Notes under the pieces: generated by a model
Database searches by the model: none
Told to the model about the DNA's origin: nothing
What the model saw: the letters and a program-made list of their open reading frames with translations, nothing else
Shown here: one piece after another, positions 1 to 64,000 of the stretch
Position numbering within the stretch: the first letter of the stretch is position 1
How the letters are laid out: each line of letters opens with the position of its first letter
Translations under genes and position numbers: made by a program
DNA from: Promethearchaeati archaeon
Lineage (GTDB): Archaea > Asgardarchaeota > Heimdallarchaeia > Heimdallarchaeales > Heimdallarchaeaceae
Direction: 5' to 3'
Length of the DNA stretch: 64,000 nucleotides
Assembly: GCA_013166775.1 (NCBI GenBank)
Contig: JABLTJ010000004.1
Span: forward strand, 96,001-160,000

Positions 1-1
1 T

Positions 2-232
2 GTAGAACATGTCATAAAACAGCTTGAGATTTTGCAACCTATGAGTGATAGTATTAGAGACTATGTTATAATTGGGGATACGCTTTTTGTTGCTCCAGAA
101 AATCTCGAAAAACCAGATACAGAATCGAAAGTATCTCTTCCAGATGGATCATTTGTAGCAGATGATTATATTCCCAGATTATTTTTGGAAAATGGTAAAA
201 TTGTTGCTATTGAATTATGGAGAGAATCTTAA
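2..232 (+). CDS. hypothetical protein, 5'-truncated by the window edge
   Basis: Frame is open from base 2 to the TAA at 230-232; no recognisable motif. Confidence 0.6.
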   Translation, partial: VEHVIKQLEILQPMSDSIRDYVIIGDTLFVAPENLEKPDTESKVSLPDGSFVADDYIPRLFLENGKIVAIELWRES

Positions 233-762
233 AGATCTCTGTTTTCCATTACTTTCTTAGCAATTATTGAGTAGATATCTTCTACTCCTTCTCCTAATTT
301 AGCTGAAGATTCTAGAACAGTATAACCTTTTGCTCCCCATTCTTTACTTACTTCATCGTAAGAAACCGCTCGTTCTTCTTTAAGATCAGTTTTATTTCCA
401 ACTATGATAATGGGTATATCAGGGCACCTTTCTCTAACTTCAGCAATCCAATTGTTAAGGTGTTCATAGGTTTCTTTTCTTGTAACATCGAAAACTACTA
501 CTGCACCGTGAGAACCAGTATAATATCTTTTTCTTAAACTAACTAGTTTTTCTTGACCTACTGTATCAAACAAAACAACTCTTAGAGTAGTATCTTCATC
601 AAATTGGATGTTTTTAGAGTGGAAGTCAACCCCAAGAGTAGGCAAATAGGAAGAAGAGAATCGATTTTGAGTGTATCTTAACGCTAAACTTGTTTTTCCT
701 ACACTATAATCTCCAATGTTAAGGATTTTAATGATGTAAGTTACATTAGGGGTTAAGCTCAT
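229..762 (-). CDS. Rab-like small GTPase
   Basis: G1 GDYSVGKT, switch I PTLGVDF, G3 DTVGQE, G4 NKTD, G5 SAK; start moved to ATG at 762; no C-terminal Cys. Confidence 0.93.
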   Translation of the reverse strand: MSLTPNVTYIIKILNIGDYSVGKTSLALRYTQNRFSSSYLPTLGVDFHSKNIQFDEDTTLRVVLFDTVGQEKLVSLRKRYYTGSHGAVVVFDVTRKETYEHLNNWIAEVRERCPDIPIIIVGNKTDLKEERAVSYDEVSKEWGAKGYTVLESSAKLGEGVEDIYSIIAKKVMENRDL

Positions 763-935
763 TAAGTGGATATTGCATAAAGGATATTTGAGCATTGTGT
801 TATCTTTCTTTTACATCTAACTCAAATTTTAAAAATATCTCATCTGAAAATTCTATCAATCAGTTCTTTAATGAAAAGATTGAAATTGCTTTTCTTAAAT
901 ACTTAGTAGAGAGAACACTCACAGATTTGAGAGAA

Positions 936-1646
936 ATGGAAAAAACTTATGCAGATTTGACTATTATCATTCCTACTTTGAACGAAGAAGAAGCTATAAC
1001 TATTATACTTCATAAAATAGATGAATGTGTATCTAAGACTAATATAATTATTGCAGATGATGGATCAACTGACAGAACAAAAGAACTTGTCGAATCTTTT
1101 GATGGGAGTATTGATGTACTATTTTTAGATAGAAAAGAAAAAAAAATCCATGGTTTAACCATTAGTGTATTAGATGCAATAAAAAACTGTAAAACACCAA
1201 TGTTTCTAGTAATGGATGGTGATCTTCAACACCCTCCTGACAAGATAAAAGACTTTTATGATATTTTGAAGAAGGATTATGAACTTGTTGGAGGTAGAAG
1301 AATCAAAGTATTAGGAAAATGGCCTCTTCATAGAAGATTGATGTCTATTATGGCATCTTCAGCTGGTAAAATTTCTTTATTTCTTAGAAGAAAGAATAAA
1401 GTAAAAGATATTATGTCTGGTTTTTTCGCTTCAAAAACAGAATTATGGCAGAAACTATTAGTGGAAAAAGAAACTGAATTCACATTAGAGGGGTATAAAG
1501 TTCTTTTTGATTTCTTGAAAATTTATCCTTCTAAATTGAAAATAGGTCACGTGGATTATGTCTTTGGAATACGTGGTTATGGAGAATCAAAAATTAGCAG
1601 TAAAGTTATTTGGTTATACTTCAAATCCCTATTTAAAAAAGCTTGA
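936..1646 (+). CDS. GT2 glycosyltransferase, dolichol-phosphate mannose synthase-like
   Basis: IIIPTLNEE, ADDGSTD, MDGDLQHPP, DIMSGFF and GESKI motifs; likely start ATG 936. Confidence 0.88.
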   Translation: MEKTYADLTIIIPTLNEEEAITIILHKIDECVSKTNIIIADDGSTDRTKELVESFDGSIDVLFLDRKEKKIHGLTISVLDAIKNCKTPMFLVMDGDLQHPPDKIKDFYDILKKDYELVGGRRIKVLGKWPLHRRLMSIMASSAGKISLFLRRKNKVKDIMSGFFASKTELWQKLLVEKETEFTLEGYKVLFDFLKIYPSKLKIGHVDYVFGIRGYGESKISSKVIWLYFKSLFKKA

Positions 1647-1666
1647 AAAAGAAGATGATGGTGAAT

Positions 1667-2359
1667 TTAGACTCCTATAAGATGCTCTTTATAGTCATAC
1701 ACTGTTTCTAAGAATTCTTGCATGAGTTCAGGATTCTTTATACCAGGTATTTTTTCAACACCTGAGGAAATATCTACAGCGTTGGGAGAAAGAGCTTTTG
1801 TTATTTCCCCAATATTAGATGTTTTTAAACCTCCACCAATAATGAGTGGTTTAGTTACAACATTTTTGATTTCATAGATAATCTTAATCAATTTCTCCTT
1901 TTTGTTCTGAGAATCCCAGTTTAATCCTAGTGGTAAATTGATGTTTATTGCGTGAACATAAGAATCTAGCATTTGTACAGCTTTGATAGGATCTGTATCA
2001 AGAATATTCGATTCCAGGGTTTCCTTATCCATGAAGATAGAACCAATTATCGGAATAGTTGTTATTGATTGAACAGCAATAAGAGTATTGATATCATTAA
2101 AGAATAGACCATTAATTTGAATCATATCTGGATTACAAATTTCCTGAATTTCAAAAATATCATCAATTGTAGAAGGAACAATTTCTGCAATTGTTACACA
2201 ATTTTCCATACTTGCAAAAATCCTTCTTGCATCGAATTTACTTACAGCTCTAATTTCATTAATATTATCTATTATTGCTCCTATAGCAAATTCAGGGGAA
2301 ACATCTACTGATATTGCTGATTCAAAGTCAGTAACACCAGAAATTTTTGCAATCCACAA
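1667..2359 (-). CDS. phosphoribosylanthranilate isomerase (TrpF)-like TIM barrel, probably degenerate
   Basis: N-terminal KISG (canonical KICG), IQING, GGGL and DISSGVE..PGIK; TTG start with upstream GAGGT. Confidence 0.75.
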   Translation of the reverse strand: MWIAKISGVTDFESAISVDVSPEFAIGAIIDNINEIRAVSKFDARRIFASMENCVTIAEIVPSTIDDIFEIQEICNPDMIQINGLFFNDINTLIAVQSITTIPIIGSIFMDKETLESNILDTDPIKAVQMLDSYVHAININLPLGLNWDSQNKKEKLIKIIYEIKNVVTKPLIIGGGLKTSNIGEITKALSPNAVDISSGVEKIPGIKNPELMQEFLETVYDYKEHLIGV

Positions 2360-2526
2360 TCTTAGTTACCTCAAATTGTAATATTTGATAGGGTTTTAAT
2401 ATTTTCCCCATGAAACTAGAATTGACATAACAGAATGATATCCCGAATGTATCTGCGACTTGACAAGTATAATTTCTGGATATTACAAAAGACCATATTC
2501 TATTACCCAAATATTATAGTGATTAT

Positions 2527-2859
2527 ATGACAACGAAGGATACATTTCTCAGTTACAAATTGGAAAAAGCTATCGCTAGAATAAAGACTCACAATGGGTA
2601 TAATGATTCTCCTCTATTTCTAGAGATATGTAACTGTCCAAGTAAAGGAGGTTCATTATATTTCGATACTAAGAAAAACACCTATTTTGGAAAAGGTTCA
2701 TGCAACAGAGGTCTTCTTTGTTCTAAGATTCAAGTCGATAAACATCAAGTAAGAATTCGTAAAGCACTACCTATAGAATTAGAAAGTGGTTCAATTAATC
2801 AAGAAAAAATCTTACTCAAAAATCAAGATTTGAATATCTCTGCTAGAATTATTTCTTAA
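2527..2859 (+). CDS. hypothetical protein with four Cys, possible Zn binder
   Basis: 110-aa ORF with CNC...C...C; fills the gap before gltX. Confidence 0.55.
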   Translation: MTTKDTFLSYKLEKAIARIKTHNGYNDSPLFLEICNCPSKGGSLYFDTKKNTYFGKGSCNRGLLCSKIQVDKHQVRIRKALPIELESGSINQEKILLKNQDLNISARIIS

Positions 2860-2954
2860 AATTAGTGAAATTTCAAAGCTTCTCCATACAATGATTGTTT
2901 AGATTTATAAAGAACAATCAAATATTTAAACACAAAATTATATCGAGTGTTAGG

Positions 2955-4673
2955 ATGAATAACGCTGACGAGATTCTTTACAAAGAAGCTTTAATTAACG
3001 CATTCAAATACGGATCAGCTGAAGTTAAGATTGTTTTTAAGAAGATTATGGCTAATTATCCTAATTTAAGAGAAAAATCTAAAGAACTCTACCCAAAATT
3101 AGAAAAAATTATCAAAGAAGTTAATTCATTTTCTGAAGAGAAAATAACAGAAATTGTTGAAAGCAAATATCCTGAGGAAATTATCTTTGAGAAGAAAGAA
3201 CGAGTGGTTCTTCCGGATTTACCAAATGCTGTGGAAGGAAAAGTAGTAGTTCGTTACCCTCCTGAACCATCTAAACATCCCCATATTGGTCAAATGCTTT
3301 CATTTTGTATTAATCATCTCATAGCAGAAAAGTACAAAGGAAGGAGAGTTCTACGTTTCGATGATACAAACCCAGAGAGGATAAAAAAAGAATTCTACGA
3401 AGGTTTTCGTGAAGCAATATCATGGATGGAATTAAAGATCGATCAAGAAGTTTTGGCTTCCAACTATATGGGAACCTATTATCAAAAAGCGGAAAAACTA
3501 ATCAAGAATAATGATGCTTTTGTTTGTTCATGTAAAAGAGAAGCATTCTCAAAGCTAAGAGCTGAAGGAAAACCTTGTCAATGCAATTTGAACCATTCAA
3601 CAGAAAGGAACATGGAATTATTTGAAAAGATGTTAGAAGGGGAATTCTCATCAGGAGAAGCGGTTCTTAGATTAAGAGGAGACATGCAATCGGATAATTC
3701 TGCATTAAGAGATCCCGTTTTACTAAGGATATCCAAATTTCCTCATGCAATTCAAGGAGATAAATTTCATATTTGGCCGATGTATGATTTTGAATCTCCT
3801 ATTATGGAAGAGATAACAGGAGTTACTCATATCTTCAGAAGCATAGAATTCGGAAAAATGAGAGAAGAACTCCAGTCTCTAATTTCAAAGAAACTAAATA
3901 TTATTCCCCCAGAGTTTTACGAGTACAGTAGATTTAACATAATAGGTGCTCCAACACAAGGAAGAATTATTAGAGAACTTGTAGAAGAAGGTGTAGTAAA
4001 GGGTTGGGACGATTACCGTTTGGTGACATATCAAGCATTGAAGAAAAGAGGGATTCAACCACAAGTTTTTTCAGAGATTGTGGAAAGGGTTGGTATTACA
4101 AAATCCACTACCAATATTGATTGGTCATTAATATTCTCAATCAACAGGAAAATAATCGAACCGATATCAAAACACTATTTCTTTGTAGATGAACCGATTG
4201 AGATTGTATTATTAAATCCAAAATCTGTGGAGCTTGAAATCCCTTTACATCCCTATAATCAAGATTTAGGGAAGAGAAAAGTCAAAGTTAACAATACATT
4301 GTATCTAAGTGGTACTGATAAGAACCTGCTTAGAAAAGATGAAATTCTTAGAATGAAAGATCTCTACAACATCAGAATTACAAAAAAAATCACAGAAGAA
4401 AAATACGAAGCAGAAATTTGTGGAGAAGAATTGCTCCCAAAGATTCCTCGTCTTCAATGGGTTTCTGAACCCGTAGAAATAGAGATTGTTAAACCAGAAA
4501 TGTTATATTTAAATAATCGAATTAACAAAGATAGTCTAGGGTATATCACTGGCTTCGGTGAGAAAAGTATTTCTAGCCTTAAAATAGGAGAAATTGTTCA
4601 ACTTGAACGCTTTGGATATACAAAAGTTAATAAGAAGAACGATAACATAAAAATGAACTACATTCATGGATGA
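2955..4673 (+). CDS. gltX: glutamyl-tRNA synthetase, archaeal type
   Basis: RYPPEPSKHPHIGQ, LRFDDTNP, CSC Zn knuckle, RDPVLLR, WPMYDF, GWDDYRL, VQLERFGY; start at ATG 2955. Confidence 0.95.
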   Translation: MNNADEILYKEALINAFKYGSAEVKIVFKKIMANYPNLREKSKELYPKLEKIIKEVNSFSEEKITEIVESKYPEEIIFEKKERVVLPDLPNAVEGKVVVRYPPEPSKHPHIGQMLSFCINHLIAEKYKGRRVLRFDDTNPERIKKEFYEGFREAISWMELKIDQEVLASNYMGTYYQKAEKLIKNNDAFVCSCKREAFSKLRAEGKPCQCNLNHSTERNMELFEKMLEGEFSSGEAVLRLRGDMQSDNSALRDPVLLRISKFPHAIQGDKFHIWPMYDFESPIMEEITGVTHIFRSIEFGKMREELQSLISKKLNIIPPEFYEYSRFNIIGAPTQGRIIRELVEEGVVKGWDDYRLVTYQALKKRGIQPQVFSEIVERVGITKSTTNIDWSLIFSINRKIIEPISKHYFFVDEPIEIVLLNPKSVELEIPLHPYNQDLGKRKVKVNNTLYLSGTDKNLLRKDEILRMKDLYNIRITKKITEEKYEAEICGEELLPKIPRLQWVSEPVEIEIVKPEMLYLNNRINKDSLGYITGFGEKSISSLKIGEIVQLERFGYTKVNKKNDNIKMNYIHG

Positions 4674-4683
4674 TGTTTAAAAT

Positions 4684-5601
4684 ATGGAATATGGACTACT
4701 AATATTTCTGATATTCATTGCTTTATCTCTCATAGTTGCAGCAAGAGCTGGTATTAAGAGTAAACAAAAAAAACAAGCACCGAAGAAAAGATACAAACCT
4801 TATCAACCTTATGGACAACAGGAATCCATAGTTCAAACTCCAACTAGAGCGACAACTCCTAGACAGGTATCTGCCCCACCTAGCCAATCCGAATCAAGAG
4901 CTGCATACGCAAGTGCAGACGAATTTTTTAGAGCTGGGATGTACGACAGAGCAAAAGAAGAATACCTAAAAACTGGAAGAGTGTTTGGAGCAGCAAAATC
5001 TATAGCAGCTAAAGGTAGAGAATTCATACCTGATGCGTTACAAATTATTTCTAGGTACGCACCTGAAAGAGAAGAGGAAATGGTCAGAAACCTTTCACGA
5101 TATTTCTTTGATAGTGGAGAAACTGAAATTTCTGCTCTGATTCTTTCTGAAAGCGGTTTAACAGGAGAAGCTGATGCTGTTTTAGCTACAATTGGAAAAA
5201 CAATTGATGATATAGCTCTTGGAGAGGTAGTGGAAGTAACCTCAATAGAACAAATCGTATCAGAAGAAGAAATGGCTGATACTCAAAAAAGTCTTGAAGA
5301 ATTAGAAGTAATTGCTGCTGAAACTAAAGAGACAGAAGAAGATGAGATAATAATTAAAGAAAAGGAAAAGAAAGTGGTTGAAGTGAAACGTATAACTACA
5401 CAACCTCTTAAGATTGCAACCTCTGCCTTAGAAGATAGATGCAGTGTCTGTATGTCTCCAATTAAAGCAGGAGAAAGTTTTGTAAGATGTCCACACTGTG
5501 AAATTCCTTCGCATTATTCTCATATAGTTGAGTGGATAAAAGTCAAACCTCAATGCCCTAACTGCAGAAAGAAGTTAGTCTCAAAAATGTTTCAAGAATA
5601 G
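4684..5601 (+). CDS. membrane-anchored protein with helical repeats and C-terminal RING-type zinc finger
   Basis: N-terminal TM helix; C-x2-C-x12-C-x2-C-x4-H-x2-H-x3-W-x6-C-x2-C at residues 253-294. Confidence 0.8.
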   Translation: MEYGLLIFLIFIALSLIVAARAGIKSKQKKQAPKKRYKPYQPYGQQESIVQTPTRATTPRQVSAPPSQSESRAAYASADEFFRAGMYDRAKEEYLKTGRVFGAAKSIAAKGREFIPDALQIISRYAPEREEEMVRNLSRYFFDSGETEISALILSESGLTGEADAVLATIGKTIDDIALGEVVEVTSIEQIVSEEEMADTQKSLEELEVIAAETKETEEDEIIIKEKEKKVVEVKRITTQPLKIATSALEDRCSVCMSPIKAGESFVRCPHCEIPSHYSHIVEWIKVKPQCPNCRKKLVSKMFQE

Positions 5602-5638
5602 AGAAAAGAGTTAAAAACATATTTGTTATGAAAACATC

Positions 5639-6115
5639 ATGGTATTCTTACCTCCTTTTTCAAAAGAGACAATTCGAGAATATATTGATTTGAAAACTCA
5701 AACACAAATTGCAGGATTCGATCTATCAGTTAAAGAAATCATGTACTTGGAAGATGGGGGAGTATTAGACTTTGATAATTCAAAAAGATTAATTCCACAG
5801 CATGAGCTATTAGAAAAAAAGGATGATGCGTGGATGCTTAAACCTGGAGGGTATCTAGTTAGATATAATGAGATTGTTGAAGTTCCATATGATGCTGTTG
5901 GAATTGTGTTACCTCGATCAAGCTTAATGCGATGTGGTGCAACAATCTTCTCTGCTATTTGGGATCCTGGATATAAGGGTAGAGGAATAGGATTAATGGT
6001 AACCTATGCAGAAATAAAAATACATCAAAATACAAGAATAGCTCAAATAATGTTCATTAGAACAATGGAGAAAACAAAGAAAGGGTATTCTGGAGATTAT
6101 CAAAATGAAAGATAA
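5639..6115 (+). CDS. trimeric dUTPase / dCTP deaminase family protein
   Basis: AGFDLS, LPRSSLMRCG, WDPGYKG, RIAQ and C-terminal YSGDYQ motifs. Confidence 0.9.
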   Translation: MVFLPPFSKETIREYIDLKTQTQIAGFDLSVKEIMYLEDGGVLDFDNSKRLIPQHELLEKKDDAWMLKPGGYLVRYNEIVEVPYDAVGIVLPRSSLMRCGATIFSAIWDPGYKGRGIGLMVTYAEIKIHQNTRIAQIMFIRTMEKTKKGYSGDYQNER

Positions 6116-6212
6116 GAGGAAAATGTTAAAAATAATAGTTTTATCTACTCAATACGCATTTTTTATATATTAAAATCTAAATAGTGAAATAGCAGACAAA
6201 GAAAGTGAGAAT

Positions 6213-7319
6213 ATGTCAAAGAAAGCTGATCCACCTAAAAGTACTAAGCAAGCTACTTCAAAAACTCCTGATGAGAAGAAAAAACCAAAAGAGGCAGAAG
6301 ATTGGATAGCGGAAATTATTCCAAAAAAGAAAAAACCTAGTGTTCAGAAACCAAGTGACGATGACCTAAGTGATGTAGCTGTAAATAAAATTCCAGGAAT
6401 CGGTCCTGCAGTTTCAGAAAAACTCATGTCTGCAGGTTACTTAACCTTAGCAGCTGTTGCACATGCATCTCCGTACGAACTAGTAGAACACTGTGAGATA
6501 GGAGAACAAACAGCAAAAAGACTAATTACAGCAGCTAGAAGTCAAATTGGAGTAGGTTTCAAAAGTGCAAAATCATTACTTGAGAGTAGACAAAAACTTC
6601 AAATGATTCCTACAGGAAGCAAAGCACTTGATACATTATTAAAAGGAGGGATAGAAACAAGTTCTTTGACAGAAATATCAGGAGAATTCAGAACTGGAAA
6701 AACACAAATCTGCTTCCAGTTGTGTGTAATGACTGCTATGGAGAAGAAAAACGGTGGATTGGAATCTGGTGTTATTTTCATTGATACAGAGGGAACTTTT
6801 CGACCGGAAAGAATAGTTCAAATTTGTAGTAGATTCGGAGCAGATCCGGATGATATTTTGAGTAGAATTCATGTAGGAAGAGCGTACAATTCGGATCATC
6901 AGATGGTCTTAGTTCTAGAAAGTCCAATATTGATCAAAGAGAAAAATGTTAAACTGATGATAATTGATTCACTAACCAGTCATTTTAGAGCTGAATTTAC
7001 AGGTAGAGGAGCTCTTCTAGAGAGACAACAAAAACTAAACAAGTATTTGCATCAACTGCTCAGACTTGGTGAAGTTTATGATATAGCAACTGTAGCAACG
7101 AACCAAGTATTATCAAAACCCGATGTACTTTATGGAGAAACTATTTTCCCAATAGGAGGGAATATTGTTGCACATTCATGTACGACTAGAATTTTCTTAA
7201 GGAAAGGAAAGGGAGATAAAAGAATAGCAAGAGTGATAGATAGCCCCCACATCCCTGAGATTGAAACTATCTTTAGTATAACCGAAGAAGGGATAGTTGA
7301 TATTGAAGATTCCAGCTAG
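6213..7319 (+). CDS. radA: DNA repair and recombination protein RadA
   Basis: N-terminal HhH domain, FKSA polymerisation motif, Walker A GEFRTGKTQ, IDTEGTFRPER, Walker B MIIDS, PIGGNIVAH. Confidence 0.96.
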   Translation: MSKKADPPKSTKQATSKTPDEKKKPKEAEDWIAEIIPKKKKPSVQKPSDDDLSDVAVNKIPGIGPAVSEKLMSAGYLTLAAVAHASPYELVEHCEIGEQTAKRLITAARSQIGVGFKSAKSLLESRQKLQMIPTGSKALDTLLKGGIETSSLTEISGEFRTGKTQICFQLCVMTAMEKKNGGLESGVIFIDTEGTFRPERIVQICSRFGADPDDILSRIHVGRAYNSDHQMVLVLESPILIKEKNVKLMIIDSLTSHFRAEFTGRGALLERQQKLNKYLHQLLRLGEVYDIATVATNQVLSKPDVLYGETIFPIGGNIVAHSCTTRIFLRKGKGDKRIARVIDSPHIPEIETIFSITEEGIVDIEDSS

Positions 7320-7385
7320 GAATGTAACAACATTTAAGTAAGACGTTTAACTCTGTCAGATAAGAAAATTAATCTCGTAAAGAGA

Positions 7386-8177
7386 ATGGTGATAGACTTG
7401 TCAGACGAAGGCATATCAGTTAGTGACGCAATAAAAATTACTGAATTAGAGAACCAAGTACAAAATCTTCTAAACAAAGTCGAAGAACTCGAAAATATCA
7501 AGAAGGAATTAGAAGAAAAGAGCAGTAATCTAGAACAAGAACTCAATGATTTAAAAGAAAGATCTGCTGCGTTAAATGAAATTGAAAGCGCAAAAGCTAA
7601 TCTTGAAACTGAATTAGAAAATCTCAAACAAGAGAATTCTCAACTTAAAGAAGATAAAGAGAATTTAAATAATGAGTTTCAGGAGCTCAAGAATGAAACG
7701 ATGAGAAAAGATACTGAAATCTCAAATGTTAAGAGGGAATTTGAAACAAAAAGCGAAGGAATTCAAGAAAAAGAACACACCATTGAAAAGCTGAAAGAAA
7801 ATGTAGCTGAAATGGAGAGTATTAAAACAGAGCTTGAAGCGCAAGTTGAACAACTCAGAGATGAAAAAGCAACCATCGAAAATAAATATAATGAACTATT
7901 AACAGATTCATCTAGATTAGAACAAATAAAGGATGATTTAAGAAAGAAAGAGGAAGTTCTCAAGAGATTCCAAATCATCGCCGAATCTGATCCATCTTAC
8001 AGTTGGCTCTCAACTCTAGAACAATATAAAGTTATAGAACTTAAGAGGTTAGCAATGTCAACAGGATCTTCAACACATGCTATTCTAAAATACGTTAGAT
8101 TACTTGAACGAGCAGGTCTTGTAGATATAGAAATGCATGGAAAAGATGATCCAAATCCAACTATAAAGCTAAAGTAG
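7386..8177 (+). CDS. long coiled-coil protein with C-terminal winged-helix domain
   Basis: About 180 aa of heptad repeats, then DPSY..L..L...LA..TG.S...I..YV..LERAGLV wHTH pattern. Confidence 0.75.
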   Translation: MVIDLSDEGISVSDAIKITELENQVQNLLNKVEELENIKKELEEKSSNLEQELNDLKERSAALNEIESAKANLETELENLKQENSQLKEDKENLNNEFQELKNETMRKDTEISNVKREFETKSEGIQEKEHTIEKLKENVAEMESIKTELEAQVEQLRDEKATIENKYNELLTDSSRLEQIKDDLRKKEEVLKRFQIIAESDPSYSWLSTLEQYKVIELKRLAMSTGSSTHAILKYVRLLERAGLVDIEMHGKDDPNPTIKLK

Positions 8178-8221
8178 TTTTTTTCTAATTTTTTTTTCAG
8201 TATTTTTTTAATATTTTTTTT
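8178..8221 (+). terminator. oligo-T tracts, probable archaeal intrinsic terminator
   Basis: Several T7-T9 runs directly after the 7386-8177 stop codon. Confidence 0.55.
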
Positions 8222-8267
8222 GTTTTATCTTATTTTTCACAACATTATTGTTTTAAAGAGAGGAATA

Positions 8268-8444
8268 ATGATTACCATGAATAAAATGAATAAAGTTGAA
8301 ATAAGAGTCAATGATAATCAAGTTCCTTTAAATCAGTATGTTACAACCCTAGTATCTAAACTTGTATTAGCTATAGTTGATTCTCTAAAAGGAATTGAAG
8401 AAGAAGATATAGAAAATGTTAACATAACAGTAAATTATATTTAG
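8268..8444 (+). CDS. small protein resembling the C-terminal domain of archaeal MobB-type proteins
   Basis: VEIRVND..VPLNQYV...V..LV.AIVDSLKG pattern; GAGAGG upstream of ATG 8268. Confidence 0.55.
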   Translation: MITMNKMNKVEIRVNDNQVPLNQYVTTLVSKLVLAIVDSLKGIEEEDIENVNITVNYI

Positions 8445-8492
8445 TATATTTCACCAAAAAAATTTAAAACATACTTATTATCTTCTTTCCCT

Positions 8493-9443
8493 ATGGAACC
8501 TAAACAATTTTCTAAAAAAGAAATTGTGATATCATATATCAAAATGCTTAGATTAGTAAATGGAATTGTTGCAGGGACTGCAGCAACTTTTGGAATCGTT
8601 CTCTCTTTACCTTCTGGTGTGAAAGTAAACTTTGCGACTTTGGCTTTGGTTATTATAGCAACCATGCTTGTTTCTTCTCAAGCTATGATTTTTAATGATA
8701 TTGCAGATAGAGAAGAAGATGCAATTAATGCACCACATAGACCTCTTCCTTCAGGAAAGATATCTTTAAAGACAGCGAAGATATATGGTGTAATTATCGC
8801 GACTTTAGCATTAGTTTTAGCGGTCGTAATTGATGTTATCAACAATCTCTATGGATTAAGTGTTGCAACCGCAATAGTGTTTGGGGGATCTTTAGACTTA
8901 TATAATTTCAAGCTAAAGAAACTTGGTTTTTGGGGGAATTTAACAATAGGTATAAATGTCGTTGCTTTGTTCTTTTATGGCTCACTTCATACTTATTTGA
9001 TTCATCCTGGAGTAGGTATAGCATGGGTTCCTATCTGTGTAGGCTTCTGTGCTGGATCTGGAAATGTTGGTAGGGAAGTCATTAAAGGATTACCTGATAT
9101 TGAAGGAGATAGAGAAGCAGGTGTTAGAACAGTTGCAGTAAAATTCGGTTCAAAGACAACAGCTATTATAGGTTCTCTTTTTCTATGGGGGTTAGTTGCT
9201 GGAGCCTTGATAGCAGCAATATTACCTATGTATCTACCAAGTCCTGAACCTCTATATTTAGTCAGTCAAATCTTAGTCTGTCTGATAGCAGCCTTAGCAT
9301 CATTTCTAGCAATTGCTATACTTTTCAATCAAAAACCTAAATGGGCTTACACAACAAAAGAAATACTTCTATTTGTATTTCTAGCTTTCTTACTTGTCTT
9401 CATAATAGATAAAATAGTTAAACTAGCTATCGGAGCTAGTTAA
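8493..9443 (+). CDS. UbiA-family prenyltransferase, probable digeranylgeranylglyceryl-phosphate synthase
   Basis: NDIADREEDAINAPHRPLPSG and REVIKGLPDIEGD motifs; multiple TM helices. Confidence 0.88.
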   Translation: MEPKQFSKKEIVISYIKMLRLVNGIVAGTAATFGIVLSLPSGVKVNFATLALVIIATMLVSSQAMIFNDIADREEDAINAPHRPLPSGKISLKTAKIYGVIIATLALVLAVVIDVINNLYGLSVATAIVFGGSLDLYNFKLKKLGFWGNLTIGINVVALFFYGSLHTYLIHPGVGIAWVPICVGFCAGSGNVGREVIKGLPDIEGDREAGVRTVAVKFGSKTTAIIGSLFLWGLVAGALIAAILPMYLPSPEPLYLVSQILVCLIAALASFLAIAILFNQKPKWAYTTKEILLFVFLAFLLVFIIDKIVKLAIGAS

Positions 9444-9446
9444 TTT

Positions 9447-9719
9447 TTATCTTTTTCTGATAACTTGGAAAACTACAGGATTAAAAGCATCAGGACATGC
9501 ATGAGTAGATACATCTTTATCTTCTAACCAGGGAAACTCAGCACCATAAGCCATAGCATATATTTTTGGTAAAACTGAATAAAGTGCATGTAAGCAAATT
9601 TTCCCATTTATTTCGTTTGTTTCAAAATTAAAAATAATTTCATCGCCTACACTATGACCTGCCACACAATGACCCTTTTGTTCAACAACTTTCAAGATTA
9701 TTTCATGTGCCATATTCAT
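9447..9719 (-). CDS. TIGR04076-like small Cys protein
   Basis: KGHC.AGH.VGD, IC.HAL and CPD...PVVF pattern. Confidence 0.75.
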   Translation of the reverse strand: MNMAHEIILKVVEQKGHCVAGHSVGDEIIFNFETNEINGKICLHALYSVLPKIYAMAYGAEFPWLEDKDVSTHACPDAFNPVVFQVIRKR

Positions 9720-9763
9720 GCTTCATGTTTTAGATTTAAATAGTTATTCCCGAATTATTGTAT

Positions 9764-10840
9764 ATGGTTGAGAAATTTCGAAGTGATATAATCATTGAAG
9801 GGAGTGGTTTATCAGCTTCTGCATTAGCATATTATATTTCTCTTCATAATGATGATGATGTAATTATTTTGATTCAGGGGGAAACAAAAGAAACTGATAT
9901 ACCAAATTTCACTCCAGGATTCAGTTTTCCACAATTTGATTTGCCTGTGGATTCAATGGGTAATATTTTCAGAAAGACCAAAGATAATCTAAGAGATCTT
10001 CATTCAATATCAGGATTGTTTGAGTTTTCAATAAATCCGCTAGTTACAACGTATAGAGGAAGAAATTTTCAGAAATTGATGGAGAATCATAAGGAAAAAC
10101 TTGGAAAAACAAATATCAAACACAATTTATTGGATATTGAAGATATTTCTAACTATTATCCCTTTATTTCTCGTCAAGAGGAAATATATCTTTTGGAGAT
10201 ATTTGATTCAATAACATGTGCAAATATCAATGAATTATCCCATGCTTTTCAGAAGTTTGCAGAAGAAAATAATGTTATTATAACAAAAGAATCTGGAAAC
10301 CTAAGACTAGATGTGAAAAGTTGCCAATTACTATCAGAAGAGAGCAGCTATACAGCTAATAAGAATATCACAATTACGTCAAAACAACTATTTTCTTCTT
10401 CCTTTCATGAAGAATTTTTTGCTCTAGATATCTCGACACCAGTCTTTGAAAAATTTCCTAGAATTAATCTAATTGATTTCAACAACAAATCCTGTATGTG
10501 GTTGGAAGAAGCGGGTTATTTTCATATCTTTAGACTGTTTGATGTCGACGATGAAGAACGTAATAGAAAACAAGTAGAGAAAGATTTTGAAAAAATCTTT
10601 CCACATCTTGGAATACTTGAAATTGCTGATTCCAGCTTTGTTAAGTTAATGCAATGTAATAATCTGAGTAAATCACTTGGAACTTTAAGTTCCACCAACA
10701 TTCATTACTTCTCACTCCCAGTAGAGTCTGAGCTTTCATTGATTACAATTCTTGCAGAGAATTATTCATATTTAATTGCTGCTGATAGATTAAAGGAAAA
10801 TGGAGAGTTTAATTTTCTCAATCTGGCAACAAAAGACTGA
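9764..10840 (+). CDS. FAD-dependent oxidoreductase (DAO family)-like protein, degenerate
   Basis: DIIIEGSGLSASALAYY Rossmann start lacking two canonical Gly; central LLD.EDI..YYP and L.HAF.K.AEENNV segments match the DAO fold. Confidence 0.55.
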   Translation: MVEKFRSDIIIEGSGLSASALAYYISLHNDDDVIILIQGETKETDIPNFTPGFSFPQFDLPVDSMGNIFRKTKDNLRDLHSISGLFEFSINPLVTTYRGRNFQKLMENHKEKLGKTNIKHNLLDIEDISNYYPFISRQEEIYLLEIFDSITCANINELSHAFQKFAEENNVIITKESGNLRLDVKSCQLLSEESSYTANKNITITSKQLFSSSFHEEFFALDISTPVFEKFPRINLIDFNNKSCMWLEEAGYFHIFRLFDVDDEERNRKQVEKDFEKIFPHLGILEIADSSFVKLMQCNNLSKSLGTLSSTNIHYFSLPVESELSLITILAENYSYLIAADRLKENGEFNFLNLATKD

Positions 10841-10853
10841 TTTCCAGATTCAA

Positions 10854-13211
10854 CTAATTTACCATTTCTTCTAAGAATTCACTGTACTTAATTAGATTAT
10901 CTTGACAATATCTTCTTATTACCCTTGTATGTGATTTAACGATTAGGTTATTTAGAAACTTTAGTTTCTTATTTTTCTTTATTGTATTCAGAATACCAAC
11001 AACGATTTCAGCTTTTAATCCCTTAGATTTCTCAATGAATTGCTTCCTTGATTTCGCAGTCATTTTAGTTAGCCCTTTAACTATACCATCGACACTATCT
11101 ACACCTAAATAATTTAATGAAGAAATTCCAACCCTAGCATTACCTTCAACTATCTGGTTGACTGTTTCTTGTATTATTTCAATATCCTGAGCAATAGCAA
11201 GGAGAAGTATTAATCGTTCTTTTGCTTTTTTGTTCCTTTCCTTTTGGAAGAATTTCCTCAATGGTTGAATCGCTGATTTTTCCATTTTTTCGATTATTTT
11301 TCGAAGATTATTGAACCATTTATCCTCAGCACTTTTTAGATTAGGAAGAATCAATTCGAGTGTTTTACTTTCCATTTTGCTTAATGCACTTATGGTAGAC
11401 TTTACAAGATGCTGATTTGAAGAAGTTAATTGTTGGGAGAGTTTCTTTACAATGGGAGAACCTATTTTTACTGCAGCATAAATTGAAGCTTCTCTGACCA
11501 ATTCTTTAGATCTCTTCATATTATTAATAATAACATCAATAACGCCTGGATCTTGCAATTCACCTAGAGCTCTTGTTGAAATTTCTGCTATACCGTCATC
11601 ATTATCTTTTGCAGCTTTTATTAATGAAATGAGAGCTCTCTTACTTTTTATTTTTCGTAAAGATTCAACAGCTTTTCGTCTTAATTTAATATTAGGGTCT
11701 GATAAGATTGATGAGAGGATAGGAACTGATTTAGTACCAAGATGAGACAACAAATCACAAGATTTTTCTCTAATTTCTGGATCTATCTCCTTCAAGGATT
11801 TAGTTAATAAATCGAAGATTTCGTCGTCTTTAGATCTTATTTTTCCTTTATGGAGAGCGAATGAATAACCTAGTTCTTGCAGTTCTTCTGATGGGTAGTA
11901 TAGAAATAGTATAATTCCAAGTTTCACACCTTGAGTAAGATTACTTTCAAGAAATCCATCTAGTGCGAGTTCGATATTATCTGTACCAAAATAATGTAAA
12001 ACCTCCACTGCATTTTTCCTAAGTTGTAAGTCATCATCAATCAGTTCTTCAATTAAAACCTTTATTGAGGGAGTGCCTAAAGTGAGTAGAGCTTGAGTAA
12101 CAGCTTCAAGAATCGATGGATTCTTTCCTGCTAGTTGAGTTGTTAATAATCTTATTGCTCCTTCGTAACCATACTTTTGACTCATAACCAGAGTTAAACA
12201 CTGTGCTGCGTTTCTCCTAACATTCCTTTTACCTTTTTGGAGAGCACTCATTAGATAATCATAACTCGATTCACCTATTCTTTTCATAGATTCAATTATG
12301 TAAGGAACGTTTCTATCTTTTTCAAGGGCAGTAATCAAACTTGGAAGTGCTCCATTGCCAATTAAGGCTAGAGACCTTGCAGCATAATACGCAGCGGGAT
12401 CACCCTTTTCAAATTGGTTTACAAGTATCCCAATAGCTTTTTCACTCCCTAGATTCCCTAATGCTTCAATAATAGCTAATTGTGTATCTATAGAGTCCTT
12501 GAAATTTGAGAGTCTCGTGATTAAAACATCAACATGCTTTTGATTATCTAGATGCATCAAAATAATTGAACCATATTTAATATGCTCTTCAACATTGGAA
12601 GTCAGAATTATTTCACGAACTTGCTTTACGAAAAGATACGTAAGTTCAGGAAATTGAGTGATTGTGAGAAGAGTAAGTTCGGTGAAAATAGGATTAGTTT
12701 GCTTTAATCTATAAGAGAGAATTTTCTTTATTTCCTTAGATTGCTCATCAATAAATTGAAAATTAATGAAAGTGTCATCATAATTTGATAAGGAAGAATG
12801 ACAGGTTCTGATGGCAATTTCAGTTAGAGTCGCTAGAACAGGTGTAACTATTTGTGCTTTACTAATAGCAGAAAAAATCTTCTTTGCTTGAAGTGTAGAA
12901 AGTATTTCGAAGAATAATTCAAAACTCTCATCCTTGATTAAATATGTATGAATAATAGGAATAAAATACTGAAGTTTATTGACTATAACAGCTTTTATTA
13001 GATTGTCATGATTTTTAAGATATTCTTGGATTATCTTGTCCGTTGGAATATAATCCGTACTAAATAATAATTTTGTAGCATTTACTCTAACTAGCGTATC
13101 CTTATCAGTTAGAAAATTGATCAATAAATAATAATCTTTAATGTTTTCTAGGCTTATTTTTTCTACTTTTTCTTCTTTCAAGAGGAGTCTTTTGAGCTCT
13201 TCTTCATTCAA
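10854..13211 (-). CDS. HEAT-repeat (PBS-lyase type) protein
   Basis: Repeated VR..AA..L, LR.KAVE.L and EALGNLG units over about 500 aa; ATG overlaps the Rab stop (ATGA). Confidence 0.88.
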   Translation of the reverse strand: MNEEELKRLLLKEEKVEKISLENIKDYYLLINFLTDKDTLVRVNATKLLFSTDYIPTDKIIQEYLKNHDNLIKAVIVNKLQYFIPIIHTYLIKDESFELFFEILSTLQAKKIFSAISKAQIVTPVLATLTEIAIRTCHSSLSNYDDTFINFQFIDEQSKEIKKILSYRLKQTNPIFTELTLLTITQFPELTYLFVKQVREIILTSNVEEHIKYGSIILMHLDNQKHVDVLITRLSNFKDSIDTQLAIIEALGNLGSEKAIGILVNQFEKGDPAAYYAARSLALIGNGALPSLITALEKDRNVPYIIESMKRIGESSYDYLMSALQKGKRNVRRNAAQCLTLVMSQKYGYEGAIRLLTTQLAGKNPSILEAVTQALLTLGTPSIKVLIEELIDDDLQLRKNAVEVLHYFGTDNIELALDGFLESNLTQGVKLGIILFLYYPSEELQELGYSFALHKGKIRSKDDEIFDLLTKSLKEIDPEIREKSCDLLSHLGTKSVPILSSILSDPNIKLRRKAVESLRKIKSKRALISLIKAAKDNDDGIAEISTRALGELQDPGVIDVIINNMKRSKELVREASIYAAVKIGSPIVKKLSQQLTSSNQHLVKSTISALSKMESKTLELILPNLKSAEDKWFNNLRKIIEKMEKSAIQPLRKFFQKERNKKAKERLILLLAIAQDIEIIQETVNQIVEGNARVGISSLNYLGVDSVDGIVKGLTKMTAKSRKQFIEKSKGLKAEIVVGILNTIKKNKKLKFLNNLIVKSHTRVIRRYCQDNLIKYSEFLEEMVN

Positions 13212-13798
13212 GTAGTCTGCCCCCTCTGCTTCTTGCGGTACTTAATGAAATCTATAATTCCAGAACCAAGATTCTCAAAAACTTCTTGAACATTTTCTCC
13301 AGTTCTTGCAGAAGTTTCATAGTATTTAACTTTGAATCCTTTAGATTTGTATTTCTTATTTAAATCTTGAACGTATGCTAATGCTTTTTCTTTTACATTT
13401 ACTCGTTTTGTTTTAGAAAGAAGGTCCATTTTGTTACCTAAAACATAGAATGGAACAATACCTCTTTCTGTACCTATTTCTAATTCTTTCACCCATCTAT
13501 CTAAAGTTTTTAGTGTAGAAATTTTCGTAGCGTCAAAAACCATTAATGCACCTAAAGTTCCCCTATAATACAACATACGAACTTTCTCGAAAATTTCTTG
13601 ACCAGCAATGTCCCAGATTTGAAATAAAACTGAATAATCGTAAATTTCTTTTGGTAAAGAAGCAAAATCAGCTCCAATTGTTTCAAGATGTTTTGTGATA
13701 AAACCTTCCCCCAAATACGAACGTCTTAGACTTGTTTTTCCAACCGCTGCTTCTCCTGCTAAGATGACCTTTAAAAATAGTTTTTGACCATAGCTCAC
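13208..13798 (-). CDS. Rab-like small GTPase
   Basis: GEAAVGKT, TIGADF, WDIAGQE, GNKMD, ETSAR; polybasic C-terminus without Cys. Confidence 0.93.
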   Translation of the reverse strand: MSYGQKLFLKVILAGEAAVGKTSLRRSYLGEGFITKHLETIGADFASLPKEIYDYSVLFQIWDIAGQEIFEKVRMLYYRGTLGALMVFDATKISTLKTLDRWVKELEIGTERGIVPFYVLGNKMDLLSKTKRVNVKEKALAYVQDLNKKYKSKGFKVKYYETSARTGENVQEVFENLGSGIIDFIKYRKKQRGQTT

Positions 13799-13800
13799 TG

Positions 13801-15570
13801 TTATCCCGTCTCACTAGTTATATTGTTTTTAGATAAATGCTTTGTTCGTCCTAGTTTATTATTAATAAAATTGAAAACAGCTGAAAGAGGGAGTAAGAAT
13901 GAATAAATCAAATATAATGCACCTAAAGCTGTAATCAACAATACAAGAATTTCTCCATTAAGAATTAAACCTAAATTAGGTGTAAGCAACATCCCTAAAA
14001 CGAAATTGTTTACTACATGTAAGAAAATAGCTGCATGTAAACCATACTTATAGAAAGCATATCCAAAGATTAATCCAGCTACTGCAGCTTGGAAAATCTT
14101 CCCTTCTTGCCAATAAGGATAACCTAATTGATAGTGTACATACCCGAAACTATAGGATGAAAAGAGAAGAAAAAGAAAATCAATTAATCCTAATTTCTTC
14201 CAGCGTCCTGTTAGGTAAAAGAGGGGATTCTTAGGTTTTTTTTCAAATATATATCTTGCAACTCTAGACGAATTTGAATGATTTTTTTTGTTTCTTTTAA
14301 TCATTATTTGTGATAATTTTATTATTCCATAAAAAATACCATTTAGAATAAACAGAGGTAGTCCAAACAAAAGAAAACGATATGTTATTTCTTCATTAAA
14401 ACCAGCCCAATATAATTGTGATAACTGTACGTATAGTACATCATAATTGATATCTATTTGTGAAGCTATGGGTATTCCTAAATTAAGAAGAATAATGATT
14501 ATGAATGAAGCTAAAGCTAGATTTAAGCAAGCCAAGTTCATTACAGGAATTATATCACTGACCATTATTCGTTTGAAGAATTTCTCTGTTCTATTTTTCG
14601 AGGTTCCAGGCAAAGTTGATGGAGGGCTATATTCCTTTGGCTGAATATCAGGAGAGAGAATGTTGAATGCTATATCATCCATTGATTCTTCAGGAGAAAA
14701 ATCTCCAGCATCAGATGGTACTTCCTCTAATGACAGTTTTTTGTCCTTTCTAGGTAAGTAGAATAATAGAATAGTAATACCGAAGAGAGCAAAACACATT
14801 AAAGATTGAGTAAGTTTCCAATCAACGATAAATTTTGATGGAATTGAGGTTGATACAAAAAATTCTTGTCTAAAACCCAACTCAGCTTTGTAAGAGTAAA
14901 AGAAATTAGGATAAGTAAAAGAAAGATTTGCGACAACTGTATCAGAAGGTATTGAAGGAAAGACGATGAAAACAAGAAAATTAGAAACAACAAGCATTAT
15001 TGCTACAACAACCATACTATTTTTCCACAGTTTATTTATGGAATACTGAGATTGTTTAACAAGTGATCCCAAACCAATTTTCCTATCATCTGGTAAGATG
15101 ATTTCTTTATGGATCAGTAATCCAAGATGCTGTTCAATTTTCGGATAGGTGAAGATTCCAATTAGAGAGCTCAATATAGCTATTTGTAGAAATTGAAGTA
15201 GGTTAGTAGAGACTGTGATTAGGATAAAATTATCTCTGAAAATTGTTAAATAGACAATAATAGTATAAATCAGAATAATACCAAATAAAGGTAAGAAGAA
15301 TTTAAACAGATGAGTGAGTGCATTATCACCTTGATCCTTTTTATTTATTATAAACCATCTTCGAATTTTCCAACCATATAAAATGTAAAAGATTACTGAA
15401 ATGAAATAAATTACTATAGAAATTATGAAGCCTTGTTCTAGGTAGTAGAAGCCGAAATCAATATCATTGGCAGAGAATAAGGTAATCATAGTGTTTAATG
15501 CAGATAAAGCAAGAATGAAAACAGGAATAAAGAGTGTGTCAAGAATCATTCTACTGATATTCTTCCGCAT
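13801..15570 (-). CDS. CPBP (Rce1/Abi, CAAX protease type II) intramembrane protease with N-terminal multi-TM extension
   Basis: EEITYR (EExxxR), FGYVH (FxxxH) and HVVNN (HxxxN) motifs in the C-terminal TM domain. Confidence 0.85.
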   Translation of the reverse strand: MRKNISRMILDTLFIPVFILALSALNTMITLFSANDIDFGFYYLEQGFIISIVIYFISVIFYILYGWKIRRWFIINKKDQGDNALTHLFKFFLPLFGIILIYTIIVYLTIFRDNFILITVSTNLLQFLQIAILSSLIGIFTYPKIEQHLGLLIHKEIILPDDRKIGLGSLVKQSQYSINKLWKNSMVVVAIMLVVSNFLVFIVFPSIPSDTVVANLSFTYPNFFYSYKAELGFRQEFFVSTSIPSKFIVDWKLTQSLMCFALFGITILLFYLPRKDKKLSLEEVPSDAGDFSPEESMDDIAFNILSPDIQPKEYSPPSTLPGTSKNRTEKFFKRIMVSDIIPVMNLACLNLALASFIIIILLNLGIPIASQIDINYDVLYVQLSQLYWAGFNEEITYRFLLFGLPLFILNGIFYGIIKLSQIMIKRNKKNHSNSSRVARYIFEKKPKNPLFYLTGRWKKLGLIDFLFLLFSSYSFGYVHYQLGYPYWQEGKIFQAAVAGLIFGYAFYKYGLHAAIFLHVVNNFVLGMLLTPNLGLILNGEILVLLITALGALYLIYSFLLPLSAVFNFINNKLGRTKHLSKNNITSETG

Positions 15571-15736
15571 TTTAATGACCTTTAAATATTATTACTTAAA
15601 GTTCTTTTCAGTCTTTAGGTATTTATGAATTTTTGATATCCAATAGTTTAAGGAAAAGCTTTTAAACATGAATACGACTTTTTGTTCTAATTCAAACATA
15701 AGCAAACTAAAGACAACCGATTTACAGGTGTATTAT

Positions 15737-16156
15737 ATGAGCAAGAAAAAGAAAGATGAAAAAGAAGAAGTAGTTGAAGAGGAAGTCGAAGAAGAAGTAG
15801 GTGAAGAGGAAGCTGAAGAAAAAATAGTTGAAGAAGCAAAGAAAAAGAAGAAACCTGCTCCTAAAGCTAGAAGTGAAGAAGAGCGTCAAATAATCTACAT
15901 CGGTAAGAAGAACACCATTAGCTATGTTCTCGTTGCTGTAACTATATTAAATAAGCATGATAACTGTAATATCCAAGCGAGAGGAAGGCAAATCTCTAAA
16001 GCAGTTGATGTTGCAGAGATTACTCGCAGAAAATTCTTACAAGACATAGTTGAAGTAAGTGGTGTTATTATTGGTTCTGAAGATATCGCAAGTGATATAG
16101 AAGGAATGCCACCTAAGACTGTCTCTACAATTGAGATAATTATGAAGAAAAAATAG
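15737..16156 (+). CDS. albA: DNA/RNA-binding protein Alba with acidic/basic N-terminal extension
   Basis: IYIGKK...YV, ARGRQISKAVDVAE and VSTIEI motifs; start ATG 15737. Confidence 0.92.
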   Translation: MSKKKKDEKEEVVEEEVEEEVGEEEAEEKIVEEAKKKKKPAPKARSEEERQIIYIGKKNTISYVLVAVTILNKHDNCNIQARGRQISKAVDVAEITRRKFLQDIVEVSGVIIGSEDIASDIEGMPPKTVSTIEIIMKKK

Positions 16157-16213
16157 CAAAGTAAGATTCACTTAATAGAATTTTTTTCTTTAATTTTTTA
16201 TATATAATTGATG

Positions 16214-17623
16214 TTAGATGAAATCTCCTGTTTCAATCTTTTGAGGTAGATAGAAATTTGTAATATATTGTGGATCTCGAGCATTCAGAGCTTGTATTTC
16301 AGCTTTATACCCACTGGAAATTAGAATCTCTAACTGTTCTTTCCATCTTGGTTTTCTTACTACAAATTCCTCTTCTAGCATAAGCTTAGATCTATGAATA
16401 TCTTTGGCAGTCATTTTTAGGAGAGTGCTACTAGGAATATCAAAACCACTTTCTGGAGCTAGATCACTTGGAAGAAGCCCCAACCACTTAATGCTTGGTA
16501 CTGCTAAATGACTAGATTCGAAGCTTAGTGCTTTGCTTCCTACACTATAAACTCTCATGATTTCAAATCCATAGGGATCGGCATCCATAATCGCAAAAAT
16601 AGGGAGCTTCAATTCATCATCTATTTTTTTGAGAAACTGTCTTGTTGCAATATCTGGTTGTCCTTTTGCAGTTATTAGAATACTTGGCACATAATCATAA
16701 AAATGATCTTCTGCTAATCTATTAAAGACAGCATCTTTTTCTATTACTAATACAAATTCTGCATCAGAATCTAAATCTTCTATGTCATCTATATTCGGTG
16801 AAATAGCTTTTCCTGCTCCAATTGCTCTACAATTAATTAAATCACCTTTTTCCTTAAAATCTATGCGACCTACAACTATACCTTTAGAAGATGCACTTAT
16901 GTTGAGTGAGGATCTAGTTACTTGCAACATTGCGCTCAAATCCTCTAATAATGAATCAGAGACAGTTTGCTTCTCAAACGAATTAACATCCATGTAAAAT
17001 ACATCTCTTTTGGTACTATGAATATCTCTGGTAAGAATATCGTGAATAATCCTCATAATGATAGTCATTTGTTCCACAGAGCTTACAGATGCAAGATTAC
17101 GAAATTGTCGTTCAATCATTTGTCTTCCAATTAGAACGAGTTCTTGTTCTTCGTCAAATCCTACATTTGTTCCAGCTCTAGAGGGAATATAAAACGAAGC
17201 TTCAGATGGAGATAGCATTGCCTGTTGAAGAAAAGCCAAAGAGTATTCCACAAGCAAATTGTTGGTTTCTTCAGATGTTTTAGTATCTACATGAGTAACA
17301 CCAAAAGGCATAAAATGATCTAATTTATGTTCAAGTTCTTTACGAACATCTTGAATCTTTTTCAGAGAAACTGCGTTTTTTATACTGATTTTCATTGTTT
17401 CCTTTTGCAAAGGGTATCTTGATAATTTTCGAGTTGATTCCAGTTTGTACCATTTCTTTGCACTTCTGAGAAATAAAACAAAAGATCCTCGCCTAAGATC
17501 AAAGGCTTCTCTAGCCCATGAATACATTTCTCTAACTAAAATTTCTTTATCAAAACTAAATGGTTTTTCCAATGCGGGTATAATTGTTGAGTTTCTAAAT
17601 ATGAAATTAAATTCAGGTGGCAT
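16214..17623 (-). CDS. top6A: DNA topoisomerase VI subunit A with N-terminal ubiquitin-like extension
   Basis: TKRDVFY with the catalytic Tyr, Toprim VIEKDAVF and DADPYG, KAEIQAL. Confidence 0.95.
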   Translation of the reverse strand: MPPEFNFIFRNSTIIPALEKPFSFDKEILVREMYSWAREAFDLRRGSFVLFLRSAKKWYKLESTRKLSRYPLQKETMKISIKNAVSLKKIQDVRKELEHKLDHFMPFGVTHVDTKTSEETNNLLVEYSLAFLQQAMLSPSEASFYIPSRAGTNVGFDEEQELVLIGRQMIERQFRNLASVSSVEQMTIIMRIIHDILTRDIHSTKRDVFYMDVNSFEKQTVSDSLLEDLSAMLQVTRSSLNISASSKGIVVGRIDFKEKGDLINCRAIGAGKAISPNIDDIEDLDSDAEFVLVIEKDAVFNRLAEDHFYDYVPSILITAKGQPDIATRQFLKKIDDELKLPIFAIMDADPYGFEIMRVYSVGSKALSFESSHLAVPSIKWLGLLPSDLAPESGFDIPSSTLLKMTAKDIHRSKLMLEEEFVVRKPRWKEQLEILISSGYKAEIQALNARDPQYITNFYLPQKIETGDFI

Positions 17624-17625
17624 TT

Positions 17626-20600
17626 TTAATTACCCTCCTTTTTTTGGGTGTTTGAAGATTTCTTAACCGTTGTTGTATTTTTGTTACTTTTGGTCATATC
17701 CAACAAAGTTGTCTGTCTAGCTTTAGCTGATTTTCTATCGGCAGATTTTGTTGTAACTGAAGTTTTTGGTTTTACTGAGGTTGAACCAGCTTTTTTAGGT
17801 GTAGCTTTTTTAGTAACAGGTTTTGAGGTACTAGTTTTCTTAATGACTTTTACTTTCTTAGGTGGAAGTCTGCTTTTTAGGCTCTTGATAGCCATATAAC
17901 TGAGATCTGTTTTCTCATCGAGTTGCGCAGCTGGATAAACTACAAAATCTTTGATGGTGGTAATTCCTAATTGCTTGATTTGCTTAATTACTTCAGGTTT
18001 TATCTCTAAAGTTCCAATGGGTTGTTCAAGTATTCCTATCAGCTTCTTAACATTTGGATCCTTTAACGATGTGGAATTCTTCATCTCTGTATCTGGCATT
18101 AAAAGTGCTTGAAGAGTGGTTATACTACTTCCTTTCAATTGAGCTATATTACCTTCAGTAATATGTGGAAGTGTTTTTCTTATTTCGACTTGATCCTTTT
18201 CAGCTTGCTTGAGAGATTCAGGATTCAATGACGCATAAAGTGATCGAAGATCCTTTACAGGTAGTGTAATTATCTTAGAGAGCTGTTGAACTAGAGTTGC
18301 GAATAAATCCCATAAATTATTGATATTTTTGCTATGCAACAGAAAAACACTCTGAGCATTGATTTTAATCATGTCAGTAAGATAATAAATCGGGGTTTCC
18401 AGAAGTTTTTGTATTCGAGATATTTGAAGTTTATTTAATCTCGAAGTTGAAGCTATGAGTTCTTCTGAGGCTTTCAAATGAGCGATGGTTGTATAACCAG
18501 ATATCTTTAATAATTTCTTTGTGTTTTTATCGAACAAACCTATCTTATCTACAGGATAACTCTTGTTAACCAACGCATCTTTTATCGACAAGAGACTCAA
18601 GGAACTTTGTAATTTCTGTACAATTGTTTGTTCCTGTTCTGTAAGAGACATTTTTACAACTTTTCTTACATCTGGAACAACAATGAAATCAATAACTTGT
18701 ACGATTCCTGCTACTTCTAATTTAGAAATTAATCGTTCTTGATTAACAAACAGATTGATCGGAGCTCTTAGAGCAATAACTAATTCGACAAGTTCTGGCT
18801 CGTAATCTGCGATCTCCGTATTCTCTAGATGTTTAATCAGAGTACCGAAGGATCTAATTTTCTGTTTTCTGAGGAAAGGTGCTAACTCTGAACCGCGTAT
18901 AAAGCTAGACAATCTCTTCTGTTCATCGTCCAGCATTCTTTCCACTTTTGTTGAGGATAATTTAGGTAAAAGATTAGCACAACTCAGTTTATCGCTTTCA
19001 GGTGTAGTTGATTTGCAATAGAGCAATAAATCATAAATATTGACTAGCTTTAATTCTGATACAAGTTTCTGGATATTCTTGGATTGTCTAATAGGTGGTA
19101 ATGAAAGCAATTCTGTTTCTACCATAGAACAAACAGTTTCTGTGAGTTTCCAGAGAGAACTTGTTTTAGCACTAGATTGTCTATTGAAAATTATAGCTTC
19201 TTCAATTGAATAAATAGTGTTACTCTCTAATTGTGATATATTACTTCCACTAAGTAATTCAGAAGGTAGATTCGTCAATTCCTTTTCAAGATCATTTAAA
19301 AGACTAATTGATATATTTCTAAGATTTCTTAGGAATGTCGTTTCTGAGATCTGTTTCTTAATCTTGATACTATCTTCTAGCAATAACTCTCTGATATTTC
19401 TATATGGGAGTTTAGCTACTTGATCGATACTATTTCTAGTAGGAGCTAAGAGAATAGGAGATCTTGATAAAAATGGAACCAATTCCTTGAATCGCTTACT
19501 TATTTTTGAGTGTAGATGCGATTTTGTTTGGTCATAGATTGCAGTTTTATGCTTTTCAAGTAATAGTAAATATTCAATTGTTGAATCTGACATTTCCAAT
19601 TTCTGATCTTTAGATTCAAGATTGAGTATTTGAGATAGGGGTAAACCTTTACTAAAAATGAAATTAATTACAGTACTGATACTATCTCGCTGTTTTTTCT
19701 CCATGGTCATTTTATCTATGCTTGGAGCCAAATATGCAAGGTCTAATATTGATAAGGAAAACTCGGAAGTTGAATCAAAATCTTTCAAATTTAGTTGTTT
19801 AAAGATTTTTATCTTATCCAAGATATAGTTTGGAACTTTCTCAAGTTTTACTTTCTTCTCAAAAAGGTCTACATAAGTCTTGATGTCCTTTTGTTTCAGG
19901 ATGTCTATATCCTTTTTGGAGAATAATTTATTCTCTTTAATTATTGGATGATGACCAATGTTGCCTTCAGTTAATGAATAACGCAGTTTTTCAACTTCAG
20001 TTTGTTTAAGGGAAAGAATTGAAGATAACTCTTTGTTTGTTAATAAATATAAATCTTCAATTGTTTTAATCGATTGGAGTAACCTCTGCCAACTTTTTAT
20101 TGTTACATTAGGGAATAACAATAATTGTATTGGAGTATTCAATCTTCTTTGTATTTTGTTTCCTAAAGCTCTGGATATTGGATAATTTTCTTGTTTCAAA
20201 GAGTAGATTAAATCGTCCATTGTGGAATAATGTTTAAGAGTTTCTTTCTTCGTTTCAGCATCAAAAATCTTAATCTTACTTAGTTGAACTTTTTTGCTAA
20301 CATCTGTTTCTATCTTCTTATATGATAATGATGTTAGTGAAGTAATTATTGCTTCCTTGAATGAAGCAGGAGTCAAATTGGTCCAGAAAGAGCCAGGTTT
20401 GATAATAAGTTCACCAACAGTGAATACTCCTTTCAAGGCAAGATTTTCGGTATCAGACTTCGAAAGAAAAGACAATGAAGAAACAGGATTCTGGAATGAT
20501 TGATTGATTTTGTGTCCTAATATGCTTAATGAATCCTTATTCTGTTCTAAAACAGTGACTAAATCAACAACTGTGTTGACATTAGAGACACTAACCTTCT

Positions 20601-23600
20601 TTGAGAATAACTCACCTGGATTGTCATTTTCAAGATATTGTGAGAGTGGTATATAATCGCTTTTAACAGCTGTTTTGTTCGCAGAAAATAGTTTCATGAA
20701 TCCTATGATTTTATTCTTTTCAGCTTGAGTACTTGAGGAAATGAGTTCTTGTACTGTTGTTATTCCAGTTTCAAAATAATCTCTTTTGATATCTGAAAGG
20801 GTATGTTCTGATATACTTGGATAATACAGGATTGAGGTTGCTAGAGCTGATCTTGTTTTATTTCGTATTTGTTGTATTTTCTTCTCTGAAACAAGCCAGT
20901 CATAAATGGAGTTTCCTGCAAGTTCATCTAGAGAATAAATTCCTATCGATTTTAAGAAATTTCTATCTGCTGTTGATAAGAAAAAGAATTCATCAGCAAT
21001 CTTTTCAGCTATTGTATCAAGCTTTTGGATTATATTATCTATTTTAAAACTATCAATCTGATTTTGTATATCAGAAACTTTTGTCTTTGTCGTTGCTGCA
21101 ACTATACTAGGGGACATAAAGAATAAATCTGCTATAATTGTAAAATCAGCTTTTTTCCATTTATCTAGAATTTTTGGATCAACTTCTAGATATTTTAGAT
21201 TTGCTAGAAGATAAGGAGCAAATTTAGTATAAATCTCTTCATCTTCCTTAAATGAAGGAGAGGTTATAAGAGCCTTATATGACGAAAATCCTTTCTGCTG
21301 TAGAAAAACTTCCAACTCAGAGAGAGGTTCGACGAATCCAGATTCTCTTATACTTTTGATCAATGAGAGAGAATCCAGAATTTCCTCTTGAATATTCTTG
21401 GGAAGTTTCTTTATGAAAATAAGATGCTCAATGATTGTAGTTAGTCCTAGGTCATAACAAAAATCAATGGATTCTTGTGTAATAGTGGACAAGTAACTAA
21501 TGTTATATGACAGTTTATCTCTCAAAGCATTAATGTCATTTGATTTCAATCGTGTATTTTTCACAATATATTCAATAGGGATGAAATACAAGTGCTCGAT
21601 TGTAGAAACACCTATTTGAAGGAGTGGAGTGGTTAATTTAGCTGACAAGCTTAATTTCTCTAATCCTATTCCCTGTTTCTTTATATTTTTAAAGAGCTTA
21701 ACTAGATAATTTGGATCTTCTTTTTGATTATCAATTAGCTTATGCAAGCTAGGAGACCAGTTCTTTGGAGGGATTTCCAACAAGTTTGTGTAGGTTATAA
21801 CACTGTTGCTTAGCAAATCCTTAATCTCAGTATGTTTGAATTTTAGAGTCTTTCCGATTAGAGTAATTGGTGTTAAGAGATAAGAAGTAAGTTTCACTAT
21901 TTTGTTACGTTCTTCATTTGAGAAAGGTAATAAATCTAGATTCAGTTTCGATGCTTGAATAAGCGAAACACAACCATAATCAGCTAAGATTTTTCTTGTA
22001 TCTTGAGATATTTCAGGAAATAGGCTTAAATCCATTCCAGTTTGTTTAACATTTTGCTCCAGAAGTTTTATATCTTGAGTTGTTTTGTTTCGAGTAACCT
22101 GCTCTTCTGGAATCTTTGTAATTGCGGAGAGTAGAGGTGTAGGAACCAATAGGAATTGGTAAAGATTCCTTATACCATGTCCCTTAATTTTATCAATTTG
22201 CTTTGTTGAAAGATTATCGACTGAAGACAAGGGAAGGCTTTTCAGAGAGAGAATCAAGGGATAAACCTCAGCTAGTAAGCTTTCATTTTCAACAATCTTG
22301 CTATCTAGTGAGAGTAGTTCATCTAAAAAGATAATTTTTTCATCTTTTAGTTTCTTTAGAATAGATGGATCAGTTATTATTTTTGTATCTTCAAGTTTAA
22401 TTGCCCAATCTGGTGGACTGAATTGAATAATACTGCTATTCAGAAATTCAGTAGTCTTCGAATACAAACTTTGATATTGTTCATTTTGAGATAAAAGTAA
22501 TAATCCTGAGATTATATTTATTCCACCTATTTGAGCAAGAGACAGCAATTGTTTAACACTTAAGGACAAGTCAGAAGTAAGCCAAGAGATTGGTTTAAAC
22601 ATATTTGAAGTTGCAATTCTTATGATTGATTTCTCAAGATCATCTAGCTCAAAAACTGGATGAGGGATGAAATCAATTATCAATAATGCGCTTGATAATC
22701 CATATTTCATAAATTGTTTTTCTGCTTTGTTTGGGAATGACAAAGAATGATCTATAAACTGTGAAAATGTTTCAGACATTTTCTTACTTAATTCAAATTC
22801 TCTCTTAAAATTCCTTATTTCTGATGTTGTTTCTTTTGAAACACCGGTTAATTCACTTAAGTTAAGTGAGAGAAGTTCTATAACATGTTTGATCCCTTTG
22901 TTCCACAAAACTGATTTTGTAGGAATACTAATGCCAGGGATGGATAATACATTCAAACATAAGAAACTGACGAGCTGTTCGATGAATGCGATGCTTGAGG
23001 TTTTTACAATCTTATCTGATTCTGTTAGTTGCATTAAAGCCTCAGGTATGAACCCAAATAAGTCCTCTGCAGCTTTTTTAGTTGGATCAAATTCCAAGGA
23101 TTTTAGTAATTGAATTATAGGTTCATTTAGCTTTAATTGAGCACCTTTAGAGAGAGTAAAAGCTCCTTTCCTAATCTTACTTATTTCTTTGGGAACAGAA
23201 CCCTCGAATGCACTTTTAAGATCTTTATCTGAGCTATTGAATAGATCTATAAGTCTAAGAATTCCTTCTCCTATCAATCTTAGTTTATCCTCTGATGAAA
23301 GCTCTTTGATTCTATAAACAGAGATATGACATCCATTGAGAAATTCTCTCATGTAATCTCCTGAAACACTTATAGAGGGATAAGCTTGATAATTCAAACT
23401 ATACAAATCTTGTACATATTCTTTTCCAGTTCTAAGTAATGAAGCAATCTTTCCTTTTGATAATACACTGAATTCTTCGAGTTTTACTCCTTTTCTGTTG
23501 ACCTCTTTCATTAGGTTTTCAGGCGTTATTCGCTCTAAAAATCGCTGGACTTTCTTTTCACTCATTTTTAGAAGAAGAGCAATTGTAGATACATCTTCAG

Positions 23601-26600
23601 TTATAAATGAGAGAATATCCCCGACTCCTGAATAAATTAGCTTGCGAACTTGGTTATTATCCAAGCCTATGAATGCAACAGAAGCTCGGTATAGTTGAAC
23701 TTCTCTGAAGATGTCAAGTTTCACTAAAGCAGGACGCGACTCTCTAATTTCTTCCATGCGGGAAATAAAGTCCTGGATTGAGTTTATTCCAATATCATTC
23801 AGTTTCTCCAGATAATCTTCCTCTATAGAGGGGCAAACAGAAAGAGGAATTGCAGAACTTATACGTCTTTCAGCAAGTTCATCAAAAGAGATAAGATCTA
23901 ATGCATGAAACTCTTGATAAATTGGATTTTGAGTGATCTGATGTAACTCGTCTTTATTTACTAATGCAAGATCAATTACTGAATTTATCTCATGAAATTC
24001 TAATCGTTTCAATTCATCATATGAAAGAAATCCAATGAATCTTATAGATCCAGAAAGAAGCTCCTTTGCTTTCTTGTATTCTTCTATTGAAAGAATTTCA
24101 GAGATACCCATAATGCTTGCAGAATAAAAGAATGATTCAATATCGGAAACACCTATGTCTTTCAGATCTTCTATCTTCTTTTCTGACAAGTACTCTGAAG
24201 GTCTTATTATATGAGCTTGAGATAAGCGGAAAGCAACTATATCGGAATAGGTTAATGCATCTTTTATTTCTCTTATTTCTTTTTGAGAATTACCAGTTAT
24301 CTCAGAAATTTGTTTTACTGGAATTGAAAAGAAATCAATTAAAGTATTAACTGAGGATTTACTTAACTTGAGAGCAATTGATCTAGGTAATCCCATAGAA
24401 GCAATAGGAATTGCAAGCTCCATGATTAACCTGTCTAACGAATCATCTTCTAATAAACGAGTATAAAATGGTTGAAGAGCAGAATGTTCTTCAAAATCAA
24501 TTTCGAAAACATCTCCAATTATTACGTTTTTGTATTCTTCTCGTCTTGCTTTTCTAATTCGAGTAAAGAACGGTGTGATTCTTAGAGGAAGCTCCAAAAT
24601 TGATCGAATTAGGGTTAAATTATAATTCTCTGTTAGATATTGTTGATCCTTCCCCATTAGGTCTTTTATAACCTTATTATCGGTAATTACATCAAATAAT
24701 GTCTTATTCTCTATATCTTGAACTACTTTCTTGAAATAAGATGAATTATAAACAGTAGCAGGGAGATTCGCAAAATAATGAAATGCCTGCATTATAATGA
24801 TTTTTGAAGAATATGTTGATACAACACGGAACAGAACAGGATCTGTAAGATCTGCATCAGGAATGAAAAGCAATTGGTAAACATAATTGATGTTATTTTG
24901 CTCAAGAATCTCCATAGAAAACTCTGAAATCTCTGTGAAAATCTTTAATGGTAGTGTTAGATACTTCTGAACTGCAGAGATTTTTTTCCATATTTCTGGA
25001 TTGGAATAATAGTATTGCTCCTCTGTTGAGTAATATAGTTCTTGGATTGTTTGAAAACGCTCAAATTGAAATATTGAATCTCTACTTAATACTCTTTGCT
25101 CATGCTTATCAAATAGTTGTGTTTCAAAGGCAAAAATACCTTTGTTTTCATAGAGAGCTTGAATGCTAGATGTTGTCAAAGTTGTTATAATTTCCTTAAC
25201 CTCTTCTGGTTGAGCTTTTATTAATTTACTAGTTTTTTGAGCTGGAGCCATAATGAATTCTGCAATAGTTTGAATTCCATTTTCTCTAAGAATTTCAGTA
25301 TTGGTAAAGGATATAGATGGTAAGAAATAAACTGGTAATGAGAAGTAACCAAAGATATCGGATAAATCTAAAGCATTCTTTATGGTTTCAAATCTTTCAT
25401 CCGCAATTCCTGTCTTTTCCATAAGTGCTTCAGGTGAGGATAACATGAATCCAAGTAGAGTGGAAATACTAGCTTTTCTTAGTATTTCGATAATCTCTGG
25501 ATCTAACATATCTGATATATGATTGAGTGGAAGGTTCAAGATTGCTTTAAAAGATTCAATAACATACCAAGGTAGAGAATCTATTGTCCATTTGTCCTTT
25601 GAAGTTGAGAAGTACAGATCCTCAATTGTGACTATATTATGTATATCTAATTCTCTTACAATCCTAGGTTCTAAAATTCCAAGTTCTGATAGATCTATTC
25701 CAGTATCACTTATTCGTACATTCTTTTGCAGTGATCTAGCTTCTTCGATTTCAATACCTAGATACTCAATTAAATCTGAGGGTTGACTAACCAGTAAATC
25801 GATAATTTTTGTTATTCCATGATTACGAAGGGTGTTCAATTGTTGAGTAGATAGAGTAGAAACTAGTATATCATCTATATAACTATCTTCTTCTGTTTCC
25901 TCATCTTTTACTGCTCTCTTAATCTCTTGTTCCCAAGTCACTAAGGTTAATGGAGAACGTAGAAGTTTCCTAAATTTTTCTATCACATTCCAATTAACAA
26001 AAGCTGATGAAAATGTGAGAGGGTTTGCAAGATAGAAGATTTTGTCTATGGTATCGTATCCAGATAGAATTAAAGAAACAATCTCAGGAGAGGAGAATCT
26101 CTCAGACTCTTCAAATTCAAATGAAATTAAGGACTCATATTTATTCCCTTTTTTCTCAAAGAAGAAGGTTCCTTGTTTTAGAATTGAAAAATTCTCAAAT
26201 AGTTGTGTTACATTTTCCTCTTCTTTTCCAAGAATGGATGCTAATTCTGCAACAGTAAAATCAAAGATTTGATGGATGGCTATTATTCCATAATTTCTCA
26301 ATTTATCATAATCATCCAAAGTGAGACCACTAATTCTTGATATCGGAAGAGCTAGACTTCGTAGAAACTCATCATACTCGCTAATAAGAACTATTTGTTT
26401 ATTAAATTCACTCTCTTCATCGATATCTCTTGTTTTAATTTTATTGTATAAATTCAAAGCTAACTTTCTTTCTTTTGTTGAACTAAGTTCTGACTCAATT
26501 ATCTCAGGAAGCAAATCTAAAAACTGTCTGATTGTTACAATATTTCTTAATTTTAACTTTAGTAATGTATTTTTTAGTTCAGGATGCTCTTTGAACTTAC

Positions 26601-29600
26601 TAGAATATATTTGAGTAAGCTCGATTAATTCAAGATTAGAAAGTTTGTTCAGACTCTCAAAATTCTTCCAAAAATCTTGAGTTAATGATGGTTTTTCAGT
26701 AGGGTAGACACTGAAAAGATCCTGCAAATTAAGGTTAAATTGATCAAAATAACTAATGAATTTTGGAAAGATTTTCTTAAATATTTCAATATCTTTTCCA
26801 AAAGTAGCTCTGTTTTTATTAATTTCTTCTGCTGAAACAGTCTTCTTGAATTCTTCTATTTTTATTTCCGATAGATTTAGAATTTCTGCTAATTCACTGT
26901 TAGACCATAGTGTGAAACGACCTATGCAGTTTATACCCACATCATATAACAGATTAGAATTCTTACGAAGAGAGGGAAAAGCAAAAATCAGAGGAGTTCG
27001 GAGGAATGTTGAGATTTCTATATATTTTTTCTTGTTTTCTGATGATAAAGAATAGGCTTCTGGAGGATTATAAAACAGCTCTTCTAAGGTAACAATTCCT
27101 TCTGTTTTAAAGAATTCAGGTTCATCAATCCAAGAGGGTATAGGTACCCCCAGTTTCTTCTTAATCCACTCAATATCTTTTTTACGTAAACCAACTTTAC
27201 GTAATTGGGGAGAAGGATAAGCTAAGAAAGAAGAGGTTGTAAAAATTTGAAGAGCAGTCAAGTCTCTTTCAATATCTTGAGGTATGATTTTTATGTGAGA
27301 GAGATCTTTATCCTGTTTGGTCTCCCTAATATGAGATAAGAGTTTATATTTAGATTCTTTAAGTAAGAAATCGCGAAGCGATGCAAATTTCTTGTTATGA
27401 ATTGAATTTACTGGTAAATAAATTAAATCCAATAAAGTTGAGATCTTGTTTGTAGCTAGAATCTTCTTGACTTCTGATTCTTCTTGGTTTAAACTTTCAT
27501 CTGTTGTAAATTGTAACTTTGATAAAGAAATAGACTTCGAAGAAGAAGAAAGGATATCCATATAAGATGCATAGAGTTTTCGTTCAAGTTCTTTGATTAC
27601 TATTAGTTCATCAAGATTAGTATTCAGAAAATTCTCGATTGTTTTTATTTTTCTCCTGTGGAAAGCGTTCTTAGTATATGCATCCGTCCAATCAGGAGTC
27701 ATTTTAGTAATATTTGTTTTAGCAAAATCTGGGAATTTATCACATAATTGGGAATAAACATTCTGCATATAATTTACTAATATTGCAGTAATTTCTGCTT
27801 GATAATTTATAGTAGTAGGTAGTTTAGTTTGAAAGAGAAACTCCTCGATAGTTGTTTCTTGAGCGATTAAACCCTTAGAATTATCCTTTAGGTAATCAAA
27901 CGATGGGAATAAAGTCTGTATTTTTAGGTCTGTTGTTTTAGTCAAGGAAGCTATTAGTTGCTTACCTTCGGAGGAAATTGCAGCACCATTTTTCTTATTC
28001 CTATTGAGTAAAAACTGATGTAACAAATCTTCCCTCATATTTTCAAAAAGCTTCTCTGGTAAACCCGCAACTGATTGAAGTTTATAAAAATCAGTAGCAA
28101 AGTAATGATAACTATTTTGTATCCAACGTCTATACAAAGAGTCCTTTAAAGAATCAAATGATTTTCCATTGTCTGAAATAAATCTTTTTTCTATGGTTCT
28201 ACTCACAAAGATTTTAGGATCAAATCCTGGACTCATACCTTCCCTATCTAGTTCTGATATTGTTCTCAATTTTATGTTGTAAATATCCTCTTCAGAGAGC
28301 GATAGAAGAGTTACAAGTTCTTTTGAAGGGGTAATAAGAAAATCTGCAACAGACTCAATTTCTTTTGATTTCAAAGCTGATTGTATTCTTGAAGGACACC
28401 ATACATTGGCTCCAAAAAGTCTTTTTCCTAAAGGCATGAAGAGTTTGACTTTTTTCGTTGCTCCATGAGCAAGCGCTGCTGCAATTCGATCTGTTTCCAA
28501 CCTGAAATCAGTATAGCTTAGATCTTCATCTTCCAATATTTTTGTTAGATTCTCAACAATTATTGGAGCTGATCTAACAAAACGAGATAATCTTGCATGT
28601 TCTCTTCGTTTTCTTTTTGCTCTACTAAGAAAGGTCTTTAATCTTCTTCCTAATTGCATTAGAGCTAATCTAATTTCTTCCTCAATCTCTGGAACAATAG
28701 ATACATATTCCTTGCTAGTTTCTGGGAAGGGTATTTTTGTACTAACTAATGAAACAGCAATTGCTAATGGATCAGATTGTCTAGTAAGACCATAATCACT
28801 CCACCTTATTGAAGAGACAACATGTGTAATAACATCGTTCCCAGCACCAAAAACAAGAGGGATTCGATTAGCATAACGATATATTATCTTATTATCTGTT
28901 ACTGTCGCACCTTTTACTTGTGATGCTTCAGCTACTCCTCCACCATATCCTAATGCTGCTTCAATAACAAATGGATGTCCAGAGTAAGCTTTTGGAGCTC
29001 GAGTGATAGCTTCTACGAATTTTGGCTGTAATTCTTTTTCCAAACCTTTCCTTAATCGGTTTGATCCTAGAGGTGAAAGAGCTGTTCCTCTTGGGGCATC
29101 AAACTGGAAAATTCTATCTCTTTTTCTCTTTACATCTTTAGCTTCTTGATATGCTTTCACGAATCCTTCATGAACAATTCTTCGAATCTCATGAGATGTG
29201 ATATCTTTTGGGGATTTGTTTGGATCTATCTCTAGGAGCTGGAAGAAATGCTCTGCTATTTCCTCATTCACTCCCATAAATTGTGTGGCTAGAAATTCCT
29301 TCAATTTCTTGCTTCTAGTCACTGCTAATTCAGCTTTAAACTGTGTAATATCACACCCCCAAGGATGAATTTTCACTGGTTGAGGAGGTGGAGGCATATC
29401 ATCGACAACACTCTCATAGTCCAACTCCTCTGTTTCTCCTTCCTTGTCACCTGGTAATCTAACTTTGAAGCTTGAGTAAGGAGTAATAATTGCTAACTGT
29501 TTGAAATACTCCTTCACACTATTTTTCGCTAATCTCCAAGCACCTGTAAATGTAATTGAAATTTCCAAACCTGGTTCTTCCAAATAATTAGGATCTCCTG

Positions 29601-30138
29601 GAAGATATTCATGCTGTTCCATAATAATTGGTTCATTCTTTTCCAGGTTAATCATCAAGTGCATTTCATGGGTTATATCGTCCATGAAATACCTACTACG
29701 AATCTTAGCGGGGAGATCTACAGAAGACATTGAATAAAGCAAACACATTTTTGCTCCTAAACCGAATCTTCCACGTGTCTGAATAACACCATATTTAGTT
29801 CCTGTTAAAACTCTCCCAAATAGATCTGCAATCTCATTACCAGGAACTCCAACACCATTATCTCTGCATGATAATTGAAGAAAATCTAAATGCTTTTCCA
29901 GTTTCTTGTATTGTGTTACATCCAATAGCTCATTAATTTCTCTACTGGATAATTTTCTTAAATCAATAGAAATAATTGGACTAGTTCCTCTCTTTTCTGC
30001 TGAATCCAAGCCATTTTCAACTAATTCTCTTATGCTAGTAAAGACTGCTCTCATAGAATTTCCAAAGCCTGCAATAGCTCTATTCTCATTAAAAAAAGCT
30101 GCTGCAGACATCTTCTTTGTGATAGAATTTTCAGACAC
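17626..30138 (-). CDS. top6B: giant DNA topoisomerase VI subunit B (4170 aa) with about 3500 aa of HhH-like repeats
   Basis: First ~560 aa: ELVENGLD, DNGVG, GRFGLGAK, KIHPWG, H2TH, RYANRIPL, STKIPF..SKE; uninterrupted frame; adjacent to top6A. Confidence 0.93.
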   Translation of the reverse strand: MSENSITKKMSAAAFFNENRAIAGFGNSMRAVFTSIRELVENGLDSAEKRGTSPIISIDLRKLSSREINELLDVTQYKKLEKHLDFLQLSCRDNGVGVPGNEIADLFGRVLTGTKYGVIQTRGRFGLGAKMCLLYSMSSVDLPAKIRSRYFMDDITHEMHLMINLEKNEPIIMEQHEYLPGDPNYLEEPGLEISITFTGAWRLAKNSVKEYFKQLAIITPYSSFKVRLPGDKEGETEELDYESVVDDMPPPPQPVKIHPWGCDITQFKAELAVTRSKKLKEFLATQFMGVNEEIAEHFFQLLEIDPNKSPKDITSHEIRRIVHEGFVKAYQEAKDVKRKRDRIFQFDAPRGTALSPLGSNRLRKGLEKELQPKFVEAITRAPKAYSGHPFVIEAALGYGGGVAEASQVKGATVTDNKIIYRYANRIPLVFGAGNDVITHVVSSIRWSDYGLTRQSDPLAIAVSLVSTKIPFPETSKEYVSIVPEIEEEIRLALMQLGRRLKTFLSRAKRKRREHARLSRFVRSAPIIVENLTKILEDEDLSYTDFRLETDRIAAALAHGATKKVKLFMPLGKRLFGANVWCPSRIQSALKSKEIESVADFLITPSKELVTLLSLSEEDIYNIKLRTISELDREGMSPGFDPKIFVSRTIEKRFISDNGKSFDSLKDSLYRRWIQNSYHYFATDFYKLQSVAGLPEKLFENMREDLLHQFLLNRNKKNGAAISSEGKQLIASLTKTTDLKIQTLFPSFDYLKDNSKGLIAQETTIEEFLFQTKLPTTINYQAEITAILVNYMQNVYSQLCDKFPDFAKTNITKMTPDWTDAYTKNAFHRRKIKTIENFLNTNLDELIVIKELERKLYASYMDILSSSSKSISLSKLQFTTDESLNQEESEVKKILATNKISTLLDLIYLPVNSIHNKKFASLRDFLLKESKYKLLSHIRETKQDKDLSHIKIIPQDIERDLTALQIFTTSSFLAYPSPQLRKVGLRKKDIEWIKKKLGVPIPSWIDEPEFFKTEGIVTLEELFYNPPEAYSLSSENKKKYIEISTFLRTPLIFAFPSLRKNSNLLYDVGINCIGRFTLWSNSELAEILNLSEIKIEEFKKTVSAEEINKNRATFGKDIEIFKKIFPKFISYFDQFNLNLQDLFSVYPTEKPSLTQDFWKNFESLNKLSNLELIELTQIYSSKFKEHPELKNTLLKLKLRNIVTIRQFLDLLPEIIESELSSTKERKLALNLYNKIKTRDIDEESEFNKQIVLISEYDEFLRSLALPISRISGLTLDDYDKLRNYGIIAIHQIFDFTVAELASILGKEEENVTQLFENFSILKQGTFFFEKKGNKYESLISFEFEESERFSSPEIVSLILSGYDTIDKIFYLANPLTFSSAFVNWNVIEKFRKLLRSPLTLVTWEQEIKRAVKDEETEEDSYIDDILVSTLSTQQLNTLRNHGITKIIDLLVSQPSDLIEYLGIEIEEARSLQKNVRISDTGIDLSELGILEPRIVRELDIHNIVTIEDLYFSTSKDKWTIDSLPWYVIESFKAILNLPLNHISDMLDPEIIEILRKASISTLLGFMLSSPEALMEKTGIADERFETIKNALDLSDIFGYFSLPVYFLPSISFTNTEILRENGIQTIAEFIMAPAQKTSKLIKAQPEEVKEIITTLTTSSIQALYENKGIFAFETQLFDKHEQRVLSRDSIFQFERFQTIQELYYSTEEQYYYSNPEIWKKISAVQKYLTLPLKIFTEISEFSMEILEQNNINYVYQLLFIPDADLTDPVLFRVVSTYSSKIIIMQAFHYFANLPATVYNSSYFKKVVQDIENKTLFDVITDNKVIKDLMGKDQQYLTENYNLTLIRSILELPLRITPFFTRIRKARREEYKNVIIGDVFEIDFEEHSALQPFYTRLLEDDSLDRLIMELAIPIASMGLPRSIALKLSKSSVNTLIDFFSIPVKQISEITGNSQKEIREIKDALTYSDIVAFRLSQAHIIRPSEYLSEKKIEDLKDIGVSDIESFFYSASIMGISEILSIEEYKKAKELLSGSIRFIGFLSYDELKRLEFHEINSVIDLALVNKDELHQITQNPIYQEFHALDLISFDELAERRISSAIPLSVCPSIEEDYLEKLNDIGINSIQDFISRMEEIRESRPALVKLDIFREVQLYRASVAFIGLDNNQVRKLIYSGVGDILSFITEDVSTIALLLKMSEKKVQRFLERITPENLMKEVNRKGVKLEEFSVLSKGKIASLLRTGKEYVQDLYSLNYQAYPSISVSGDYMREFLNGCHISVYRIKELSSEDKLRLIGEGILRLIDLFNSSDKDLKSAFEGSVPKEISKIRKGAFTLSKGAQLKLNEPIIQLLKSLEFDPTKKAAEDLFGFIPEALMQLTESDKIVKTSSIAFIEQLVSFLCLNVLSIPGISIPTKSVLWNKGIKHVIELLSLNLSELTGVSKETTSEIRNFKREFELSKKMSETFSQFIDHSLSFPNKAEKQFMKYGLSSALLIIDFIPHPVFELDDLEKSIIRIATSNMFKPISWLTSDLSLSVKQLLSLAQIGGINIISGLLLLSQNEQYQSLYSKTTEFLNSSIIQFSPPDWAIKLEDTKIITDPSILKKLKDEKIIFLDELLSLDSKIVENESLLAEVYPLILSLKSLPLSSVDNLSTKQIDKIKGHGIRNLYQFLLVPTPLLSAITKIPEEQVTRNKTTQDIKLLEQNVKQTGMDLSLFPEISQDTRKILADYGCVSLIQASKLNLDLLPFSNEERNKIVKLTSYLLTPITLIGKTLKFKHTEIKDLLSNSVITYTNLLEIPPKNWSPSLHKLIDNQKEDPNYLVKLFKNIKKQGIGLEKLSLSAKLTTPLLQIGVSTIEHLYFIPIEYIVKNTRLKSNDINALRDKLSYNISYLSTITQESIDFCYDLGLTTIIEHLIFIKKLPKNIQEEILDSLSLIKSIRESGFVEPLSELEVFLQQKGFSSYKALITSPSFKEDEEIYTKFAPYLLANLKYLEVDPKILDKWKKADFTIIADLFFMSPSIVAATTKTKVSDIQNQIDSFKIDNIIQKLDTIAEKIADEFFFLSTADRNFLKSIGIYSLDELAGNSIYDWLVSEKKIQQIRNKTRSALATSILYYPSISEHTLSDIKRDYFETGITTVQELISSSTQAEKNKIIGFMKLFSANKTAVKSDYIPLSQYLENDNPGELFSKKVSVSNVNTVVDLVTVLEQNKDSLSILGHKINQSFQNPVSSLSFLSKSDTENLALKGVFTVGELIIKPGSFWTNLTPASFKEAIITSLTSLSYKKIETDVSKKVQLSKIKIFDAETKKETLKHYSTMDDLIYSLKQENYPISRALGNKIQRRLNTPIQLLLFPNVTIKSWQRLLQSIKTIEDLYLLTNKELSSILSLKQTEVEKLRYSLTEGNIGHHPIIKENKLFSKKDIDILKQKDIKTYVDLFEKKVKLEKVPNYILDKIKIFKQLNLKDFDSTSEFSLSILDLAYLAPSIDKMTMEKKQRDSISTVINFIFSKGLPLSQILNLESKDQKLEMSDSTIEYLLLLEKHKTAIYDQTKSHLHSKISKRFKELVPFLSRSPILLAPTRNSIDQVAKLPYRNIRELLLEDSIKIKKQISETTFLRNLRNISISLLNDLEKELTNLPSELLSGSNISQLESNTIYSIEEAIIFNRQSSAKTSSLWKLTETVCSMVETELLSLPPIRQSKNIQKLVSELKLVNIYDLLLYCKSTTPESDKLSCANLLPKLSSTKVERMLDDEQKRLSSFIRGSELAPFLRKQKIRSFGTLIKHLENTEIADYEPELVELVIALRAPINLFVNQERLISKLEVAGIVQVIDFIVVPDVRKVVKMSLTEQEQTIVQKLQSSLSLLSIKDALVNKSYPVDKIGLFDKNTKKLLKISGYTTIAHLKASEELIASTSRLNKLQISRIQKLLETPIYYLTDMIKINAQSVFLLHSKNINNLWDLFATLVQQLSKIITLPVKDLRSLYASLNPESLKQAEKDQVEIRKTLPHITEGNIAQLKGSSITTLQALLMPDTEMKNSTSLKDPNVKKLIGILEQPIGTLEIKPEVIKQIKQLGITTIKDFVVYPAAQLDEKTDLSYMAIKSLKSRLPPKKVKVIKKTSTSKPVTKKATPKKAGSTSVKPKTSVTTKSADRKSAKARQTTLLDMTKSNKNTTTVKKSSNTQKKEGN
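17631..17640 (-). promoter_or_regulatory. Shine-Dalgarno site for top6A within the end of top6B
   Basis: AAGGAGGGTA 7 nt before the top6A ATG; stop-to-start gap of 2 bp implies translational coupling. Confidence 0.65.
17870..28440 (-). repeat. protein-level tandem array of ~60-aa HhH/SAM-like repeats
   Basis: Recurrent L..(G/N)I.T(I/V).(D/E)(L/F) motif preceded by L..P(I/L)..L, e.g. EGIVTLEELF, HGITKIIDLL, NGIQTIAEFI, IGINSIQDFI, IGVSTIEHLY, TGITTVQELI, LGITTIKDFV; no DNA-level identity seen. Confidence 0.8.
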
Positions 30139-30307
30139 GTTGTCTACCCCACTTTATAACTCATATTTAACTTTCTATTATATTACATTAATTATAGTCT
30201 TACACGAGTATATAGTTTACAGAATCAGATATCTATATTTAAAGTTAAATTTTACCGGCAAAAATTGTTAAAATTAAGAAAATGGAAAAAGAAAAGAAGG
30301 AGAGGTG

Positions 30308-33300
30308 TTACGATTTCCTGAATTTAGGTCCAGTTCTATAAAGAACAACTGACGTAACTACGAAACCAATTGTAACTAAGAATAAAGAAGCAAAAGCACC
30401 TATGGTACGGTTTGCATCTGCATTACTGATTTCATCTAGGAAATTCACCAGAAGGTATTCATAGAACTTAGAAGTTGCTCTGTGAACATCTTCTCCCCAA
30501 AAGAGAGTTCCCATGTTACCTGTTAATCCAGGATTAGTTGTGTGCCATGTTCTGTATCTATCACTTTCAGCTAAAATATCAGGATCTATAATCCATTCAT
30601 CTCTAACAGCGTCATAATAACCATATAACGTTGCATTAAGAAATGCATAAGCTTCTGAAAATCCTTCCACTCCTGTACAGTACTGTACTCTATCTTCTCT
30701 TAGAATAACACTTCCAGTGACAGGCTCTGCTCTCATATTTTGCATATGGAAAGGATCTCTGGAAAATCCAGGGAGAGAGTGCGTAAGCTCAAAATCACTA
30801 GGGCGGAAATCAAGATCATACATTCTATTCCATCTTCCTACGTGTATGAAACTAGAGTTCAGAAAGTTGGAAGTTATCATCCAATAAATATCTGTCATTG
30901 CTAATTGTCTGAGCGGTACAGTAGCTTGAGCAGTATAAACTAGAACATCTTGATCATAGAAGATAGCAGTATCTGTCAGAGAAGAATACGCAAATGGTCT
31001 AAAGAAGAATTCACTCCATTGTTGTCGTAAACCTTTTTCAGCATAAGGATAAACAGCAAAATTGTCGTAAGTTTCGTTAAATATTAATTCTGATTCTATA
31101 AGTGTCCAATCATTAAATTGAATCTTTGAATCTTGTCTCCAACACTCAACGAATGCATGCAACTCATCTCGTTCAAGTTCTTCAAAAGTGCCACCAACCC
31201 CTAACTCTAAATGGACAAGACCTTCAGAACCATCAGCAAGGTAAATATCATCTAGATCAGCAAAAATACCATATGCTGAACCTAAATGGTCAGTTCCATC
31301 AAATCTGTGTAGTTCTGTTAGGGTTGCAGGTGCAGTTGTACTTACAATTGTGAATCCATAATCACCTTGTGTAAGATAAGCTCTTGCTGTACCTTCATCA
31401 ACATAGAGATTGTTGAAATAAGTCTCTGCTGGATCGTAGGAGAATTGATCTAATTCTGTGAGAATACCATCAAAATCAACACTAAAAGTAAGTAATCCTT
31501 CTATTTGATCTAAAACATAAACAGTACTACCTTTAGCTTTGATATCAATAACGTTTTTGAGATTTGGAAAATCAGCTGCATTATAGTGTAACACATCACC
31601 TAAATAACCTGTAGCTTGCTCAATTTCTACAACATTGATTCCATCTGTACCTAGTGCTATATATGCATGTCTTCGATTATCGTTAACATCAATTGCAATA
31701 GCAGTACCGTTTAATGCTTTGGTCTCTATAGTTGTACTTATTGCTCCTTCTGAACCAATTGTATCGCTTATTCTAGCATATGTTATTCCATATACACCGT
31801 TAGCGATATACAGAGCATCAAATGGAAGACCTTCTCCCATGGAAGAATAATCTATATCTCGCATGTCAGAGTCGCCAAAATTACTCCATTGATCTACTTC
31901 ATATATTGAGGCTGGATTTGTTGCATTCAACACTTCTAATCCTCTTGCTCCTTCAACAGCATATACATATCCATCAACTACTGCAAAACCTAATATTTGG
32001 CCATCAGATCCAAAGGCTTGTTCTGTAGTTGTAACATAATCACCATATTGACCAATAGCCATGAACAATGGGTGAGTCATATTAACAATCTTAATATCTG
32101 TACCTCCTTCAAGAACATAAGCTAAATCATCTTCCACAATGACATCTGATGATTGAGAGTTTTCATAGTATGGGATGTTTGCAATCCCCAGAATTTTTCC
32201 GACATCTTGAACATCATATGTACCTAATTGCTCAGCGTAGAAAAGATCTTCAGTCCAATCAATACTATCACTTGTGAGGGTTTGATTTATAATGAATGGG
32301 AATCTTCGATTTCCAAGTAAAGGATCCTCAATACCTAAGATCCATTCAAGAGCTGTTCTTTTGCATACGTAAGAAATCTTGTTTTCATATAGCCAGTCAA
32401 CAGAAGGCCTACCTAATAGATATTGCAAATAAGCAGCAAAAGATTGTGCTAATTCTCTTTCATATACTGTATCTATATCATAAATATCTGCGAGAAGTTG
32501 TTCCACATCAACAATTAGATCGTTTGCATCATAATCCAATCCTTTCACTAAATCAATGAAGAATTTAGCTGAACCTGACTCTCCTTTTAATATAGAATAA
32601 TCATGACCATTATATTGTGCATCATACAAGATTTTATAGCTTGTGGCTTGGTCAAAATCAAGATCTGGGTATGCAGGTCGAACACTTAACCAATTATGAG
32701 GTAAATAAATACCCAAATCTAATAATCCTTCTTCCTCTGCATAGGTTCGATTAAGAACTGCATAGGCTAGTTCACTATCAGAATATACAACAGGATCACC
32801 CTTGAAATTTAAGAGTTCTTTCTGAAGAAGGAAGGCTGCAACATAAGCTTGAAAACCATATTCTGTTCCATTACCAAACTCATTAATATAATAAGGCCAC
32901 ATATAATTAAAATTCAAAACTGCTTCATCACCTGTTAAGGTTGAGGCTGTTGCGTTGAAAAGATATTGCTTTCTATAGGCATATACTATATAATCTCCTT
33001 CTATATCATATTCTAGAATTGTTTTGTTTATTATAATATCAAAGATAAGATCACCTTGAACGAAGTAATAAGCAATTGGGTTACCATAATCAAGAAAACC
33101 TGCACGATCACTTACATTGAAGAACTCAAAGAATGCTTGATCATAGAATAGTGAATCATTTTCCCAGCCACCTGTATACATCCACTCTGAATTCGCTCCT
33201 GAATCATCAAAGGGATCAAAATCATCTTCTGTTAATTTCCCAAAAATATTTAATCTTTCATTTATGTCCTCAATTTTATTCACAGAGCTTTGTGGGAGAA

Positions 33301-33379
33301 GAAGTCCGATTGTAACTGCTGAACCCACGAAAATAGTTATAATTAATATTCCTAAAGCTGTCCGAAATTCTGCTCGCAT
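30308..33379 (-). CDS. CD36/scavenger-receptor-B-like two-TM protein with inserted LVIVD beta-propeller
   Basis: TM at both termini; FFNVSD, RKQYLF..S, RTALEWILGIEDPLL, SLPGF and EPVTG......RVQY motifs; seven Y(V/I/L)...G..G(L/I) LVIVD-like blades. Confidence 0.72.
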   Translation of the reverse strand: MRAEFRTALGILIITIFVGSAVTIGLLLPQSSVNKIEDINERLNIFGKLTEDDFDPFDDSGANSEWMYTGGWENDSLFYDQAFFEFFNVSDRAGFLDYGNPIAYYFVQGDLIFDIIINKTILEYDIEGDYIVYAYRKQYLFNATASTLTGDEAVLNFNYMWPYYINEFGNGTEYGFQAYVAAFLLQKELLNFKGDPVVYSDSELAYAVLNRTYAEEEGLLDLGIYLPHNWLSVRPAYPDLDFDQATSYKILYDAQYNGHDYSILKGESGSAKFFIDLVKGLDYDANDLIVDVEQLLADIYDIDTVYERELAQSFAAYLQYLLGRPSVDWLYENKISYVCKRTALEWILGIEDPLLGNRRFPFIINQTLTSDSIDWTEDLFYAEQLGTYDVQDVGKILGIANIPYYENSQSSDVIVEDDLAYVLEGGTDIKIVNMTHPLFMAIGQYGDYVTTTEQAFGSDGQILGFAVVDGYVYAVEGARGLEVLNATNPASIYEVDQWSNFGDSDMRDIDYSSMGEGLPFDALYIANGVYGITYARISDTIGSEGAISTTIETKALNGTAIAIDVNDNRRHAYIALGTDGINVVEIEQATGYLGDVLHYNAADFPNLKNVIDIKAKGSTVYVLDQIEGLLTFSVDFDGILTELDQFSYDPAETYFNNLYVDEGTARAYLTQGDYGFTIVSTTAPATLTELHRFDGTDHLGSAYGIFADLDDIYLADGSEGLVHLELGVGGTFEELERDELHAFVECWRQDSKIQFNDWTLIESELIFNETYDNFAVYPYAEKGLRQQWSEFFFRPFAYSSLTDTAIFYDQDVLVYTAQATVPLRQLAMTDIYWMITSNFLNSSFIHVGRWNRMYDLDFRPSDFELTHSLPGFSRDPFHMQNMRAEPVTGSVILREDRVQYCTGVEGFSEAYAFLNATLYGYYDAVRDEWIIDPDILAESDRYRTWHTTNPGLTGNMGTLFWGEDVHRATSKFYEYLLVNFLDEISNADANRTIGAFASLFLVTIGFVVTSVVLYRTGPKFRKS

Positions 33380-33556
33380 AATGAATCCTCATAAATTTAA
33401 TTGTTAAAGTGCCGTCTCAACATATATATATAAAGGTAATGACCACAGCATTACATTACAGACGGTTTAAAGGAAAAAATGATAGAGCAATTATAAATCT
33501 ATCTCTGTGGTTTTGTGATGGAAAAATAAAGGAAGAGTTCGAAGATTGTTGGAAAC

Positions 33557-34858
33557 TTATTCTTTTTTATCTTCTTTTAATATTCGTTGAATCTTGTAGG
33601 TATCATGAAGCCAAATATCTTCTAATTTTGCTGTATCAAGATATCCTACAACTTCATTTTCTTCATTTAGCAACTCAATAATTACTTCAGATAGAATTCC
33701 ATACCTATTCAACACTTGCTTTGGTATCTCTAAATACGATAAAATTCCTCTAATAATAGCGCCGTTATTTCTGCGTTTTTGAATCGAAAAAACAACATCA
33801 AGATTTGTATATCTTTTTCTTATTTCATGATAATCCTCAGCTGAGAGACCCTCAGGTCCAGATTGAATAATAATGTAACCTCGAGTAGGTTTTTCCTTAA
33901 TATCATAACTTTCTAGAATCCCTTTTTGATCAATAATTCCTGATAAGAGAGGATTATTATCATATATATCCAAAGAAAGAAGATTGCACAATCCTTTTGC
34001 ATTATTGAAAGTTTTTGCAAAACTTCCAAAATCTGTATGGTAAAATTCAGAAGAATTTTGGGTTCCTATCATGAAATCTACTAATAGATTAGCTTCTCTG
34101 TGATACATTTTCTCCTTGAGAATATCAAATGGGATATCATTTGGATTGTTCTTTACTATTTTTGATTCATCCACAAGTATGAAGGGTAAGCTTTCAGTAA
34201 AATCTTTCTTCATCAAATAGTGAATAAAGGATAAAACTGAAATAGAATCTCTAATGATCTCATCAGTTTTTTCCACTTCAGCTGAATCTTGTATGAACAT
34301 AGGGAGAGTCAAAAATAAGACAATTTGGATATCTTTTTCTTTCAGTATCTCTGAAATTTTGTAAATTGCTCCAAGACTAAAAGCATCATTATCCAAAACA
34401 AGGAAGATAAAAGACACGTCTCTGAATATTCTTTCTATATAACTTGAAATATTCATTTTGTTTGATTCAAACCATTTAATTCCTCTTGAAAATGTTTGTT
34501 TATTGATTGGAGTTTCAGGTAGTTCTAGTGTAGGTATTTTCAAGTTGATCATTTCAGAGTCTGATTTACTGGCTAACAATAATGATTCAGGGAAACTGCT
34601 TTTAATTCGGTTCTTTATCACTGTGAGTATGGAACATCCCCTCTTCCCTGAGAAAATAAAACCAATTGATTTTGTTTTCTCTTCTCCTTCCAGATAAAGA
34701 GTATTTGATTTATCACAACCGATCAAAACAGAATCAGTTTGAAGACTGTCACTAATGATGTTTTCATGATAGAATTGATATAGTCCATTATACTTCTTAG
34801 GAACATCAATACCCACTTTTTTTCTTCTCCTTCCTAAAATAGATTTCATTCTAGACAT
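33557..34858 (-). CDS. degenerate tubulin/FtsZ-family paralogue lacking GTP-binding motifs
   Basis: Aligns blockwise with 36357-37499 (PFILVDESK/PILLFDNEK, AKGL/ARGL, TRGYIII/KRGYLTI, IRGILS/IRGVLT) but GGGTGS is replaced by DNDAFS. Confidence 0.65.
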   Translation of the reverse strand: MSRMKSILGRRRKKVGIDVPKKYNGLYQFYHENIISDSLQTDSVLIGCDKSNTLYLEGEEKTKSIGFIFSGKRGCSILTVIKNRIKSSFPESLLLASKSDSEMINLKIPTLELPETPINKQTFSRGIKWFESNKMNISSYIERIFRDVSFIFLVLDNDAFSLGAIYKISEILKEKDIQIVLFLTLPMFIQDSAEVEKTDEIIRDSISVLSFIHYLMKKDFTESLPFILVDESKIVKNNPNDIPFDILKEKMYHREANLLVDFMIGTQNSSEFYHTDFGSFAKTFNNAKGLCNLLSLDIYDNNPLLSGIIDQKGILESYDIKEKPTRGYIIIQSGPEGLSAEDYHEIRKRYTNLDVVFSIQKRRNNGAIIRGILSYLEIPKQVLNRYGILSEVIIELLNEENEVVGYLDTAKLEDIWLHDTYKIQRILKEDKKE

Positions 34859-34980
34859 TGTTTCTTCAAATACAGATAGTCCTCGTTATTTTTAAGACTT
34901 TTCGACTAAAGATACATAGGAGTATTTTAATGAATCAATACGAAATTGTTAAAAGTAAGCGCACGGTATAGAAACTTGTT

Positions 34981-36354
34981 ATGGAGTCGAATCTCACTAA
35001 ACCAACAGAGGTCAAAGCTAAGATTATTCAACCTGACAAAGTTGAACTTCCAAAATTTGAATTTGAAGATATGTTAATTGAGCATTATAAAAAATATCCA
35101 AGAACGGCAGGGATGATAGAAAATCCAAGGTACTTGGAAGCGTTGCAGAATCCTTTCAAGAAATTCTATCTTGTGCCCTTAGCTCTTTTTAGTTTAAAGA
35201 TGAATACGATTCTTTCATTAAAGTGGAAGGATTATCTTAAATTATGGTTATACATAGTGATTATGTCAATACCTACATTTATAATGATATATTTTCCGTT
35301 TGTGGGAAAAACAGATCCCCTTACTGGAAACAGGGTGGTCGTAGATGTAACTGTATCAATATACACGCCTATCCTTATAGCTGTTCTACTATCGTTATTC
35401 TATCTAAAATTCACACATGATGGTTTTCTAGGTTTAGTTTTGGAAAAAAGAGTGGAGTGGATAGAAGAGCCAGTAAGGAAGTATTATTCCAAATTTTATG
35501 ATAGAAAAATACCTAAAAATCCCTTGATAATCTTACTAGCATTAGGAACGGGATTAGCAGTTAATATTCCATTAATATTATCAACTCCGAGTATTTCTCT
35601 GTTTCCAGAAAATGTTCCATTATCACAAACATTTGGAATAATTTCTTGCATATTAAGCCCTATTTGGTTTTACATATTTTATGTTGAAACCTATTACTTA
35701 ATCCAAAATACAAGGTTATATTCAAAGATTCTTGATTCAATAAAAGAAAAAATCGAAGTTTATCTTAATGAATACGGCACACTACTAACAAGAGAAAACT
35801 ATGATATCATATGGGCTTTGGGTGATAAATGGAGCAAAGGTCGTTCAATAAGGCAAATAGAAAATATACCTGTTTCAGGTATCTTATCTGCCTTGGTAAT
35901 TACAATTGCTATGATGATGGGAAGCATCAACGCTATCATATATGGTATTGTAGGCAGGATGCCAGAGATAGGATTTAGTCTAGGAAAATTACTGGATAGC
36001 TCTGCACCTTGGACAGTAATTGTGATTGTAATTTCAGCTTTGCTCGCAATAATTCTGTTTTTAGTAGTCTTCCTACCTTTGAATTCACTTAGAAAGAAGT
36101 TAAAGAAATTTAAGATTAAAGCTCTAATAGAACTAGATAATTACATTTTCGCGAATGTAGTAGAATTTGAAACTAGATATGCAGAGGAAGCGAGAGAGGA
36201 ATCAGTAACAATGTTTCAATTGAGAGAATATATTGCAGGTATGAGAACATTCCCGATTTCAACAAATAAGATCTTTAGAACCATTGTAGCAATAGTTATT
36301 TGGATTGTGAATATTCAAAAAATCTTTAGAGCAGTCACACAAACAGGGGTATAA
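34981..36354 (+). CDS. multi-pass membrane protein (about 6-7 TM), function unknown
   Basis: Hydrophobic helices separated by charged helical loops; 2 bp from the tubulin-family gene. Confidence 0.75.
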   Translation: MESNLTKPTEVKAKIIQPDKVELPKFEFEDMLIEHYKKYPRTAGMIENPRYLEALQNPFKKFYLVPLALFSLKMNTILSLKWKDYLKLWLYIVIMSIPTFIMIYFPFVGKTDPLTGNRVVVDVTVSIYTPILIAVLLSLFYLKFTHDGFLGLVLEKRVEWIEEPVRKYYSKFYDRKIPKNPLIILLALGTGLAVNIPLILSTPSISLFPENVPLSQTFGIISCILSPIWFYIFYVETYYLIQNTRLYSKILDSIKEKIEVYLNEYGTLLTRENYDIIWALGDKWSKGRSIRQIENIPVSGILSALVITIAMMMGSINAIIYGIVGRMPEIGFSLGKLLDSSAPWTVIVIVISALLAIILFLVVFLPLNSLRKKLKKFKIKALIELDNYIFANVVEFETRYAEEAREESVTMFQLREYIAGMRTFPISTNKIFRTIVAIVIWIVNIQKIFRAVTQTGV

Positions 36355-36356
36355 CA

Positions 36357-37499
36357 ATGTCTTGGTTAAAAAGAAAATTATTCAAAAAGAAAATCTCAAT
36401 CGCAGTAATCGGAATAGGAAATGCGGGTTGTAAGATAGGTGATGAAATTATTCATCAGCTCAAGGAGAGCAATATCAATGTAAAATCTTTAGCAATTAAT
36501 TATACAGATAATTTTGAACCAAAAATAAAGCATTTTGCTGAAAATTTCTGGTTTGGAAGCCAAGATAATCCTTCTTCTAATAGTAATCTGGAGGATGCAT
36601 GGAATGAAATACAAAACAAAGAACTTAATCTAAAGAACAAGCTAGAAGACGTTGTATTTTACAAGAAAGGAGATAGAAAATCTGAAGATGATTTAGCTCT
36701 ACATCTTATTGTGGGAAGTGGAGGAGGAACAGGAAGTGCAGGAACAATGATAGCTAGTAATCTAATATTAGATATAACAGGTGACGCTCCTACAATCATC
36801 TACATTGTTCCTGAGAAAGATGAAGCTTCACTAATTCAGTATAATGCTGCAACCGCACTACATTTTCTAGGGTTCAGCGCAAAGGGTCCTCAATCTCCGA
36901 TTCTTCTATTTGATAATGAGAAACTAATGAAGATTCTCAAAGATGAGAAAATTGATGAGATTCTAAATATCTCCAACAATATTTTAGCTGAAATATTAAC
37001 TACGACAATATTAGCAGCTTTACAGGAGAGTATTCACCAAGAATATAATGCAGATTTGAATGACTTCTTCTCCTCCTTTACTAAAGAAGCAAGAGGATTA
37101 GGTGTAATTGTCTCTGTAGATAAGGAATTTGAAACTCTAGAGAAGGCTCAAAATGTTCGATTTTCTGATATTTTTTTCAACGAGCTAGATGAAAGTTCAA
37201 GTTTATCAGCTGATGTTACTAGAGCAAAAAGAGGATATTTAACTATAAATATGCCTACCACTTATCAATCAACATTTGAGACTAGGAAGATTGTAAAACG
37301 ATTTGAGAAAGGATCTATCAAAGTAGCATTAAATTCTATTGAAGAACCAGTTCTCACAATAAGAGGAGTTCTTACAGGTATTCATCCAGATTATGTAGAT
37401 AGATTCTGGGAAATTCTAGAAAAAGGCAGAGATGGTCGAAATGAAATTATAACTAAAGAAGAGAAAATTAGACAATCCCATATAGATTTGAAACATTAA
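36357..37499 (+). CDS. tubulin/FtsZ/CetZ superfamily GTPase
   Basis: T1 GIGNAGCKIG, signature GSGGGTGSAG, FDNE, T7 loop NADLNDF. Confidence 0.88.
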   Translation: MSWLKRKLFKKKISIAVIGIGNAGCKIGDEIIHQLKESNINVKSLAINYTDNFEPKIKHFAENFWFGSQDNPSSNSNLEDAWNEIQNKELNLKNKLEDVVFYKKGDRKSEDDLALHLIVGSGGGTGSAGTMIASNLILDITGDAPTIIYIVPEKDEASLIQYNAATALHFLGFSAKGPQSPILLFDNEKLMKILKDEKIDEILNISNNILAEILTTTILAALQESIHQEYNADLNDFFSSFTKEARGLGVIVSVDKEFETLEKAQNVRFSDIFFNELDESSSLSADVTRAKRGYLTINMPTTYQSTFETRKIVKRFEKGSIKVALNSIEEPVLTIRGVLTGIHPDYVDRFWEILEKGRDGRNEIITKEEKIRQSHIDLKH

Positions 37500-37604
37500 G
37501 AATTGCTTTTCTTCTCAGTATTTTTCTGTTTTTTACAATTTTCAAAAAAGTGAAAACTTATAAATATAGGCATTTTATCAGCCTAATTATAAACAGTGAG
37601 TAAA

Positions 37605-40600
37605 ATGACAAAACCTTCTGTTAATATTGAAAGTAAACTAAAAAGTAGAATTGAGATCACTCGAGTTTTTAATTTAATTCCTTGGGTAAAGCTAAAGCGA
37701 AAATTCAAAGGAGATGTTAAGGAAGATAACATTACAAGATACCTTTACTCAACTGATGCTAGTATATACAAAGTTAAACCTTTAGCAGTTGTACAACCAA
37801 AAGATGTGAAAGATGTTCAAAAAGTTATAAAATTCTGTGCTGAGAATAGAATACCTCTTCACGCAAGAGGAGCAGGAAGTGGAGTAGCAGGACAAGCGCT
37901 CGGAGCAGGGATAGTTATAGATTTCACTAGATTTATGAACAAAATATACGAGATAAATCCAGAAGAGGATTATTTCATAGCTGGACCAGGTCTGAAGGGT
38001 TCAACTTTGCAAAGAAAGCTTGATGTTTACAATAAATATATTCCACCTGATCCAAGCAGTTTTGATTATGCAACGCTAGGAGGAATGATAGCAACCAATG
38101 CTTCTGGAGCACATTCTGTTATGCATGGAGATTTCGATAAGTGGGTAGAGGAGTTAGAAGTAGTTCTTCCTAATGGTGAGATAATTACAATTAAAGAATA
38201 TGAGATGGAAAGTGACGAATTTAAATCCATACTCAAAGCCGATACAGCAGAAGCAGCGATTTATAAGAAACTTATTAAAATTTGGAAAGAAAAGAAAGAT
38301 TTGATTTTTGAATCTTATCCTCATCTTCCACACAATAACACTGGATATGAATTGAGAAATACGATAAAAAATGGCAAAATCAATCTAGTAAGAATGATAG
38401 CTGGATCGGAAGGGACATTGGGTCTTATAACAAAATTAAAAATGAGAATAACAACAAAACCAACCTACAAAGTTCTGGCATTAGCTTTGTTCGATGATAT
38501 TAAAAAAGCAGGAAAATCTATACAATTCATTCTTGAGCAACAGAAAGCAGCAATTGAGTTGTTAGGCAAGAAACTAATAGGCATGACAAGAGAAAGATAT
38601 CCTTCAATTGATGCGAAATTGCCTAAAGAATTGGATACAATGCTGCTTATAGAGTTTGAAGGCGAAGACCTCGACGAACTCAAAACATTAGCTGCTAATA
38701 CTGAAGAGATTTTGGTAAGAAAAGAAAAACTTGCTTTCAGTTATCGAGCATCAGATGATCCTAAGGAACAAGAAGAGCTTTGGGAAGCAAGAAAATCAGC
38801 AGTACCTTTGTTATATAAGATAAAAGGGGAAAGAAAAATAATTGCACTCTTTGAAGATGCAGTTGTTCCAACAGATTATTTAGGAGATTATGTGGCCGAT
38901 TTACAGAAAATCTGTGACGATTTAGAAATCGAACTACTGGCTTATGGCCATGCTGGAAAAGGATTGTTACATAATCGACCTCTCATAAATATGAAAGATG
39001 CTGAAGATATAAGAAAAATGGAGATATTAGCAGAGAAGAGCTTTGAATTAGTTCAAAGATATGGAGGAGTAGTAAGCGGAGAACATTCTGATGGAAGAGT
39101 AAGAGCTAAATTCATAAGAAGACAATATGGAGATGAATTTTTCAATCTCCTGCACGAAGTGCGATCTACTTTTGATCCTTACAGAATTTTCAATCCAGAT
39201 AACAAAATAACTGATAATGAAAATGTGTTGATGGAGGATTTTAGATATGGAGCTGATTATTCAACTATCAAACCAGATACTTTGCTAAGCTGGGAAGAAG
39301 ATGAGTTCAATACAACAATCGAAACATGTTTTGGATGTGGAAAATGTGGTATTGGTACTACTCATCTAGTTATGTGTCCAGTGTATAAAGGAAAGCATGA
39401 AGAGTTTGTTCTTCCAAGAGCTAAGAATAACATGATGAGAGGGTATCTTGAAGGAGAATATGGCTATGATGAACTAATGAATCATGAACTCTTCGAACAC
39501 ATAATCTATAATTGCATAGGATGCCAAAATTGTTCTTTTGAATGTCCAAGTGAAGTCGATACAGGTAAAGTAATGGTTGAAATGAAATCCCAATATATGG
39601 ATTATCATAGACCAAAAATTTGGAATTTCTTTCCAAGATCTATCTATCCAAGAGAAGCATATAAGCTATTTAGAAGATCTGCACATCAAACACACCAATA
39701 TATTAGAAATAAAACACTAGCAAATATTGGATTCATAGGAAAAATGGCATCGCTTTTTGCGCCTATATCAGGATGGGCAACCAGCTTTATAGGAACGAGA
39801 TTTGGTATGGATTTAGCAGTTGGAATATCCTACAAACGTAAAATGCCTAAGTTCACAAACAAGACTTTTCTCAAGTGGTGGAAAAAACATAAGAAATCAG
39901 AAGAATATCTCAAAGAAGGAAAGAGGAAAGTTGTCTATTACCACGGATGTTCTGCTAATGCTATTACTCCTGATGTTGGTATAGCAACAGTAGAATTGAT
40001 GGAAAAACTAGATGTCTCTGTTGACGTTTGTGACCAGAAATGTTGTGGCAGTCCAGCATTTTCCTATGGAGTGAAAGATGTCTATTCTAAATATGCACAA
40101 TTTAACGTAGATGAACTATACAAATATGTTCAGGATGGTTATGACATAATTACAAGTTGTACAAGCTGTGCATTAGCTCTAAAAGTCGAATTCGAAGAAA
40201 TGATAGATGATTCAAGGACAGAAAAAATAGCAGAACACACATACTTGACAACAGAATTTGTAAATAAATTAATGGAAGAAGGAGAGGTAGATTTAGAATT
40301 CGGAGCAATAAACGCAAATGTCGCTTATCACACTTCTTGTCATTTGAGAGCTCAAAGAGATATTACATCTGTATCATATGAACTATTGCAAAAAATCCCT
40401 GATTTAGTTACTGAAAAAGTAGTTGATACATGCTGTGGTATATCAGGAAGCTGGGGAATGAAGAAAGAAAATTATGATGCATCAATGAAAATTGGTGAAC
40501 CCATGTTTGATACAATTTCAAAAGAAAACATAGATTTTGCCTTAACAGATTGTCCCACTTGTGCCATGCAAATTGAACATGGAACCAAAAAGGACGTTTC

Positions 40601-40643
40601 CCATCCAGTAATTCTTCTGAACAAGTCTGTTGAAAAAAAATAA
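37605..40643 (+). CDS. FAD-linked oxidase / Fe-S oxidoreductase fusion (GlcD-GlpC, YdiJ-like)
   Basis: RGAGSGVAGQ, GSEGTLG, GHAGKG.LH, SGEHSDG, two 4Fe-4S motifs and two CCG domains. Confidence 0.9.
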   Translation: MTKPSVNIESKLKSRIEITRVFNLIPWVKLKRKFKGDVKEDNITRYLYSTDASIYKVKPLAVVQPKDVKDVQKVIKFCAENRIPLHARGAGSGVAGQALGAGIVIDFTRFMNKIYEINPEEDYFIAGPGLKGSTLQRKLDVYNKYIPPDPSSFDYATLGGMIATNASGAHSVMHGDFDKWVEELEVVLPNGEIITIKEYEMESDEFKSILKADTAEAAIYKKLIKIWKEKKDLIFESYPHLPHNNTGYELRNTIKNGKINLVRMIAGSEGTLGLITKLKMRITTKPTYKVLALALFDDIKKAGKSIQFILEQQKAAIELLGKKLIGMTRERYPSIDAKLPKELDTMLLIEFEGEDLDELKTLAANTEEILVRKEKLAFSYRASDDPKEQEELWEARKSAVPLLYKIKGERKIIALFEDAVVPTDYLGDYVADLQKICDDLEIELLAYGHAGKGLLHNRPLINMKDAEDIRKMEILAEKSFELVQRYGGVVSGEHSDGRVRAKFIRRQYGDEFFNLLHEVRSTFDPYRIFNPDNKITDNENVLMEDFRYGADYSTIKPDTLLSWEEDEFNTTIETCFGCGKCGIGTTHLVMCPVYKGKHEEFVLPRAKNNMMRGYLEGEYGYDELMNHELFEHIIYNCIGCQNCSFECPSEVDTGKVMVEMKSQYMDYHRPKIWNFFPRSIYPREAYKLFRRSAHQTHQYIRNKTLANIGFIGKMASLFAPISGWATSFIGTRFGMDLAVGISYKRKMPKFTNKTFLKWWKKHKKSEEYLKEGKRKVVYYHGCSANAITPDVGIATVELMEKLDVSVDVCDQKCCGSPAFSYGVKDVYSKYAQFNVDELYKYVQDGYDIITSCTSCALALKVEFEEMIDDSRTEKIAEHTYLTTEFVNKLMEEGEVDLEFGAINANVAYHTSCHLRAQRDITSVSYELLQKIPDLVTEKVVDTCCGISGSWGMKKENYDASMKIGEPMFDTISKENIDFALTDCPTCAMQIEHGTKKDVSHPVILLNKSVEKK

Positions 40644-40734
40644 AAAAGAAAGCTAATAATTAGCTTTCCAATTTTTCATTTTTCATAAGAAGACAAATAA
40701 TATAAAGTTATGATGTAACAGCTTCTTGAAAGCT

Positions 40735-41619
40735 ATGAGTTCAATGAACGACTGCCCCTACTGTGGTAGACAAATAAGAGCGTCATCAAAGTTCTGCAAA
40801 TATTGTGGTCAAAGCTTGAAGATATGTCCAGAGTGTCAAGAATTAAATAACCATGATGACGCATTTTGTGCTTTATGTGGGACAGATATTTCTAAAGTAG
40901 AAGCATCAGAAACAATTAGATTAGATGAAAGAACTGAAGAGGTGAAAGAACAAGGACAACAAAAAATTGTCATGTGGCCTCCATTATCTCCAGTAAGACA
41001 AATACAACCAAAACCACAATTTAGTGTTTTTGAAGAAGGGACACCCTATAAACCAACATCCATAAAATATCCATATAGTAGAGTACGAGCCTTAGGATTT
41101 TTAGGGGGACCATTACCTACTTCTACAGTATTCAGTGCCACAATTGAGGCATTAGGACTTGCATTAGCTTTAATTGCAGCTGGTGTAGCAATTATTGGGA
41201 TAGGATTAGCTTTCTTTCAGATTCTTATTTTACCAATCATGGCAGGAGTTCTAGGTGGAGCACTTCTACTATCAGCACCATTTTTTGGAATCTATTATGT
41301 CAGTTCAAATTGGTTATACAAAACATTTCAAATCAAGAGGCCAGTTAAATCAATAACAATCATTTGGAATTATGCTTTGGGTACCTTGCTATTCTCTTTG
41401 GTGGGATTAATATTCGCCCCTGTTTTCATTCAAGGCAGTGCTTTATGGATTTCTCTTGCAGTTCTTGGTGGAATAATCTATCTAATGGGTCTAATAATCA
41501 TACCTTTGAAAGCTTTTCTTGCTGATCTTGTATATGTAAAAGCAGCAATGAAACTTCGGGATGAAGGAAAGGACACTAAAGAACAAAAAGAGGATGAAAA
41601 ACCAAAAACCGAAGATTAA
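40735..41619 (+). CDS. double zinc-ribbon membrane protein
   Basis: CPYC, CKYC, CPEC and CALC at the N-terminus; about four C-terminal TM helices. Confidence 0.8.
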   Translation: MSSMNDCPYCGRQIRASSKFCKYCGQSLKICPECQELNNHDDAFCALCGTDISKVEASETIRLDERTEEVKEQGQQKIVMWPPLSPVRQIQPKPQFSVFEEGTPYKPTSIKYPYSRVRALGFLGGPLPTSTVFSATIEALGLALALIAAGVAIIGIGLAFFQILILPIMAGVLGGALLLSAPFFGIYYVSSNWLYKTFQIKRPVKSITIIWNYALGTLLFSLVGLIFAPVFIQGSALWISLAVLGGIIYLMGLIIIPLKAFLADLVYVKAAMKLRDEGKDTKEQKEDEKPKTED

Positions 41620-41681
41620 TTCTAAATCTATAACAGTCCGAAAATCATAAAAAGGTACATTTTTGATATTATTTGATTAAT

Positions 41682-42251
41682 ATGATTGAGAATGCTTCAG
41701 AAGCTGTATATAGAGTTATTAAAGATCGGAGGAGTATAAGATCTTTTATTGACAAAGAAATTCCAGACAGTCTAGTTCAACAGATATTAGAAGCAGGATG
41801 GATGGCTCCATCTGCAGGAAATAGGCAACCAGTGGAGTTTATTGTTGTAAAAGATCCTGCTATAAAACAACGTTTATCAACACAGAAATTCGTAATAGAA
41901 GCTCCAATTGTTATAATTGTTGTAGTCAATTTAGAAAGAACAACATCAAGATATGGGGAAAGAGGAGAGACGATGTATATCTATCATGACTCAGGTTCAG
42001 CGATACAAAATATTCTGCTAATGTGTAAAGCATTAAATCTGGGATCATGTTGGATAGGAGCCTTTAATGATGAAAAAATATCAAGATTTCTAGAGCTACC
42101 AGAAAATGTTTTACCAATGGCAATAATCCCAATAGGATATCCAAATCAAAATCCTGATCCTCCAAGAAAAATTCCATTAGAAAAAATAAGTCATAATGAA
42201 AAATATGAAGAACAGAAAATTAAGGAATATTTAATGTCTCTAGTTGACTGA
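41682..42251 (+). CDS. nitroreductase family protein
   Basis: RRSIRSF, APSAGNRQP, LGSCWIG and IPIGYP motifs. Confidence 0.93.
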   Translation: MIENASEAVYRVIKDRRSIRSFIDKEIPDSLVQQILEAGWMAPSAGNRQPVEFIVVKDPAIKQRLSTQKFVIEAPIVIIVVVNLERTTSRYGERGETMYIYHDSGSAIQNILLMCKALNLGSCWIGAFNDEKISRFLELPENVLPMAIIPIGYPNQNPDPPRKIPLEKISHNEKYEEQKIKEYLMSLVD

Positions 42252-42260
42252 TCCGAATTT

Positions 42261-42809
42261 CTATTCTTTCTTCTGAATTAGTTTTACTTCTTGAGCAGAT
42301 TCATCTAACTCGACTATATCATTATTCCTCAAATCATGTAGAGCTTTGATAATTGCTGCTGGAGTGAAATTTGTTGTTTTAACTAACTCATCTCTAGTCC
42401 AAATTTCTTTATCAACACCTTGAAGCAGTAAAAGAATCTTTGTATGGGGATTAGCTGCAAATACTTTCTCAAAAAGAACAGTATAGATTGCTAGAAGTTC
42501 TTGGATTTCTAGATCCTTTGATCTTTCTTGAGTCATCTCTTCATACATTTCACGTAATCCTTTCATTTGGTTTTCTACGCTTTCAAGTTGTCTCTTATAA
42601 TCAGTAGCTTCTTTTGTGAGTTTTTCAACTTCAGTGCTTTTTTCTTCCAGTTCTTTGATCTTGACTTTCAATTCTTTGTTTTCTTTCACTATATTATCAG
42701 AATAGGAAGACAATTTAGTTAGTACTGAAGGGAGTTGTTCAAATTTATCTTTAATTTGGCTATAGAGTTCTACAAAATTCTCTAGAGGAGTCTTGGTCTC
42801 TGGTTCCAT
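42261..42809 (-). CDS. coiled-coil protein with C-terminal winged-helix domain
   Basis: Heptad region then NPHTKIL..L...RDEL..TT.FT.AAI.KAL.DL...IV; same architecture as 7386-8177. Confidence 0.72.
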   Translation of the reverse strand: MEPETKTPLENFVELYSQIKDKFEQLPSVLTKLSSYSDNIVKENKELKVKIKELEEKSTEVEKLTKEATDYKRQLESVENQMKGLREMYEEMTQERSKDLEIQELLAIYTVLFEKVFAANPHTKILLLLQGVDKEIWTRDELVKTTNFTPAAIIKALHDLRNNDIVELDESAQEVKLIQKKE

Positions 42810-42916
42810 AATGTGTTATAAAACGTAACACATTATTTTAACTTTACGTCACTGTTAAACAAGTAAGTATATCCAGTAGGAAAGATTATTAAATCCTAGC
42901 CCAGTTTTACACTACT

Positions 42917-43633
42917 ATGGATACTATTATTCTTTGTGGCGGTTTAGGAACGAGAATCAGAACTGTAACTCAGGACAGTTATCCTAAAGCAATGATACAA
43001 ATTTCAGGAAAAACAATTCTGGAATGGGAATTATCTTGGCTTCGGAAAAATGAAGTTAAGCATGCTATCCTCGCTGTGAGATATCTTGCAGATTATATAG
43101 AAGAACAATATGGAAGTTGCTTTGAAACTAATTTTGGTGAAATTGAAGTCAGCTATAGCAGAGAGAGGGAAAAACTTGGATCGGGAGGAGCAGTAAAACT
43201 AGCTAACTCACTAGTAACAACAAAACAAGGAATAATTATGAATGGAGATGTAATGACTAATTTCGACTTGCATAAAATGATGCAAGGCCATCGAAAGGAC
43301 AAAATTAAAGGTACAATAGCAATAGCAAAAATGAGAAGTCCATTTGGAATCGTGGAAACTGATAATTCAGGAGCTATTTTTGAATTCAAGGAAAAACCTA
43401 TTTTGGATCATTGGATACATGCAGGAGTTGATATTTTTGAGACGGATGTACTACAAGAGTTTCCAAATACAGGACAAATGGAAGAAACAATTTTTGAAAA
43501 ACTTGCAAATGAAAAGCAACTTAGAGCTTATAATATAGATCCTAAATATTATTGGAAAAGTATCGATAATCCCAAAGATTTTCAAGAAGCTGAAAAAGAC
43601 TGGAAGGGCTTAGATTTAGGAAATTGGTCCTAA
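42917..43633 (+). CDS. sugar-phosphate nucleotidyltransferase
   Basis: ILCGGLGTR.R...PK, EKLGSGGA, NGDV, FKEKP and W.SIDNP.D motifs. Confidence 0.9.
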   Translation: MDTIILCGGLGTRIRTVTQDSYPKAMIQISGKTILEWELSWLRKNEVKHAILAVRYLADYIEEQYGSCFETNFGEIEVSYSREREKLGSGGAVKLANSLVTTKQGIIMNGDVMTNFDLHKMMQGHRKDKIKGTIAIAKMRSPFGIVETDNSGAIFEFKEKPILDHWIHAGVDIFETDVLQEFPNTGQMEETIFEKLANEKQLRAYNIDPKYYWKSIDNPKDFQEAEKDWKGLDLGNWS

Positions 43634-44425
43634 AGTTGAGGGATCCCAATCGAATCTTTTCAGAGAAAAACTTTTCTCAAAACCTATTTTTTTATATAGT
43701 CTCTCTGCACTACTTCTAGACTGAACTTGAAGACAGAATTTTGAAGAAGTGTCTGATTTTATAATAGATTCAATATAATTTGATAAAGTGATACTTGCAT
43801 ATCCCTTCCTTCGAAATTTATGTTTGGTTCCTACTCCATAAAATCCATGATAAGGTTGTTGTCTAAAGACACAAAAACAGCTTACATCTTTTCCAGAAGC
43901 TTTTCCAACATAAAATTCAATTCCATTTTCAGCTTGTTTATTTACCATTGATGAGATATATTTTCTTAAATCATTGGGATAATCGAAAGCATCGAAAAAA
44001 ACATCGACCCATTTGTTAAGATTTCTAATAGTAAGTAGTTCTAGTTCCACTTCTTCACTGGTTCTAAGGTAGGGGAAACCTTCCTTATTCCAAGACATTA
44101 CTGATATATCTATATGATGTGCAATCAATCTTTTTTCTCTTAATATCTTTGAATTTGTTCGAAAATATTCATCAAATGGATGTTTAATGATGAAATACTC
44201 TTTCCCGTCAGCAAAGAAAGAAAATGTATAACTCAGGAACTTATCGAAGTTTTTTTCACCTAACAGAGTCGGTGCAACATAGCTATATGTTTCTATTTTG
44301 TGATTCTTAAGAAAATATCCTAATTCATTCTTTACTGCTATTGAATCTGGCATATAAAAGTAAAAACCATATTCGTTGAGATCTATTAGAGCTCTCTCAT
44401 CTTGAGAATCATTAGAATTTGACAT
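43616..44425 (-). CDS. GNAT-family acetyltransferase
   Basis: VGTKHKFRRKGYA acetyl-CoA motif and LYKKIGF. Confidence 0.82.
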   Translation of the reverse strand: MSNSNDSQDERALIDLNEYGFYFYMPDSIAVKNELGYFLKNHKIETYSYVAPTLLGEKNFDKFLSYTFSFFADGKEYFIIKHPFDEYFRTNSKILREKRLIAHHIDISVMSWNKEGFPYLRTSEEVELELLTIRNLNKWVDVFFDAFDYPNDLRKYISSMVNKQAENGIEFYVGKASGKDVSCFCVFRQQPYHGFYGVGTKHKFRRKGYASITLSNYIESIIKSDTSSKFCLQVQSRSSAERLYKKIGFEKSFSLKRFDWDPSTLGPIS

Positions 44426-44542
44426 AATTACTATGATTATAGTTTCATGTATTAAATTAAATTTTGTCTTTGAACTACAGTAATGTTTACAACGTTAGCA
44501 AAAAACATTTAAAGATACAGAATTTCTGGAGTTTGAATCTGA

Positions 44543-44842
44543 ATGAGCTCTAAAGATAAAGGAGAACGAAAAGAATTCATAAGACAGATAATCCGTGGTG
44601 TAAGTGGAGCATTAGTTCTTATATTTCTACTAATAATCTGGTTTACTTGGGATGGGATATATAATTGGTTTTACACAAAAGTAGCTCCGGGAGCTAATTT
44701 AAGTGAAGGTATTCGTGGTGATCCTCTTTTATTATTCTGGCTGGTAATTCTCTTCCCATTACTCGCAGGTGGTATAGCTTTAGTAGTTAGCGGAGGATGG
44801 AAAGCTTACAGAATAGCTGTTCCTCCATCAGAAGAGGATTAA
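44543..44842 (+). CDS. small two-TM membrane protein
   Basis: 99 aa with two hydrophobic helices; GGAG upstream. Confidence 0.7.
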   Translation: MSSKDKGERKEFIRQIIRGVSGALVLIFLLIIWFTWDGIYNWFYTKVAPGANLSEGIRGDPLLLFWLVILFPLLAGGIALVVSGGWKAYRIAVPPSEED

Positions 44843-44979
44843 ACGCTTTATTAAGTCATTTTTTCCCCAGTTTTTCACTTTGAACTATCACTGGATACTT
44901 TCAAAAAATTATTAATTGCATATAATTATATGTGAACGGGGTATACTGATTCAATAAGTAAAAAACTAGGTGGTTTGGG

Positions 44980-46002
44980 ATGTTCTCATATTTGGATGCG
45001 GATGTAGTTCCTATTATTCTGAAAATGTTTAGGGATAACCTATGTATACAAGAGAATGAGAAGATGATAATTGCAACAGATTATGCTAGACCAAAGGATA
45101 TGATGATTAAACCTGTTGAGATTCTAGAGAAAATTATAAGAAGAAATTTCCTAGCAAGGAGAATTCAAGAGATAGCTAAAGATAATTACCCTAATAATGA
45201 GATAGATTTGTTTTGTTATCCATGCCCTTGGGAGCAATATCCTTCACTAGATGAGGAAATTAAGAATCATATGTTTAATTATGATTTAATTTATGTTATT
45301 TCAAAATTTTCAGTTTACAAGTCTTTTTCATCCAAAGAACTTGAAAAACATGAAATAAGAGCAGCTTTCTCTCCTGGACTTGAAACAACGCTTTTTCTTC
45401 CAGAGGGACCTATGGATATGGATTTTCAAAAATTAGAAAGAGAAGCAATGACCTTGTATAGTAAATGCAAGAAAGCTGAAAAAATTAGAATCTATACCGA
45501 TTTAGGAACAGAAATTATAGTGGAACCTGATCCCAAGCATATCAAATACGAAACAGGAATATTATCTTATCCTGGAAAGAAAGCGAATTTTCCACCAGGT
45601 GAAGTTACAATAAGCAGAGCTAATATCAACGGTGTTTATACTATTCCAAAAGGATGGATAGAGGGAATAACTGCACAAGTAAAATTGGAAATAAAGGATT
45701 CAAATATTATTGCAATCTTGAGTGATGAGGAATCAGTTAGGAAGCTTCAAAGATGGTTTGGAGGAAGTTTACCATACACGATAAACAGCTTAGCTGTAGG
45801 ATTAAACGAAAATGCCAAGAATCCATTTAACCAGTTAGAGCTAGAAAAAATGAAAGGTGTGGCTAATCTTGCAGGAACTCTTAAAAAACAAACAATAAGT
45901 CCTTTTGAAACTTTCACTTTTGCAGGTCATTTTCCTACACCAAATATCTATCTTGAGATTGAAGAAGAATTAGTAATTAAGAATGGAAAATTACTATTCT
46001 AG
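44980..46002 (+). CDS. M29/leucyl-aminopeptidase-like protein, metal ligands partly lost
   Basis: GT.I, NFPPGEV, AVGLN..A and ELEK.KG motifs. Confidence 0.65.
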   Translation: MFSYLDADVVPIILKMFRDNLCIQENEKMIIATDYARPKDMMIKPVEILEKIIRRNFLARRIQEIAKDNYPNNEIDLFCYPCPWEQYPSLDEEIKNHMFNYDLIYVISKFSVYKSFSSKELEKHEIRAAFSPGLETTLFLPEGPMDMDFQKLEREAMTLYSKCKKAEKIRIYTDLGTEIIVEPDPKHIKYETGILSYPGKKANFPPGEVTISRANINGVYTIPKGWIEGITAQVKLEIKDSNIIAILSDEESVRKLQRWFGGSLPYTINSLAVGLNENAKNPFNQLELEKMKGVANLAGTLKKQTISPFETFTFAGHFPTPNIYLEIEEELVIKNGKLLF

Positions 46003-46055
46003 ATTCTGAATTAAGACTAGAAAAATAAATAATCTAGCAAGTTTCTATTTCTTCC

Positions 46056-46508
46056 ATGGGAGAAAAAATAAACAAAGATTTAGGTGTAAACAATTATTGT
46101 TTCGGTTGTGGTGAAGAGAACCCAATAGGAGCAAAGTTAGATTTCTACAAGATCTCAGATAATAGCTTAAAATCAACATTTACTATTCCCCTTACATGGG
46201 GAGGATGGGGAGATATTGCTCACGGGGGATTACAAACTGTTTTGTTAGATGAGGTTTCAGGATGGTCTATCATTAGTCTTTTAGATAAATATGCATTAAC
46301 TATTAATTTACAAATGAAATTTTTCAAACCTATTTACGTTGGTGAAACTATCGTAGCTGTTAGTAAAATTGAAAATATCCAAGGAAGAAATATAACAGTA
46401 AAAAGCAGTCTAAATAATGAAAATGGAGATGAGTGCACCAAAGGGATATTCGTTTTTAGGGAAGTGGGAAAAGAAAAAATTGAAAGATTGATAAGGAAGA
46501 ACAGCTAG
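46056..46508 (+). CDS. PaaI-family (hotdog) thioesterase
   Basis: CFGCGEENPIG and HGG....LLDE motifs. Confidence 0.9.
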   Translation: MGEKINKDLGVNNYCFGCGEENPIGAKLDFYKISDNSLKSTFTIPLTWGGWGDIAHGGLQTVLLDEVSGWSIISLLDKYALTINLQMKFFKPIYVGETIVAVSKIENIQGRNITVKSSLNNENGDECTKGIFVFREVGKEKIERLIRKNS

Positions 46509-46717
46509 CAGCTGGTGTGTTCGATTGCTTCTGTTGGACATGCAGTTACACAAGCACAACATTCAATACAATCATCAACATTTGATGCAAAAGATTTTCC
46601 ATCTTTTAATTCAAAGACGTCAGAGGGGCATACATCGACACAATCACCTGCTCCAGTACATTTGTCATGATCAATCTTTATTGTCCAATCATCCGAAACA
46701 AATTCTTTTATAGACAT
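46505..46717 (-). CDS. dicluster ferredoxin
   Basis: CTGAGDCVDVCP (second Cys missing, 3Fe-4S-like) and CIECCACVTACP. Confidence 0.9.
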   Translation of the reverse strand: MSIKEFVSDDWTIKIDHDKCTGAGDCVDVCPSDVFELKDGKSFASNVDDCIECCACVTACPTEAIEHTSC

Positions 46718-46815
46718 TAGTATCAAAATGGATTAATCTTTCTTATTTTTATACTTTCTTCACAAATAAAAAAAAGCTCCACAAAATATATGATATACAT
46801 TGAGATTGTTGTATC

Positions 46816-47568
46816 ATGGATTTCAAAGACAAGACTGTAATCGTCACCGGAGCGAGTTCAGGAATTGGTGAAGCGACAGTTAAAGCTTTCATAAAAAGAC
46901 AAGCAAATGTGCTGATGGTAGCAAGATCAGAAGATAAACTCAAAGAACTATCAGATGGAGTGTACTCTAGATATTTAGCCTTAGATTTAACAGATGAAAA
47001 AGCAGCAGAGAAGATTGTAGGTGAAGCAACTATAGAATGGGAGAGGATTGATATTGTGGTAAATGCTGCAGGAATTCTTCAAACAGGTTCCATTATGAAT
47101 ACTTCACTAGAAGATTTTGATTATATGATGAACATAAACATGAGATCTGTATTTTCTATCATGCAAACTGCAATACCGTTTCTAAAGGAAACGAAAGGGA
47201 ATATAGTAAATGTTTCAAGTGTTGTTGGATTGAGAGCTTTTCCGAACATTCTTTCCTATTGTGTAAGTAAAGCAGCTTTAGATCATCTAACAAGGTGTTC
47301 AGCTTTGGAATTAGCACCCTTCGGAATCAGAGTTAATGCAGTGAATCCAGGAGTTATTACAACAAACCTTCACAAAGCAAGCGGAATGGATGAAAAATCG
47401 TATGAAAACTTTCTAGAACATAGTAAAACAACTCATCCTTTAGGAAGAGTTGGGGAACCAGAAGAAGTAGCGGAGCTAATACTTTTCTTAGCTTCAGACA
47501 AAGCAGGATGGATTACTGGAGAAACAGTCAGCATTGATGGGGGAAGATTCTTAACTTGTTTACGCTAG
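46816..47568 (+). CDS. short-chain dehydrogenase/reductase
   Basis: TGASSGIG, VNAAG, YCVSK catalytic motif, VNPG and IDGG. Confidence 0.94.
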   Translation: MDFKDKTVIVTGASSGIGEATVKAFIKRQANVLMVARSEDKLKELSDGVYSRYLALDLTDEKAAEKIVGEATIEWERIDIVVNAAGILQTGSIMNTSLEDFDYMMNINMRSVFSIMQTAIPFLKETKGNIVNVSSVVGLRAFPNILSYCVSKAALDHLTRCSALELAPFGIRVNAVNPGVITTNLHKASGMDEKSYENFLEHSKTTHPLGRVGEPEEVAELILFLASDKAGWITGETVSIDGGRFLTCLR

Positions 47569-49016
47569 CCTAAAACGAATTTTCCTCCAAGTTTTTTCAC
47601 TACTGTATTTGAATGAAAATCTCCAAATACTTTAGGAGTCTCAGTATGAATAGGTATAAGTGTTTTAGGTGAGATTTGATCAACCATTTCTTTGATTTCA
47701 AATCCTGAAGCATGACCAGAACAATGAATTTGTTCATAAGGATAAAGATTGAATAATTTCAACCAATTATCAGCTTTCACTTTCTCTATTTCCATTTCCT
47801 CATCTACTGGTTCTGTAACAGATCTGATATACTTAGAACCCTCAGGAGGTTCAACATCAAACAGGAATTTCAACTCATAAAAATCACATCTAAAGATGTA
47901 GTCTGTTGGATTTTCTTTGATGTCTTCATCAGTAACACTATTTGATTTGTTAATTAATTCTGCTTCCCAATATTGATAATCTTTCATTTGAACATAGTCT
48001 GGATAATTGTCATCGTTTAATATTCCCCAACCTTTCCGTGGAATGAAAATATTAATCTCATCTAATCTAGGAACCTCAGCTCCACAGCATTGTTCTAGAA
48101 GACTCAAGGTGTAAGCTTGTTTCATATTTATAACTAGTTTCCTATCTACAGATTTTGCAGCAGCAATAAAAGATTTCATTCTGTCAGTATCTCTGACAGG
48201 AAAATTAACAATAATTAAACCAGAAATATCGGATACAAGAGAATAAAGTTTACGTTCGAGATCTAATTCACCAAAAGTAGTTTTATCACCGATTCTTGTC
48301 CCTTCACTCATCATTACTACTGGATCAAATTCCGCAGCTTTTTCCACAAATAATTTACTATAATTAGCTTTTCTCCCATGAAAACGAATATCACCAGTAT
48401 AAACAATTGCTCCTTCAGATGTTTCTATTACAAATGAATTTGCTCCCGCAACTGAATGATCAACTGGAAAGGTATGAATGGTTAAATCATCTATAGTAAA
48501 TTTTGGTTTGAATAGATTTAATTGTCTAGGAATAATAGATTTGTATTCCCTTACTTTTTTTGTAGGATCAGTTTTGCTATCCCGAATCTTGAAAGCTTCT
48601 TTTATCTTTGTGTATTCATGAAAACCTGATCCTGTTTCCTCTAAAGCTTGAAGGATGCTTTTGCATCCTGGTGAGCAATGAACTGGAATCTCTGTTCTGA
48701 TATAAGATAAAAATCCAGCGTGATCTAAATGAGGATGAGAAAGAACTACCCCATCATATTCTGGTTCTGTTTTACTTTCTCTTAACCTATTTTCAAAATC
48801 AGGACGATATAGTCCTTCAAGGTCGGGAAGTATCCCCAATTTTGTAAAATCACTGATATAACTCCATTTGCGAGGTTGTAAATACGGTGTGAAATAACTC
48901 CCCCATTTTGAAAAACTTAAACCAAAATCTAGAAAGATTTTTGTATCTTTATCTTCGACAAGGATTTTGTTTCCTCCAATTTCTCCCGCTGCTCCATGAA
49001 TAGTAACTGATGTCAT
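47565..49016 (-). CDS. metallo-beta-lactamase/beta-CASP hydrolase, RNase J-like
   Basis: EIGGN, LDFG, SHPHLDH, VDHS, YTGD, HCSGHA and IPIHTE motifs. Confidence 0.88.
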   Translation of the reverse strand: MTSVTIHGAAGEIGGNKILVEDKDTKIFLDFGLSFSKWGSYFTPYLQPRKWSYISDFTKLGILPDLEGLYRPDFENRLRESKTEPEYDGVVLSHPHLDHAGFLSYIRTEIPVHCSPGCKSILQALEETGSGFHEYTKIKEAFKIRDSKTDPTKKVREYKSIIPRQLNLFKPKFTIDDLTIHTFPVDHSVAGANSFVIETSEGAIVYTGDIRFHGRKANYSKLFVEKAAEFDPVVMMSEGTRIGDKTTFGELDLERKLYSLVSDISGLIIVNFPVRDTDRMKSFIAAAKSVDRKLVINMKQAYTLSLLEQCCGAEVPRLDEINIFIPRKGWGILNDDNYPDYVQMKDYQYWEAELINKSNSVTDEDIKENPTDYIFRCDFYELKFLFDVEPPEGSKYIRSVTEPVDEEMEIEKVKADNWLKLFNLYPYEQIHCSGHASGFEIKEMVDQISPKTLIPIHTETPKVFGDFHSNTVVKKLGGKFVLG

Positions 49017-49115
49017 CTATTAACTTCTAGAGTATTCAGTTAAAAAATATGCTGGAAAAAATGACTAATTTTGTCTTTGCTGAATATTTTAATAAACATT
49101 TGTTACTGTTTTACC

Positions 49116-49403
49116 ATGAGTATTCTTCGATGCCCAAAATGCAATAATATACTTGATACATATATTGGAGTTTTAAGTCCAATGGAAGTCGTGGCAGCTG
49201 ATATGCTATAAAAAGGGATTATCTTCCATTGTCCAGGATGTCATTCTCGAAATTATCACTCTTCTGACTTAACATGCCCACAATGTAACACTCAAAGCTT
49301 GGGTTCGTCAATAAGTGAAGAAAAGATTCCTGGTCAGATTATGAAGAAAGTTGAGGGATCAATTTATTGTCTTAATTGTGAGTTCAAATTAGCAGTCTGG
49401 TAA
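49116..49403 (+). pseudogene. four-CxxC zinc-ribbon protein interrupted by one in-frame TAA
   Basis: MSILRCPKC...ADML*KGIIFHCPGC..CPQC...CLNC...W*; stop at 49209-49211; not in the ORF track. Confidence 0.7.
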
Positions 49404-49423
49404 ATAGTGTTTCTTAATCAGAT

Positions 49424-50407
49424 TTATCGTTCAACTACAAGTTCAACTATATCGGTATCAGCTAAAGTATGATCTAAACCTACCTGTTGTCCTTCAAATT
49501 CAGCAGATGGTCCCCATACACGAGCGAATCGGAATCTGCTTAAGAAGCTTGTATGAATTCTTTCAGCAACATCAGTTATAGTACCACCTTCAGGAAGAAC
49601 AAATGGTTGTTCTAAATCAGCTTTTTGTCCAGGTTTCTTAGTATAGATTCTTATTATTTCTAGTTGTTCAAATAATGCTTTTTTGAGATTCTCTAACGAA
49701 TCATCGAACTTTATTGAGACAGGGCAGATAGGAAGAGAAGTAATTTCTTTCAACTTACTAAATTTCTCTTCAGATCCAGGTAGATCTCCTTTGGTAGCAA
49801 TGATACTCAACTTATAATGAGTCTCACCGTCCACCACTAGTTTTGAATCTTCTAGTTGTTGCATTAGAAAATTATATTGTCTATCTATATCCAATGATAA
49901 ATCTATAACCATCATAATAGCATCACTAGTTCTAGCAACACGAACAATTTGTCTGTTAACTCCCCAATCGTCTTTGAAATCAAGGAAACCGGGAACATCG
50001 ATAATCTGTATCTTCAAATTCTCATATTCTAGAGTACCCGCATGTGCTACTCGAGTAGTGTGCAGATAAGCACCTATTTTGACATCAGTATTAGTTATTG
50101 CATTCATTAGAGTACTTTTGCCTACGTTTGAAAGCCCAAAGAGTGCGATACGTCCATCCCCTGAAGCAGGAATATGGAAAGGATCATGTACTCTAGTTTT
50201 CGCCTTAGGTTTTATTTTTAGTTCATCAATCATATTTTCTAATTCTCGAAGCTGAAGTTGAAACACCCCAAGTTTATCGAGTTTTTTATCGCGAATATCT
50301 TGGATTATATCCTCTAATTCGGCTAAGAGTTCTTTTCCTTCAAGATTCCAAATTCTTCGAGCAATTTTGAATCGATACCATTTGAGTTTGGTGTATTCTT
50401 TTTTCAT
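49424..50407 (-). CDS. DRG/OBG-family GTPase with TGS domain
   Basis: GLSNVGKST, DVPG, TKGD, IRIYTKKPG, ARVWGPS and VGLDH.L.D.D; GGAGGTG SD upstream. Confidence 0.9.
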   Translation of the reverse strand: MKKEYTKLKWYRFKIARRIWNLEGKELLAELEDIIQDIRDKKLDKLGVFQLQLRELENMIDELKIKPKAKTRVHDPFHIPASGDGRIALFGLSNVGKSTLMNAITNTDVKIGAYLHTTRVAHAGTLEYENLKIQIIDVPGFLDFKDDWGVNRQIVRVARTSDAIMMVIDLSLDIDRQYNFLMQQLEDSKLVVDGETHYKLSIIATKGDLPGSEEKFSKLKEITSLPICPVSIKFDDSLENLKKALFEQLEIIRIYTKKPGQKADLEQPFVLPEGGTITDVAERIHTSFLSRFRFARVWGPSAEFEGQQVGLDHTLADTDIVELVVER

Positions 50408-50768
50408 TCAAACACCTCCATTTTCTTTTAATTCTATTTCAATTTTTTTCTTAGTTTTAGTAAATTTATGGAAAACTAGTAGCTTGTGAGTGTGATTGAA
50501 TATCATTGAAACTGATTTAGATGAAAAATCAACGAAAACAATGACAACTACTCGCTACTAATCTAATAATATACAGGATAGTAGGAGCGAGTTCCCCTCG
50601 CATGAAGTTATTCTGCAAGAAGATAAGGTTTCATTGTTATCAAGTGAAAAACAACCTCCAACACATATAAATTTATCTAGAATTGAGTACAACTAATTCG
50701 GCTAAATATCTAAGAAAGGAGAACAGATTGGAATCATATTAAAATGGAACTCTAAAGAGAGGGAATAA

Positions 50769-51320
50769 ATGTCTTTTAGTAAATTGAAGAAGAAAAAGAA
50801 CTTAGCAACTTTAATCTTGCTATCAATATTGTTTGTTCTGGCATCAGTTATATTACAAGCAAAAGAGAAAAAGGTAATAGATACAATTGACACTACCGAA
50901 GGGATTTTCTGTTATACCTCCAATCTTAATACACTTTTTCTCTATTATGAAGTTAGAGTCGAACCGGGAGAAATTACTAATTTTTATGAAATCCTTCTGA
51001 ATAGCTCATTACTTATTCCCTCTAATTGGGGAGTAGAAGTAACAGTTTACGACGATAAAAGTGAAGAAATCGAAGGAAACAGAATTAATAACATACTCAC
51101 TTATCAATGCTCAACAAGAAATATGACTTTTATTGTTTATCAAAATTCTTACCTTCTTGTTTCTTTTACAATAGAAGTTGAAGCGTTTTATTATGAAGCT
51201 TCAACAATAATTCTATACATATTCTTATCATTTATTTTCATATGGATAAACTATTTGACCTATGTTCTGATAAAACGAAGAAAGGAAACAGAAAAATGGT
51301 TTAAACCATTTAGTAGATAA
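50769..51320 (+). CDS. hypothetical membrane protein with N- and C-terminal TM helices
   Basis: Hydrophobic segments at both ends around a beta-rich domain. Confidence 0.65.
   Translation: MSFSKLKKKKNLATLILLSILFVLASVILQAKEKKVIDTIDTTEGIFCYTSNLNTLFLYYEVRVEPGEITNFYEILLNSSLLIPSNWGVEVTVYDDKSEEIEGNRINNILTYQCSTRNMTFIVYQNSYLLVSFTIEVEAFYYEASTIILYIFLSFIFIWINYLTYVLIKRRKETEKWFKPFSR
51285..51313. repeat. 29-bp direct repeat, copy 1, containing an 18-bp perfect palindrome
   Basis: gaaacagaaaaatggtttaaaccatttag; palindrome aaatggtttaaaccattt at 51294-51311. Confidence 0.85.
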
Positions 51321-51432
51321 TCACTATCTGGTAAAAAATGAATTCCAAAATTCAGTAAAAAAAACTTATTTCTTTGCTTCTAACTACACAGATTTTTAAA
51401 ATTCATGCGAATTATTTTTCCTCTCCAAGATA

Positions 51433-52413
51433 TCATATCGGAAGATTATTCAGAAACTCTATTCTCTTCTTCTGGATCTCATCTTTGTTTTCTCCTACCC
51501 ACATGAAATGTCCCCCATGAACTTCAAAGAGTTCAGCATGTGCAATGTTTTCTGTTAGGTATTCTGCGTGGTGCCACTTCACGTCATTATCCATTCTGCT
51601 GTATATCAACAATGTAGGAAAGGATATCTGATCAACTGGAATTATATCGATTTTCTCCATCAATCTCACATCGTGTATTAATCCCTTCTTCCTATGGCTT
51701 AGTGGCAAGGTGGTATTGGTTAAATCCCGTACCCACTTCTTTCTGACCTCATCATTCGATACTAATTTCACAAAATCATCCAGTTCACTTTCCTCATACA
51801 ATGTTTCAAGTTTAAGAACAGCTTTGAAACTGGCAGCAAAACTGATTTTCATGAAAACCGCAGTTAACCAACCCGTTAAGTCATCTAATCCTCTCATAAA
51901 AAACAGTCGTGCCCACCCATCCAGCATTCCCTCAGTACTATATTCTGATGCTACTCCAGCCTCCATTATTAGTCCATTTACCCTTTCTGGATACTTATTG
52001 GCGAGGAAAAGAGCAACTGGTCCTCCTGCAGAGGCTCCAACAACCACTACTTTTTCGATATTTAGACTATCCATCAGAGCTACACAAAGGTCAGCCTGTT
52101 CTTCATAGGAGAGAGGATTGAAAGGAGTTCCAAGATATCCCGTCCTGGAGGGTGCCAAGATGGAATAGCCTTGTTTTATTAGATATTCAAGCAGGAATCC
52201 CTGATCATAGCCACCAGGACCGCCATGTAGCACCAAGATTGTTGGACCTTTTCCTGCAAGCTTGTATTCTATCTTACCAAGCTTGGTTTCTGCTACGATC
52301 CCATCTTTCAATGTTGCCAATAATCCATTTTTCCAAGCGTAATAACGGAAGATAATAACAATTAACAAGATGAAAATGATTCCAAGAGTGATTAGTAAGA
52401 CAGTTGATACCAT
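51433..52413 (-). CDS. membrane-anchored alpha/beta hydrolase
   Basis: N-terminal TM, HGGPGG, GASAGG nucleophile elbow, C-terminal GGH. Confidence 0.9.
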   Translation of the reverse strand: MVSTVLLITLGIIFILLIVIIFRYYAWKNGLLATLKDGIVAETKLGKIEYKLAGKGPTILVLHGGPGGYDQGFLLEYLIKQGYSILAPSRTGYLGTPFNPLSYEEQADLCVALMDSLNIEKVVVVGASAGGPVALFLANKYPERVNGLIMEAGVASEYSTEGMLDGWARLFFMRGLDDLTGWLTAVFMKISFAASFKAVLKLETLYEESELDDFVKLVSNDEVRKKWVRDLTNTTLPLSHRKKGLIHDVRLMEKIDIIPVDQISFPTLLIYSRMDNDVKWHHAEYLTENIAHAELFEVHGGHFMWVGENKDEIQKKRIEFLNNLPI

Positions 52414-52472
52414 CTTTGTTCATGTGTATCAATAATTCATCTAAATTAAATATTTCTTACCCTGAATAATCA

Positions 52473-52501
52473 GAAACAGAAAAATGGTTTAAACTATTTA
52501 G
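52473..52501. repeat. 29-bp direct repeat, copy 2 (28/29 identical to 51285-51313)
   Basis: gaaacagaaaaatggtttaaactatttag. Confidence 0.85.
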
Positions 52502-52547
52502 AAAATAGAAGCAGAAAAGATAATGTTTTGAAGTATGAAAATTCTAT

Positions 52548-53198
52548 TTAAACATCCAGTTTTTGTTGCCATTTTTCATCTAACTTGTGAAAAATCTCCT
52601 TGATAAGATCAGACTTGTAACCATAAAATAGATAACAATCAAGCCACTTGTTATGATAAACAATCTCAATAACTGAAAGCTTTTTCCAATTTATTTTTTT
52701 AAAAGGAGGAATATTAAAATTTTTAAGCTCTTTGAAATTTATTCCACTTCTGAATAAAATATACTGAACTGCAGGAATTTCATTATCATTACATGAATCA
52801 TCGATATAATTATCTAGTTCTATTTCTGCTGGAAATCTATGAAACTTTTCCATAGATAAAATAGTTAAAAGACTATATTTCCAGTCGTCTAATTTAAGAG
52901 AATTAGATATAACTAATTCATAGAATGAAGGAAAATTAAAATCAATTTCTCTATACTCTAGGTGATAAGTTTAAATTGTACCATCATCTTCAAAGACATC
53001 TATATCCTCTATTTTCTTATCAATAAATCTCAAAATGATTTCTTGATTTGCACTTCTCGCTACATCAGCTAACCTACCTTCGGAACTAATTCTATCAAGT
53101 GCTATTAGAGAGTTAATTCCTTCACCTTCCCAACCATGGTAAGAAGTCATTTCTGCATCGCTACTAAAGGTATAAACTACTCAAATTTTATCTTTCAT
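52548..53198 (-). pseudogene. 217-codon gene of unknown function broken by two in-frame stops
   Basis: One frame from ATG 53198 to TAA 52548 with TGA at 53181-53183 and TAA at 52971-52973; the ORF-track 101-aa ORF is its last segment. Confidence 0.6.
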
Positions 53199-53256
53199 AA
53201 AATCACTGAATAAAAAATACTAAGCAAATTATAAAGAAAAATGAAGAGAGAAGAGT

Positions 53257-53490
53257 TTACTGATCCACGCAGATCATTGTCATAGTGGAGCGTACTTTCT
53301 CTAAAACTCTAAGGTTTTCAGTCACAATCTTCTTTAAGGAATCAGTGTCGTCAGCTTCTATTTTTGCAATGAGATCATAAACTCCGTAAACAATATGAAC
53401 TTCAACAACGTTTGGCATCTCTTTGAGTTGAGACATTACACTGCTTTCTTCTCCAATTTCACAATTGATCAATATATAGGCTGAAGCCAT
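53257..53490 (-). CDS. stand-alone Lrp/AsnC ligand-binding (RAM) domain protein
   Basis: AYILIN..GEE, EVHIVYGVYDLIAKIE and VRSTMT motifs. Confidence 0.9.
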   Translation of the reverse strand: MASAYILINCEIGEESSVMSQLKEMPNVVEVHIVYGVYDLIAKIEADDTDSLKKIVTENLRVLEKVRSTMTMICVDQ

Positions 53491-53661
53491 CTTTTATTTC
53501 ACCATTAAAGAGAATTAATCCATCGTTTAATAAATTTTCCCTCCAACATCAAAAATGGTTCTGTTACTCACATTTGGAGAATATTATAGTATTTCAAGCC
53601 TAAATAATAGCCATGGAAAGAATTATAATTGTTTAAGCAGCTATTGTGATGAATCATATTT

Positions 53662-54051
53662 ATGGTGAAAACAATGACAGATGTTCAAGAACTTGAAGCT
53701 GTAAAGAGAATTATTATGGATCATTATCATGAAGGTCATGCAAAACATGATTACAAGTATTATGAAGGAGCTTTGCATAAAGAATGGAAATTTTTCTTGC
53801 TAACTCCAGAGGGAAAACTAGCGATTATTGATAAGGAGAAATATTATGCTTGGTATGATCCTAAGGATTATGATGAAAATTTACATTGGGAAACTGAAAT
53901 CTACAATGTAGATATAACAGGTAATGTAGGATCAGCTAAAATTCGACTAGAGTGTGAGAGAGTACAGTACATAGATTACTTCAATCTGATGAAAATTGAA
54001 GGAAAATGGTGGATAGTCCACAAAATTTCTCATGGAAACAAAAAAGAATAA
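53662..54051 (+). CDS. NTF2-like (putative lumazine-binding) protein
   Basis: Y.EG, VDITGNVGSAK and YIDYFNLMKIEGKWWIVHK motifs. Confidence 0.85.
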   Translation: MVKTMTDVQELEAVKRIIMDHYHEGHAKHDYKYYEGALHKEWKFFLLTPEGKLAIIDKEKYYAWYDPKDYDENLHWETEIYNVDITGNVGSAKIRLECERVQYIDYFNLMKIEGKWWIVHKISHGNKKE

Positions 54052-54286
54052 TGTTGCAAAGTAAGGGCTATTCCTCTACTATTTTTTCTAAATTTTTAGC
54101 ATTCTTAATGTTACCTACTAAGTTTTTGGGATTAGGAACAATCCATCTTCTTCTCTTTTTACAAATCCAATAGAACGAATCACGAATCCTTGTTCAAAAT
54201 CATTCATCTTCTATCACTTAACTAGCAAACATCTTTTTTATATTTAAATCTGTATCCAAAAGGTTTCTAGCATCTAGATACTCGAA

Positions 54287-55174
54287 TTATACTAGAGTTG
54301 AAATCATATCTCCAATATAATTGAAAAGAGTTGAATAATGGCCCTCATTTGGATAAAATACTGCATTACAATGAGGGATTGCTTCTGCAAGCTGTCTTCC
54401 AATGCATACAGGAATAAGAGGGTCTAACTCTCCATGCCACACATATATACCTACATTCTTTGGAATTTCTTCTAAATCAAAACCCCAGTGTGTAATGTAT
54501 AATGATCCTTCATCACATACACCCTTTATTCCAAGTGTAAATGCTTCCTTTATCTGGTTCCACATGATATCTAGGATTTCTTCATTTTTGAAAAACTCTA
54601 GATCCTGTTTAGTTAGGATTTTTTCAAATCTGGAATACATTTTTGCCTTTGATCTTTCTTGATTCTTGGAATTAAATGGACGTGCAAAAAAGAACCATAG
54701 AACAATTTTAACTAACCATTTCATTCTTCTTCCAGTAGTTAACAAAAACTTCACATAAGGTGGTACATGGTCTTTGCACATATAAAAAGGACCCAATCCT
54801 GAAACAATTCCCACAGATTTAACACGGTCAGGAATCTTGTATGCACATGCTAAAGCTGAAGCGGCACCTCCTGAAACACCCATAATTGAAAATCTATTCA
54901 AATCCAAATAATCTGCAAGTTCAGCAACATCATCTGGCCATTCTAACAGTTTCCTATTCTTTTTTCGATCGGATAAACCTATACCAGGGCGGTTTACAGA
55001 GATTATTCTAGCATTTGCAATTGGTATCAGAACTTCACCAAATTTGGCTTCAAAGCAAGATCCGGGCCAACCATGAAAATGAAATAATGGTTTAGCTTTT
55101 GGGTTACCTAGTTCAGTATAACATAATGTTCGCCCATCTTGTAATTTGAAGAATCGCATAATACTCTGATCCAT
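54287..55174 (-). CDS. alpha/beta hydrolase
   Basis: FHGWPGS, RPGIGLS, GVSGG, WHGELD and EGH motifs. Confidence 0.92.
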   Translation of the reverse strand: MDQSIMRFFKLQDGRTLCYTELGNPKAKPLFHFHGWPGSCFEAKFGEVLIPIANARIISVNRPGIGLSDRKKNRKLLEWPDDVAELADYLDLNRFSIMGVSGGAASALACAYKIPDRVKSVGIVSGLGPFYMCKDHVPPYVKFLLTTGRRMKWLVKIVLWFFFARPFNSKNQERSKAKMYSRFEKILTKQDLEFFKNEEILDIMWNQIKEAFTLGIKGVCDEGSLYITHWGFDLEEIPKNVGIYVWHGELDPLIPVCIGRQLAEAIPHCNAVFYPNEGHYSTLFNYIGDMISTLV

Positions 55175-55407
55175 TACCTGTCAACCTTATACTTACGCAA
55201 TACAGTTAATGAATTTTTTCCCACTCTAGTTGAAAGAAAAAGAATGTAAAAAAATGGAACCTCTAAAAGGAAGAATTCCAGGAGCAGTAATAGTACCTTT
55301 GAAGGATTGTTGAGATCGAGAAAAATGTAAGAAAAGAAATATATATCCTTTTTTCCAAACTATAAGACAACACAAAGGTTCAACCATCTTTAAATCTGGT
55401 GAAGTAG

Positions 55408-56364
55408 ATGAAAAGAAGTAAATTATTACTAGGAATAATAAGTACACTATTTATTGTTATAATGATTTCAGGAACAACTCAAGCAGTTATTTCCCCATAT
55501 GTTGGAGTAGTGATAGGTGAAGAATTCGAATATGAGATTACAATTTTTCATATTAAACAAGATTTAAACAATGTAAATTATATTAACATAAATCCTTTTG
55601 GAATGGAAGGTAATAAAATAAAAATCAAAGTTGCCGATATAGTTGAGGAGGAGCAGAGTTCTTTTTTGGGAATACCTATGGAAAATCAAACAAAAATTAA
55701 AACAACTGAATCTTTTGCTGGTAAAACGTTTGAAAGTGAATCCTTTCTTGATGATTGGTTCGAAACATTCTTTTTCCTAACTTTCTATTACGAAACAAGT
55801 CCGATTACTTTTAATCCAGAAACATACGAATTCAATGAACCGAAACCTTTTAACGACAGCGATGAAAACTACGAAGGATTACCAGTATTTGCATCAACAA
55901 ACGAGAGTTATTATCAGCAGTTAAACGCATCATTTTCAGAACCTGCTACATTTGTTCCAGTAAAGAATGAAGTAGAAAGAGATTCTCCCTTCCAATTAGC
56001 ATATGAATCATATGAAGTAGGTTATTGGCCAGATAAAAATGAATTTTATCTCAACGTAAGCCTTTATTCGAGTAACACTGGTACAACATCAACTGATATT
56101 GGATGGGATTTAAACATAGGAGTCGATATAGTTACACACATCGATATAGCTAATGGTTTAGTTAAGGATTTAGATTATTCAATAAATGAGTTTATTGCAG
56201 TTGGTACCAATAGCTCGTTGATGAAGGCTAGACAGGCATTCAAGAAAGTAGGAGGAGGAAGACCAACAATTACACTTGATTATAATTTTATAGCACCCTC
56301 CTTAACAATGCTTGGTTTAGTAGCAATAATAGTTACTAGGAAGAAATTAGTAATAAAGAAATAA
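55408..56364 (+). CDS. secreted/cell-surface glycoprotein with C-terminal membrane anchor
   Basis: Signal peptide, acidic beta-rich body with N-x-S/T sequons, C-terminal TM plus basic tail. Confidence 0.75.
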   Translation: MKRSKLLLGIISTLFIVIMISGTTQAVISPYVGVVIGEEFEYEITIFHIKQDLNNVNYININPFGMEGNKIKIKVADIVEEEQSSFLGIPMENQTKIKTTESFAGKTFESESFLDDWFETFFFLTFYYETSPITFNPETYEFNEPKPFNDSDENYEGLPVFASTNESYYQQLNASFSEPATFVPVKNEVERDSPFQLAYESYEVGYWPDKNEFYLNVSLYSSNTGTTSTDIGWDLNIGVDIVTHIDIANGLVKDLDYSINEFIAVGTNSSLMKARQAFKKVGGGRPTITLDYNFIAPSLTMLGLVAIIVTRKKLVIKK

Positions 56365-56429
56365 ATTGGTGCTTCTTTAAGCATGTTTTATTTTTATTTT
56401 TTGATTTAAAGATTCATGTTCTAGCTGTA

Positions 56430-56617
56430 TTATTCTAACCACTTAGTTAAGATTTCACTAGGGTATAATTTCCATGTCTTGCACCTTTGAACACTTCGAA
56501 GGTGACATTAAAATCTTCTTCCTTTAGAGCATCAGCGAATTCCTTAACAGGTTCGAATGCTACAATTCGATCTTCATCTCCATGTAACACTAAGTAATTG
56601 ATATGATTCGCATTTCC
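56430..56617 (-). pseudogene. C-terminal remnant of an alpha/beta hydrolase
   Basis: Start-less frame YLVLHGDEDRIV...FADALKEEDFNVTFEVFKGARH; upstream frame blocked by stops; frameshifted tail. Confidence 0.65.
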
Positions 56618-56870
56618 TCATAAGTGTCGAACATCCCTTTAATTCGACTCTCGAGAGAAGTTAAGCCAGCTGAGCTTAGTTTGAAGAGTATGTGATCATG
56701 AGATTCCTTTACATTTTGGATATTCATAATCTTCATTTGATAATATAAGATCTGTCCATTCTCCCTCCTTAATTTTAAGATCTTTTATGACTTTTATGAA
56801 ATCTAAAATTTAAGAATACTAAAAATATTTTTGCAAATAAATTTAAAAAAAGATTTGACATATATTAGCT

Positions 56871-57641
56871 ATGCCTTTCGTAGACAACAATGGGATTAAA
56901 CTACATTATCAAGTTGAAGGCGAAGGTTCTCCCATAGTTTTACAGCACGGTTTCATGGATTCCATGGATGAATGGTACAGACCAGGATATGTAGATTCAT
57001 TAAAGCAAGAATATCAGCTCATTCTAATAGATCTAAGAGGTCATGGATTAAGTGATAAGCCACACAAAATAGAATCTTACACTCTGAAAATAATAGCTTC
57101 AGACGTCATTGCAGTCATGAATGATTTAAAGATAAATAAAGCACATTTCTGGGGATATTCGATGGGAGGAAATGTTGGGATGGGATTAACAAAATTTTAC
57201 GCAGATAGATTTCTCTCTTTTATTCTGGGGGGAATAACTCCTCAGAGAGTAGATAAGGAAATGGAAGTAAGAGTGAAAAGATATTTAAAGAAGCTCCAAG
57301 GCGGAGCTGAAGCCTTTTTTTCGGGCTTTAGAGATATTGGTATGGAAATAACAAAAGAAATAGAAGAGATTTTCACAAGCTTTGACTATGAAGCTCTCGC
57401 TGCTTTCTGGTGTGGAGATATATTCTATGATAGTGTTGAGAGTCTTCAACAGTTAAAAGTACCTTGTCAATTATATGTGGGAGAAGAAGATGAATGGGGG
57501 CATTATCCAAGAGCAAAAGAAGCTGCTCGGATAATTCCAAATATTGAAGTTGTAACATTTATAGATCAAGGACATGGAGTCCATGAACAAAAGGAATTAG
57601 TTCTTCCAGAAATACTGAAATTCCTTGATAGCATGAAATAA
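56871..57641 (+). CDS. alpha/beta hydrolase
   Basis: HGF, DLRGHGLSDKP, GYSMGG, GEED and GH motifs. Confidence 0.92.
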   Translation: MPFVDNNGIKLHYQVEGEGSPIVLQHGFMDSMDEWYRPGYVDSLKQEYQLILIDLRGHGLSDKPHKIESYTLKIIASDVIAVMNDLKINKAHFWGYSMGGNVGMGLTKFYADRFLSFILGGITPQRVDKEMEVRVKRYLKKLQGGAEAFFSGFRDIGMEITKEIEEIFTSFDYEALAAFWCGDIFYDSVESLQQLKVPCQLYVGEEDEWGHYPRAKEAARIIPNIEVVTFIDQGHGVHEQKELVLPEILKFLDSMK

Positions 57642-57676
57642 GTCATTCTTCCAATCTTATGTTAATAGAGAAAAAA

Positions 57677-58252
57677 CTATTGTTTCTCTAAAAGAATTTC
57701 CTCCATTACTTCAAAGATAGAATCTTCATAAATAGATGTTCCATAGATTTTCACACTTTCTAGTGTATCGAGGTAAAAGATTTCCGAAATTCGTTTGATT
57801 TTTTCCTCTCTTTCCTCTTCTGGAATTAAATCCATTTTATGTACCAGAACTGTAATAGTTGCTCCCATACATATTTTTTCTACACTTTTTAGTGCTAAAG
57901 CAAAATACTCTCGAGCTTGATAATATTCTTCGAATCTTTCTACATCAACAACGTAGAAGAGATAATTTAAATTTGTAAAGATTGTTTCTTCAAGAATATC
58001 GAAAATTTCTTCTAGATAGGCAATCTGTCCCCCAACATCTACTACATAATAATTGAACCCTTTTAGTTGACTATGTTCTCTTGTGTAACGAACTGTAGAA
58101 GGCAAATCTATAGTTTCTTCAGGTTTCATACCCTTAAACACGACTTGTATAATAGAAGTTTTACCTGTATGAGCTAATCCGGTTAAGAGGACCTTATTAC
58201 CAATATCCTCTTCATTTACTTCATCTTTTTTCTCTTGGATTATAAAACTCAT
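57677..58252 (-). CDS. Rag/Gtr1-like small GTPase (G domain only)
   Basis: KVLLTGLAHTGKTSI..VVF, DVGGQ, HKMD (His at G4 is Rag-typical) and TSIYE. Confidence 0.85.
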   Translation of the reverse strand: MSFIIQEKKDEVNEEDIGNKVLLTGLAHTGKTSIIQVVFKGMKPEETIDLPSTVRYTREHSQLKGFNYYVVDVGGQIAYLEEIFDILEETIFTNLNYLFYVVDVERFEEYYQAREYFALALKSVEKICMGATITVLVHKMDLIPEEEREEKIKRISEIFYLDTLESVKIYGTSIYEDSIFEVMEEILLEKQ

Positions 58253-58361
58253 AAAGACAATATGGATTATAATCAATAAAATCTTTTCTACTCACCTGTT
58301 AGTTTAATTGAAATCAATTAATTGTGACATATATTGAAAAGAAGAGAAAAATTTCTATAAT

Positions 58362-61300
58362 TTAATTTGTTTCTTCGATTGCTGCTAGAATTACATGAGT
58401 AGCTCGTCTACGGATTTTCAATATTTGTTCTTTAATCTCGTCAGCAGATTTCTTTACCTCTAAACTAGAGATTAATTCATCTATTTCTTGAAAGATGTAT
58501 TCACTGTAAGTTAAGAGAAGAGTCCCATAATCAGCTTGAGTTATTATAATAATAGAAAGATTCTCAAATCCACCTCTAGCTTTTTTATTCTCAAGCTGAA
58601 TAGCATGTACAAAGCCAACTAGACCTTCATTTGGAAGATTAAGTGCACTAGTTTTTCTTCCTTGATGAATATCTTCAAAACCAAGTGTAGAATAAGCTTG
58701 ATCACATAGCTTTAATAGAAAATTTTCCGTTTCTAAGGCGAATCTACCTGCATAATCATAACTAAATGAATGGTCACTTAAAAGAGGAACGGGGCCTGTT
58801 CTTTGATTAAAAATACTAAGGATAACTCCCGGACAAATTTCATTTAGTTTCATCATTAAATCTTGTGAGGGTATTTTATTGAGATATTTTTCAAATGGTT
58901 TCCTTTTAGTTGAGAAGTAAATAAGCAAAGATACTAGTACAAGTAGAAATATACTCCCACCTATAATAGAATAAAGAAAAACAGGTGATAATCCTGCTTT
59001 GATTGTTTTCACTTCCTCCTCAAAATCAAAGGAGACAAATCCTAAGATATCAGATCCTTGAAAAGATGCTGAGATTGCTATAGATGAAACGTTTTCAGTT
59101 AAGAGAAAGTCTACAATAGCTCTCCCATCTGAACCTGTAGTATCATTAAGCATAGTATAATCATTAAAGTCTTCTCTGGCTGCTTCTACTGTTGATTGAT
59201 CTGATTTGTAGAAAATATATATGATAAAATTTATTTCATAGCCAACAACAGGAGAGCCATCTATGTAAGTGAGAATACCTGTAATGGCAACTGTACTTCC
59301 TTCGACTATTTCCAAATTTGAAACTGATAATGCTAATTTCAGAGGAATAGGTTCGATAGTAATTTCAAATGATAAATTTTCGTTTGTGCTTCCGAAGTAA
59401 AAATCAGATTGAACACCTATTTGTAAAGTAAAATGACCTTTGCAATTTACTTGACTTGATGGAAAATCAAATTGATAATCATAATCAGCAATGTTTCTAA
59501 AACTCATTGAAGTACCATTGACTGAAATTTCAATTATGTTTAAATCATTCATCGATTCATCCTTCAGATTTACATCGATTGTTATATTCTCACCATAAAC
59601 ACATGAATTTTCGCTTGTTTTTAATATTGTTAGACTGCCTTCTTTCTTAATGGTAAAAGAAAATACAACCTCAATCTCATTTGGAGATGTTTCTTCTCCT
59701 GTACAATCTCGTAAGATGATTGTAAGATTATGTAATCCAATTTGTGCTGGAGATTCTATTAACCAAGGATCATTCAAAATCTGTCCATTCTCATCATTCC
59801 AGTAGTAGATAAATATGGATAAATCGCTGCTAGTTGTATTATCGTACCAAAGCTCTGTGCTAATAGTGATATAGTCATAATCCAAAGCATCAACATACTC
59901 TCCTAAATCTTCATCAAAGATATAAAGAGTTGAATCAGGAGGAGTAAAGTCTACTTCAAAGTTAAAGAAATAAGTATTATTGTTACCTACTACATCTTCA
60001 GTATAAATTGCTAAAGTAGCAATATCTCCTGTAGAATAAGGCGCTAAAAGGATTACATCGAAATCACCATTACTATCAAGAATAATTTCAAGTGAGGTCT
60101 CAGGACGAGCATCCCAGTAATATTTAACAAGATCAATAGATTTTTGTGATATATCATCAGCATTGAAAAGAAGACTTGTATAATCATTGATTGATGAATA
60201 CTCAAATGGAAAGGTTAGAGTAATTTCTGGAGCTTGACTATCTATTGTAAGTATATAACTCAATTCAAGTTGATTACCAATAGAATCACTCCCGTTTATA
60301 ATTAATAGACCTTCTCCATCACTATAATCTAAATTAATAGTATCAGTAAAGATTTGATAGAGAGAACCATCCCATGAATAAGTTAAGATGAAAATAGGAT
60401 CATCATCTGTTGCAGAGATCACAATAGTAGAACCATAAGGGACATACATGCTAGCATCAGGTAAAGTAACTAAGCCCTCAATACTCTCAACTATAATTAC
60501 TGGAGCAGAAGAATCAATATAGAATTCAATAAACTGAGATACACTATTACCTGCAATGTCAAAGACGTAAAGAGTAAAATTATGTAAACCATCTAAAAAT
60601 GGTGATAAATCTAAAAGGTAAGGATCATTCAAAGTAATATTAGAAGATCCATCAATGGAAATAAGAACAATTAATTCTGGGATTTCTGTAGCGTTATCAC
60701 TCAAAATAAAGATAAGATCTTCTGTATTTTTAAAACGTTCATTATTATAAATTAAAATACTGGAATCAATGACAGGATTTTCTGTATCAATTCTGAATTC
60801 ATAAACAAACATGTGTTCTTTATTATCTATATCACCTACTAAGATAGTGAGGTAATGATAGAAAGAAATATCTGAGGGGAGAGTGTGTATTCCATCAAGT
60901 GTAAGAATCTGACTAACAAGAAAGGGAATACCATCATTAAAAATTCCATCATCCCATTTGAAGAGAACAGTACCATTGGTTCCACTTATTGTTACTTCAA
61001 CAATATCTCCTCCTTGATACCAGGATTCATCTTGCATTGTCCTTAATTCTACTAAAAGAGTTTCACTACTTACATTGAATCTAAACATTTGTAAAATGAA
61101 ATGTCCAAAAATATCCTCTGCAGTAACTGTGAGATTGTTGAACCCTTCTGTTTCTGGTAAGTATGTTTGATATATTGTGTCAACACTCGGAGTCCATGGT
61201 AAAAAGATGTTATCATTCCATTTATAATTGATTTCCAAATTTGTTGAGAAGTCTGTAATAATCACTTCAATTAATTTTCCAGCAGCTTGTTTCGTATCAT

Positions 61301-62717
61301 TGGCTACATTATGAAGAGAAATCAAAGGAGAATTAGCATCAATTCCAAAATAGTAGTAATAGTACTCAATTTTGAATGTATCATTTAAACAAATAGATAG
61401 ATTGTGATATCCTTCATCTATGGGAACAGAGAGATTATGACCTGACAGAGTAAGTAACTCTATTAAGGTCCCATTATCATCCCATTCGCATAAAATACTA
61501 TTAGCTCCAAATGCAGTAAAATCTAAAATTGAAGCAGAATGTAAGAACGTATTATTATCTGCATTGTTTAGTATTAGAGAACTTTCTGTGGGGTCATAAC
61601 CAATGTCATATACTTCAATAGCTGTATTATTATAATCATCATTTGCTCTCACCTCAAGATAGTGCCATCCTTCTGTGGTTGGTAAGTCTGTATTAGTTTC
61701 AGATGTAAAACTCGTATAATTATCTAAATTCCATCTGTAAGAACTAGATACAGCTCCAGTTACAGAGATTTGAATGTTTTTTTCTTCATAGTAATAAGTT
61801 GAATTTGTAATACCAGTTACTATAATTTCAGGATAAGTCGCACTTTTAAAATAAATCTGCATCCCTAGAATTTCGTTATATCCTCCAAAAGTGTAACTAT
61901 TACTATATTCTCCATCACTTATGACCCAATCATAAGTTCCAGCACCTTTACGTGAGGAACTGAGCTGTACCTCACCCTGAGCATCTATATCATTAACTTT
62001 GGCTTGAAAAGTTAATTTTAGTCTATTACCAGCAGGAATAATATAAATATCATTTAGTATTAACTCAAACACTTTCTGATTAGCAGAATTCATATTATCT
62101 GGGAGAATTTCTTCGTGAGAAGCTATTTCTGTAATATTTCCATTACTAGGATCAAAAATTGATACATTCACTTTAAGAATGATTGTAATAGAATCAAAAT
62201 AGGAAGTATCAAAATGGGATACAACATGAATTTTACCTTTAATATTTGTAGCTTCTTCAAAAGCAGGAGTAAACATACTTGATATTGTATATGGAGAATT
62301 TTCTTCTTTTAGTGGATAATAAACATCAACTTGATCTGGCCAGGTCTGACTCACTGTGTAATCCATTTTGAAGTATTTAGAGGTTGCAGAAGAAGCTTTA
62401 TTTTTCATATCATCATAATCTTTTAAAACATAAACACTTCCATCAGCATCAAGACTAATAAATTCGTTATGGGTAAAAAAACCTCCTTTTACATAGTCTC
62501 CTTCAATAATAGTACTTGATAATACCTCTGGAGGTTTTTTTTCAAACCCATATTTTATTAATGGAGTTTCACCTATAAAATTCTGCGAATCGAGTTCTAC
62601 TTCTTTCTTCAAGTTCGATTCTTCTAAATCTGGTATAACCAGTTCATAGTAGACCATTGAATTGATAAAGAATAAAATACACACAAACGCAATAATAGAG
62701 TTGAGATTCCTTTGCAC
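58362..62717 (-). CDS. large single-pass surface protein with Ig-like repeats and cytoplasmic longin/uDENN (folliculin-like) domain
   Basis: Signal peptide; repeated Y.WD...G.H.L.I...D..GN...F.ID...P units; TM near 58915-58985; tail with SIFNQRTGP and KARGGFENLSIII. Confidence 0.8.
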   Translation of the reverse strand: MQRNLNSIIAFVCILFFINSMVYYELVIPDLEESNLKKEVELDSQNFIGETPLIKYGFEKKPPEVLSSTIIEGDYVKGGFFTHNEFISLDADGSVYVLKDYDDMKNKASSATSKYFKMDYTVSQTWPDQVDVYYPLKEENSPYTISSMFTPAFEEATNIKGKIHVVSHFDTSYFDSITIILKVNVSIFDPSNGNITEIASHEEILPDNMNSANQKVFELILNDIYIIPAGNRLKLTFQAKVNDIDAQGEVQLSSSRKGAGTYDWVISDGEYSNSYTFGGYNEILGMQIYFKSATYPEIIVTGITNSTYYYEEKNIQISVTGAVSSSYRWNLDNYTSFTSETNTDLPTTEGWHYLEVRANDDYNNTAIEVYDIGYDPTESSLILNNADNNTFLHSASILDFTAFGANSILCEWDDNGTLIELLTLSGHNLSVPIDEGYHNLSICLNDTFKIEYYYYYFGIDANSPLISLHNVANDTKQAAGKLIEVIITDFSTNLEINYKWNDNIFLPWTPSVDTIYQTYLPETEGFNNLTVTAEDIFGHFILQMFRFNVSSETLLVELRTMQDESWYQGGDIVEVTISGTNGTVLFKWDDGIFNDGIPFLVSQILTLDGIHTLPSDISFYHYLTILVGDIDNKEHMFVYEFRIDTENPVIDSSILIYNNERFKNTEDLIFILSDNATEIPELIVLISIDGSSNITLNDPYLLDLSPFLDGLHNFTLYVFDIAGNSVSQFIEFYIDSSAPVIIVESIEGLVTLPDASMYVPYGSTIVISATDDDPIFILTYSWDGSLYQIFTDTINLDYSDGEGLLIINGSDSIGNQLELSYILTIDSQAPEITLTFPFEYSSINDYTSLLFNADDISQKSIDLVKYYWDARPETSLEIILDSNGDFDVILLAPYSTGDIATLAIYTEDVVGNNNTYFFNFEVDFTPPDSTLYIFDEDLGEYVDALDYDYITISTELWYDNTTSSDLSIFIYYWNDENGQILNDPWLIESPAQIGLHNLTIILRDCTGEETSPNEIEVVFSFTIKKEGSLTILKTSENSCVYGENITIDVNLKDESMNDLNIIEISVNGTSMSFRNIADYDYQFDFPSSQVNCKGHFTLQIGVQSDFYFGSTNENLSFEITIEPIPLKLALSVSNLEIVEGSTVAITGILTYIDGSPVVGYEINFIIYIFYKSDQSTVEAAREDFNDYTMLNDTTGSDGRAIVDFLLTENVSSIAISASFQGSDILGFVSFDFEEEVKTIKAGLSPVFLYSIIGGSIFLLVLVSLLIYFSTKRKPFEKYLNKIPSQDLMMKLNEICPGVILSIFNQRTGPVPLLSDHSFSYDYAGRFALETENFLLKLCDQAYSTLGFEDIHQGRKTSALNLPNEGLVGFVHAIQLENKKARGGFENLSIIIITQADYGTLLLTYSEYIFQEIDELISSLEVKKSADEIKEQILKIRRRATHVILAAIEETN

Positions 62718-62940
62718 GATAGCATCATCCGGATAGTGAGTGAACCCTTTGTTATTGAATCTAATTCAAGTGTTCGACATAATGAACACCCCATTATACA
62801 TTATAAACCATAGTAAATATGCAAGCATATAACTTTACATTTAATTCTTAAGCCTTATCTGAAAGAAATAGAAGAATCCTGAGCAAATTAAATTTTGAAA
62901 AAGAAGTGATGATTTACTTTCAATTCTACATTGTACAATC

Positions 62941-63693
62941 TTACAATTTATTAAACTCAATAGAATTTACTTTAAATCGCACATATTGAAAATCTTCTTG
63001 AGGAAGATTCCATTCTGCGATGAAATAGGTAGGAATTCTAAATCCATCGAAATCTTTGTAATCAGAAAAGTTACCAGTCCACTTAGTTGGTTTTGGTCCC
63101 TCTTTAGTATCTCGAGCTCTAGTGGATTCATACTTGATAATTTCCCCAAGATTATTGAAAGTAAAAACACCTTCAGCTTTGACTCCCCTATCTCGTATAT
63201 TTATCTTTACAGAGGAAGAATCGATTTCTTCCCACGAAATGAATTTTGCAGTCAAAAAAACACTCGGAAATAATGGTGCTTCTGAAACGTATCTCATTAA
63301 TGAAGCTTCATCCATCTCTGGTCCTACACTCTTTCCTAAAGGAATAATTCCATTGAGTCTAATCTTCATTTCTCCTTTTCCTCGAAAATAGAAATCTCTA
63401 GCAGATATGGCTAAAATTGGAAGTGGTTTAATTATTCCTCTCCAAATGAAAGCAGGTTCATAAGCTAAGTAGTGATATTCACCTTTAATAGAGAACCATG
63501 GTTGATCAGGAGATGTTCTGAATTCCCCACCATGTTTGAGATTAGCATAATAGATTGCTTCCCTACCTTCTTCTAAAGAATTTCTAAGATAATATTGAAC
63601 TATTTTAGGATAATTAGATAAATCCCTTAGAGAGAGTACAATCTTTTCTTTTTGTGAATCTAATGCTGCTTGTTGAAGTATTACATTTTTCAT
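62941..63693 (-). CDS. DUF6544-like conserved protein
   Basis: LP..VQ.Y-like start, P.FIW, RD.Y..GKG.M, RY.SE...P, WE.ID, GF.IP and W.L motifs. Confidence 0.7.
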   Translation of the reverse strand: MKNVILQQAALDSQKEKIVLSLRDLSNYPKIVQYYLRNSLEEGREAIYYANLKHGGEFRTSPDQPWFSIKGEYHYLAYEPAFIWRGIIKPLPILAISARDFYFRGKGEMKIRLNGIIPLGKSVGPEMDEASLMRYVSEAPLFPSVFLTAKFISWEEIDSSSVKINIRDRGVKAEGVFTFNNLGEIIKYESTRARDTKEGPKPTKWTGNFSDYKDFDGFRIPTYFIAEWNLPQEDFQYVRFKVNSIEFNKL

Positions 63694-63793
63694 TAAATTA
63701 AATTAAAGTATAGTATTGAAAAATTTTTTTCAAATCATCAGTTTTATATATAGAACAAATTTCGTAAAAATAAGCTTAGGAGCAAAGACAAAA

Positions 63794-64000
63794 ATGTTCA
63801 GATTACTAAAATACTCAAAACCTTATCTTTTGATGATTCTGTTTTCTATTGGTTTGTTATTTGCTCAAGCAAATTTGGAACTTGCGTTGCCCGATTATCT
63901 TTCAAATATTGTTGATACTGGAATTCAGCAAGGAGGTGTGGAAAGCAGTGTACCTATTGTCATTCGAGAAATAGAAATGGATAGACTCTTGCTTTTTACA
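63794..64000 (+). CDS. ABC transporter permease/ATP-binding protein (MdlB-like), 3'-truncated
   Basis: MFRLLKYSKPY...ELALPDYLSNIVDTGIQQGG; frame open to the window end. Confidence 0.8.
   Translation, partial: MFRLLKYSKPYLLMILFSIGLLFAQANLELALPDYLSNIVDTGIQQGGVESSVPIVIREIEMDRLLLFT

What the first reader, a model, noticed from the sequence alone, without database searches (positions are those of the whole stretch)
17375..17623. Ubiquitin-like domain fused to the N-terminus of Topo VI A (Spo11 homologue)
Seen: an ~85-aa extension before the Top6A core. Residues 61-75, LESTRKLSRYPLQKE, match ubiquitin 50-64, LEDGRTLSDYNIQKE, at 9 of 15 positions without gaps. The upstream pattern (FNFIFR, KPFSF, helix VREMYSWAREAF, FVLFL) fits a beta-grasp fold. 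There is no di-Gly, so it is an integral UBL and not a modifier. Inference: a docking module that could recruit Cdc48/proteasome to trapped covalent Topo-DNA complexes, or bind the giant B subunit. Both subunits of this enzyme carry unusual additions.
Basis: partly seen in the sequence, partly recalled or inferred. Interest (0 to 1): 0.85.

Follow-up and report, generated by a model that had tools for sequence, protein, structure and literature searches.

The report
Ubiquitin-like domain on Asgard Top6A
The DNA-cutting subunit of topoisomerase VI in this Heimdall-group Asgard archaeon really does begin with a built-in, non-conjugatable ubiquitin-like domain; it appears only where the partner subunit is giant, I found it in no paper, and its function is untested.

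Summary
Top6A (window 16214-17623, minus strand, 469 aa) starts with an 85-residue beta-grasp domain.

Evidence that the domain is real:
- The AF2 model has pLDDT 89.
- Foldseek and VIA top hits are ubiquitin, ISG15, SUMO and the TBCE UBL.
- A profile of 68 homologous N-termini hits mono-ubiquitin at E about 1e-5.
- Two relatives pass Pfam's cut-offs for ubiquitin and Rad60-SLD.

The start codon is sound. It has a GGAGGG Shine-Dalgarno 9 nt upstream and lies 2 nt after the Top6B stop. The segment is conserved and under purifying selection. There is no C-terminal Gly-Gly, so this is an integral domain and not a modifier.

Distribution in 300 Asgard genomes: the UBL is found only in the window's own class (families f1-f5 and f7, but not f6) and in f20. 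On a tree built from core columns alone, UBL-bearing Top6A form one side of a single branch. Every UBL-Top6A whose partner gene is complete sits next to a Top6B of 2,286-4,305 aa. Top6A without the UBL pair with Top6B of about 500-1,350 aa. f20 genomes carry both kinds of pair side by side.

Function is inferred only. My best guess (about 0.4) is a docking or organising module at the A-B junction, at the base of the giant HhH arm. The scan's first readers noted this same stretch twice more.

The parts
17369..17623 (-). Ubiquitin-like beta-grasp domain, Top6A residues 1-85
   Evidence: AF2 pLDDT 89.1 with bbabb(3-10)b topology. Foldseek top hits are ubiquitin and UBLs at probability 1.0. VIA Z about 12.7, rmsd 1.6 A over 76 residues to the ISG15 C-domain. 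The family profile hits ubiquitin at E about 1e-5.
17315..17368 (-). Short hydrophobic linker (V85, L87), helix 88-100 and a low-confidence stretch, residues 86-103. The helix is shared with Asgard Top6A that lack the UBL.
   Evidence: DSSP and pLDDT of the full-length model; column conservation; LxKVRELR-type helix at the N-termini of non-UBL forms.
16217..17314 (-). Canonical Top6A/Spo11 core, residues 104-469. It includes the invariant P106 (PYGV motif), the winged helix with catalytic Tyr210 (TP6A_N 183-242 = 16898-17077) and the Toprim domain (290-463 = 16235-16756).
   Evidence: Pfam PF04406 at 5e-20 and PF21180 at 3e-58; invariant columns; Z 33-37 to M. mazei and S. shibatae Top6A.
17633..17638 (-). 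Shine-Dalgarno-like GGAGGG, 9 nt upstream of the Top6A ATG, inside the last codons of Top6B
   Evidence: Read directly from the sequence.
17626..30138 (-). Giant Top6B (4170 aa), translationally coupled partner; its stop lies 2 nt before the Top6A ATG
   Evidence: ORF list; Topo-VIb transducer at 349-515; 41 homologues of 2,294-4,341 aa.

Best explanation
Shown (about 0.95): the first 85 residues of this Top6A are a genuine, translated, integral ubiquitin-like beta-grasp domain. It lacks the C-terminal Gly-Gly of a modifier. A 3-residue hydrophobic linker joins it to a conserved helix, which leads into the canonical Top6A N-terminus. The domain was most simply acquired once. It is kept in the Heimdallarchaeaceae, Kariarchaeaceae and Hodarchaeales-type families and in one further Asgard family. 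In every case it travels in an operon with a Top6B enlarged to 2,286-4,305 aa by a helix-hairpin-helix array. Inferred (about 0.4): the UBL is a protein-protein docking or organising module inside the holoenzyme. In solved Topo VI and Spo11 complexes the N-terminal part of the A subunit contacts the end of the B 'stalk'. That places the UBL at the A-B junction, where the giant C-terminal arm of Top6B leaves the core and where the G-segment DNA runs. I propose that its conserved surface buttresses or positions the base of that arm. This surface includes a Phe at the ubiquitin Ile44 position, a beta3 strand that is hydrophobic on both faces, and an invariant K/R at the Arg72 position.
For: Fold and homology. 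P0073 and P0084 pass Pfam's cut-offs for PF00240 and PF11976, and they align with the window's N-terminus. Start and selection. No GG: the consensus after b5 is V-K-R-x-V-D-L. Distribution, with the UBL profile on 300 Asgard genomes: f1 26/28, f2 11/11, f3 1/1, f4 3/3, f5 19/21, f7 1/2, f20 3/5, and none in f6 (0/11), f11 (0/76) or f17 (0/19). Three weak hits (E 3.5e-4 to 6.2e-4) fell elsewhere, one each in f8, f14 and f24; none lies at the start of a ~470-aa Top6A frame (open frames of 88, 96 and 402 aa). Tree of 51 core sequences with the UBL columns removed: UBL versus no UBL needs 1 change, branch SH-aLRT 100. Partner size: B frames are 2,286-4,305 aa next to UBL-Top6A wherever the frame is not cut. 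The shorter frames all end at contig ends or N-gaps. B frames are 498-1,353 aa in non-UBL genomes. Within one genome (G041) the order is B557-A387, then a HEAT protein, then B2289-UBL-A463. Position: solved Top6A chains begin at model residues 114-116. The Top6B stalk connects to Top6A and lines the G-segment path (PMC5922973). The N-terminal extension of yeast Spo11 contacts Rec102 and Rec104 (PMC11746154). In family f11 the same Top6A N-terminus carries two HhH domains, so this junction is a recurrent attachment site for accessory arms. Conserved surface: F51 is 87% Phe, K82 is 100% K/R, and positions 48-52 are all hydrophobic.
Against: No direct evidence of any UBL-Top6B contact. On the tree the co-occurrence amounts to one evolutionary event, so shared ancestry alone could explain it. 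Family f6 has a 1,114-aa HhH-bearing Top6B without a UBL on Top6A, so an HhH arm as such does not need the UBL. The window's own UBL gets no Pfam hit. I could not inspect model coordinates or PAE, so I could not check whether F51 is exposed or packed against the helix. The tree was a quick search, without eukaryotes or an outgroup, so gain cannot be told from loss.
Confidence: 0.5

Rival explanations
1. Recruitment handle. The UBL acts as a permanent ubiquitin/SUMO-like mark that is read by ubiquitin receptors of the Asgard ubiquitin system (UEV/ESCRT-I, Cdc48 adaptors, the proteasome). These would extract or degrade Top6A trapped covalently on DNA, or localise the enzyme.
For: The profile is closer to eukaryotic ubiquitin than to anything else in the PDB. 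The Ile44-equivalent position is a conserved Phe. The best Pfam match of the relative P0073 is Rad60-SLD, an integral SUMO-like domain of a genome-stability protein. The window's genome encodes free ubiquitin (83 aa, ending ...GGF), a ThiF-type E1, E2s and a Vps23(UEV)-Vps28 fusion.
Against: No receptor is linked to the operon in the four neighbourhoods I read. Other Asgard families have Top6A without the UBL, so it is not a general Asgard feature. Shuttle-type UBLs hang on long flexible linkers, whereas this one joins the next helix through 3 conserved hydrophobic-rich residues. UBA was not found in the genome, which is 89% complete.
Confidence: 0.2
2. Cis-acting DNA-proximal or regulatory module. 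The basic UBL lies beside the G-segment exit path. It either extends the DNA-binding surface or gates Top6A dimerisation and cleavage, as the Parkin and USP UBLs regulate their enzymes in cis.
For: The UBL is basic while the core is acidic: median pI 9.6 against 5.1, and +8 against -17 in the window protein. Non-UBL Asgard Top6A often carry K/R-rich tails or HhH domains at the same N-terminus. The stalk region next to this junction is an essential DNA-binding surface in M. mazei Topo VI (PMC5922973).
Against: Net charge varies from -5 to +12 across homologues. Lys-rich composition is common in low-GC genomes. Beta-grasp UBLs rarely bind DNA. No structural evidence.
Confidence: 0.2
3. Annotation artefact. 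The true start is Met77, giving a 393-aa protein of canonical length, and the upstream frame is an untranslated spacer that resembles ubiquitin by chance.
For: Met77 would give a canonical length. Pfam finds nothing in the window's own residues 1-99.
Against: The frame is open and conserved from residue 1 in 65 genomes. Met77 is not conserved. A Shine-Dalgarno sequence and stop-start coupling lie at the upstream ATG. dN/dS is well below 1. The fold is confident and the profile is significant. 0 of 3000 shuffles reach the 9/15 match.
Confidence: 0.02

Closest known systems
Canonical archaeal Top6A (S. shibatae 2zbk_A, 389 aa; M. mazei 2q2e_A, 369 aa; M. jannaschii 1d3y)
   Same: Residues 104-469 share the winged helix with the catalytic Tyr, the Toprim domain and the N-terminal B-binding segment. 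Profile E is 2.7e-81 to 2zbk_A, and Z is 33-37. The gene is adjacent to Top6B.
   Different: About 103 extra N-terminal residues (UBL plus helix). The partner B subunit is about 8 times the normal size.
Ubiquitin, ISG15 and SUMO (conjugatable beta-grasp modifiers)
   Same: Same fold and detectable sequence homology. The profile covers ubiquitin 7-71 at 28 bits. TM is 0.6-0.8, Z about 12 and rmsd 1.4-1.8 A. There is a hydrophobic residue at the Ile44 position and a basic one at Arg72.
   Different: No C-terminal Gly-Gly; the chain runs on into Top6A. There is a 4-residue insertion (KKWY) in the b3-b4 hairpin. The His68 and Val70 equivalents are polar. The domain is only remotely similar to the organism's own ubiquitin (hhalign probability 70%, E 4e-5; BLASTP finds nothing).
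Integral UBL/SLD domains of eukaryotic genome-maintenance proteins (Rad60/NIP45 SUMO-like domains; Rad23 N-terminal UBL)
   Same: A non-conjugatable ubiquitin- or SUMO-like domain built into a DNA-metabolism protein. The relatives P0073 and P0084 exceed the Pfam Rad60-SLD cut-off (32.6 and 31.6 bits against 23.8).
   Different: The host protein is different (a type IIB topoisomerase), and the window's own sequence does not reach the cut-off. Partner binding (Ubc9, STUbL, proteasome) is untested. The linker is short and rigid-looking, not a long tether.
Other N-terminal additions to Asgard Top6A (family f11: basic tail plus two HhH domains, 709-776 aa)
   Same: An accessory module attached at the same N-terminus of Top6A.
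   Different: That module is a DNA-binding HhH pair, not a UBL, and its partner Top6B is 682 aa, not giant.

Membership tests
Topoisomerase VI subunit A / Spo11 | Winged-helix (TP6A_N) domain with the catalytic tyrosine | tested here: met
   PF04406 at residues 183-242, 71.5 bits against a cut-off of 26. Y210 in the K-R-D-x-F-Y motif is invariant in 68 homologues.
Topoisomerase VI subunit A / Spo11 | Toprim domain with the conserved acidic metal-binding residues | tested here: met
   PF21180 at residues 290-463, 197 bits. E295, D347 and D349 are invariant. Z is 33-37 to solved Top6A.
Topoisomerase VI subunit A / Spo11 | Partner Top6B (GHKL plus transducer) encoded alongside | tested here: met
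   Top6B at 17626-30138 ends 2 nt before the Top6A start. The transducer domain PF09239 scores 182.8 bits.
Ubiquitin-like beta-grasp superfamily | b-b-a-b-b-(3-10)-b topology with a mixed sheet gripping one helix | tested here: met
   AF2 of residues 1-92: pLDDT 89.1, elements E4-11, E18-25, H30-41, E48-54, E57-60, E77-83. The elements are the same in the full-length model. These are predicted models, not solved structures.
Ubiquitin-like beta-grasp superfamily | Structural match to solved ubiquitin or UBL domains | tested here: met
   Foldseek finds 43 hits at E <= 1e-3, almost all ubiquitin or UBL, at probability 1.0. VIA gives Z 11.5-12.7 over 75-82 residues. The nearest Atlas clusters carry PF00240, PF11976 or PF14560.
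Ubiquitin-like beta-grasp superfamily | Sequence-profile homology to the ubiquitin family | tested here: met
   The family profile hits mono-ubiquitin at E about 1e-5 and polyubiquitins down to 2e-42. P0073 and P0084 pass Pfam's cut-offs. The window's own sequence alone gives no Pfam hit.
Conjugatable ubiquitin-like modifier | Exposed or processable C-terminal Gly-Gly | tested here: not met
   After b5 the sequence reads IKNAVSLKK and the family consensus is V-K-R-x-V-D-L. There is no GG, and the chain continues into Top6A.
Rad60-SLD (PF11976) integral SUMO-like domain | Score above the Pfam gathering cut-off | tested here: inconclusive
   Met in the relatives P0073 (32.6 bits) and P0084 (31.6 bits) against a cut-off of 23.8. 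Not met in the window protein or in most other homologues.
Rad23/Dsk2-type shuttle UBL | Binding to proteasome, Cdc48 or other ubiquitin receptors | not testable with these tools
   Needs binding assays. I established only that ubiquitin, E1, E2 and UEV genes are present in the genome.

The most novel reading that the evidence does not exclude
In the archaeal lineage closest to eukaryotes, a type IIB topoisomerase carries a hard-wired ubiquitin/SUMO-like mark that is read by the cell's ubiquitin receptors (UEV/ESCRT-I, Cdc48 or the proteasome). These would control or remove the enzyme when it is trapped on DNA. That would be a pre-eukaryotic forerunner of the ubiquitin- and SUMO-dependent handling of topoisomerase-DNA adducts.
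Probability: 0.15. Interest if true: 0.85.

Novelty: new variant of a known kind. Interest (0 to 1): 0.62.

Why it matters
Topo VI and Spo11 is one of the enzyme systems that eukaryotes inherited from archaea, and Asgard Top6A has recently been listed as a eukaryote-like signature protein (PMC12680538). The Heimdall-group enzyme differs from every characterised Topo VI in both subunits at once: a UBL on A and an HhH arm of thousands of residues on B. This suggests a distinct holoenzyme architecture, and perhaps regulation through ubiquitin-like recognition. The UBL is also a clean synapomorphy-like marker. On the core tree it needs one change, so it separates this Top6A/Top6B pair from the ordinary pair that coexists with it in some genomes. 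That bears on the use of Top6A as a phylogenetic marker, where mixing of orthologues has already been reported (PMC12411855). The hypothesis can be tested directly with recombinant protein. No paper in the searchable library mentions the domain. Only automatic annotation does: precomputed Pfam hits on two clusters, and an ESM Atlas cluster named 'ubiquitin-like protein'.

Tried and rejected
1. Complex prediction with Top6B 440-959, Top6A 104-469 and UBL 1-103 as the partner gave no verdict. The score did not depend on Top6B. I use it neither for nor against binding.
2. Pfam on the window's own residues 1-99 and 1-120 found only sub-threshold noise (YlbE).
3. BLASTP of the UBL against the genome's own ubiquitin found no similarity. 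hhalign was only moderate (70%). A recent duplication of the resident ubiquitin is therefore rejected.
4. The exhaustive profile search confirmed ubiquitin homology, but its top 150 hits were polyubiquitins. It gave no distribution data, so I used genome searches instead.
5. dN/dS: dS is saturated (above 1) in all pairs, so the ratios are only rough.
6. I looked for a conserved third gene next to the operon and found none. The neighbours are an Alba gene (window), a HEAT protein (G041), gyrB-gyrA (G256) and others (G054).
7. UBA (PF00627) was not found in the 89%-complete genome.
8. Literature: five searches and eleven papers read for Asgard, Topo VI and ubiquitin terms. None describes the UBL.
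9. Model coordinates and PAE were not available, so I could not compute the exposure of F51 or the UBL-core packing.
10. I did not test eukaryotic Top6A/Spo11 N-termini, because no sequences were on hand by reference.

Full report
**Gene and start codon.** The finding lies at the 5' end of a minus-strand ORF, 16214..17623, that encodes a 469-aa protein (P0001). Pfam places the Top6A/Spo11 winged helix at residues 183-242 and the Toprim domain at 290-463. The gene follows a 4170-aa Top6B (17626..30138). On the coding strand the junction reads ...AAG GAG GGT AAT TAA AA ATG. The Top6B stop is therefore 2 nt from the Top6A ATG, and a GGAGGG Shine-Dalgarno-like hexamer lies 9 nt upstream of that ATG.

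The alternative start Met77 would give a canonical-length protein, but that position is not conserved as Met. The frame is open and alignable from residue 1 in 65 of 300 Asgard genomes. Within-genus comparisons give dN/dS of about 0.07-0.16 for codons 2-85 and about 0.04-0.05 for the core. dS is saturated, so these values are rough. The segment is coding and constrained, and it evolves a few times faster than the core.

It is the best 15-residue window in the protein, and none of 3000 shuffles reached it. The stronger evidence is this:
- The same profile hits polyubiquitins down to 2e-42 in the 1.84-billion-protein library.
- Two relatives, P0073 and P0084, exceed Pfam's curated cut-offs for both ubiquitin and Rad60-SLD, and they align with the window's N-terminus.
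- AF2 on residues 1-92 gives pLDDT 89.1 and the topology b-b-a-b-b-(3-10)-b.
- Foldseek's best PDB matches are almost all ubiquitin, ubiquitin variants, ISG15, SUMO2, FAT10, Hub1 and the TBCE UBL, at probability 1.0.
- VIA-align gives Z of about 12-12.7 with rmsd 1.4-1.8 A over 75-82 residues.
- An ESM Atlas cluster of 463-aa Heimdall-group proteins that carry both Top6A Pfam families is automatically named 'ubiquitin-like protein'.

The window's own sequence alone gets no Pfam hit, and it is only remotely related to the genome's own 83-aa ubiquitin. There is no Gly-Gly. After b5 the family consensus is V-K-R-x-V-D-L, and the chain continues.

**Anatomy.** S. shibatae Top6A residue 6 aligns to profile position 109. 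Solved Top6A chains begin at model residues 114-116. The addition is thus about 103 residues and has four parts:
- the UBL (1-85);
- a 3-residue linker with conserved V85 and L87;
- a helix (88-100);
- a lower-confidence stretch that leads to the invariant P106 of a P-Y-G-V motif.

The helix also occurs in Asgard Top6A that lack the UBL, so the UBL itself is the lineage-specific part.

The core positions of the fold are conserved. In addition, F51 is 87% Phe and aligns to ubiquitin Ile44. K82 is 100% K/R and aligns to Arg72. All five residues of b3 (48-52) are hydrophobic. A KKW(Y) insertion lengthens the b3-b4 hairpin. The UBL is usually basic (median pI 9.6; +8 in the window protein), whereas the core is acidic (median pI 5.1). 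The UBL's charge ranges from -5 to +12 across homologues.

**Distribution.** The 120 best database homologues are all about 461-496 aa, apart from one 434-aa protein (P0043) and a 280-aa fragment (P0113). The names they carry are Heimdallarchaeaceae, Kariarchaeaceae, Hodarchaeales or generic Asgard labels.

The UBL profile was searched in 300 Asgard genomes:

| Family | Genomes with the UBL at the start of a ~470-aa Top6A frame |
|---|---|
| f1 | 26/28 |
| f2 | 11/11 |
| f3 | 1/1 |
| f4 | 3/3 |
| f5 | 19/21 |
| f7 | 1/2 |
| f20 | 3/5 |
| f6 (same class as the window) | 0/11 |
| f11 | 0/76 |
| f17 | 0/19 |

Three weak hits (E 3.5e-4 to 6.2e-4) fell in f8, f14 and f24. None lies at the start of a Top6A-sized frame.

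Non-UBL genomes have Top6A frames of about 390-420 aa. I built a maximum-likelihood tree of 51 sequences from core columns only, with 29 UBL and 22 non-UBL rows (quick search). UBL-bearing proteins fall on one side of a single branch with SH-aLRT 100, so one change of state suffices. Without an outgroup or eukaryotes I cannot tell gain from loss. Published trees place eukaryotic Top6A nearer to Njordarchaeales than to Hodarchaeales (PMC12395588). That would fit eukaryotes descending from a UBL-less form, but I did not test it.

**Co-occurrence with the giant Top6B.** I searched 66 genomes spanning 29 of the 30 families (all but f26) with the Top6B core.
- Every UBL-type genome has a Top6B open frame of 2,286-4,305 aa, unless the frame is cut: f1 4,175-4,305; f3 4,244; f2 up to 3,473; f5 2,312-2,342; f20 2,286-2,297.
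- All shorter frames end at contig ends or 100-N scaffold gaps.
- Non-UBL genomes have Top6B frames of 498-1,353 aa.
- f20 gives a within-genome control. G041 carries, on one strand, B(557 aa)-A(387 aa, no UBL), then a 967-aa HEAT-repeat gene, then B(2,289 aa)-A(463 aa, with UBL). G050 has the same two pairs. The G041 UBL-Top6A is P0073, the most ubiquitin-like member.
- The genes are adjacent in G256 and G054 as well.

The UBL-Top6A and the giant Top6B are therefore inherited as a unit. Because this amounts to one event on the tree, it carries no statistical weight for a functional link. Family f6 also has a 1,114-aa HhH-bearing Top6B without a UBL on Top6A. An earlier agent of this scan described the giant Top6B as a normal core plus about 55-58 HhH domains and a basic tail (e1-5550218). 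I confirmed only its size, its transducer domain and the HhH Pfam hits in relatives.

**Mechanism (inferred).** In solved Topo VI the C-terminal stalk of Top6B connects to Top6A and lines the G-segment path (PMC5922973). In the yeast Spo11 core complex an N-terminal extension of Spo11 contacts the B-like partners Rec102 and Rec104 (PMC11746154). The UBL lies about 20-30 residues N-terminal to the segment that aligns with the first ordered residues of solved Top6A. It should therefore sit at the A-B junction, where the giant arm leaves Top6B.

In family f11 the same Top6A N-terminus carries a basic tail and two HhH domains (709-776 aa). That marks the junction as a recurrent attachment point for accessory arms in Asgard Topo VI.

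The short hydrophobic linker argues for a fixed module rather than a tethered one. The conserved hydrophobic and basic surface residues suggest a binding surface. My ranking is:
- a docking or organising module for the giant holoenzyme, about 0.4;
- a handle read by ubiquitin receptors, about 0.2; the genome has ubiquitin, an E1, E2s and a Vps23(UEV)-Vps28 fusion;
- a DNA-proximal or cis-regulatory module, about 0.2.

The one complex prediction I could run returned no verdict, and I do not use it as evidence.

**Novelty.** Searches of the open literature for Asgard or Heimdall, topoisomerase VI, Top6A or Spo11, and ubiquitin-like or beta-grasp found no description of this domain. This includes a 2025 study that names Asgard Top6A a eukaryote-like protein on the basis of a motif insertion (PMC12680538). 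Automatic annotation has seen it. I class it as a new variant of a known kind: a Topo VI A subunit with a new, lineage-restricted domain architecture, coupled to a giant B subunit.

Noticed in passing
L045 (G005:C63:63000-68500) 784-2913, minus strand; also L046 1622-3952: In Asgard family f11 the Top6A is 709-776 aa. Its N-terminus carries a Lys-rich tail and two HhH domains (Pfam HHH_5, 68 bits) ahead of the normal core. Its Top6B is 682 aa. HhH modules can therefore sit on the A subunit's N-terminus as well as on the B subunit's C-terminus.
   Followed up: partly
L002 (G041:C6:512000-531500) 3362-17606, minus strand: Two Topo VI gene pairs lie in tandem in one genome: an ordinary pair (B 557 aa, A 387 aa) and a giant/UBL pair (B 2289 aa, A 463 aa). 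A 967-aa HEAT-repeat protein separates them.
   Followed up: partly
L004 (G256:C1:4648000-4667000) 10743-15220, minus strand: gyrB (656 aa) and gyrA (826 aa) lie immediately upstream of the giant Top6B and UBL-Top6A on the same strand, with gaps of 13-20 nt. This looks like a four-gene type II topoisomerase cluster.
   Followed up: no
L003 (G235:C39:173000-182000) 2479-7097, plus strand: Family f6 (same class as the window) has a mid-sized Top6B (1114 aa) with several HhH domains. It is paired with a 403-aa Top6A that has no UBL, and the genome holds a second ordinary Top6B elsewhere.
   Followed up: partly
window 15668-16156, plus strand: An Alba-domain protein (162 aa, Pfam 51 bits) with a long acidic then Lys-rich N-terminal extension, convergent with the 3' end of Top6A.
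   Followed up: no
L026 (G000:C27:8500-13000) 251-3153, minus strand: The genome's ubiquitin cluster holds an 83-aa ubiquitin ending ...GGF, a ThiF-type E1 (334 aa) and a single 468-aa protein that combines UEV/Vps23 core and Vps28 domains (an ESCRT-I fusion).
   Followed up: partly
G111:C215:46495-47895 and G223:C316:17516-18916 (family f4): The UBL-Top6A matches in both f4 genomes contain one in-frame TGA. This could be a sequencing error, a pseudogene or recoding.
   Followed up: no

Follow-up and report, generated by a model that had tools for sequence, protein, structure and literature searches.

A CD36/LIMP-2-like surface protein with a nested LVIVD-type propeller in Heimdallarchaeaceae

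Results

Gene locus of P0001

The 64,000-nucleotide stretch of Heimdallarchaeaceae DNA analyzed in this study (the window; G+C 31–36%) carries archaeal and Asgard-type genes, among them tubulin-like genes and the genes of topoisomerase VI A, of a B subunit 4170 aa long and of HEAT-repeat proteins, together with the gene of P0001, whose features are collected in Table 1. The gene order at the locus is tubulin-like genes, a 418–433-aa soluble protein on the same strand, the propeller-bearing CD36-like gene and the giant Top6B, and this synteny is kept among orthologues down to 40% identity. No synteny was shared between the P0001 locus and the loci of canonical Asgard CD36 genes.

Table 1. Features of P0001 in the window, and the canonical Asgard CD36 set.
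Feature	Residues (aa)	Position	Strand	Basis
Whole gene P0001	1023 aa	30308..33379	(-)	ORF; relatives; start position conserved
TM helix 1, after 7-aa basic cytoplasmic tail	~8-28	33296..33358	(-)	hydropathy scan; AF2 helix 3-46
CD36 core block 1; motifs FEFFNVSDR, QGDLIFD, LNFNYMWPYY	~60-160	32900..33202	(-)	hhalign, Pfam, motif alignment
Alpha-helical apex expansion (~170 aa)	~161-332	32384..32899	(-)	AF2 helices, pLDDT ~85-94
CD36 core block 2; KRTALEWILGIEDPLL, N365 sequon, LGTYDVQDVGKILGIAN strand	~333-404	32168..32383	(-)	motif alignment
Inserted seven-bladed LVIVD-type beta-propeller	~405-740	31160..32167	(-)	
CD36 core C-terminal half; FVECW, THSLPGF, HMQNMRAEPVTGSVILREDRVQY, TLFWGED	~741-990	30410..31159	(-)	hhalign; Pfam; reciprocal search
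TM helix 2, then basic tail RTGPKFRKS	~993-1015	30335..30403	(-)	hydropathy scan; AF2 helix 970-1015
Canonical Asgard CD36 set, P0151-P0164, loci L013-L021 (Kariarchaeaceae, other Heimdall-group families, Promethearchaeota)				

Topology and domain anatomy

P0001 is a surface protein that crosses the membrane twice, so that its two short tails are cytoplasmic and ~960 aa form the ectodomain. The hydropathy scan found exactly two hydrophobic helices, and the tails outside them, of 7 and 8–9 residues, are R/K-rich. Class B scavenger receptors (SR-Bs) are operationally defined by a CD36 domain flanked on each side by a TM helix (PMC10715195), and the topology of P0001, with a CD36-like ectodomain between two such helices and short tails, agrees with this definition. 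The ectodomain has a pI of 4.1, with 16% D+E vs. 5.6% K+R, and P0001 carries 14 sequons compared with 5.8 ± 2.2 in shuffled sequence. The sequons N88, N170, N365 and N841 are conserved, and each of the four best-kept sequons is shared by 33 or more of the 36 orthologues. A reading of the bare sequence that preceded this work (the sequence-only reading) had described a TM helix with a short tail at each end and a very acidic, sequon-rich ectodomain, and on both points it was borne out.

By sequence comparison, the ectodomain is a CD36 core that is split twice, first by a helical expansion placed where the ligand-sensing apex would lie, as in canonical Asgard and many protist SR-Bs, and then by a propeller at the tip of one predicted beta-hairpin. 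In detail, residues 60–160 represent the first long strands of the core, residues 333–404 resume it and residues 741–990 complete it. Segments of the Pfam CD36 profile were matched by orthologues in each of the three parts, with profile positions 78–183 matched by P0005 in the first block, 144–237 by P0043 in the second, and 361–402 by orthologues in the C-terminal half. Mean identity within the family was highest in the helical apex (67%), intermediate in the predicted barrel halves (49–60%) and lowest in the propeller (45%), while N88, R341/T342/E345/W346, E885/T888/G889, D896/R897 and W961 were invariant across the family. In canonical Asgard CD36 proteins, the last apex repeat is the segment to which the C-terminal part of the P0001 apex aligned. 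The sequence-only reading had recognized the TM ends, the motifs and the propeller, but overlooked the helical apex of ~170 aa at residues 161–332.

The inserted propeller

An AF2 model built from the 36-sequence family alignment reached a mean pLDDT of 81.4 and a pTM of 0.74, and displayed 28 strands in seven groups of four at residues 410–737, that is, a seven-bladed propeller fold. Pfam LVIVD (PF08309) matched 23 of 26 orthologues with a best E of 3.7e-13; on P0001 itself, no LVIVD match was found in Pfam and NCBIfam scans of the whole protein and of three pieces. The modelled propeller superposed on LVIVD cluster models with a TM of 0.83. Seven LVIVD-like blades had previously been read at ~31200–32150, and the model strands and orthologue matches uphold them with slightly adjusted borders (Table 1). 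In an exhaustive HMMER search, all distant matches beyond the family fell within residues ~357–738, in or just before the propeller, and the genome that carries P0001 contains only one other weak relative. The insertion point is the hairpin equivalent to ...EWNG/KTSLDWW... of human LIMP-2, where the slash marks the junction.

When the full model was used as query, Foldseek against PDB, VIA-align wide and ESM Atlas all returned lists filled by propeller matches, so these lists say nothing about the flanks. The C flank modelled alone gave a pLDDT of 49 and no meaningful match in fold searches, while the same segment reached ~70–90 in the full model; this collapse in isolation fits, as a weak indication, a single domain that needs both flanks. 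With the N flank as query, the feature search of ESM Atlas yielded nothing usable.

Relationship of the flanks to CD36

The two flanks of the propeller were then compared with the CD36 family by several methods. No Pfam or NCBIfam match, to CD36 or to any other model, was found on P0001, either whole or in three pieces. Two orthologues, P0005 with 27.3 bits and P0044 with 28.1 bits, exceeded the gathering score of Pfam CD36 (PF01130), which is 26.5 bits, and matches at E<0.1 were obtained in 13 of 26 orthologues, weak but always colinear, with N-terminal residues of the orthologues aligned to profile positions 78–237 and C-terminal ones to 361–402. The Pfam check, which had been proposed for P0001 with its propeller removed, was negative on the protein itself, whole or in pieces, and positive on two of its orthologues.

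Profile–profile comparison by hhalign was performed against an alignment of 22 CD36 sequences, comprising 17 canonical Asgard and five eukaryotic members. The N flank matched with 95.1% (E 3.5e-8) over template columns 28–521, and the C flank with 92.3–92.5% (E ~5e-7; 5.6e-7 vs. the 22-sequence template) over columns 507–740, indicating that the flanks follow each other in the correct order. The real scores were 70 and 60, compared with 18–20 for the reversed template and at most 28 for fifteen block-shuffled controls, and the best E among the reversed and block-shuffled controls was 0.014. Further, the canonical Asgard CD36 HMM matched every orthologue listed, in two to five colinear segments each, while BLASTP against canonical Asgard CD36 proteins produced only marginal local matches, though at the correct places.

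In six-frame searches of 399 Asgard genomes, the C-flank profile had three intact-ORF matches outside the family (in genomes G274, at E 7e-6, G276 and G172), all of which fall within canonical CD36 genes; the N-flank profile gave only marginal matches in the same genomes, including one that falls within a canonical CD36 gene. When the propeller was excised in silico, the flanks aligned without a gap over the junction, across one hairpin of the CD36 core, so that '...GKILGIANIP / HAFVECW...' of P0001 is placed on '...ARVDTWKG / ESSLSWW...' of fish LIMP-2c and '...KIVEWNG / KTSLDWW...' of human LIMP-2. Among PDB sequences, CD36/LIMP-2 was reached neither by P0001 nor by the family profile or flank-only profiles (phmmer/hmmsearch). 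The PDB sequence matches consisted solely of a designed Kelch-like propeller and a weak 34-aa Vps4 MIT helix (E 0.19); the latter was taken as a chance match.

These results support the homology of both P0001 flanks to the CD36/SR-B family as far as sequence comparison can tell. The motifs that the sequence-only reading had set colinear with those of CD36 were all recovered by alignment and are invariant in the family, and the kinship that it had proposed with class B scavenger receptors is sustained at that level by the agreement of profile–profile comparison, reciprocal search, colinearity and topology.

Canonical CD36 genes in Asgard archaea

A six-frame search of the 399 Asgard genomes with the Pfam CD36 model uncovered unmistakable CD36 genes in other Asgard families, with top scores of 238 bits on DNA and 329 bits on protein. 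The encoded proteins matched Pfam CD36 at E 1e-98, and their profile reached E 1e-71 with human LIMP-2 and E 2e-64 with CD36. They are 600–1370 aa long and have TM helices at both ends; an insertion that no Pfam model covers lies at profile position ~145–180. At NCBI, they are labelled only as 'hypothetical protein' (Kariarchaeaceae, Promethearchaeota). Weak secondary matches of Pfam PorA were also found on these proteins; on the P0001 family, Pfam PorA had no match. Judged from their sequences, the canonical Asgard CD36 proteins are genuine, bona fide members of the family.

Distribution and evolution of the propeller form

A word-indexed search of 5.8 billion proteins retrieved 41 relatives of P0001 with 40–86% identity. 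Nearly all of those named come from Heimdallarchaeaceae/Heimdallarchaeota MAGs, while one partial sequence carries the label Thorarchaeota. When 1.84 billion representatives were searched exhaustively with HMMER, only eight family members were recovered, seven of them below E 1e-30. Within the searched length range of 562–1791 aa, no propeller-less form of the P0001 family was found.

In the GTDB family of the window (f1), leaving aside the genome that carries the window, 27 of the 30 genomes contained the N flank and 29 contained the C flank, and the propeller form occupied a single locus per genome, two single-contig genomes included. It was found in no Asgard family other than f1 among the 399 genomes searched. 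Conversely, no f1 genome had a canonical CD36 above the cut-off, whereas canonical genes were present in families f2, f3, f4, f6 and f20. The P0001 family replaces canonical CD36 within its own archaeal family, and this complementary distribution suggests descent with acceleration.

A tree was then built from the propeller-excised family, the canonical Asgard proteins and five eukaryotic members. The P0001 family lies on a branch of 2.9 substitutions/site, and the tree, a phylogeny of the kind suggested alongside the sequence-only reading, cannot place it. The eukaryotic members group together in a single clade of this tree, amid Asgard clades whose branching order is not resolved. A branch of this length also means that the function of the P0001 family may have drifted.

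Comparison with known CD36-related and propeller proteins

Vertebrate LIMP-2/SCARB2 (PDB 4F7B, 4Q4F and 5UPH), CD36 (5LGD) and SR-BI resemble P0001 in having two terminal TMs, short tails and a large glycosylated ectodomain, which in P0001 is suggested by the sequons. The signatures F-x-N-(V/L)-(S/T), R-T-x-x-E-W-(I/L), (L/F)-P-x-F, E/N-P-x-T-G...(K/D)-R-x-Q and (V/F)-W-x-E are colinear in P0001 and vertebrate SR-Bs, although overall identity is so low that the likeness is detected by profile–profile methods only. P0001 further differs from vertebrate SR-Bs by the 336-aa LVIVD propeller at the hairpin equivalent to EWNG/KT of LIMP-2, by a helical apex block of ~170 aa instead of a three-helix bundle, by the lack of the metazoan disulfide cysteines and by its archaeal host.

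The canonical Asgard CD36 proteins share with P0001 an archaeal host, a TM at both ends and a helical apex expansion, and their last apex repeat and RTxxEW segment align with it; unlike P0001, they lack a propeller, and the insert at their apex consists of ~110-aa tandem repeats, 150–700 aa in total. In non-metazoan eukaryotic SR-Bs, the barrel core is likewise conserved and the alpha4/alpha5 apex is enlarged by helices that differ between lineages, but no folded propeller inserted elsewhere in the barrel is reported for them (PMC10715195). In LVIVD-repeat surface proteins (PF08309), the propeller is a terminal module of a secreted protein, while in P0001 it is nested in a loop of another domain.

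Discussion

Class B scavenger receptors are central to phagocytosis, to the biology of lysosomes and to the uptake of fatty acids, cholesterol and carotenoids. In a survey of 279 eukaryotic SR-Bs, an origin in LECA was inferred and helical apex expansions were reported that are not homologous to any known domain (Genome Biol Evol 2023, PMC10715195). The survey covers eukaryotes only, and the words 'archaea' and 'prokaryote' are absent from its text (PMC10715195). Our literature searches found no paper on CD36 in Asgard archaea, and there was no CD36 entry in the supplements of Eme et al. 2023 that were examined. In the papers searched, the family is treated as eukaryote-only, and a CD36-type receptor with a nested propeller was not found described; the sequence-only reading had called this architecture new, and the eukaryotic survey gives helical apex expansions only (PMC10715195).

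The sole prokaryotic link to CD36 found in the literature is actinobacterial PorA/DUF3068 (PgfA/MSMEG_0317 and LmcA), which is reported to have limited structure-based homology to CD36 and to act in lipid trafficking (eLife 2022, PMC9678360). Like P0001, it is a prokaryotic envelope protein with a connection to CD36, but it belongs to another phylum and has no propeller.

On the evidence above, P0001 is likely a lineage-specific, fast-evolved member of the CD36/LIMP-2/SR-B family, confined to one family of the Heimdall group, which the NCBI records of the orthologues label Heimdallarchaeaceae, and a protein for which a function in ligand and lipid handling is proposed. In CD36, SR-BI and LIMP-2, ligands are captured at the apex and a hydrophobic tunnel leads to the membrane (PMC10715195), and it is from analogy with these proteins that we infer a possible role of P0001 in lipid uptake or adhesion. 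The helical apex, the propeller or both may capture a ligand or a partner surface, and hydrophobic cargo such as fatty acids and other lipids would pass through the inside of the predicted barrel, towards the outer face of the cell membrane or away from it, with the propeller presumably adding a second platform for recognition or adhesion.

The main rival to the lipid-handling mechanism is an adhesive or scaffolding role. P0001 would then be a CD36-derived protein that handles no lipid and serves purely as a glycosylated adhesin or scaffold binding partner cells, the S-layer or extracellular polymers. We consider this unlikely, although the very long branch relative to canonical CD36, the conserved sequons, the common occurrence of LVIVD propellers in bacterial and archaeal surface proteins, and an apex that is more conserved than the barrel halves would all fit it. 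However, the family has kept without change the core CD36 motifs of the predicted long barrel strands, which argues for selection on the barrel itself, and the propeller is the least conserved region.

A recent acquisition from a eukaryote, outside the Asgard CD36 lineage and followed by gain of the propeller, seems very improbable. Such an event could explain why the protein is confined to one archaeal family, why the tree cannot place its long branch and why its locus shares no synteny with canonical Asgard CD36 loci; against it, the apex region can be aligned to the apex repeat of the Asgard type, the gene sits at a single locus in 29 of 30 family genomes with synteny conserved down to 40% identity, and the complementary distribution with the canonical CD36 of sister families fits vertical descent with acceleration. 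That the flanks are unrelated to CD36, and P0001 an LVIVD-propeller surface protein with motif likeness by chance, is hardly credible: P0001 indeed had no direct Pfam match, the flank profiles no PDB sequence match and the fold searches listed propellers only, but two independent flanks matched by hhalign with 92–95% in the correct order while controls had E 0.014 or worse, two orthologues exceeded the Pfam gathering score, the reciprocal genome-wide C-flank matches outside the family lay only in CD36 genes, and the topology is the same as that of CD36.

If P0001 is the divergent CD36-type receptor proposed here, the presence of genuine CD36 in several Asgard lineages, together with a propeller version in nearly every Heimdallarchaeaceae genome, shifts the question of the origin of the family into the archaea. 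A broader and more tentative idea, possible though doubtful at present, is that CD36/SR-B predates eukaryotes via an Asgard ancestor and that the Heimdallarchaeaceae made of it a two-headed machine, whose propeller would recognize a partner while the barrel exchanges lipids. CD36/SR-B would then be a eukaryotic signature protein that was not found in the ESP tables or papers searched, and a prokaryotic precedent would exist for the contact-dependent lipid uptake of phagocytes and lysosomes. The P0001 family is a testable candidate for lipid uptake or exchange, or for partner attachment, two processes of importance to models of eukaryogenesis. In addition, the nested propeller offers a natural example of the insertion tolerance of the CD36 barrel, which is predicted in the present case.

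Canonical CD36 genes in other Asgard genomes

Unmistakable CD36/SR-B genes were found in 28 of the 399 Asgard genomes searched (Pfam E-values down to 1e-98), hosted by Heimdall-group and Promethearchaeota families, and the only name given to their propeller-less products is "hypothetical protein". These canonical proteins carry TM helices at both ends, and their profile matched human LIMP-2 at E 1e-71. Their apex insertion, a helical expansion within the CD36 core, is made up of tandem helical repeats of ~110 aa (…GYPEYWAW…LWGL…YLxY…), which no Pfam family covers; P0153 contains two nearly verbatim copies.

Features and their positions
Feature	Position	Strand	Remark
Topoisomerase VI B subunit, 4170 aa	window 17626-30138	-	directly downstream of CD36-like gene
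Weak Vps4 MIT-like stretch	P0001 residues ~237-270; window ~32570-32671	-	N-flank profile
433-aa soluble protein	window 33557-34858	-	directly upstream of CD36-like gene
Canonical CD36/SR-B genes	loci L013-L021, e.g. L013:1073-3826, L014:923-4429, L019:549-2372		Pfam and profile matches
Apex-repeat proteins	P0153, L014:923-4429; P0152, L015:874-3978		tandem helical repeats
Marginal N-flank match	G051:C370:8493-8756		E 0.019

Neighbors of the CD36-like gene

The upstream gene shares the strand of the CD36-like gene, and its product has no Pfam match. The two remain neighbors where identity is down to 40-52%. In these genomes, pyruvate kinase lies between the upstream gene and the tubulin-like pair, a gap that holds no pyruvate kinase in the window. 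Downstream, the position of the topoisomerase VI B gene is likewise conserved synteny, and its product combines an N-terminal transducer domain with a C-terminal RAD51D_N-like helix-hairpin-helix.

Weak matches of the N-flank profile

The profile built on the P0001 family N-terminal to the propeller marginally matched an intact 568-aa ORF in the same-order genome G051, where the Pfam CD36 search across the 399 genomes gave no PF01130 match; the match may reflect a further divergent gene of the CD36-like type, or it may be noise. The profile also weakly matched the Vps4 MIT domain over its first helices (34 aa, E 0.19; family segment DLDFDxATSYKILYNATYNGxDY). Since this P0001 segment is extracellular, the resemblance is probably due to chance.

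Follow-up and report, generated by a model that had tools for sequence, protein, structure and literature searches.

An Asgard gene module that pairs a motif-intact tubulin/FtsZ-superfamily GTPase with a probable pseudo-GTPase paralogue and a dedicated membrane protein

Tubulin-superfamily polymers of Asgard archaea are under intensive study as precursors of the eukaryotic cytoskeleton, and earlier Asgard work has covered FtsZ1/2, OdinTubulin and AtubAB. In plant chloroplasts, the FtsZ-like domain of ARC3 is not known to have GTPase motifs. The protein that carries it directly inhibits Z-ring assembly (bioRxiv 10.1101/2024.01.08.574726, PMC12232670) and resembles the system reported here as an FtsZ-derived, non-polymerizing paralogue that regulates active FtsZ and is tied to membrane proteins, but its origin is unrelated and its domain make-up differs (MORN domain). 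TubZ/RepX, the type III partition GTPase of Bacillus plasmids and phages (PDB 4ei7, 2xka and 3v3t), shares sequence, fold and a long C-terminal helix with our proteins; CetZ proteins (PDB 3zid, 4b45 and 4b46) act in euryarchaeal cell shape. In α/β-tubulin, BtubAB and Asgard AtubAB (PMC13394414, PMC13371889), as here, a pair of paralogues is encoded together, and labour is split, as it would be here, between a hydrolysed and a non-hydrolysed site. The CetZ-like ‘Asg.Tub’ group of Heimdall- and Thor-group archaea (PMC9871819) also consists of uncharacterized Asgard tubulin-superfamily paralogues, but these are different proteins (about 455 aa, T1 GIGECGSN, T4 GGGTGCG; genomes LC-3, B3-JM-08 and Thor), described with neither a membrane-protein operon nor a dead paralogue. 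FtsZl1 and FtsZl2 (Tubulin_2, PF13809; Makarova and Koonin 2010, PMC2875224) are divergent FtsZ-like proteins for which a role in membrane remodelling, alongside membrane proteins, has been proposed; their context of vWA protein, GTPase and OmpA-family proteins has no counterpart at the locus described below.

Here we analyse a locus in a 64,000-nucleotide stretch of DNA (the window) from a Heimdall-group Asgard archaeon of the family Heimdallarchaeaceae; the locus encodes two distant cousins of tubulin and FtsZ, A and B, and a dedicated membrane protein, M. This lineage-specific set constitutes a further Asgard family, of which we found no description in the literature searched. M (34981–36354, plus strand, 457 aa) is a polytopic membrane protein of an orphan family, with about 7 hydrophobic segments in a Kyte–Doolittle scan and neither a Pfam nor a PDB match that would give it a recognizable fold or family. 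It matches the M proteins of sister families (phmmer E 1e-23 to 1e-40), and alignment identifies conserved soluble motifs (NTxIY, NYEVV, TPGLSI..IP and FKxKALxELDP). The stop codon of M lies 2 nt from the start of B, in agreement with a sequence-only reading of this DNA that had coupled B, across a 2-bp gap, to a protein of ~6–7 transmembrane segments. A is transcribed divergently, and the intergenic region between A and M (34859–34980, unstranded) contains conserved blocks with a TTAAAAG box on each side, both candidate archaeal promoters; across four aligned genomes that share this arrangement, ATACGAAATTGTTAAAAGTAAGC is invariant upstream of M, as is CTTTTAAGA (reverse complement TCTTAAAAG) upstream of A.

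A (33557–34858, minus strand, 433 aa) begins with a basic, conserved and predicted-disordered extension (residues 1–61), followed by a tubulin/FtsZ-superfamily (TSF) fold in residues 62–433. It has no match in a Pfam scan and aligns to B at a BLASTP E of 0.055 over 206 aa. Profile–profile alignment with the B family (hhalign) gives 86.8% probability (E 4.3e-6, 307 columns), pairing exactly the motifs that had been quoted as a collinear A–B alignment, and, through sister-family A orthologues, 99.8% (E 5.7e-30, 346 columns). An AlphaFold2 model of A (pLDDT 74, pTM 0.78) displays the two-domain TSF architecture of Rossmann-like nucleotide domain, core helix H7 and C-terminal GTPase-activating domain. 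Its best Foldseek match is TubZ 4ei7 (E 1.3e-16); at least 500 matches reach E ≤ 0.001, all of them TSF proteins, as are all 50 listed. The highest structural score, a VIA Z of 28.3, is to CetZ 3zid (rmsd 3.3, 316 aligned), with 26.4 to TubZ. The sequence-only reading had made A a pseudo-GTPase paralogue of B and would have fallen had A proved to have no tubulin fold; pairwise HMM alignment and structure prediction with AlphaFold2, Foldseek and VIA bear it out. These alignments and models indicate that A is a true paralogue of B with a TSF fold and a lost GTP site. At the T1, T4 and T6 positions, A has SGKRGC, LDNDAFSLG and SISVL rather than active-GTPase loops, and the T1 and T4 glycines and the T6 Asn are gone from all 18 Heimdallarchaeaceae A sequences examined. 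Its T7 reads HTDFGS, with the second acid replaced by Ser or Asn in 17 of the 18. The loss of the glycine loop and second T7 acid, first seen in the single sequence, holds across all 18 of these sequences and extends to the T6 Asn.

B (36357–37499, plus strand, 380 aa) is a divergent TSF GTPase by sequence, with a basic N terminus (MSWLKRKLFKKK), a long C-terminal helix and intact T1 (IGIGNAGCKIG), T4 (SGGGTGSAG), T6 (Asn in QYNAA) and T7 (YNADLNDFF) motifs, among which are the GNAG, GGGTGS and NADLNDF noted earlier. Its 58 homologues are 55–92% identical, every named one from the Heimdall group; 28 homologues keep T1 GIGNAG, T4 SGGGTGSAG and T6 QYNAA, and the second T7 acid, D236 in NADLND, is nearly invariant. 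The FtsZ-type Gly-rich T3 motif is absent from B on inspection of the sequence, and GTP turnover is therefore not assured. The AlphaFold2 model of B (pLDDT 84.6) retrieves TubZ, CetZ and FtsZ with Foldseek at E about 1e-16 and TM 0.62–0.74, TubZ 4ei7 being the top match; compared with CetZ2 4b45, the model gives TM 0.74/0.83.

A, M and B are restricted to a single order-level clade within Heimdallarchaeia. Of 399 Asgard genomes, 46 contain M, which does not occur apart from A/B, and in 44 genomes M immediately precedes B on the same strand. By family code, A is found in 26/30 (f1), 1/1 (f2), 3/3 (f3) and 10/12 (f4) genomes, B in 29/30, 0/1 (contig end), 3/3 and 12/12, and M in 29/30, 1/1, 2/3 and 12/12. 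All three occur together in one of 22 f5 genomes and none in f6 or f7 genomes, and a scan of the remaining Asgard families, from f8 onward, finds no M. In sister families, A (~450 aa), M (~450 aa) and B (~390 aa) form a tight same-strand operon in the order A-M-B (13 loci, with three further loci interrupted by contig ends). The window displays the features by which we define the module, namely M–B adjacency, A within a few kb and a shared phyletic range. Synteny thus upholds the co-conservation of the three genes; as a unit, the module stands in the sister families, whereas Heimdallarchaeaceae A has left the operon, now lies outside the M–B unit and pairs with a CD36-like gene. The genomes are close kin in which gene order is generally conserved, with pyruvate kinase as a further constant neighbour, so that linkage counts for less than it might appear to.

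Judged from their motifs, the two paralogues have degenerated reciprocally. In Heimdallarchaeaceae A is dead and B canonical; in f4 A is canonical and B altered (T1 CGDxG, T4 GxGATG); and in f3 the T4 of B is dead (SSDGFS, SSGTFS). A is nevertheless under purifying selection despite the loss of its GTP site (dN/dS 0.17, compared with 0.07 for M and 0.05 (0.047) for B), although it evolves about four times faster than B. Nucleotide-binding elements are the best-conserved parts of B and of sister-family A. In Heimdallarchaeaceae A they are conserved no better than average, and S7, S8, S9–S10 and T7–H8 are conserved best, a pattern in which constraint has moved away from the nucleotide domain and onto the C-terminal one.

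We propose, at a probability of roughly 0.5, that B forms filaments at M and that A is a non-catalytic cap or modulator. The locus would be one copy of a three-gene cytoskeletal module made of two ancient TSF paralogues and a polytopic membrane protein. B would be the nucleotide-competent subunit, binding GTP and polymerizing head-to-tail through B–B contacts that use its intact T7 loop; the near-invariance of D236 is hard to explain unless the pocket that this loop meets bears a nucleotide and so belongs to another B. M, to which the B gene would be translationally coupled, may organize B at the membrane, the adjacency of their genes being what points to a contact. A keeps its fold, with the former nucleotide pocket unconstrained and the C-terminal (T7-side) domain constrained. 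As its T7 has no catalytic acid and it has no pocket of its own, A might serve as a modulator or terminal subunit that caps the GTP-face end of a B filament or keeps GTP-bound B from hydrolysis. Having left the operon and paired with the CD36-like gene, it may also link the B system to the CD36-like protein.

A predicted A–B complex is consistent with such contact. The model has an ipSAE of 0.88 in 3/3 runs and the best control 0.00, against a mark reached by 58/80 solved complexes and 2/110 mismatched pairs; the controls were unrelated proteins rather than tubulin-like ones, and the comparison covered the A–B pair in this one orientation. The runs share at least 96% of contacts, with partner pLDDT at least 83. 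In the model, the T7/H8 face of A (residues 269–289 and 325–362) docks on the nucleotide face and C-terminal helix of B (residues 22, 52–54, 69–75, 154–161, 191–203 and 356–380) in canonical longitudinal geometry. This pass may reflect likeness, as longitudinal dimers of FtsZ, TubZ and tubulin have already been solved. On A, conserved residues are only slightly over-represented at the interface (entropy 0.99 versus 1.16, p 0.04); on B, the interface is less conserved than the remainder of the protein (1.55 versus 0.92).

The T7 of β-tubulin faces the N-site GTP of α-tubulin. The modelled longitudinal contact, in which the acid-less T7 of A faces the GTP of B, resembles that site, and A and B could be an obligate heterodimer that builds alternating ABAB protofilaments as α/β-tubulin, BtubAB and AtubAB do, with structural, non-hydrolysed GTP at one interface and the live-site subunit differing between lineages. 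The shared operon of the sister families, the reciprocal degeneration of one partner and the ancient origin of both paralogues in one clade favour this arrangement, which we nonetheless regard as doubtful. A strict polymer of this kind would have no hydrolysable site in Heimdallarchaeaceae, yet the T7 acid of B is nearly invariant there. The fourfold difference in rate also speaks against it, as does the window itself, where A is no longer co-transcribed with B. Moreover, A is missing from both locus and assembly in two species that keep M–B and the CD36-like gene. Its function is therefore dispensable in those species, and A is better seen as an accessory than as an obligate half; what survives of the heterodimer partnership suggested from sequence is a predicted contact. 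The asymmetry also flips between lineages, unlike that of the known heterodimers, and α-tubulin binds GTP, whereas A has no nucleotide pocket.

The putative CD36-like/LVIVD surface-protein gene (30308–33379, minus strand) follows A on the same strand after a gap of 177 nt. A adjoins it upstream and co-directionally in 14/14 Heimdallarchaeaceae loci examined, and the pairing persists through three different rearrangements relative to M–B. With the window gene as query, a CD36-like gene is found in 29/30 Heimdallarchaeaceae genomes and 0/16 sister-family genomes, so that it and the degeneration of A are specific to the same family; both genes have a dN/dS of 0.17, and the basic, disordered yet conserved N-terminal 61 residues of A resemble a binding peptide. 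A might accordingly have been exapted to serve the surface protein as a scaffold or adaptor in the cytoplasm, its proximity to M–B being leftover synteny. We consider this unlikely. All of these points trace to one ancestral event and so count only once, the two species mentioned above have kept the CD36-like gene in the absence of A, and the best-conserved domain of A is the one that contacts B in the model. A also stays within 6.2 kb of B (and of the M–B pair) in roughly 20 Heimdallarchaeaceae genomes that have both on one contig.

B matches Pfam Tubulin (PF00091) at E 1.3e-7 and 32.5 bits, just under the cut-off of 33, and at 36.9 bits when frame neighbours are included in a genome scan; the source database assigns PF00091 to B homologues. 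Tubulin_2 (PF13809) gives 15.3 bits against a cut-off of 27 (best sister-family A E 4.6e-5, also below cut-off). Similarity to OdinTubulin 7evb (E 0.0021 over 110 residues) falls short of a close tubulin relationship, and a sister-family B profile matches AtubA 9f6t at E 0.083. Matches to CetZ are weak in sequence (E about 7e-5 to 2e-9), although one B homologue is called ‘Tubulin-like protein CetZ’ in an NCBI record; the T1 here is GIGNAG or GIGGAG rather than GxGQxG, and a dedicated membrane protein and a dead paralogue set the module apart. CetZ proteins are defined by membership of their clade. In a quick tree, A and B form one clade (SH-aLRT 98) apart from 38 other superfamily representatives, which are unnamed and include no row labelled CetZ; within it, Heimdallarchaeaceae A joins sister-family A (97) and B joins sister-family B (89). 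Because A and B form their own clade, and among solved structures TubZ, CetZ and FtsZ rather than tubulin match them best in sequence, the analogy with tubulin subunit specialization holds in logic and not in descent.

It is improbable that the module is cell-division machinery in which B, with or without A, replaces a missing FtsZ2 and M is the membrane anchor. Many archaea need two FtsZ paralogues (PMC12583498), and closed Heimdallarchaeaceae genomes carry one canonical FtsZ only, closest among solved structures to the FtsZ1 of M. jannaschii and that of Odinarchaeota, plus B; yet a single FtsZ has been reported for some Asgard archaea (PMC9871819). The A+B clade branches apart from that of FtsZ, and B scores 27.6 bits on the FtsZ equivalog NCBIfam TIGR00065 (cut-off 295.2), on which sister-family A scores 34.4 and the canonical FtsZ of this genome 349. 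SepF, the usual archaeal anchor, is present in Heimdallarchaeaceae, and no division gene adjoins the module.

TubZ type III systems combine the GTPase gene with the TubR DNA-binding adaptor and a tubC centromere, carried by a plasmid or phage. A TubZ-like type III DNA-segregation system is highly improbable here: sister-family A (E 5.4e-12) and B (E 7.8e-15) profiles do match Bacillus cereus TubZ/RepX 4ei7 best among solved structures, near full length (about 315–350 residues), TubZ tops the Foldseek matches of both models, and the long C-terminal helix of B touches the next subunit in the model, as that of TubZ does, but A-M-B comprises single-copy chromosomal genes in a core context (pyruvate kinase and Top6B in 44/46 clade genomes), no examined locus sits on a recognizable plasmid or provirus, a polytopic membrane protein takes the middle position, no TubR-like gene or other DNA-binding family occurs among the neighbours (membrane protein, pyruvate kinase, CD36-like and Top6B), and two paralogues, one without a nucleotide site, set the module outside TubZ.

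A broader reading, which we offer tentatively, is that A and B together make up an Asgard-specific cytomotive filament assembled on their dedicated polytopic partner M; a tubulin-like division of labour between a nucleotide-competent and a non-catalytic subunit would have evolved in it independently, and the dead subunit would have flipped between families. If true, heteromeric polymers of the tubulin superfamily would have arisen a second time, by convergence and in connection with membrane remodelling, within the archaeal class to which the closest relatives of eukaryotes belong. Nearly all genomes of one Heimdallarchaeia order carry the module, and three of its features are rare among tubulin-like systems of prokaryotes: the membrane-protein partner is hard-wired, one paralogue has no nucleotide site yet remains under purifying selection, and there are natural variants with a dead A, a dead B or no A. 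These make possible direct tests of the origin and role of non-catalytic polymer subunits, and A, M and B are all small enough for expression and reconstitution.

Beyond B in the window, a 3-kb FAD-oxidase/CCG gene (37596–40643) separates it from a gene for a double-zinc-ribbon protein with 4 TM segments (40726–41619, plus strand; Pfam DZR). By tblastn, sister-family loci have no match to the double-zinc-ribbon protein; a homologue comes right after B in another genome of the family (L001) and after B and a TnpB insertion in a further locus (L002). TnpB insertions lie beside the module in both.

The locus holds a lineage-specific pair of tubulin/FtsZ-superfamily genes, one encoding a pseudo-GTPase, with a dedicated membrane protein. 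The pseudo-GTPase gene, A (33557-34858, reverse strand, 433 amino acids), is transcribed divergently from the membrane-protein gene, M (34981-36354, forward strand, 457 amino acids), which is followed by B (36357-37499, forward strand, 380 amino acids). The coupling of B to M noted in the sequence-only reading is correct, B starting 2 nt past the M stop codon, as are the intact GTP motifs of B (T1 IGIGNAGCKIG, T4 SGGGTGSAG and T7 YNADLNDFF, to which T6 QYNAA can be added); for M, estimated to cross the membrane some six or seven times, we find seven hydrophobic segments. B scores 32.5 bits against Pfam Tubulin (PF00091; E 1.3e-7; cut-off 33 bits) and 27.6 bits against the FtsZ equivalog model, far under the 295 required. 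Searches with A gave no match in Pfam, NCBIfam or PDB sequences. For M, Pfam yielded no family and solved structures no relative (best E 0.048); its look-alikes in the atlas are clusters without names and a single one in which 20% of members carry RcgA (score 0.91), which is a lead only. M does have soluble motifs that are conserved, among them FKxKALxELDP, which follows a transmembrane segment. Two blocks are conserved in the divergent A/M intergenic region (34859-34980), one TTAAAAG box in each, around 30-45 nt ahead of the start codon on that side; this holds among genomes whose A proteins are only about 40% identical. The window belongs to a Heimdallarchaeaceae genome and has a GC content of about 32%, the named homologues all come from Heimdall-group MAGs, and the three sequencing runs listed for it are DNA (marine-sediment metagenomes from one study, two of them possible sources of this sequence), with no RNA run.

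A is a paralogue of B. Pairwise BLASTP between them is marginal (E 0.055), and the in-order alignment proposed from sequence is recovered by the family profiles: hhalign (probability 86.8%, E 4.3e-6) finds them collinear along 307 columns, with precisely the originally quoted motifs paired. The homology becomes firm through the A orthologues of the sister families, ordinary superfamily members (PF00091 match in 13 of 14) with which A aligns at 99.8% hhalign probability (E 5.7e-30, 346 columns); together, these hhalign results rule out chance as the source of the similarity. Against solved structures, the sister-family A profile matches TubZ (5e-12), then FtsZ and CetZ (both around 1e-9). An AlphaFold2 model of A (pLDDT 74.3, pTM 0.78; residues 1-61 disordered) matches tubulin/FtsZ-superfamily structures only, by both Foldseek (TubZ 4ei7, E 1.3e-16) and VIA (CetZ 3zid, Z 28.3, rmsd 3.3 over 316 aligned; TubZ 26.4; FtsZ about 26). 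The objection that 33557-34858 might lack a tubulin fold is answered by these profile links and model matches: the predicted fold is that of the superfamily.

In a quick maximum-likelihood search of 83 rows, some of them long and with outgroups lacking names, A and B form one clade (SH-aLRT 98), which excludes the genome's own FtsZ and the 38 other representatives of the superfamily. Within it, the A proteins of Heimdallarchaeaceae join those of the sister families (97) and the B proteins do likewise (89). The A stem is long (1.29), with A tips of 0.6-1.25 versus 0.12-0.35 for B; at 50% identity, B of Heimdallarchaeaceae collapses into a single cluster and A into about 14. When 1.84 billion representatives were searched exhaustively by profile, 25 proteins scored E ≤ 1e-30, with a gap between the family (full-length members at E ≤ 1e-84) and all else; the nearest outliers, P0096 and P0099, lie on short contigs with no M gene alongside and are uninformative.

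The three genes are co-conserved, with an identical range, when the A and B profiles are run against 83 genomes from the class and the M profile against 399 from the phylum. Heimdallarchaeaceae carry A in 26, B in 29 and M in 29 of 30 genomes. Among the sister families, the only f2 genome has A and M, its B (0/1) falling at a contig end; f3 has A and B in 3/3 and M in 2/3; and f4 has A in 10/12 and both B and M in 12/12. Each gene occurs in 1 of 22 f5 genomes and none in f6 or f7, and the M profile finds nothing in the other Asgard families (f8 onward). In 44 genomes, M immediately precedes B and shares its strand. At 13 loci of f3, f4 and the stray f5 genome, the three form a tight same-strand operon, A-M-B (about 450, 450 and 390 amino acids), usually adjoining pyruvate kinase; three more loci, including that of f2, are cut by contig ends. 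The f5 locus (L022, G052:C52, 4055 bp), the only carrier outside the order, encodes f4-like proteins in a bin with 8% contamination, so that misbinning and horizontal transfer are equally likely. In Heimdallarchaeaceae, A is separated from M-B in three arrangements, at spacings of 1.5, 3 or 6 kb, and immediately precedes, in the same direction, a CD36-like/LVIVD gene of about 1000 codons in 14 of 14 loci. With the query used, this gene (30308-33379, reverse strand, in the window) is found in 29 of 30 genomes of the family and in 0 of 16 in f2-f4.

That A is a decaying pseudogene is ruled out by its intact frame in at least 24 genomes and a dN/dS of 0.17. For the single pair compared, the window and its closest genome (G020; NG86 method), M gives 0.07, B 0.05 and the CD36-like gene 0.17; A is thus under constraint, about 3.7-fold weaker than that on B, and its focus has moved from the nucleotide elements to the C-terminal domain. 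In B and sister-family A, the best-kept elements are S1-T1-H1, S4-T4-H4, S5-T5 and H5 (relative entropy 0.65-0.93); in A of Heimdallarchaeaceae, the same elements are average or worse (1.01-1.16), and the best-kept parts, at 0.49-0.85, belong to the C-terminal domain (S7, S8, S9-S10 and T7-H8). The disordered first 61 residues also show good conservation. Two species of one genus (G008 and G012) have nevertheless dispensed with A while retaining M-B, and A is therefore not indispensable: their genes run B, M, pyruvate kinase and then the CD36-like gene, which directly follows pyruvate kinase with no room for A (G008:C23:2800-4900 and G012:C114:13400-15500; loci L037 and L038), and the A profile has no match in the rest of these assemblies (86% and 89% complete).

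Column-by-column comparison of A and B across f1 (Heimdallarchaeaceae), f3 and f4 bears out the reported loss of the glycine loop (the glycines of both T1 and T4) and the second T7 acid from A, in 18 of 18 f1 sequences with one exception at T7; the T6 asparagine is missing as well (18/18), and f1 B motifs are canonical. In f4, A is canonical (GIGGAG, GSGGTGVG, DLNEF) and B unusual, with T1 (S/A)(C/A)GDxG and T4 GxGATG. The f3 family reverses the situation in the window: A is intact or partly eroded, and it is B that has wholly lost the T4 glycine loop (IISSDGFSTAFA, LVSSGTFSS; SSDGFS and SSGTFS; L026:4629-5807 and L027:2737-3915). Two metagenomic B-type clusters, P0092 and P0093, have SAGATS and SGGTSS at T4. 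The asymmetry between A and B thus recurs, its direction differing between lineages, a pattern that would be expected of partners in one assembly needing one live site only. The sister-family proteins (L018-L032) also have C-terminal tails that are missing in Heimdallarchaeaceae, a conserved acidic/basic one with a (K/R)RRxG(D/E) peptide in A and one ending in an LExxLxxLF-like peptide in B; these could be partner-binding peptides.

We modelled B with A residues 62-433 and GTP from custom alignments in three runs, with three controls. The predicted A-B complex reaches an ipSAE of 0.88 in 3/3 runs (best control 0.00), with at least 96% contact agreement between runs and partner pLDDT of at least 83. 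In the calibration of the tool, 58 of 80 solved complexes attain the ipSAE mark, as do 2 of 110 mismatched pairs; these counts apply only roughly to A-B. The predicted interface is the canonical longitudinal one, formed by T1 (22), 52-54, 69-75, T5 (154-161), 191-203 and the C-terminal helix (356-380) of B, and by the T7/H8 segment (269-289) and C-terminal domain (325-362, 375-389) of A. Longitudinal FtsZ, TubZ and tubulin dimers are already solved, so resemblance to them, and not specific binding, may account for the score. The controls are unrelated proteins. On A, conservation is only weakly higher at the predicted interface (p 0.04); on B, it is lower there than in the remainder of the protein. 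The modelled orientation agrees with the independent finding that selection preserves the bottom domain of A, not its top face.

We infer the biochemical functions of A, M and B from sequence and models. The catalytic T7 acid of B is nearly invariant; it is useful only facing a nucleotide-filled pocket, which in Heimdallarchaeaceae B alone possesses, making contacts between B subunits likely and a strictly alternating ABAB polymer unlikely. We propose that the acid-less T7 face of A docks on the GTP face of B and that A, having no pocket, would terminate that B end or keep a B subunit non-hydrolysing, making it a putative cap or modulator that is dispensable. M, whose gene always adjoins and is translationally coupled to that of B and whose soluble motifs are conserved, is the obvious candidate to anchor or organise B at the membrane. 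The observation of a pair with a membrane protein therefore stands, and the original interpretation, a membrane-anchored cytoskeletal module with A as cap, nucleator or heterodimer partner, holds in part and is refined to this scheme.

The module could serve in cell shape, membrane remodelling or division. A division role may be considered because closed genomes of the family (G006:C1, G007:C1) have only one canonical FtsZ, closest among solved structures to FtsZ1 of M. jannaschii and Odinarchaeota, with no second found by PF00091; SepF is present in the family (G000:C73:37354-37830) and was not found in an f4 genome (G045, 93% complete). OdinFtsZ1 has an N-terminal amphipathic helix (PMC12583498). 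Here the N-termini carry a strong positive charge (+5 to +7 within 20 residues), and their helical hydrophobic moments are unremarkable (0.36-0.6, 59th-97th percentile per protein), which gives no support for a similar membrane-targeting helix.

By sequence and structure, the nearest solved relatives of A and B are TubZ/RepX, CetZ and FtsZ. A TubZ partition system is excluded by gene context, and membership in FtsZ, tubulin/AtubAB and Tubulin_2 by scores; the 'Asg.Tub' group (PMC9871819) comprises other proteins, according to that paper's supplements. FtsZl1/2 genes occur with a vWA protein, a GTPase and an OmpA family (PMC2875224), a context absent here. In function, the module most resembles alpha/beta-tubulin, with its non-exchangeable site, and ARC3, the FtsZ-like assembly inhibitor of chloroplasts. 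Literature on Asgard tubulin-like proteins treats FtsZ1/2, OdinTubulin and AtubAB (PMC12583498, PMC8956254, PMC13394414, PMC13371889); the searchable papers do not mention the A-M-B module, and none names both 'Heimdallarchaeaceae' and 'FtsZ'.

Neighbouring genes vary. In the window, a 3-kb FAD-oxidase/4Fe-4S/CCG fusion gene (37596-40643) separates B from a double-zinc-ribbon gene (40726-41619), whose product has a charged tail and four transmembrane segments. Elsewhere in the family, in one other genome, this gene directly follows B (L001:9223-10179); it was not found in sister-family loci and may encode a fourth, family-specific component. An IS605-type TnpB (OrfB_IS605/Cas12f-like TNB) adjoins the module at L001:12489-13748 and L002:328-1578, in the latter between B and the zinc-ribbon gene. 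PlsY-type glycerol-3-phosphate acyltransferase (PF02660) is a bacterial-type phospholipid enzyme. Its gene is convergent to B at the two f4 loci tested (L018:1951-2601, L024:1599-2258), five more (L020, L028, L029, L031, L032) have ORFs of about 216-220 amino acids in that position, and L023 has a DAGK/YegS lipid kinase there instead (1607-2563). These lipid-enzyme genes may tie the f4 module to membrane lipid synthesis or may reflect synteny only.

Follow-up and report, generated by a model that had tools for sequence, protein, structure and literature searches.

We found that an archaeal genome encodes, by its sequence, a giant type-I membrane protein with a cytoplasmic tail predicted to be a folliculin-class longin domain, and that a gene for a small Rag-family GTPase lies directly downstream on the same strand. 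The family of longin-tailed receptors to which this protein belongs is strongly linked to Rag genes. We give a probability of about one half to the reading that the receptor tail binds Rag GTPases at the membrane and acts on them as a GAP dependent on Arg1381 (R1381), under extracellular control.

Organization of the locus

The DNA analyzed (the window) is a stretch of 64,000 nt from a Promethearchaeati archaeon (Heimdallarchaeia), corresponding to positions 96,001–160,000 of the forward strand of contig JABLTJ010000004.1 (assembly GCA_013166775.1). It was found in three marine-sediment DNA sequencing runs, all belonging to one study; no RNA run is listed as containing it. All positions below are in window numbering, and both genes of the region of interest (57677–62717), with all their features, are on the minus strand. 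The receptor gene ('BIG'; 58362–62717) encodes a 1451-aa single-pass surface protein. It has a GTG start and a stop codon at 58362–58364, and its full-length homologues (P0004 and P0006) comprise 1452 aa. The second gene (57677–58252) encodes a Rag/Gtr-family GTPase of 191 aa. Its reading frame is open to 58276, and the probable start codon is the ATG at 58252, since the close homologues all contain 190–191 aa and begin with MSF or MSY. With this start, the spacer between the two genes, as read directly from the sequence, measures 109 nt (58253–58361), in line with an earlier reading made from the DNA alone (the sequence-only reading), which had placed a Rag-type GTPase about 110 bp downstream on the same strand. 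The spacer is T-rich after the receptor stop and contains an A/T-rich, TATA-like stretch about 25–38 nt before the GTPase ATG; these stretches may represent a terminator and an independent promoter.

Topology of the receptor

Kyte–Doolittle hydropathy analysis indicated exactly two hydrophobic segments in the receptor, residues 4–29 and 1246–1268. The first makes up most of a putative signal peptide or signal anchor (residues 1–29; 62631–62717; 19-mer maximum 2.04), and the second is a predicted single transmembrane helix (58914–58982; maximum 2.5). The latter is immediately followed by STKRKP, which is consistent with the positive-inside rule and a cytoplasmic tail. The predicted topology is that of a type-I membrane protein, in which the N-terminal segment is followed by an ectodomain of about 1215 aa (residues 30–1245; 58983–62630), the transmembrane helix and a cytoplasmic tail of 183 aa. 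Of 43 distant family members, 40 likewise have a hydrophobic segment immediately before the tail.

The ectodomain was modeled by AF2, from an alignment of 22 sequences, as an all-beta structure with about 12 tandem sandwich (Ig-like) modules (mean pLDDT 85). Its Foldseek matches were tandem Ig/FN3-like chains (GhpA, contactin, DSCAM, titin, and an archaeal S-layer), and weak Pfam matches to Big_13 and Big_7 were observed. N-x-S/T sequons were enriched (26, versus 14.4 ± 3.2 in shuffled sequences), and the exterior of the receptor is probably N-glycosylated. A search of NCBIfam with the receptor and with its tail matched no family. The open reading frame, the hydropathy profile and the AF2 and Foldseek data agree with the protein foreseen in the sequence-only reading (1451 aa, with a signal peptide, an Ig-like ectodomain of about 1200 aa and one transmembrane helix), except that the cytoplasmic domain, put there at about 160 aa, comprises 183 aa (residues 1269–1451).

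Fold of the cytoplasmic tail

The tail (58365–58913) was predicted with high confidence (AF2; pLDDT 92, pTM 0.88) to consist of a helix, a bb-a-bbb core and three helices, its elements following the longin order bb-a-bbb-aa (E30–37, E41–49, H63–78, E89–94, E99–109 and E117–127 in tail numbering, then helices). When the model was compared with known structures using VIA-align, the Z-score amounted to 13.4 for a Lokiarchaeal longin, 12.2 for Lst4, 11.7 and 11.5 for FLCN and 11.5 for C9orf72, and did not exceed 9.6 for generic longins. Foldseek matched the tail to FLCN (1.9e-4) and GATOR1 (2.1e-4). A shape search of ESM-Atlas returned first a Heimdall cluster carrying Pfam Folliculin and next SMCR8, C9orf72 and FLCN/SMCR8-type uDENN clusters (TM 0.62–0.67). 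The scores of a feature search (0.75–0.79) were below the meaningful level, and an NPR2-carrying archaeal cluster among its matches is a lead only.

Pfam Folliculin (PF11704) was the sole family matched repeatedly by the tails, though at sub-threshold level (25 of 68 members, best E-value 1.9e-4). The window protein itself scored 14.6–14.7 bits, under the gathering cut-off of 23.3, with tail residues 102–164 aligned to positions 49–109 of the profile. When this profile was searched against the whole genome of origin, nothing significant was found (best E-value 0.137, not at the tails), indicating that the Pfam signal is weak and visible only protein by protein. Searches of PDB sequences with the tail, by phmmer and with the family profile, gave chance-level matches only and no FLCN chain. 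In 67 of 67 homologues the longin domain forms the C-terminal end of the protein; it is followed by no DENN (or NPRL2-specific) domain, the protein ending about 60 residues of helix past the longin core. The predicted fold supports the assignment of the tail to the longins of the folliculin/SMCR8/NPRL2 (GAP-type) class. The folliculin-like tail of the sequence-only reading is thus upheld by the model, with FLCN, Lst4/FNIP, C9orf72/SMCR8 and NPRL2 as the best structural matches.

GP motif and candidate arginine finger

The longin domain of folliculin presumably contains the sequence HFCELHGP, and we take Arg164 of FLCN to be the arginine finger for its GAP activity on RagC/D and the equivalent Arg to be used by SMCR8 and NPRL2. 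On this basis the sequence-only reading had singled out two stretches of the tail, ILSIFNQRTGP and LENKKARGGFENLSIII, and an Arg encoded at 58575–58577. Both stretches are present, and the Arg is residue 1381. The first contains a GP motif (G1308–P1309, G41–P42 in tail numbering; 58791–58796), which opens strand E41–49, i.e., beta2 in the AF2 model, and forms part of the motif F-[DN]-Q-x-x-G-P-x-P. In the 68 tail sequences, the F, Q, G, and second P of this motif are invariant and the proline of the GP is found in most. This position agrees with the published definition, which puts the GP motif where the beta1–beta2 loop ends or beta2 starts (PMC12290439). R1381 (R114 in tail numbering), in the sequence A-R-G-G-x-E-N, is invariant (68 of 68), belongs to the beta4–beta5 loop of the model and falls inside the Pfam Folliculin match. 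Its conservation in the loop expected for the FLCN class, together with the retained GP motif, makes it a candidate arginine finger.

The neighboring GTPase

The GTPase reading frame matched Pfam Gtr1_RagA with 121.9 bits (cut-off 22; 3.5e-35), far above its match to Arf (36 bits, 6.4e-9), and its best relatives of solved structure in the PDB were Gtr1, RagA and RagC/D (about 1e-17). Its identification as a Rag-type protein, first made from the DNA alone, is therefore sound. Elements conserved across 44 sequences are GxxxxGKTS, an invariant switch-I Thr, DVGGQ (DxxGQ), HKMD and TSI, HKMD being a G4 motif of the Rag type (HKxD). The close homologues range from 180 to 206 aa. The Pfam match spans residues 28–193 of the 199-aa open reading frame, and the protein consists of a G domain only. 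As it has no C-terminal roadblock domain, it is not expected to form a canonical Rag heterodimer.

Linkage of receptor genes to Rag genes

In three related families (f1, f7, and f32), a Rag gene was directly adjacent at 35 of 51 receptor loci, in six arrangements. Of the 5 strong Rag genes in the genome from which the window is derived, all but one adjoin a gene for a receptor of this longin-tailed family, and in another genome (G032) each of the 4 receptor genes has a Rag gene as its neighbor. A Rag gene was also found beside 2 of 3 sampled receptors that are only distantly related (23–31% identity in the tail). The dominant conserved cassette comprises the receptor, a Rag of 550–690 aa and, in convergent orientation, a second Rag of about 409 aa; such a pair (615 and 409 aa) is present at a paralogous locus of the genome of the window (contig C97). 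The Rag paralogues of this genome also include a short Rag on C47 and a Rag on C105. Tandem receptor pairs occur at other loci. The receptor arrays of family f5 showed no adjacent Rag in 20 loci. The tree of the tails was made with FastTree, and its support values are local only.

Longin and Rag domains were also found in a single chain. In family f20, proteins of about 475 aa that combine an N-terminal longin of this class with a Gtr1/RagA-type G domain are encoded by 36 of 41 genomes. The N-terminal longin matched the receptor-tail profile at 1e-9 to 1e-14 and contained GP in 25 of 25 and ARG, with an Arg of the R1381 type, in 27 of 27 cases. In one of these proteins Pfam Folliculin was matched above its cut-off (25.1 bits).

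Proposed role of the tail

We propose that the tail is a binding site for Rag-family GTPases on the cytoplasmic side of the cell membrane and that the invariant R1381, presumably beside the GP motif, would speed hydrolysis of GTP by the Rag, the likeliest client in the same genome being the 191-aa G-domain-only protein encoded 109 nt downstream. Events outside the cell, such as ligand binding, adhesion or clustering, might control the tail, for example by bringing two tails together into a two-longin pocket, as eukaryotic GAP complexes use. A prediction of the complex, based on tail and GTPase alignments and including GTP and Mg, gave ipSAE values of 0.01 and 0.06 against a mark of 0.32, which counts neither for nor against binding.

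The tail could also be a docking platform at the membrane, or an exchange factor, which would recruit or activate the GTPase in the manner of Ragulator, Mon1–Ccz1, TRAPP and the DENN longin/roadblock modules, the Arg and the GP then serving in binding or folding. Longin/roadblock dimers are mainly GEFs or platforms and only occasionally GAPs (PMC10933270), and both the gene linkage and the fusions fit any direct partner of a GTPase. Furthermore, the fold-search scores of FNIP/Lst4 and C9orf72, which do not donate the Arg in their complexes, match those of FLCN. Such a role is less easily reconciled with the report that GP together with an Arg in this loop occurs only in GAP-type longins, and not in FNIP2, NPRL3, adaptins, TRAPP or DENND proteins (PMC12290439), or with the invariance of the Arg in all 68 tails and all 27 fusions. 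The arrays of family f5 contain a third, degenerate tail that lacks the GP and mostly also the Arg, which is the pattern expected if both form one functional site. GAP-type longins work in pairs with a non-catalytic longin (FNIP, NPRL3 or C9orf72), and the degenerate tail hints at such a partner. We consider a platform or exchange factor credible but unlikely.

Adjacency in the window

Conservation of the receptor–GTPase adjacency had been set beforehand as a test of the proposed pairing. In the receptor's own orthogroup the adjacency was not conserved, and only the linkage at the family level was found to be strong. In two sister species (G019 and G020), the genes downstream of the orthologous receptors encode proteins with four transmembrane segments; the ectodomains of these receptors are about 65–67% identical, and the flanking synteny is shared (DUF6544 upstream in G020, the gene beyond DUF6544 in G019). 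These downstream genes (190–196 aa) were considered as degenerate GTPases and rejected, because their products have four transmembrane segments and no similarity to the GTPase. GTPase orthologues with 85–92% identity adjoin DUF6544 or the next gene, the receptor gene being absent. The receptor gene is an exact indel with respect to two of these loci (L106 and L107) and is missing together with DUF6544 in three others (L108–L110), the indel measuring 4.6–5.4 kb. When the DNA of 31 genomes of the family was searched for the GTPase gene, the matches were limited to a paralogue in G019 (49% identity), which has no receptor gene close by, and a fragment of 84 nt at a contig end of G029; both are uninformative.

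These indels and the different genes downstream of the sister-species receptors would be expected if the receptor gene had merely come to lie next to the GTPase gene in a variable, indel-prone region. The tail would then serve other GTPases (such as the pair on contig C97) or none, and the 191-aa Rag would have an unrelated role of its own. The absence of short Rags from the dominant cassette and the possible terminator and promoter in the spacer also favor this. Against this, six separate loci, representing four arrangements, have a short Rag gene (180–199 aa) at a distance of 4–156 nt from a receptor gene (the window, C47, L041, L043, L063, and L068). With about 5 Rag genes in about 3.8 Mb, we estimate the chance that one of them is the immediate neighbor of a given gene at about 0.3%. 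One GTPase orthologue (P0082, 80% identity) also has a giant gene in its vicinity, encoding a 1427-aa protein that by its size is a candidate receptor, 640 nt away and separated from it by a phosphatase gene. An incidental adjacency appears improbable to us.

Longin domains of SNAREs and of adaptor small subunits act in sorting, and a mainly structural protein (an adhesin or S-layer-like sheath), with a tail for sorting, anchoring or cytoskeleton coupling and no part in GTPase regulation, would account for the resemblance of the ectodomain to adhesins and S-layer chains, for the strong sequon enrichment and for the tandem arrays and presence/absence variation of the receptor genes, frequent for surface proteins, but is very improbable, as it leaves the invariant GP and Arg, the recurrent Rag neighbors and the longin–Rag fusions without explanation.

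Significance

Folliculin-type longins have already been published in Asgard archaea; we found neither the receptor-tethered form nor its linkage to Rags in the literature. In the cultured Lokiarchaeon, GTPase genes are not in operons with longin or roadblock genes, and the partners of the GTPases can therefore not be read from the genome (PMC10933270). The longin-tailed receptor family offers natural pairings, with tails beside Rag genes in many genomes and longin–Rag fusions in addition. The pair in the window, with a tail of 183 aa and a G domain of 191 aa, is the simplest of these, and expression of both should be easy.

If the tail is a GAP, the relationship between Rags and folliculin predates eukaryogenesis and an archaeon possesses a receptor-coupled small-GTPase switch. 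A broader proposal, which we regard as tentative and rather doubtful, is that transmembrane receptors of Heimdallarchaeia control Rags through a tethered folliculin-type longin GAP, that the FLCN/GATOR1–Rag axis descends from such a surface-receptor switch and that the soluble lysosomal complexes are a later, internalized form. To describe the pair as a minimal counterpart of the Rag regulators upstream of mTORC1, as had been done initially, goes too far: the tail is not followed by a DENN domain and has no known longin partner, the Rag has no roadblock domain, and a homologue of TOR kinase has been reported to be absent from Asgard archaea (10.1101/2020.10.19.343400).

Comparison with known systems

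The closest known system is the longin domain of FLCN (FLCN/Lst7) in the FLCN–FNIP (Lst7–Lst4) GAP complex for RagC/D (Gtr2) (PDB 8dhb, 6nzd, 6ulg, and 4zy8). The tail resembles the FLCN and Lst4 longins in its predicted fold (Z-scores 11.5–12.2), and FLCN in the GP at beta1/beta2 and the candidate Arg of the beta4–beta5 loop. Pfam Folliculin is matched weakly but recurrently in the region that includes the Arg, and the tails are linked to Rags through gene neighborhood and fusion. Unlike FLCN, with which it shares only about 15–17% identity, it is below the Pfam cut-off, is not followed by a DENN domain and has its own transmembrane tether behind a 1215-aa ectodomain; no FNIP-like partner was identified at the locus, and the candidate client Rag lacks a roadblock domain. 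NPRL2 (GATOR1) and SMCR8/C9orf72 (CSW), whose subunits work as two-longin pockets, belong to the same fold class (Z-scores 9–11.5) and have the Arg and the GP; a match of the tail to NPRL2 or SMCR8/C9orf72 was not found at the sequence level. In contrast to the window protein, GATOR1 and CSW are large soluble multi-subunit complexes on lysosomes, and CSW acts on Arf rather than Rag.

The soluble Asgard 'Folliculin/SMCR8 longin domain-containing' proteins, prominent in Heimdallarchaeia, are longins of the same class with a GP and an arginine finger (PMC12290439). The window longin differs from them in being the tail of a giant single-pass surface protein of a family linked to Rag genes. The report on these proteins (section 2.6) does not decide between ArfR and Rag GTPases as their partners, and neither 'transmembrane' nor 'membrane-anchored' is used anywhere in its text. 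With the eukaryotic Rag/Gtr proteins (RagA/B, RagC/D, Gtr1, and Gtr2), the window GTPase has in common the G domain (122 bits on Gtr1_RagA) and the HKxD G4 motif, but it comprises only 191 aa, without their C-terminal roadblock domain. Finally, a longin–GTPase(–roadblock) fusion architecture has been noted for Ca. Prometheoarchaeum MK-D1 (PMC10933270). The Asgard longin–GTPase fusions have an N-terminal longin like the receptor tails, with the GP and ARG kept, and a Gtr1/RagA-type G domain; they are soluble single chains of about 475 aa, whereas the window has one gene for each part, and its longin is membrane-tethered.

Gene models and membrane topology

The source genome (3.85 Mb in 115 contigs, 89% complete, ~32% G+C) comes from marine sediment, and the window lies on its contig C2. 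The receptor gene (58362-62717, minus strand) encodes 1451 residues with only two hydrophobic segments, at residues 4-29 and 1246-1268, the second followed by STKRKP. This pattern indicated a type-I membrane protein whose C-terminal 183 residues are cytoplasmic. A TM segment also directly preceded the tail in 40 of 43 distant family members. An AF2 model of residues 40-1239, based on 22 homologues, was all-beta (mean pLDDT 85), with about 12 sandwich modules, and Foldseek matched it to tandem Ig/FN3-like chains (GhpA, contactin, DSCAM, titin, and an archaeal S-layer protein). The ectodomain contained 26 N-x-S/T sequons, compared with 14.4 ± 3.2 in shuffles. Hydropathy, AF2, and Foldseek thus bore out the Ig-like ectodomain, single TM helix, and short cytoplasmic domain proposed by the sequence-only reading, and the two tail motifs and the Arg codon (58575-58577) that it quoted were found exactly where it had placed them.

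The downstream gene had been taken for a Rag-type GTPase, and this was confirmed: its product matched Pfam Gtr1_RagA (3.5e-35) far better than Arf, its best solved relatives were Gtr1, RagA, RagC, and RagD, and G1, the switch-I Thr, DVGGQ, the Rag-type HKMD, and TSI were conserved in its alignment. Lacking a C-terminal roadblock domain, the GTPase is not expected to form a canonical Rag heterodimer. The open frame spans 57677-58276 (minus strand, 199 aa). Since its homologues (n = 40; 180-206 aa), one close member of which is labelled Candidatus Heimdallarchaeota at NCBI, start at the Met equivalent to ORF residue 9, the gene most likely extends over 57677-58252, leaving a spacer of 109 nt. 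On reading the spacer, we found a T-run past the receptor stop and an A/T-rich, TATA-like stretch ahead of the GTPase start.

A DUF6544/DUF6920 gene (62941-63693, minus strand) lies upstream of the receptor. The pair is also flanked, within 51433-57641, by three alpha/beta-hydrolase genes (51433-52413 and 54287-55174, minus strand; 56871-57641, plus strand) and by a lumazine-binding-like gene (53662-54051, plus strand). Another small GTPase in the window (13310-13771, minus strand, in a 200-aa frame) matched Gtr1_RagA weakly (36.7 bits) and probably belongs to a different small-GTPase family.

Longin fold of the cytoplasmic tail

The tail model (pLDDT 92, pTM 0.88) had its secondary-structure elements in longin order, with G41-P42 (G1308-P1309 of the full protein) opening strand 2 and R114 (R1381) in the loop joining strands 4 and 5. 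The top Foldseek match was a Lokiarchaeal longin (2e-6), followed by FLCN in the active GAP complex 8dhb (1.9e-4), GATOR1 chains, Lst4, FNIP2, and C9orf72/SMCR8. VIA-align Z scores reached 13.4 at best, with 12.2 for Lst4, 11.7/11.5 for FLCN, and 11.5 for C9orf72, versus at most 9.6 for generic longins such as Ykt6. A shape search of the ESM-Atlas returned a Heimdall cluster to which Pfam Folliculin is assigned, and after it SMCR8, C9orf72, and FLCN/SMCR8-type uDENN clusters. At the sequence level the link was weak, the window receptor matching Pfam Folliculin below the cut-off (E 0.03); this was nonetheless the sole recurring family among the tails (25 of 68 members, best 1.9e-4).

When 1.84 billion representatives were scanned in full with HMMER, 75 clusters contained the tail domain, always at the very C-terminal end of the protein, which could be as long as 4835 aa. 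In a 68-tail alignment F36, Q38, G41, P44, R114, and R169 were invariant and A113, G115, G116, E118, and N119 nearly so, giving the motifs F-[DN]-Q-x-x-G-P-x-P and A-R-G-G-x-E-N. By definition, the GP motif adjoins the arginine finger and either closes the loop leading into strand 2 or opens that strand; it occurs in FLCN, NPRL2, SMCR8, and C9orf72 and is absent from FNIP2, NPRL3, and other longins (PMC12290439). The receptor tail conforms to this published definition, and from its loop position and the Pfam-matched stretch we infer that R1381 is equivalent to FLCN R164. Models, structure searches, and the GP motif therefore support the proposed FLCN/SMCR8/NPRL2 class, and the tail is very probably homologous to GAP-type longins.

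Apart from the receptors, the source genome had a single match to the tail profile: a weak one (E 2.9e-4) at the N-terminus (residues 15-118) of a 412-aa ORF (G000:C87:14693-15931, plus strand), which may encode a soluble folliculin-like longin protein.

Linkage of receptor and Rag genes

Of the five strong Rag genes in the source genome, four adjoin receptor genes. The receptor genes of this family also number five: one each on C2 and C62, two on C97, and one on C47 that is cut. When receptors and Rag genes were called at 64 further loci from relatives, a Rag gene was directly adjacent at 35 of the 51 receptor loci of families f1, f7, and f32, and a contig end cut 7 of the 16 others. In the dominant cassette (29 loci), a Rag of 550-690 aa stood between 1-3 tandem receptors and a convergent ~409-aa Rag. 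At six loci, short Rags (180-199 aa) lay 4-156 nt from the receptor gene, in downstream, upstream, divergent, or convergent position. In genome G032, all four receptor genes adjoined Rag genes, accounting for four of its six. Three distant members (23-31% tail identity) were sampled, and two of them likewise had neighbouring Rag genes, in one case a long/short pair. Because the genomes are kin, these counts are not independent events, but the linkage at family level is real, and the variety of arrangements argues for repeated juxtaposition.

In genome G396, a 2321-aa receptor is surrounded within ~15 kb by four Rag-family genes, at C4:36991, 45468, 49588, and 51262 (locus L038, G396:C4, 29000-47000). 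On a distant metagenomic contig, a tubulin-family gene (PF00091, 444 aa; L113:9939-11273, minus strand) lies directly beside a Rag pair and a 2004-aa receptor.

Variable adjacency at the window's locus

Although the linkage holds for the family, the adjacency of the window pair is not conserved in its own orthogroup. In a tree of tails, the window receptor clustered with members lacking a Rag neighbour. In G019 and G020, the orthologous loci are syntenic with the window in their flanks (G020 has the DUF6544 gene upstream, G019 the one beyond it) and show ~71% nucleotide identity over the receptor; downstream of the receptor they carry two 4-TM proteins, not the GTPase. These ~190-aa paralogues, without a Pfam family, occupy the GTPase's position in both sister species (L055:2194-3422, minus strand; L057:6975-8212, plus strand).

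Conversely, five contigs carry GTPase orthologues (85-92% identity) whose upstream sequence is immediately joined to the homologue of the window from 62944 (L106, L107) or from 63723 (L108-L110). The former lack window 58293-62943 (the receptor only, between GTPase and DUF6544), and the latter lack 58293-63722 (receptor plus DUF6544). The receptor thus lies in a presence/absence-variable segment, a 4.6-5.4-kb indel. Upstream of another GTPase orthologue (80% identity), a small phosphatase gene comes first and then, at a distance of 640 nt, a 1427-aa gene. As orthologous loci differ in both directions, the window pair is one of several variable arrangements rather than a conserved operon.

Longin-Rag fusion proteins

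In another Asgard family (f20), 36 of 41 genomes encode a ~475-aa protein (about 470-487 aa) that was also matched by the receptor-tail profile (loci L117-L146, e.g. L118:69-1481, plus strand). The match is an N-terminal longin that retains GP (25/25) and ARG (27/27), and in one case, at 25.1 bits, it exceeded the cut-off of Pfam Folliculin. The rest of the chain consists of a Gtr1/RagA-type G domain (82-93 bits) and a C-terminal segment of ~80 aa. A longin-GTPase-roadblock architecture has been noted for MK-D1 (PMC10933270), where the link to the folliculin-type signature or to receptor tails is not drawn.

Discussion

The observations of the sequence-only reading were correct, and its interpretation, a surface sensor coupled to a Rag GTPase through a FLCN-like GAP tail, stood in part: longin class, Rag identity, and family-level linkage held, but adjacency within this orthogroup did not. 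We consider that the receptor family works with Rag-family GTPases, with a probability of roughly 0.7. That it acts as an arginine-finger GAP and that the neighbouring 191-aa Rag is this receptor's client is a more tentative proposal, with chances at or just below even.

Asgard folliculin-type longins with a GP motif and arginine finger have been published, their GTPase partner being explicitly left open (PMC12290439), and NPRL2-like longins fused to two-component domains and FLCN-like longin-DENN proteins have been noted (10.1101/2020.10.19.343400). Full-text literature searches combining Asgard, Rag, longin, GAP, and transmembrane turned up neither a receptor-tethered form nor its linkage to Rag genes.

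Family f5 (L036, L086-L094) had no adjacent Rag gene at any of its 20 loci and forms arrays of three tandem receptors. In the third of these (~1000 aa; e.g. L036:7050-10040, minus strand), the tail is degenerate: the GP motif is missing, and in most cases so is the Arg, which is reminiscent of the non-catalytic partners of the FNIP/NPRL3 type.
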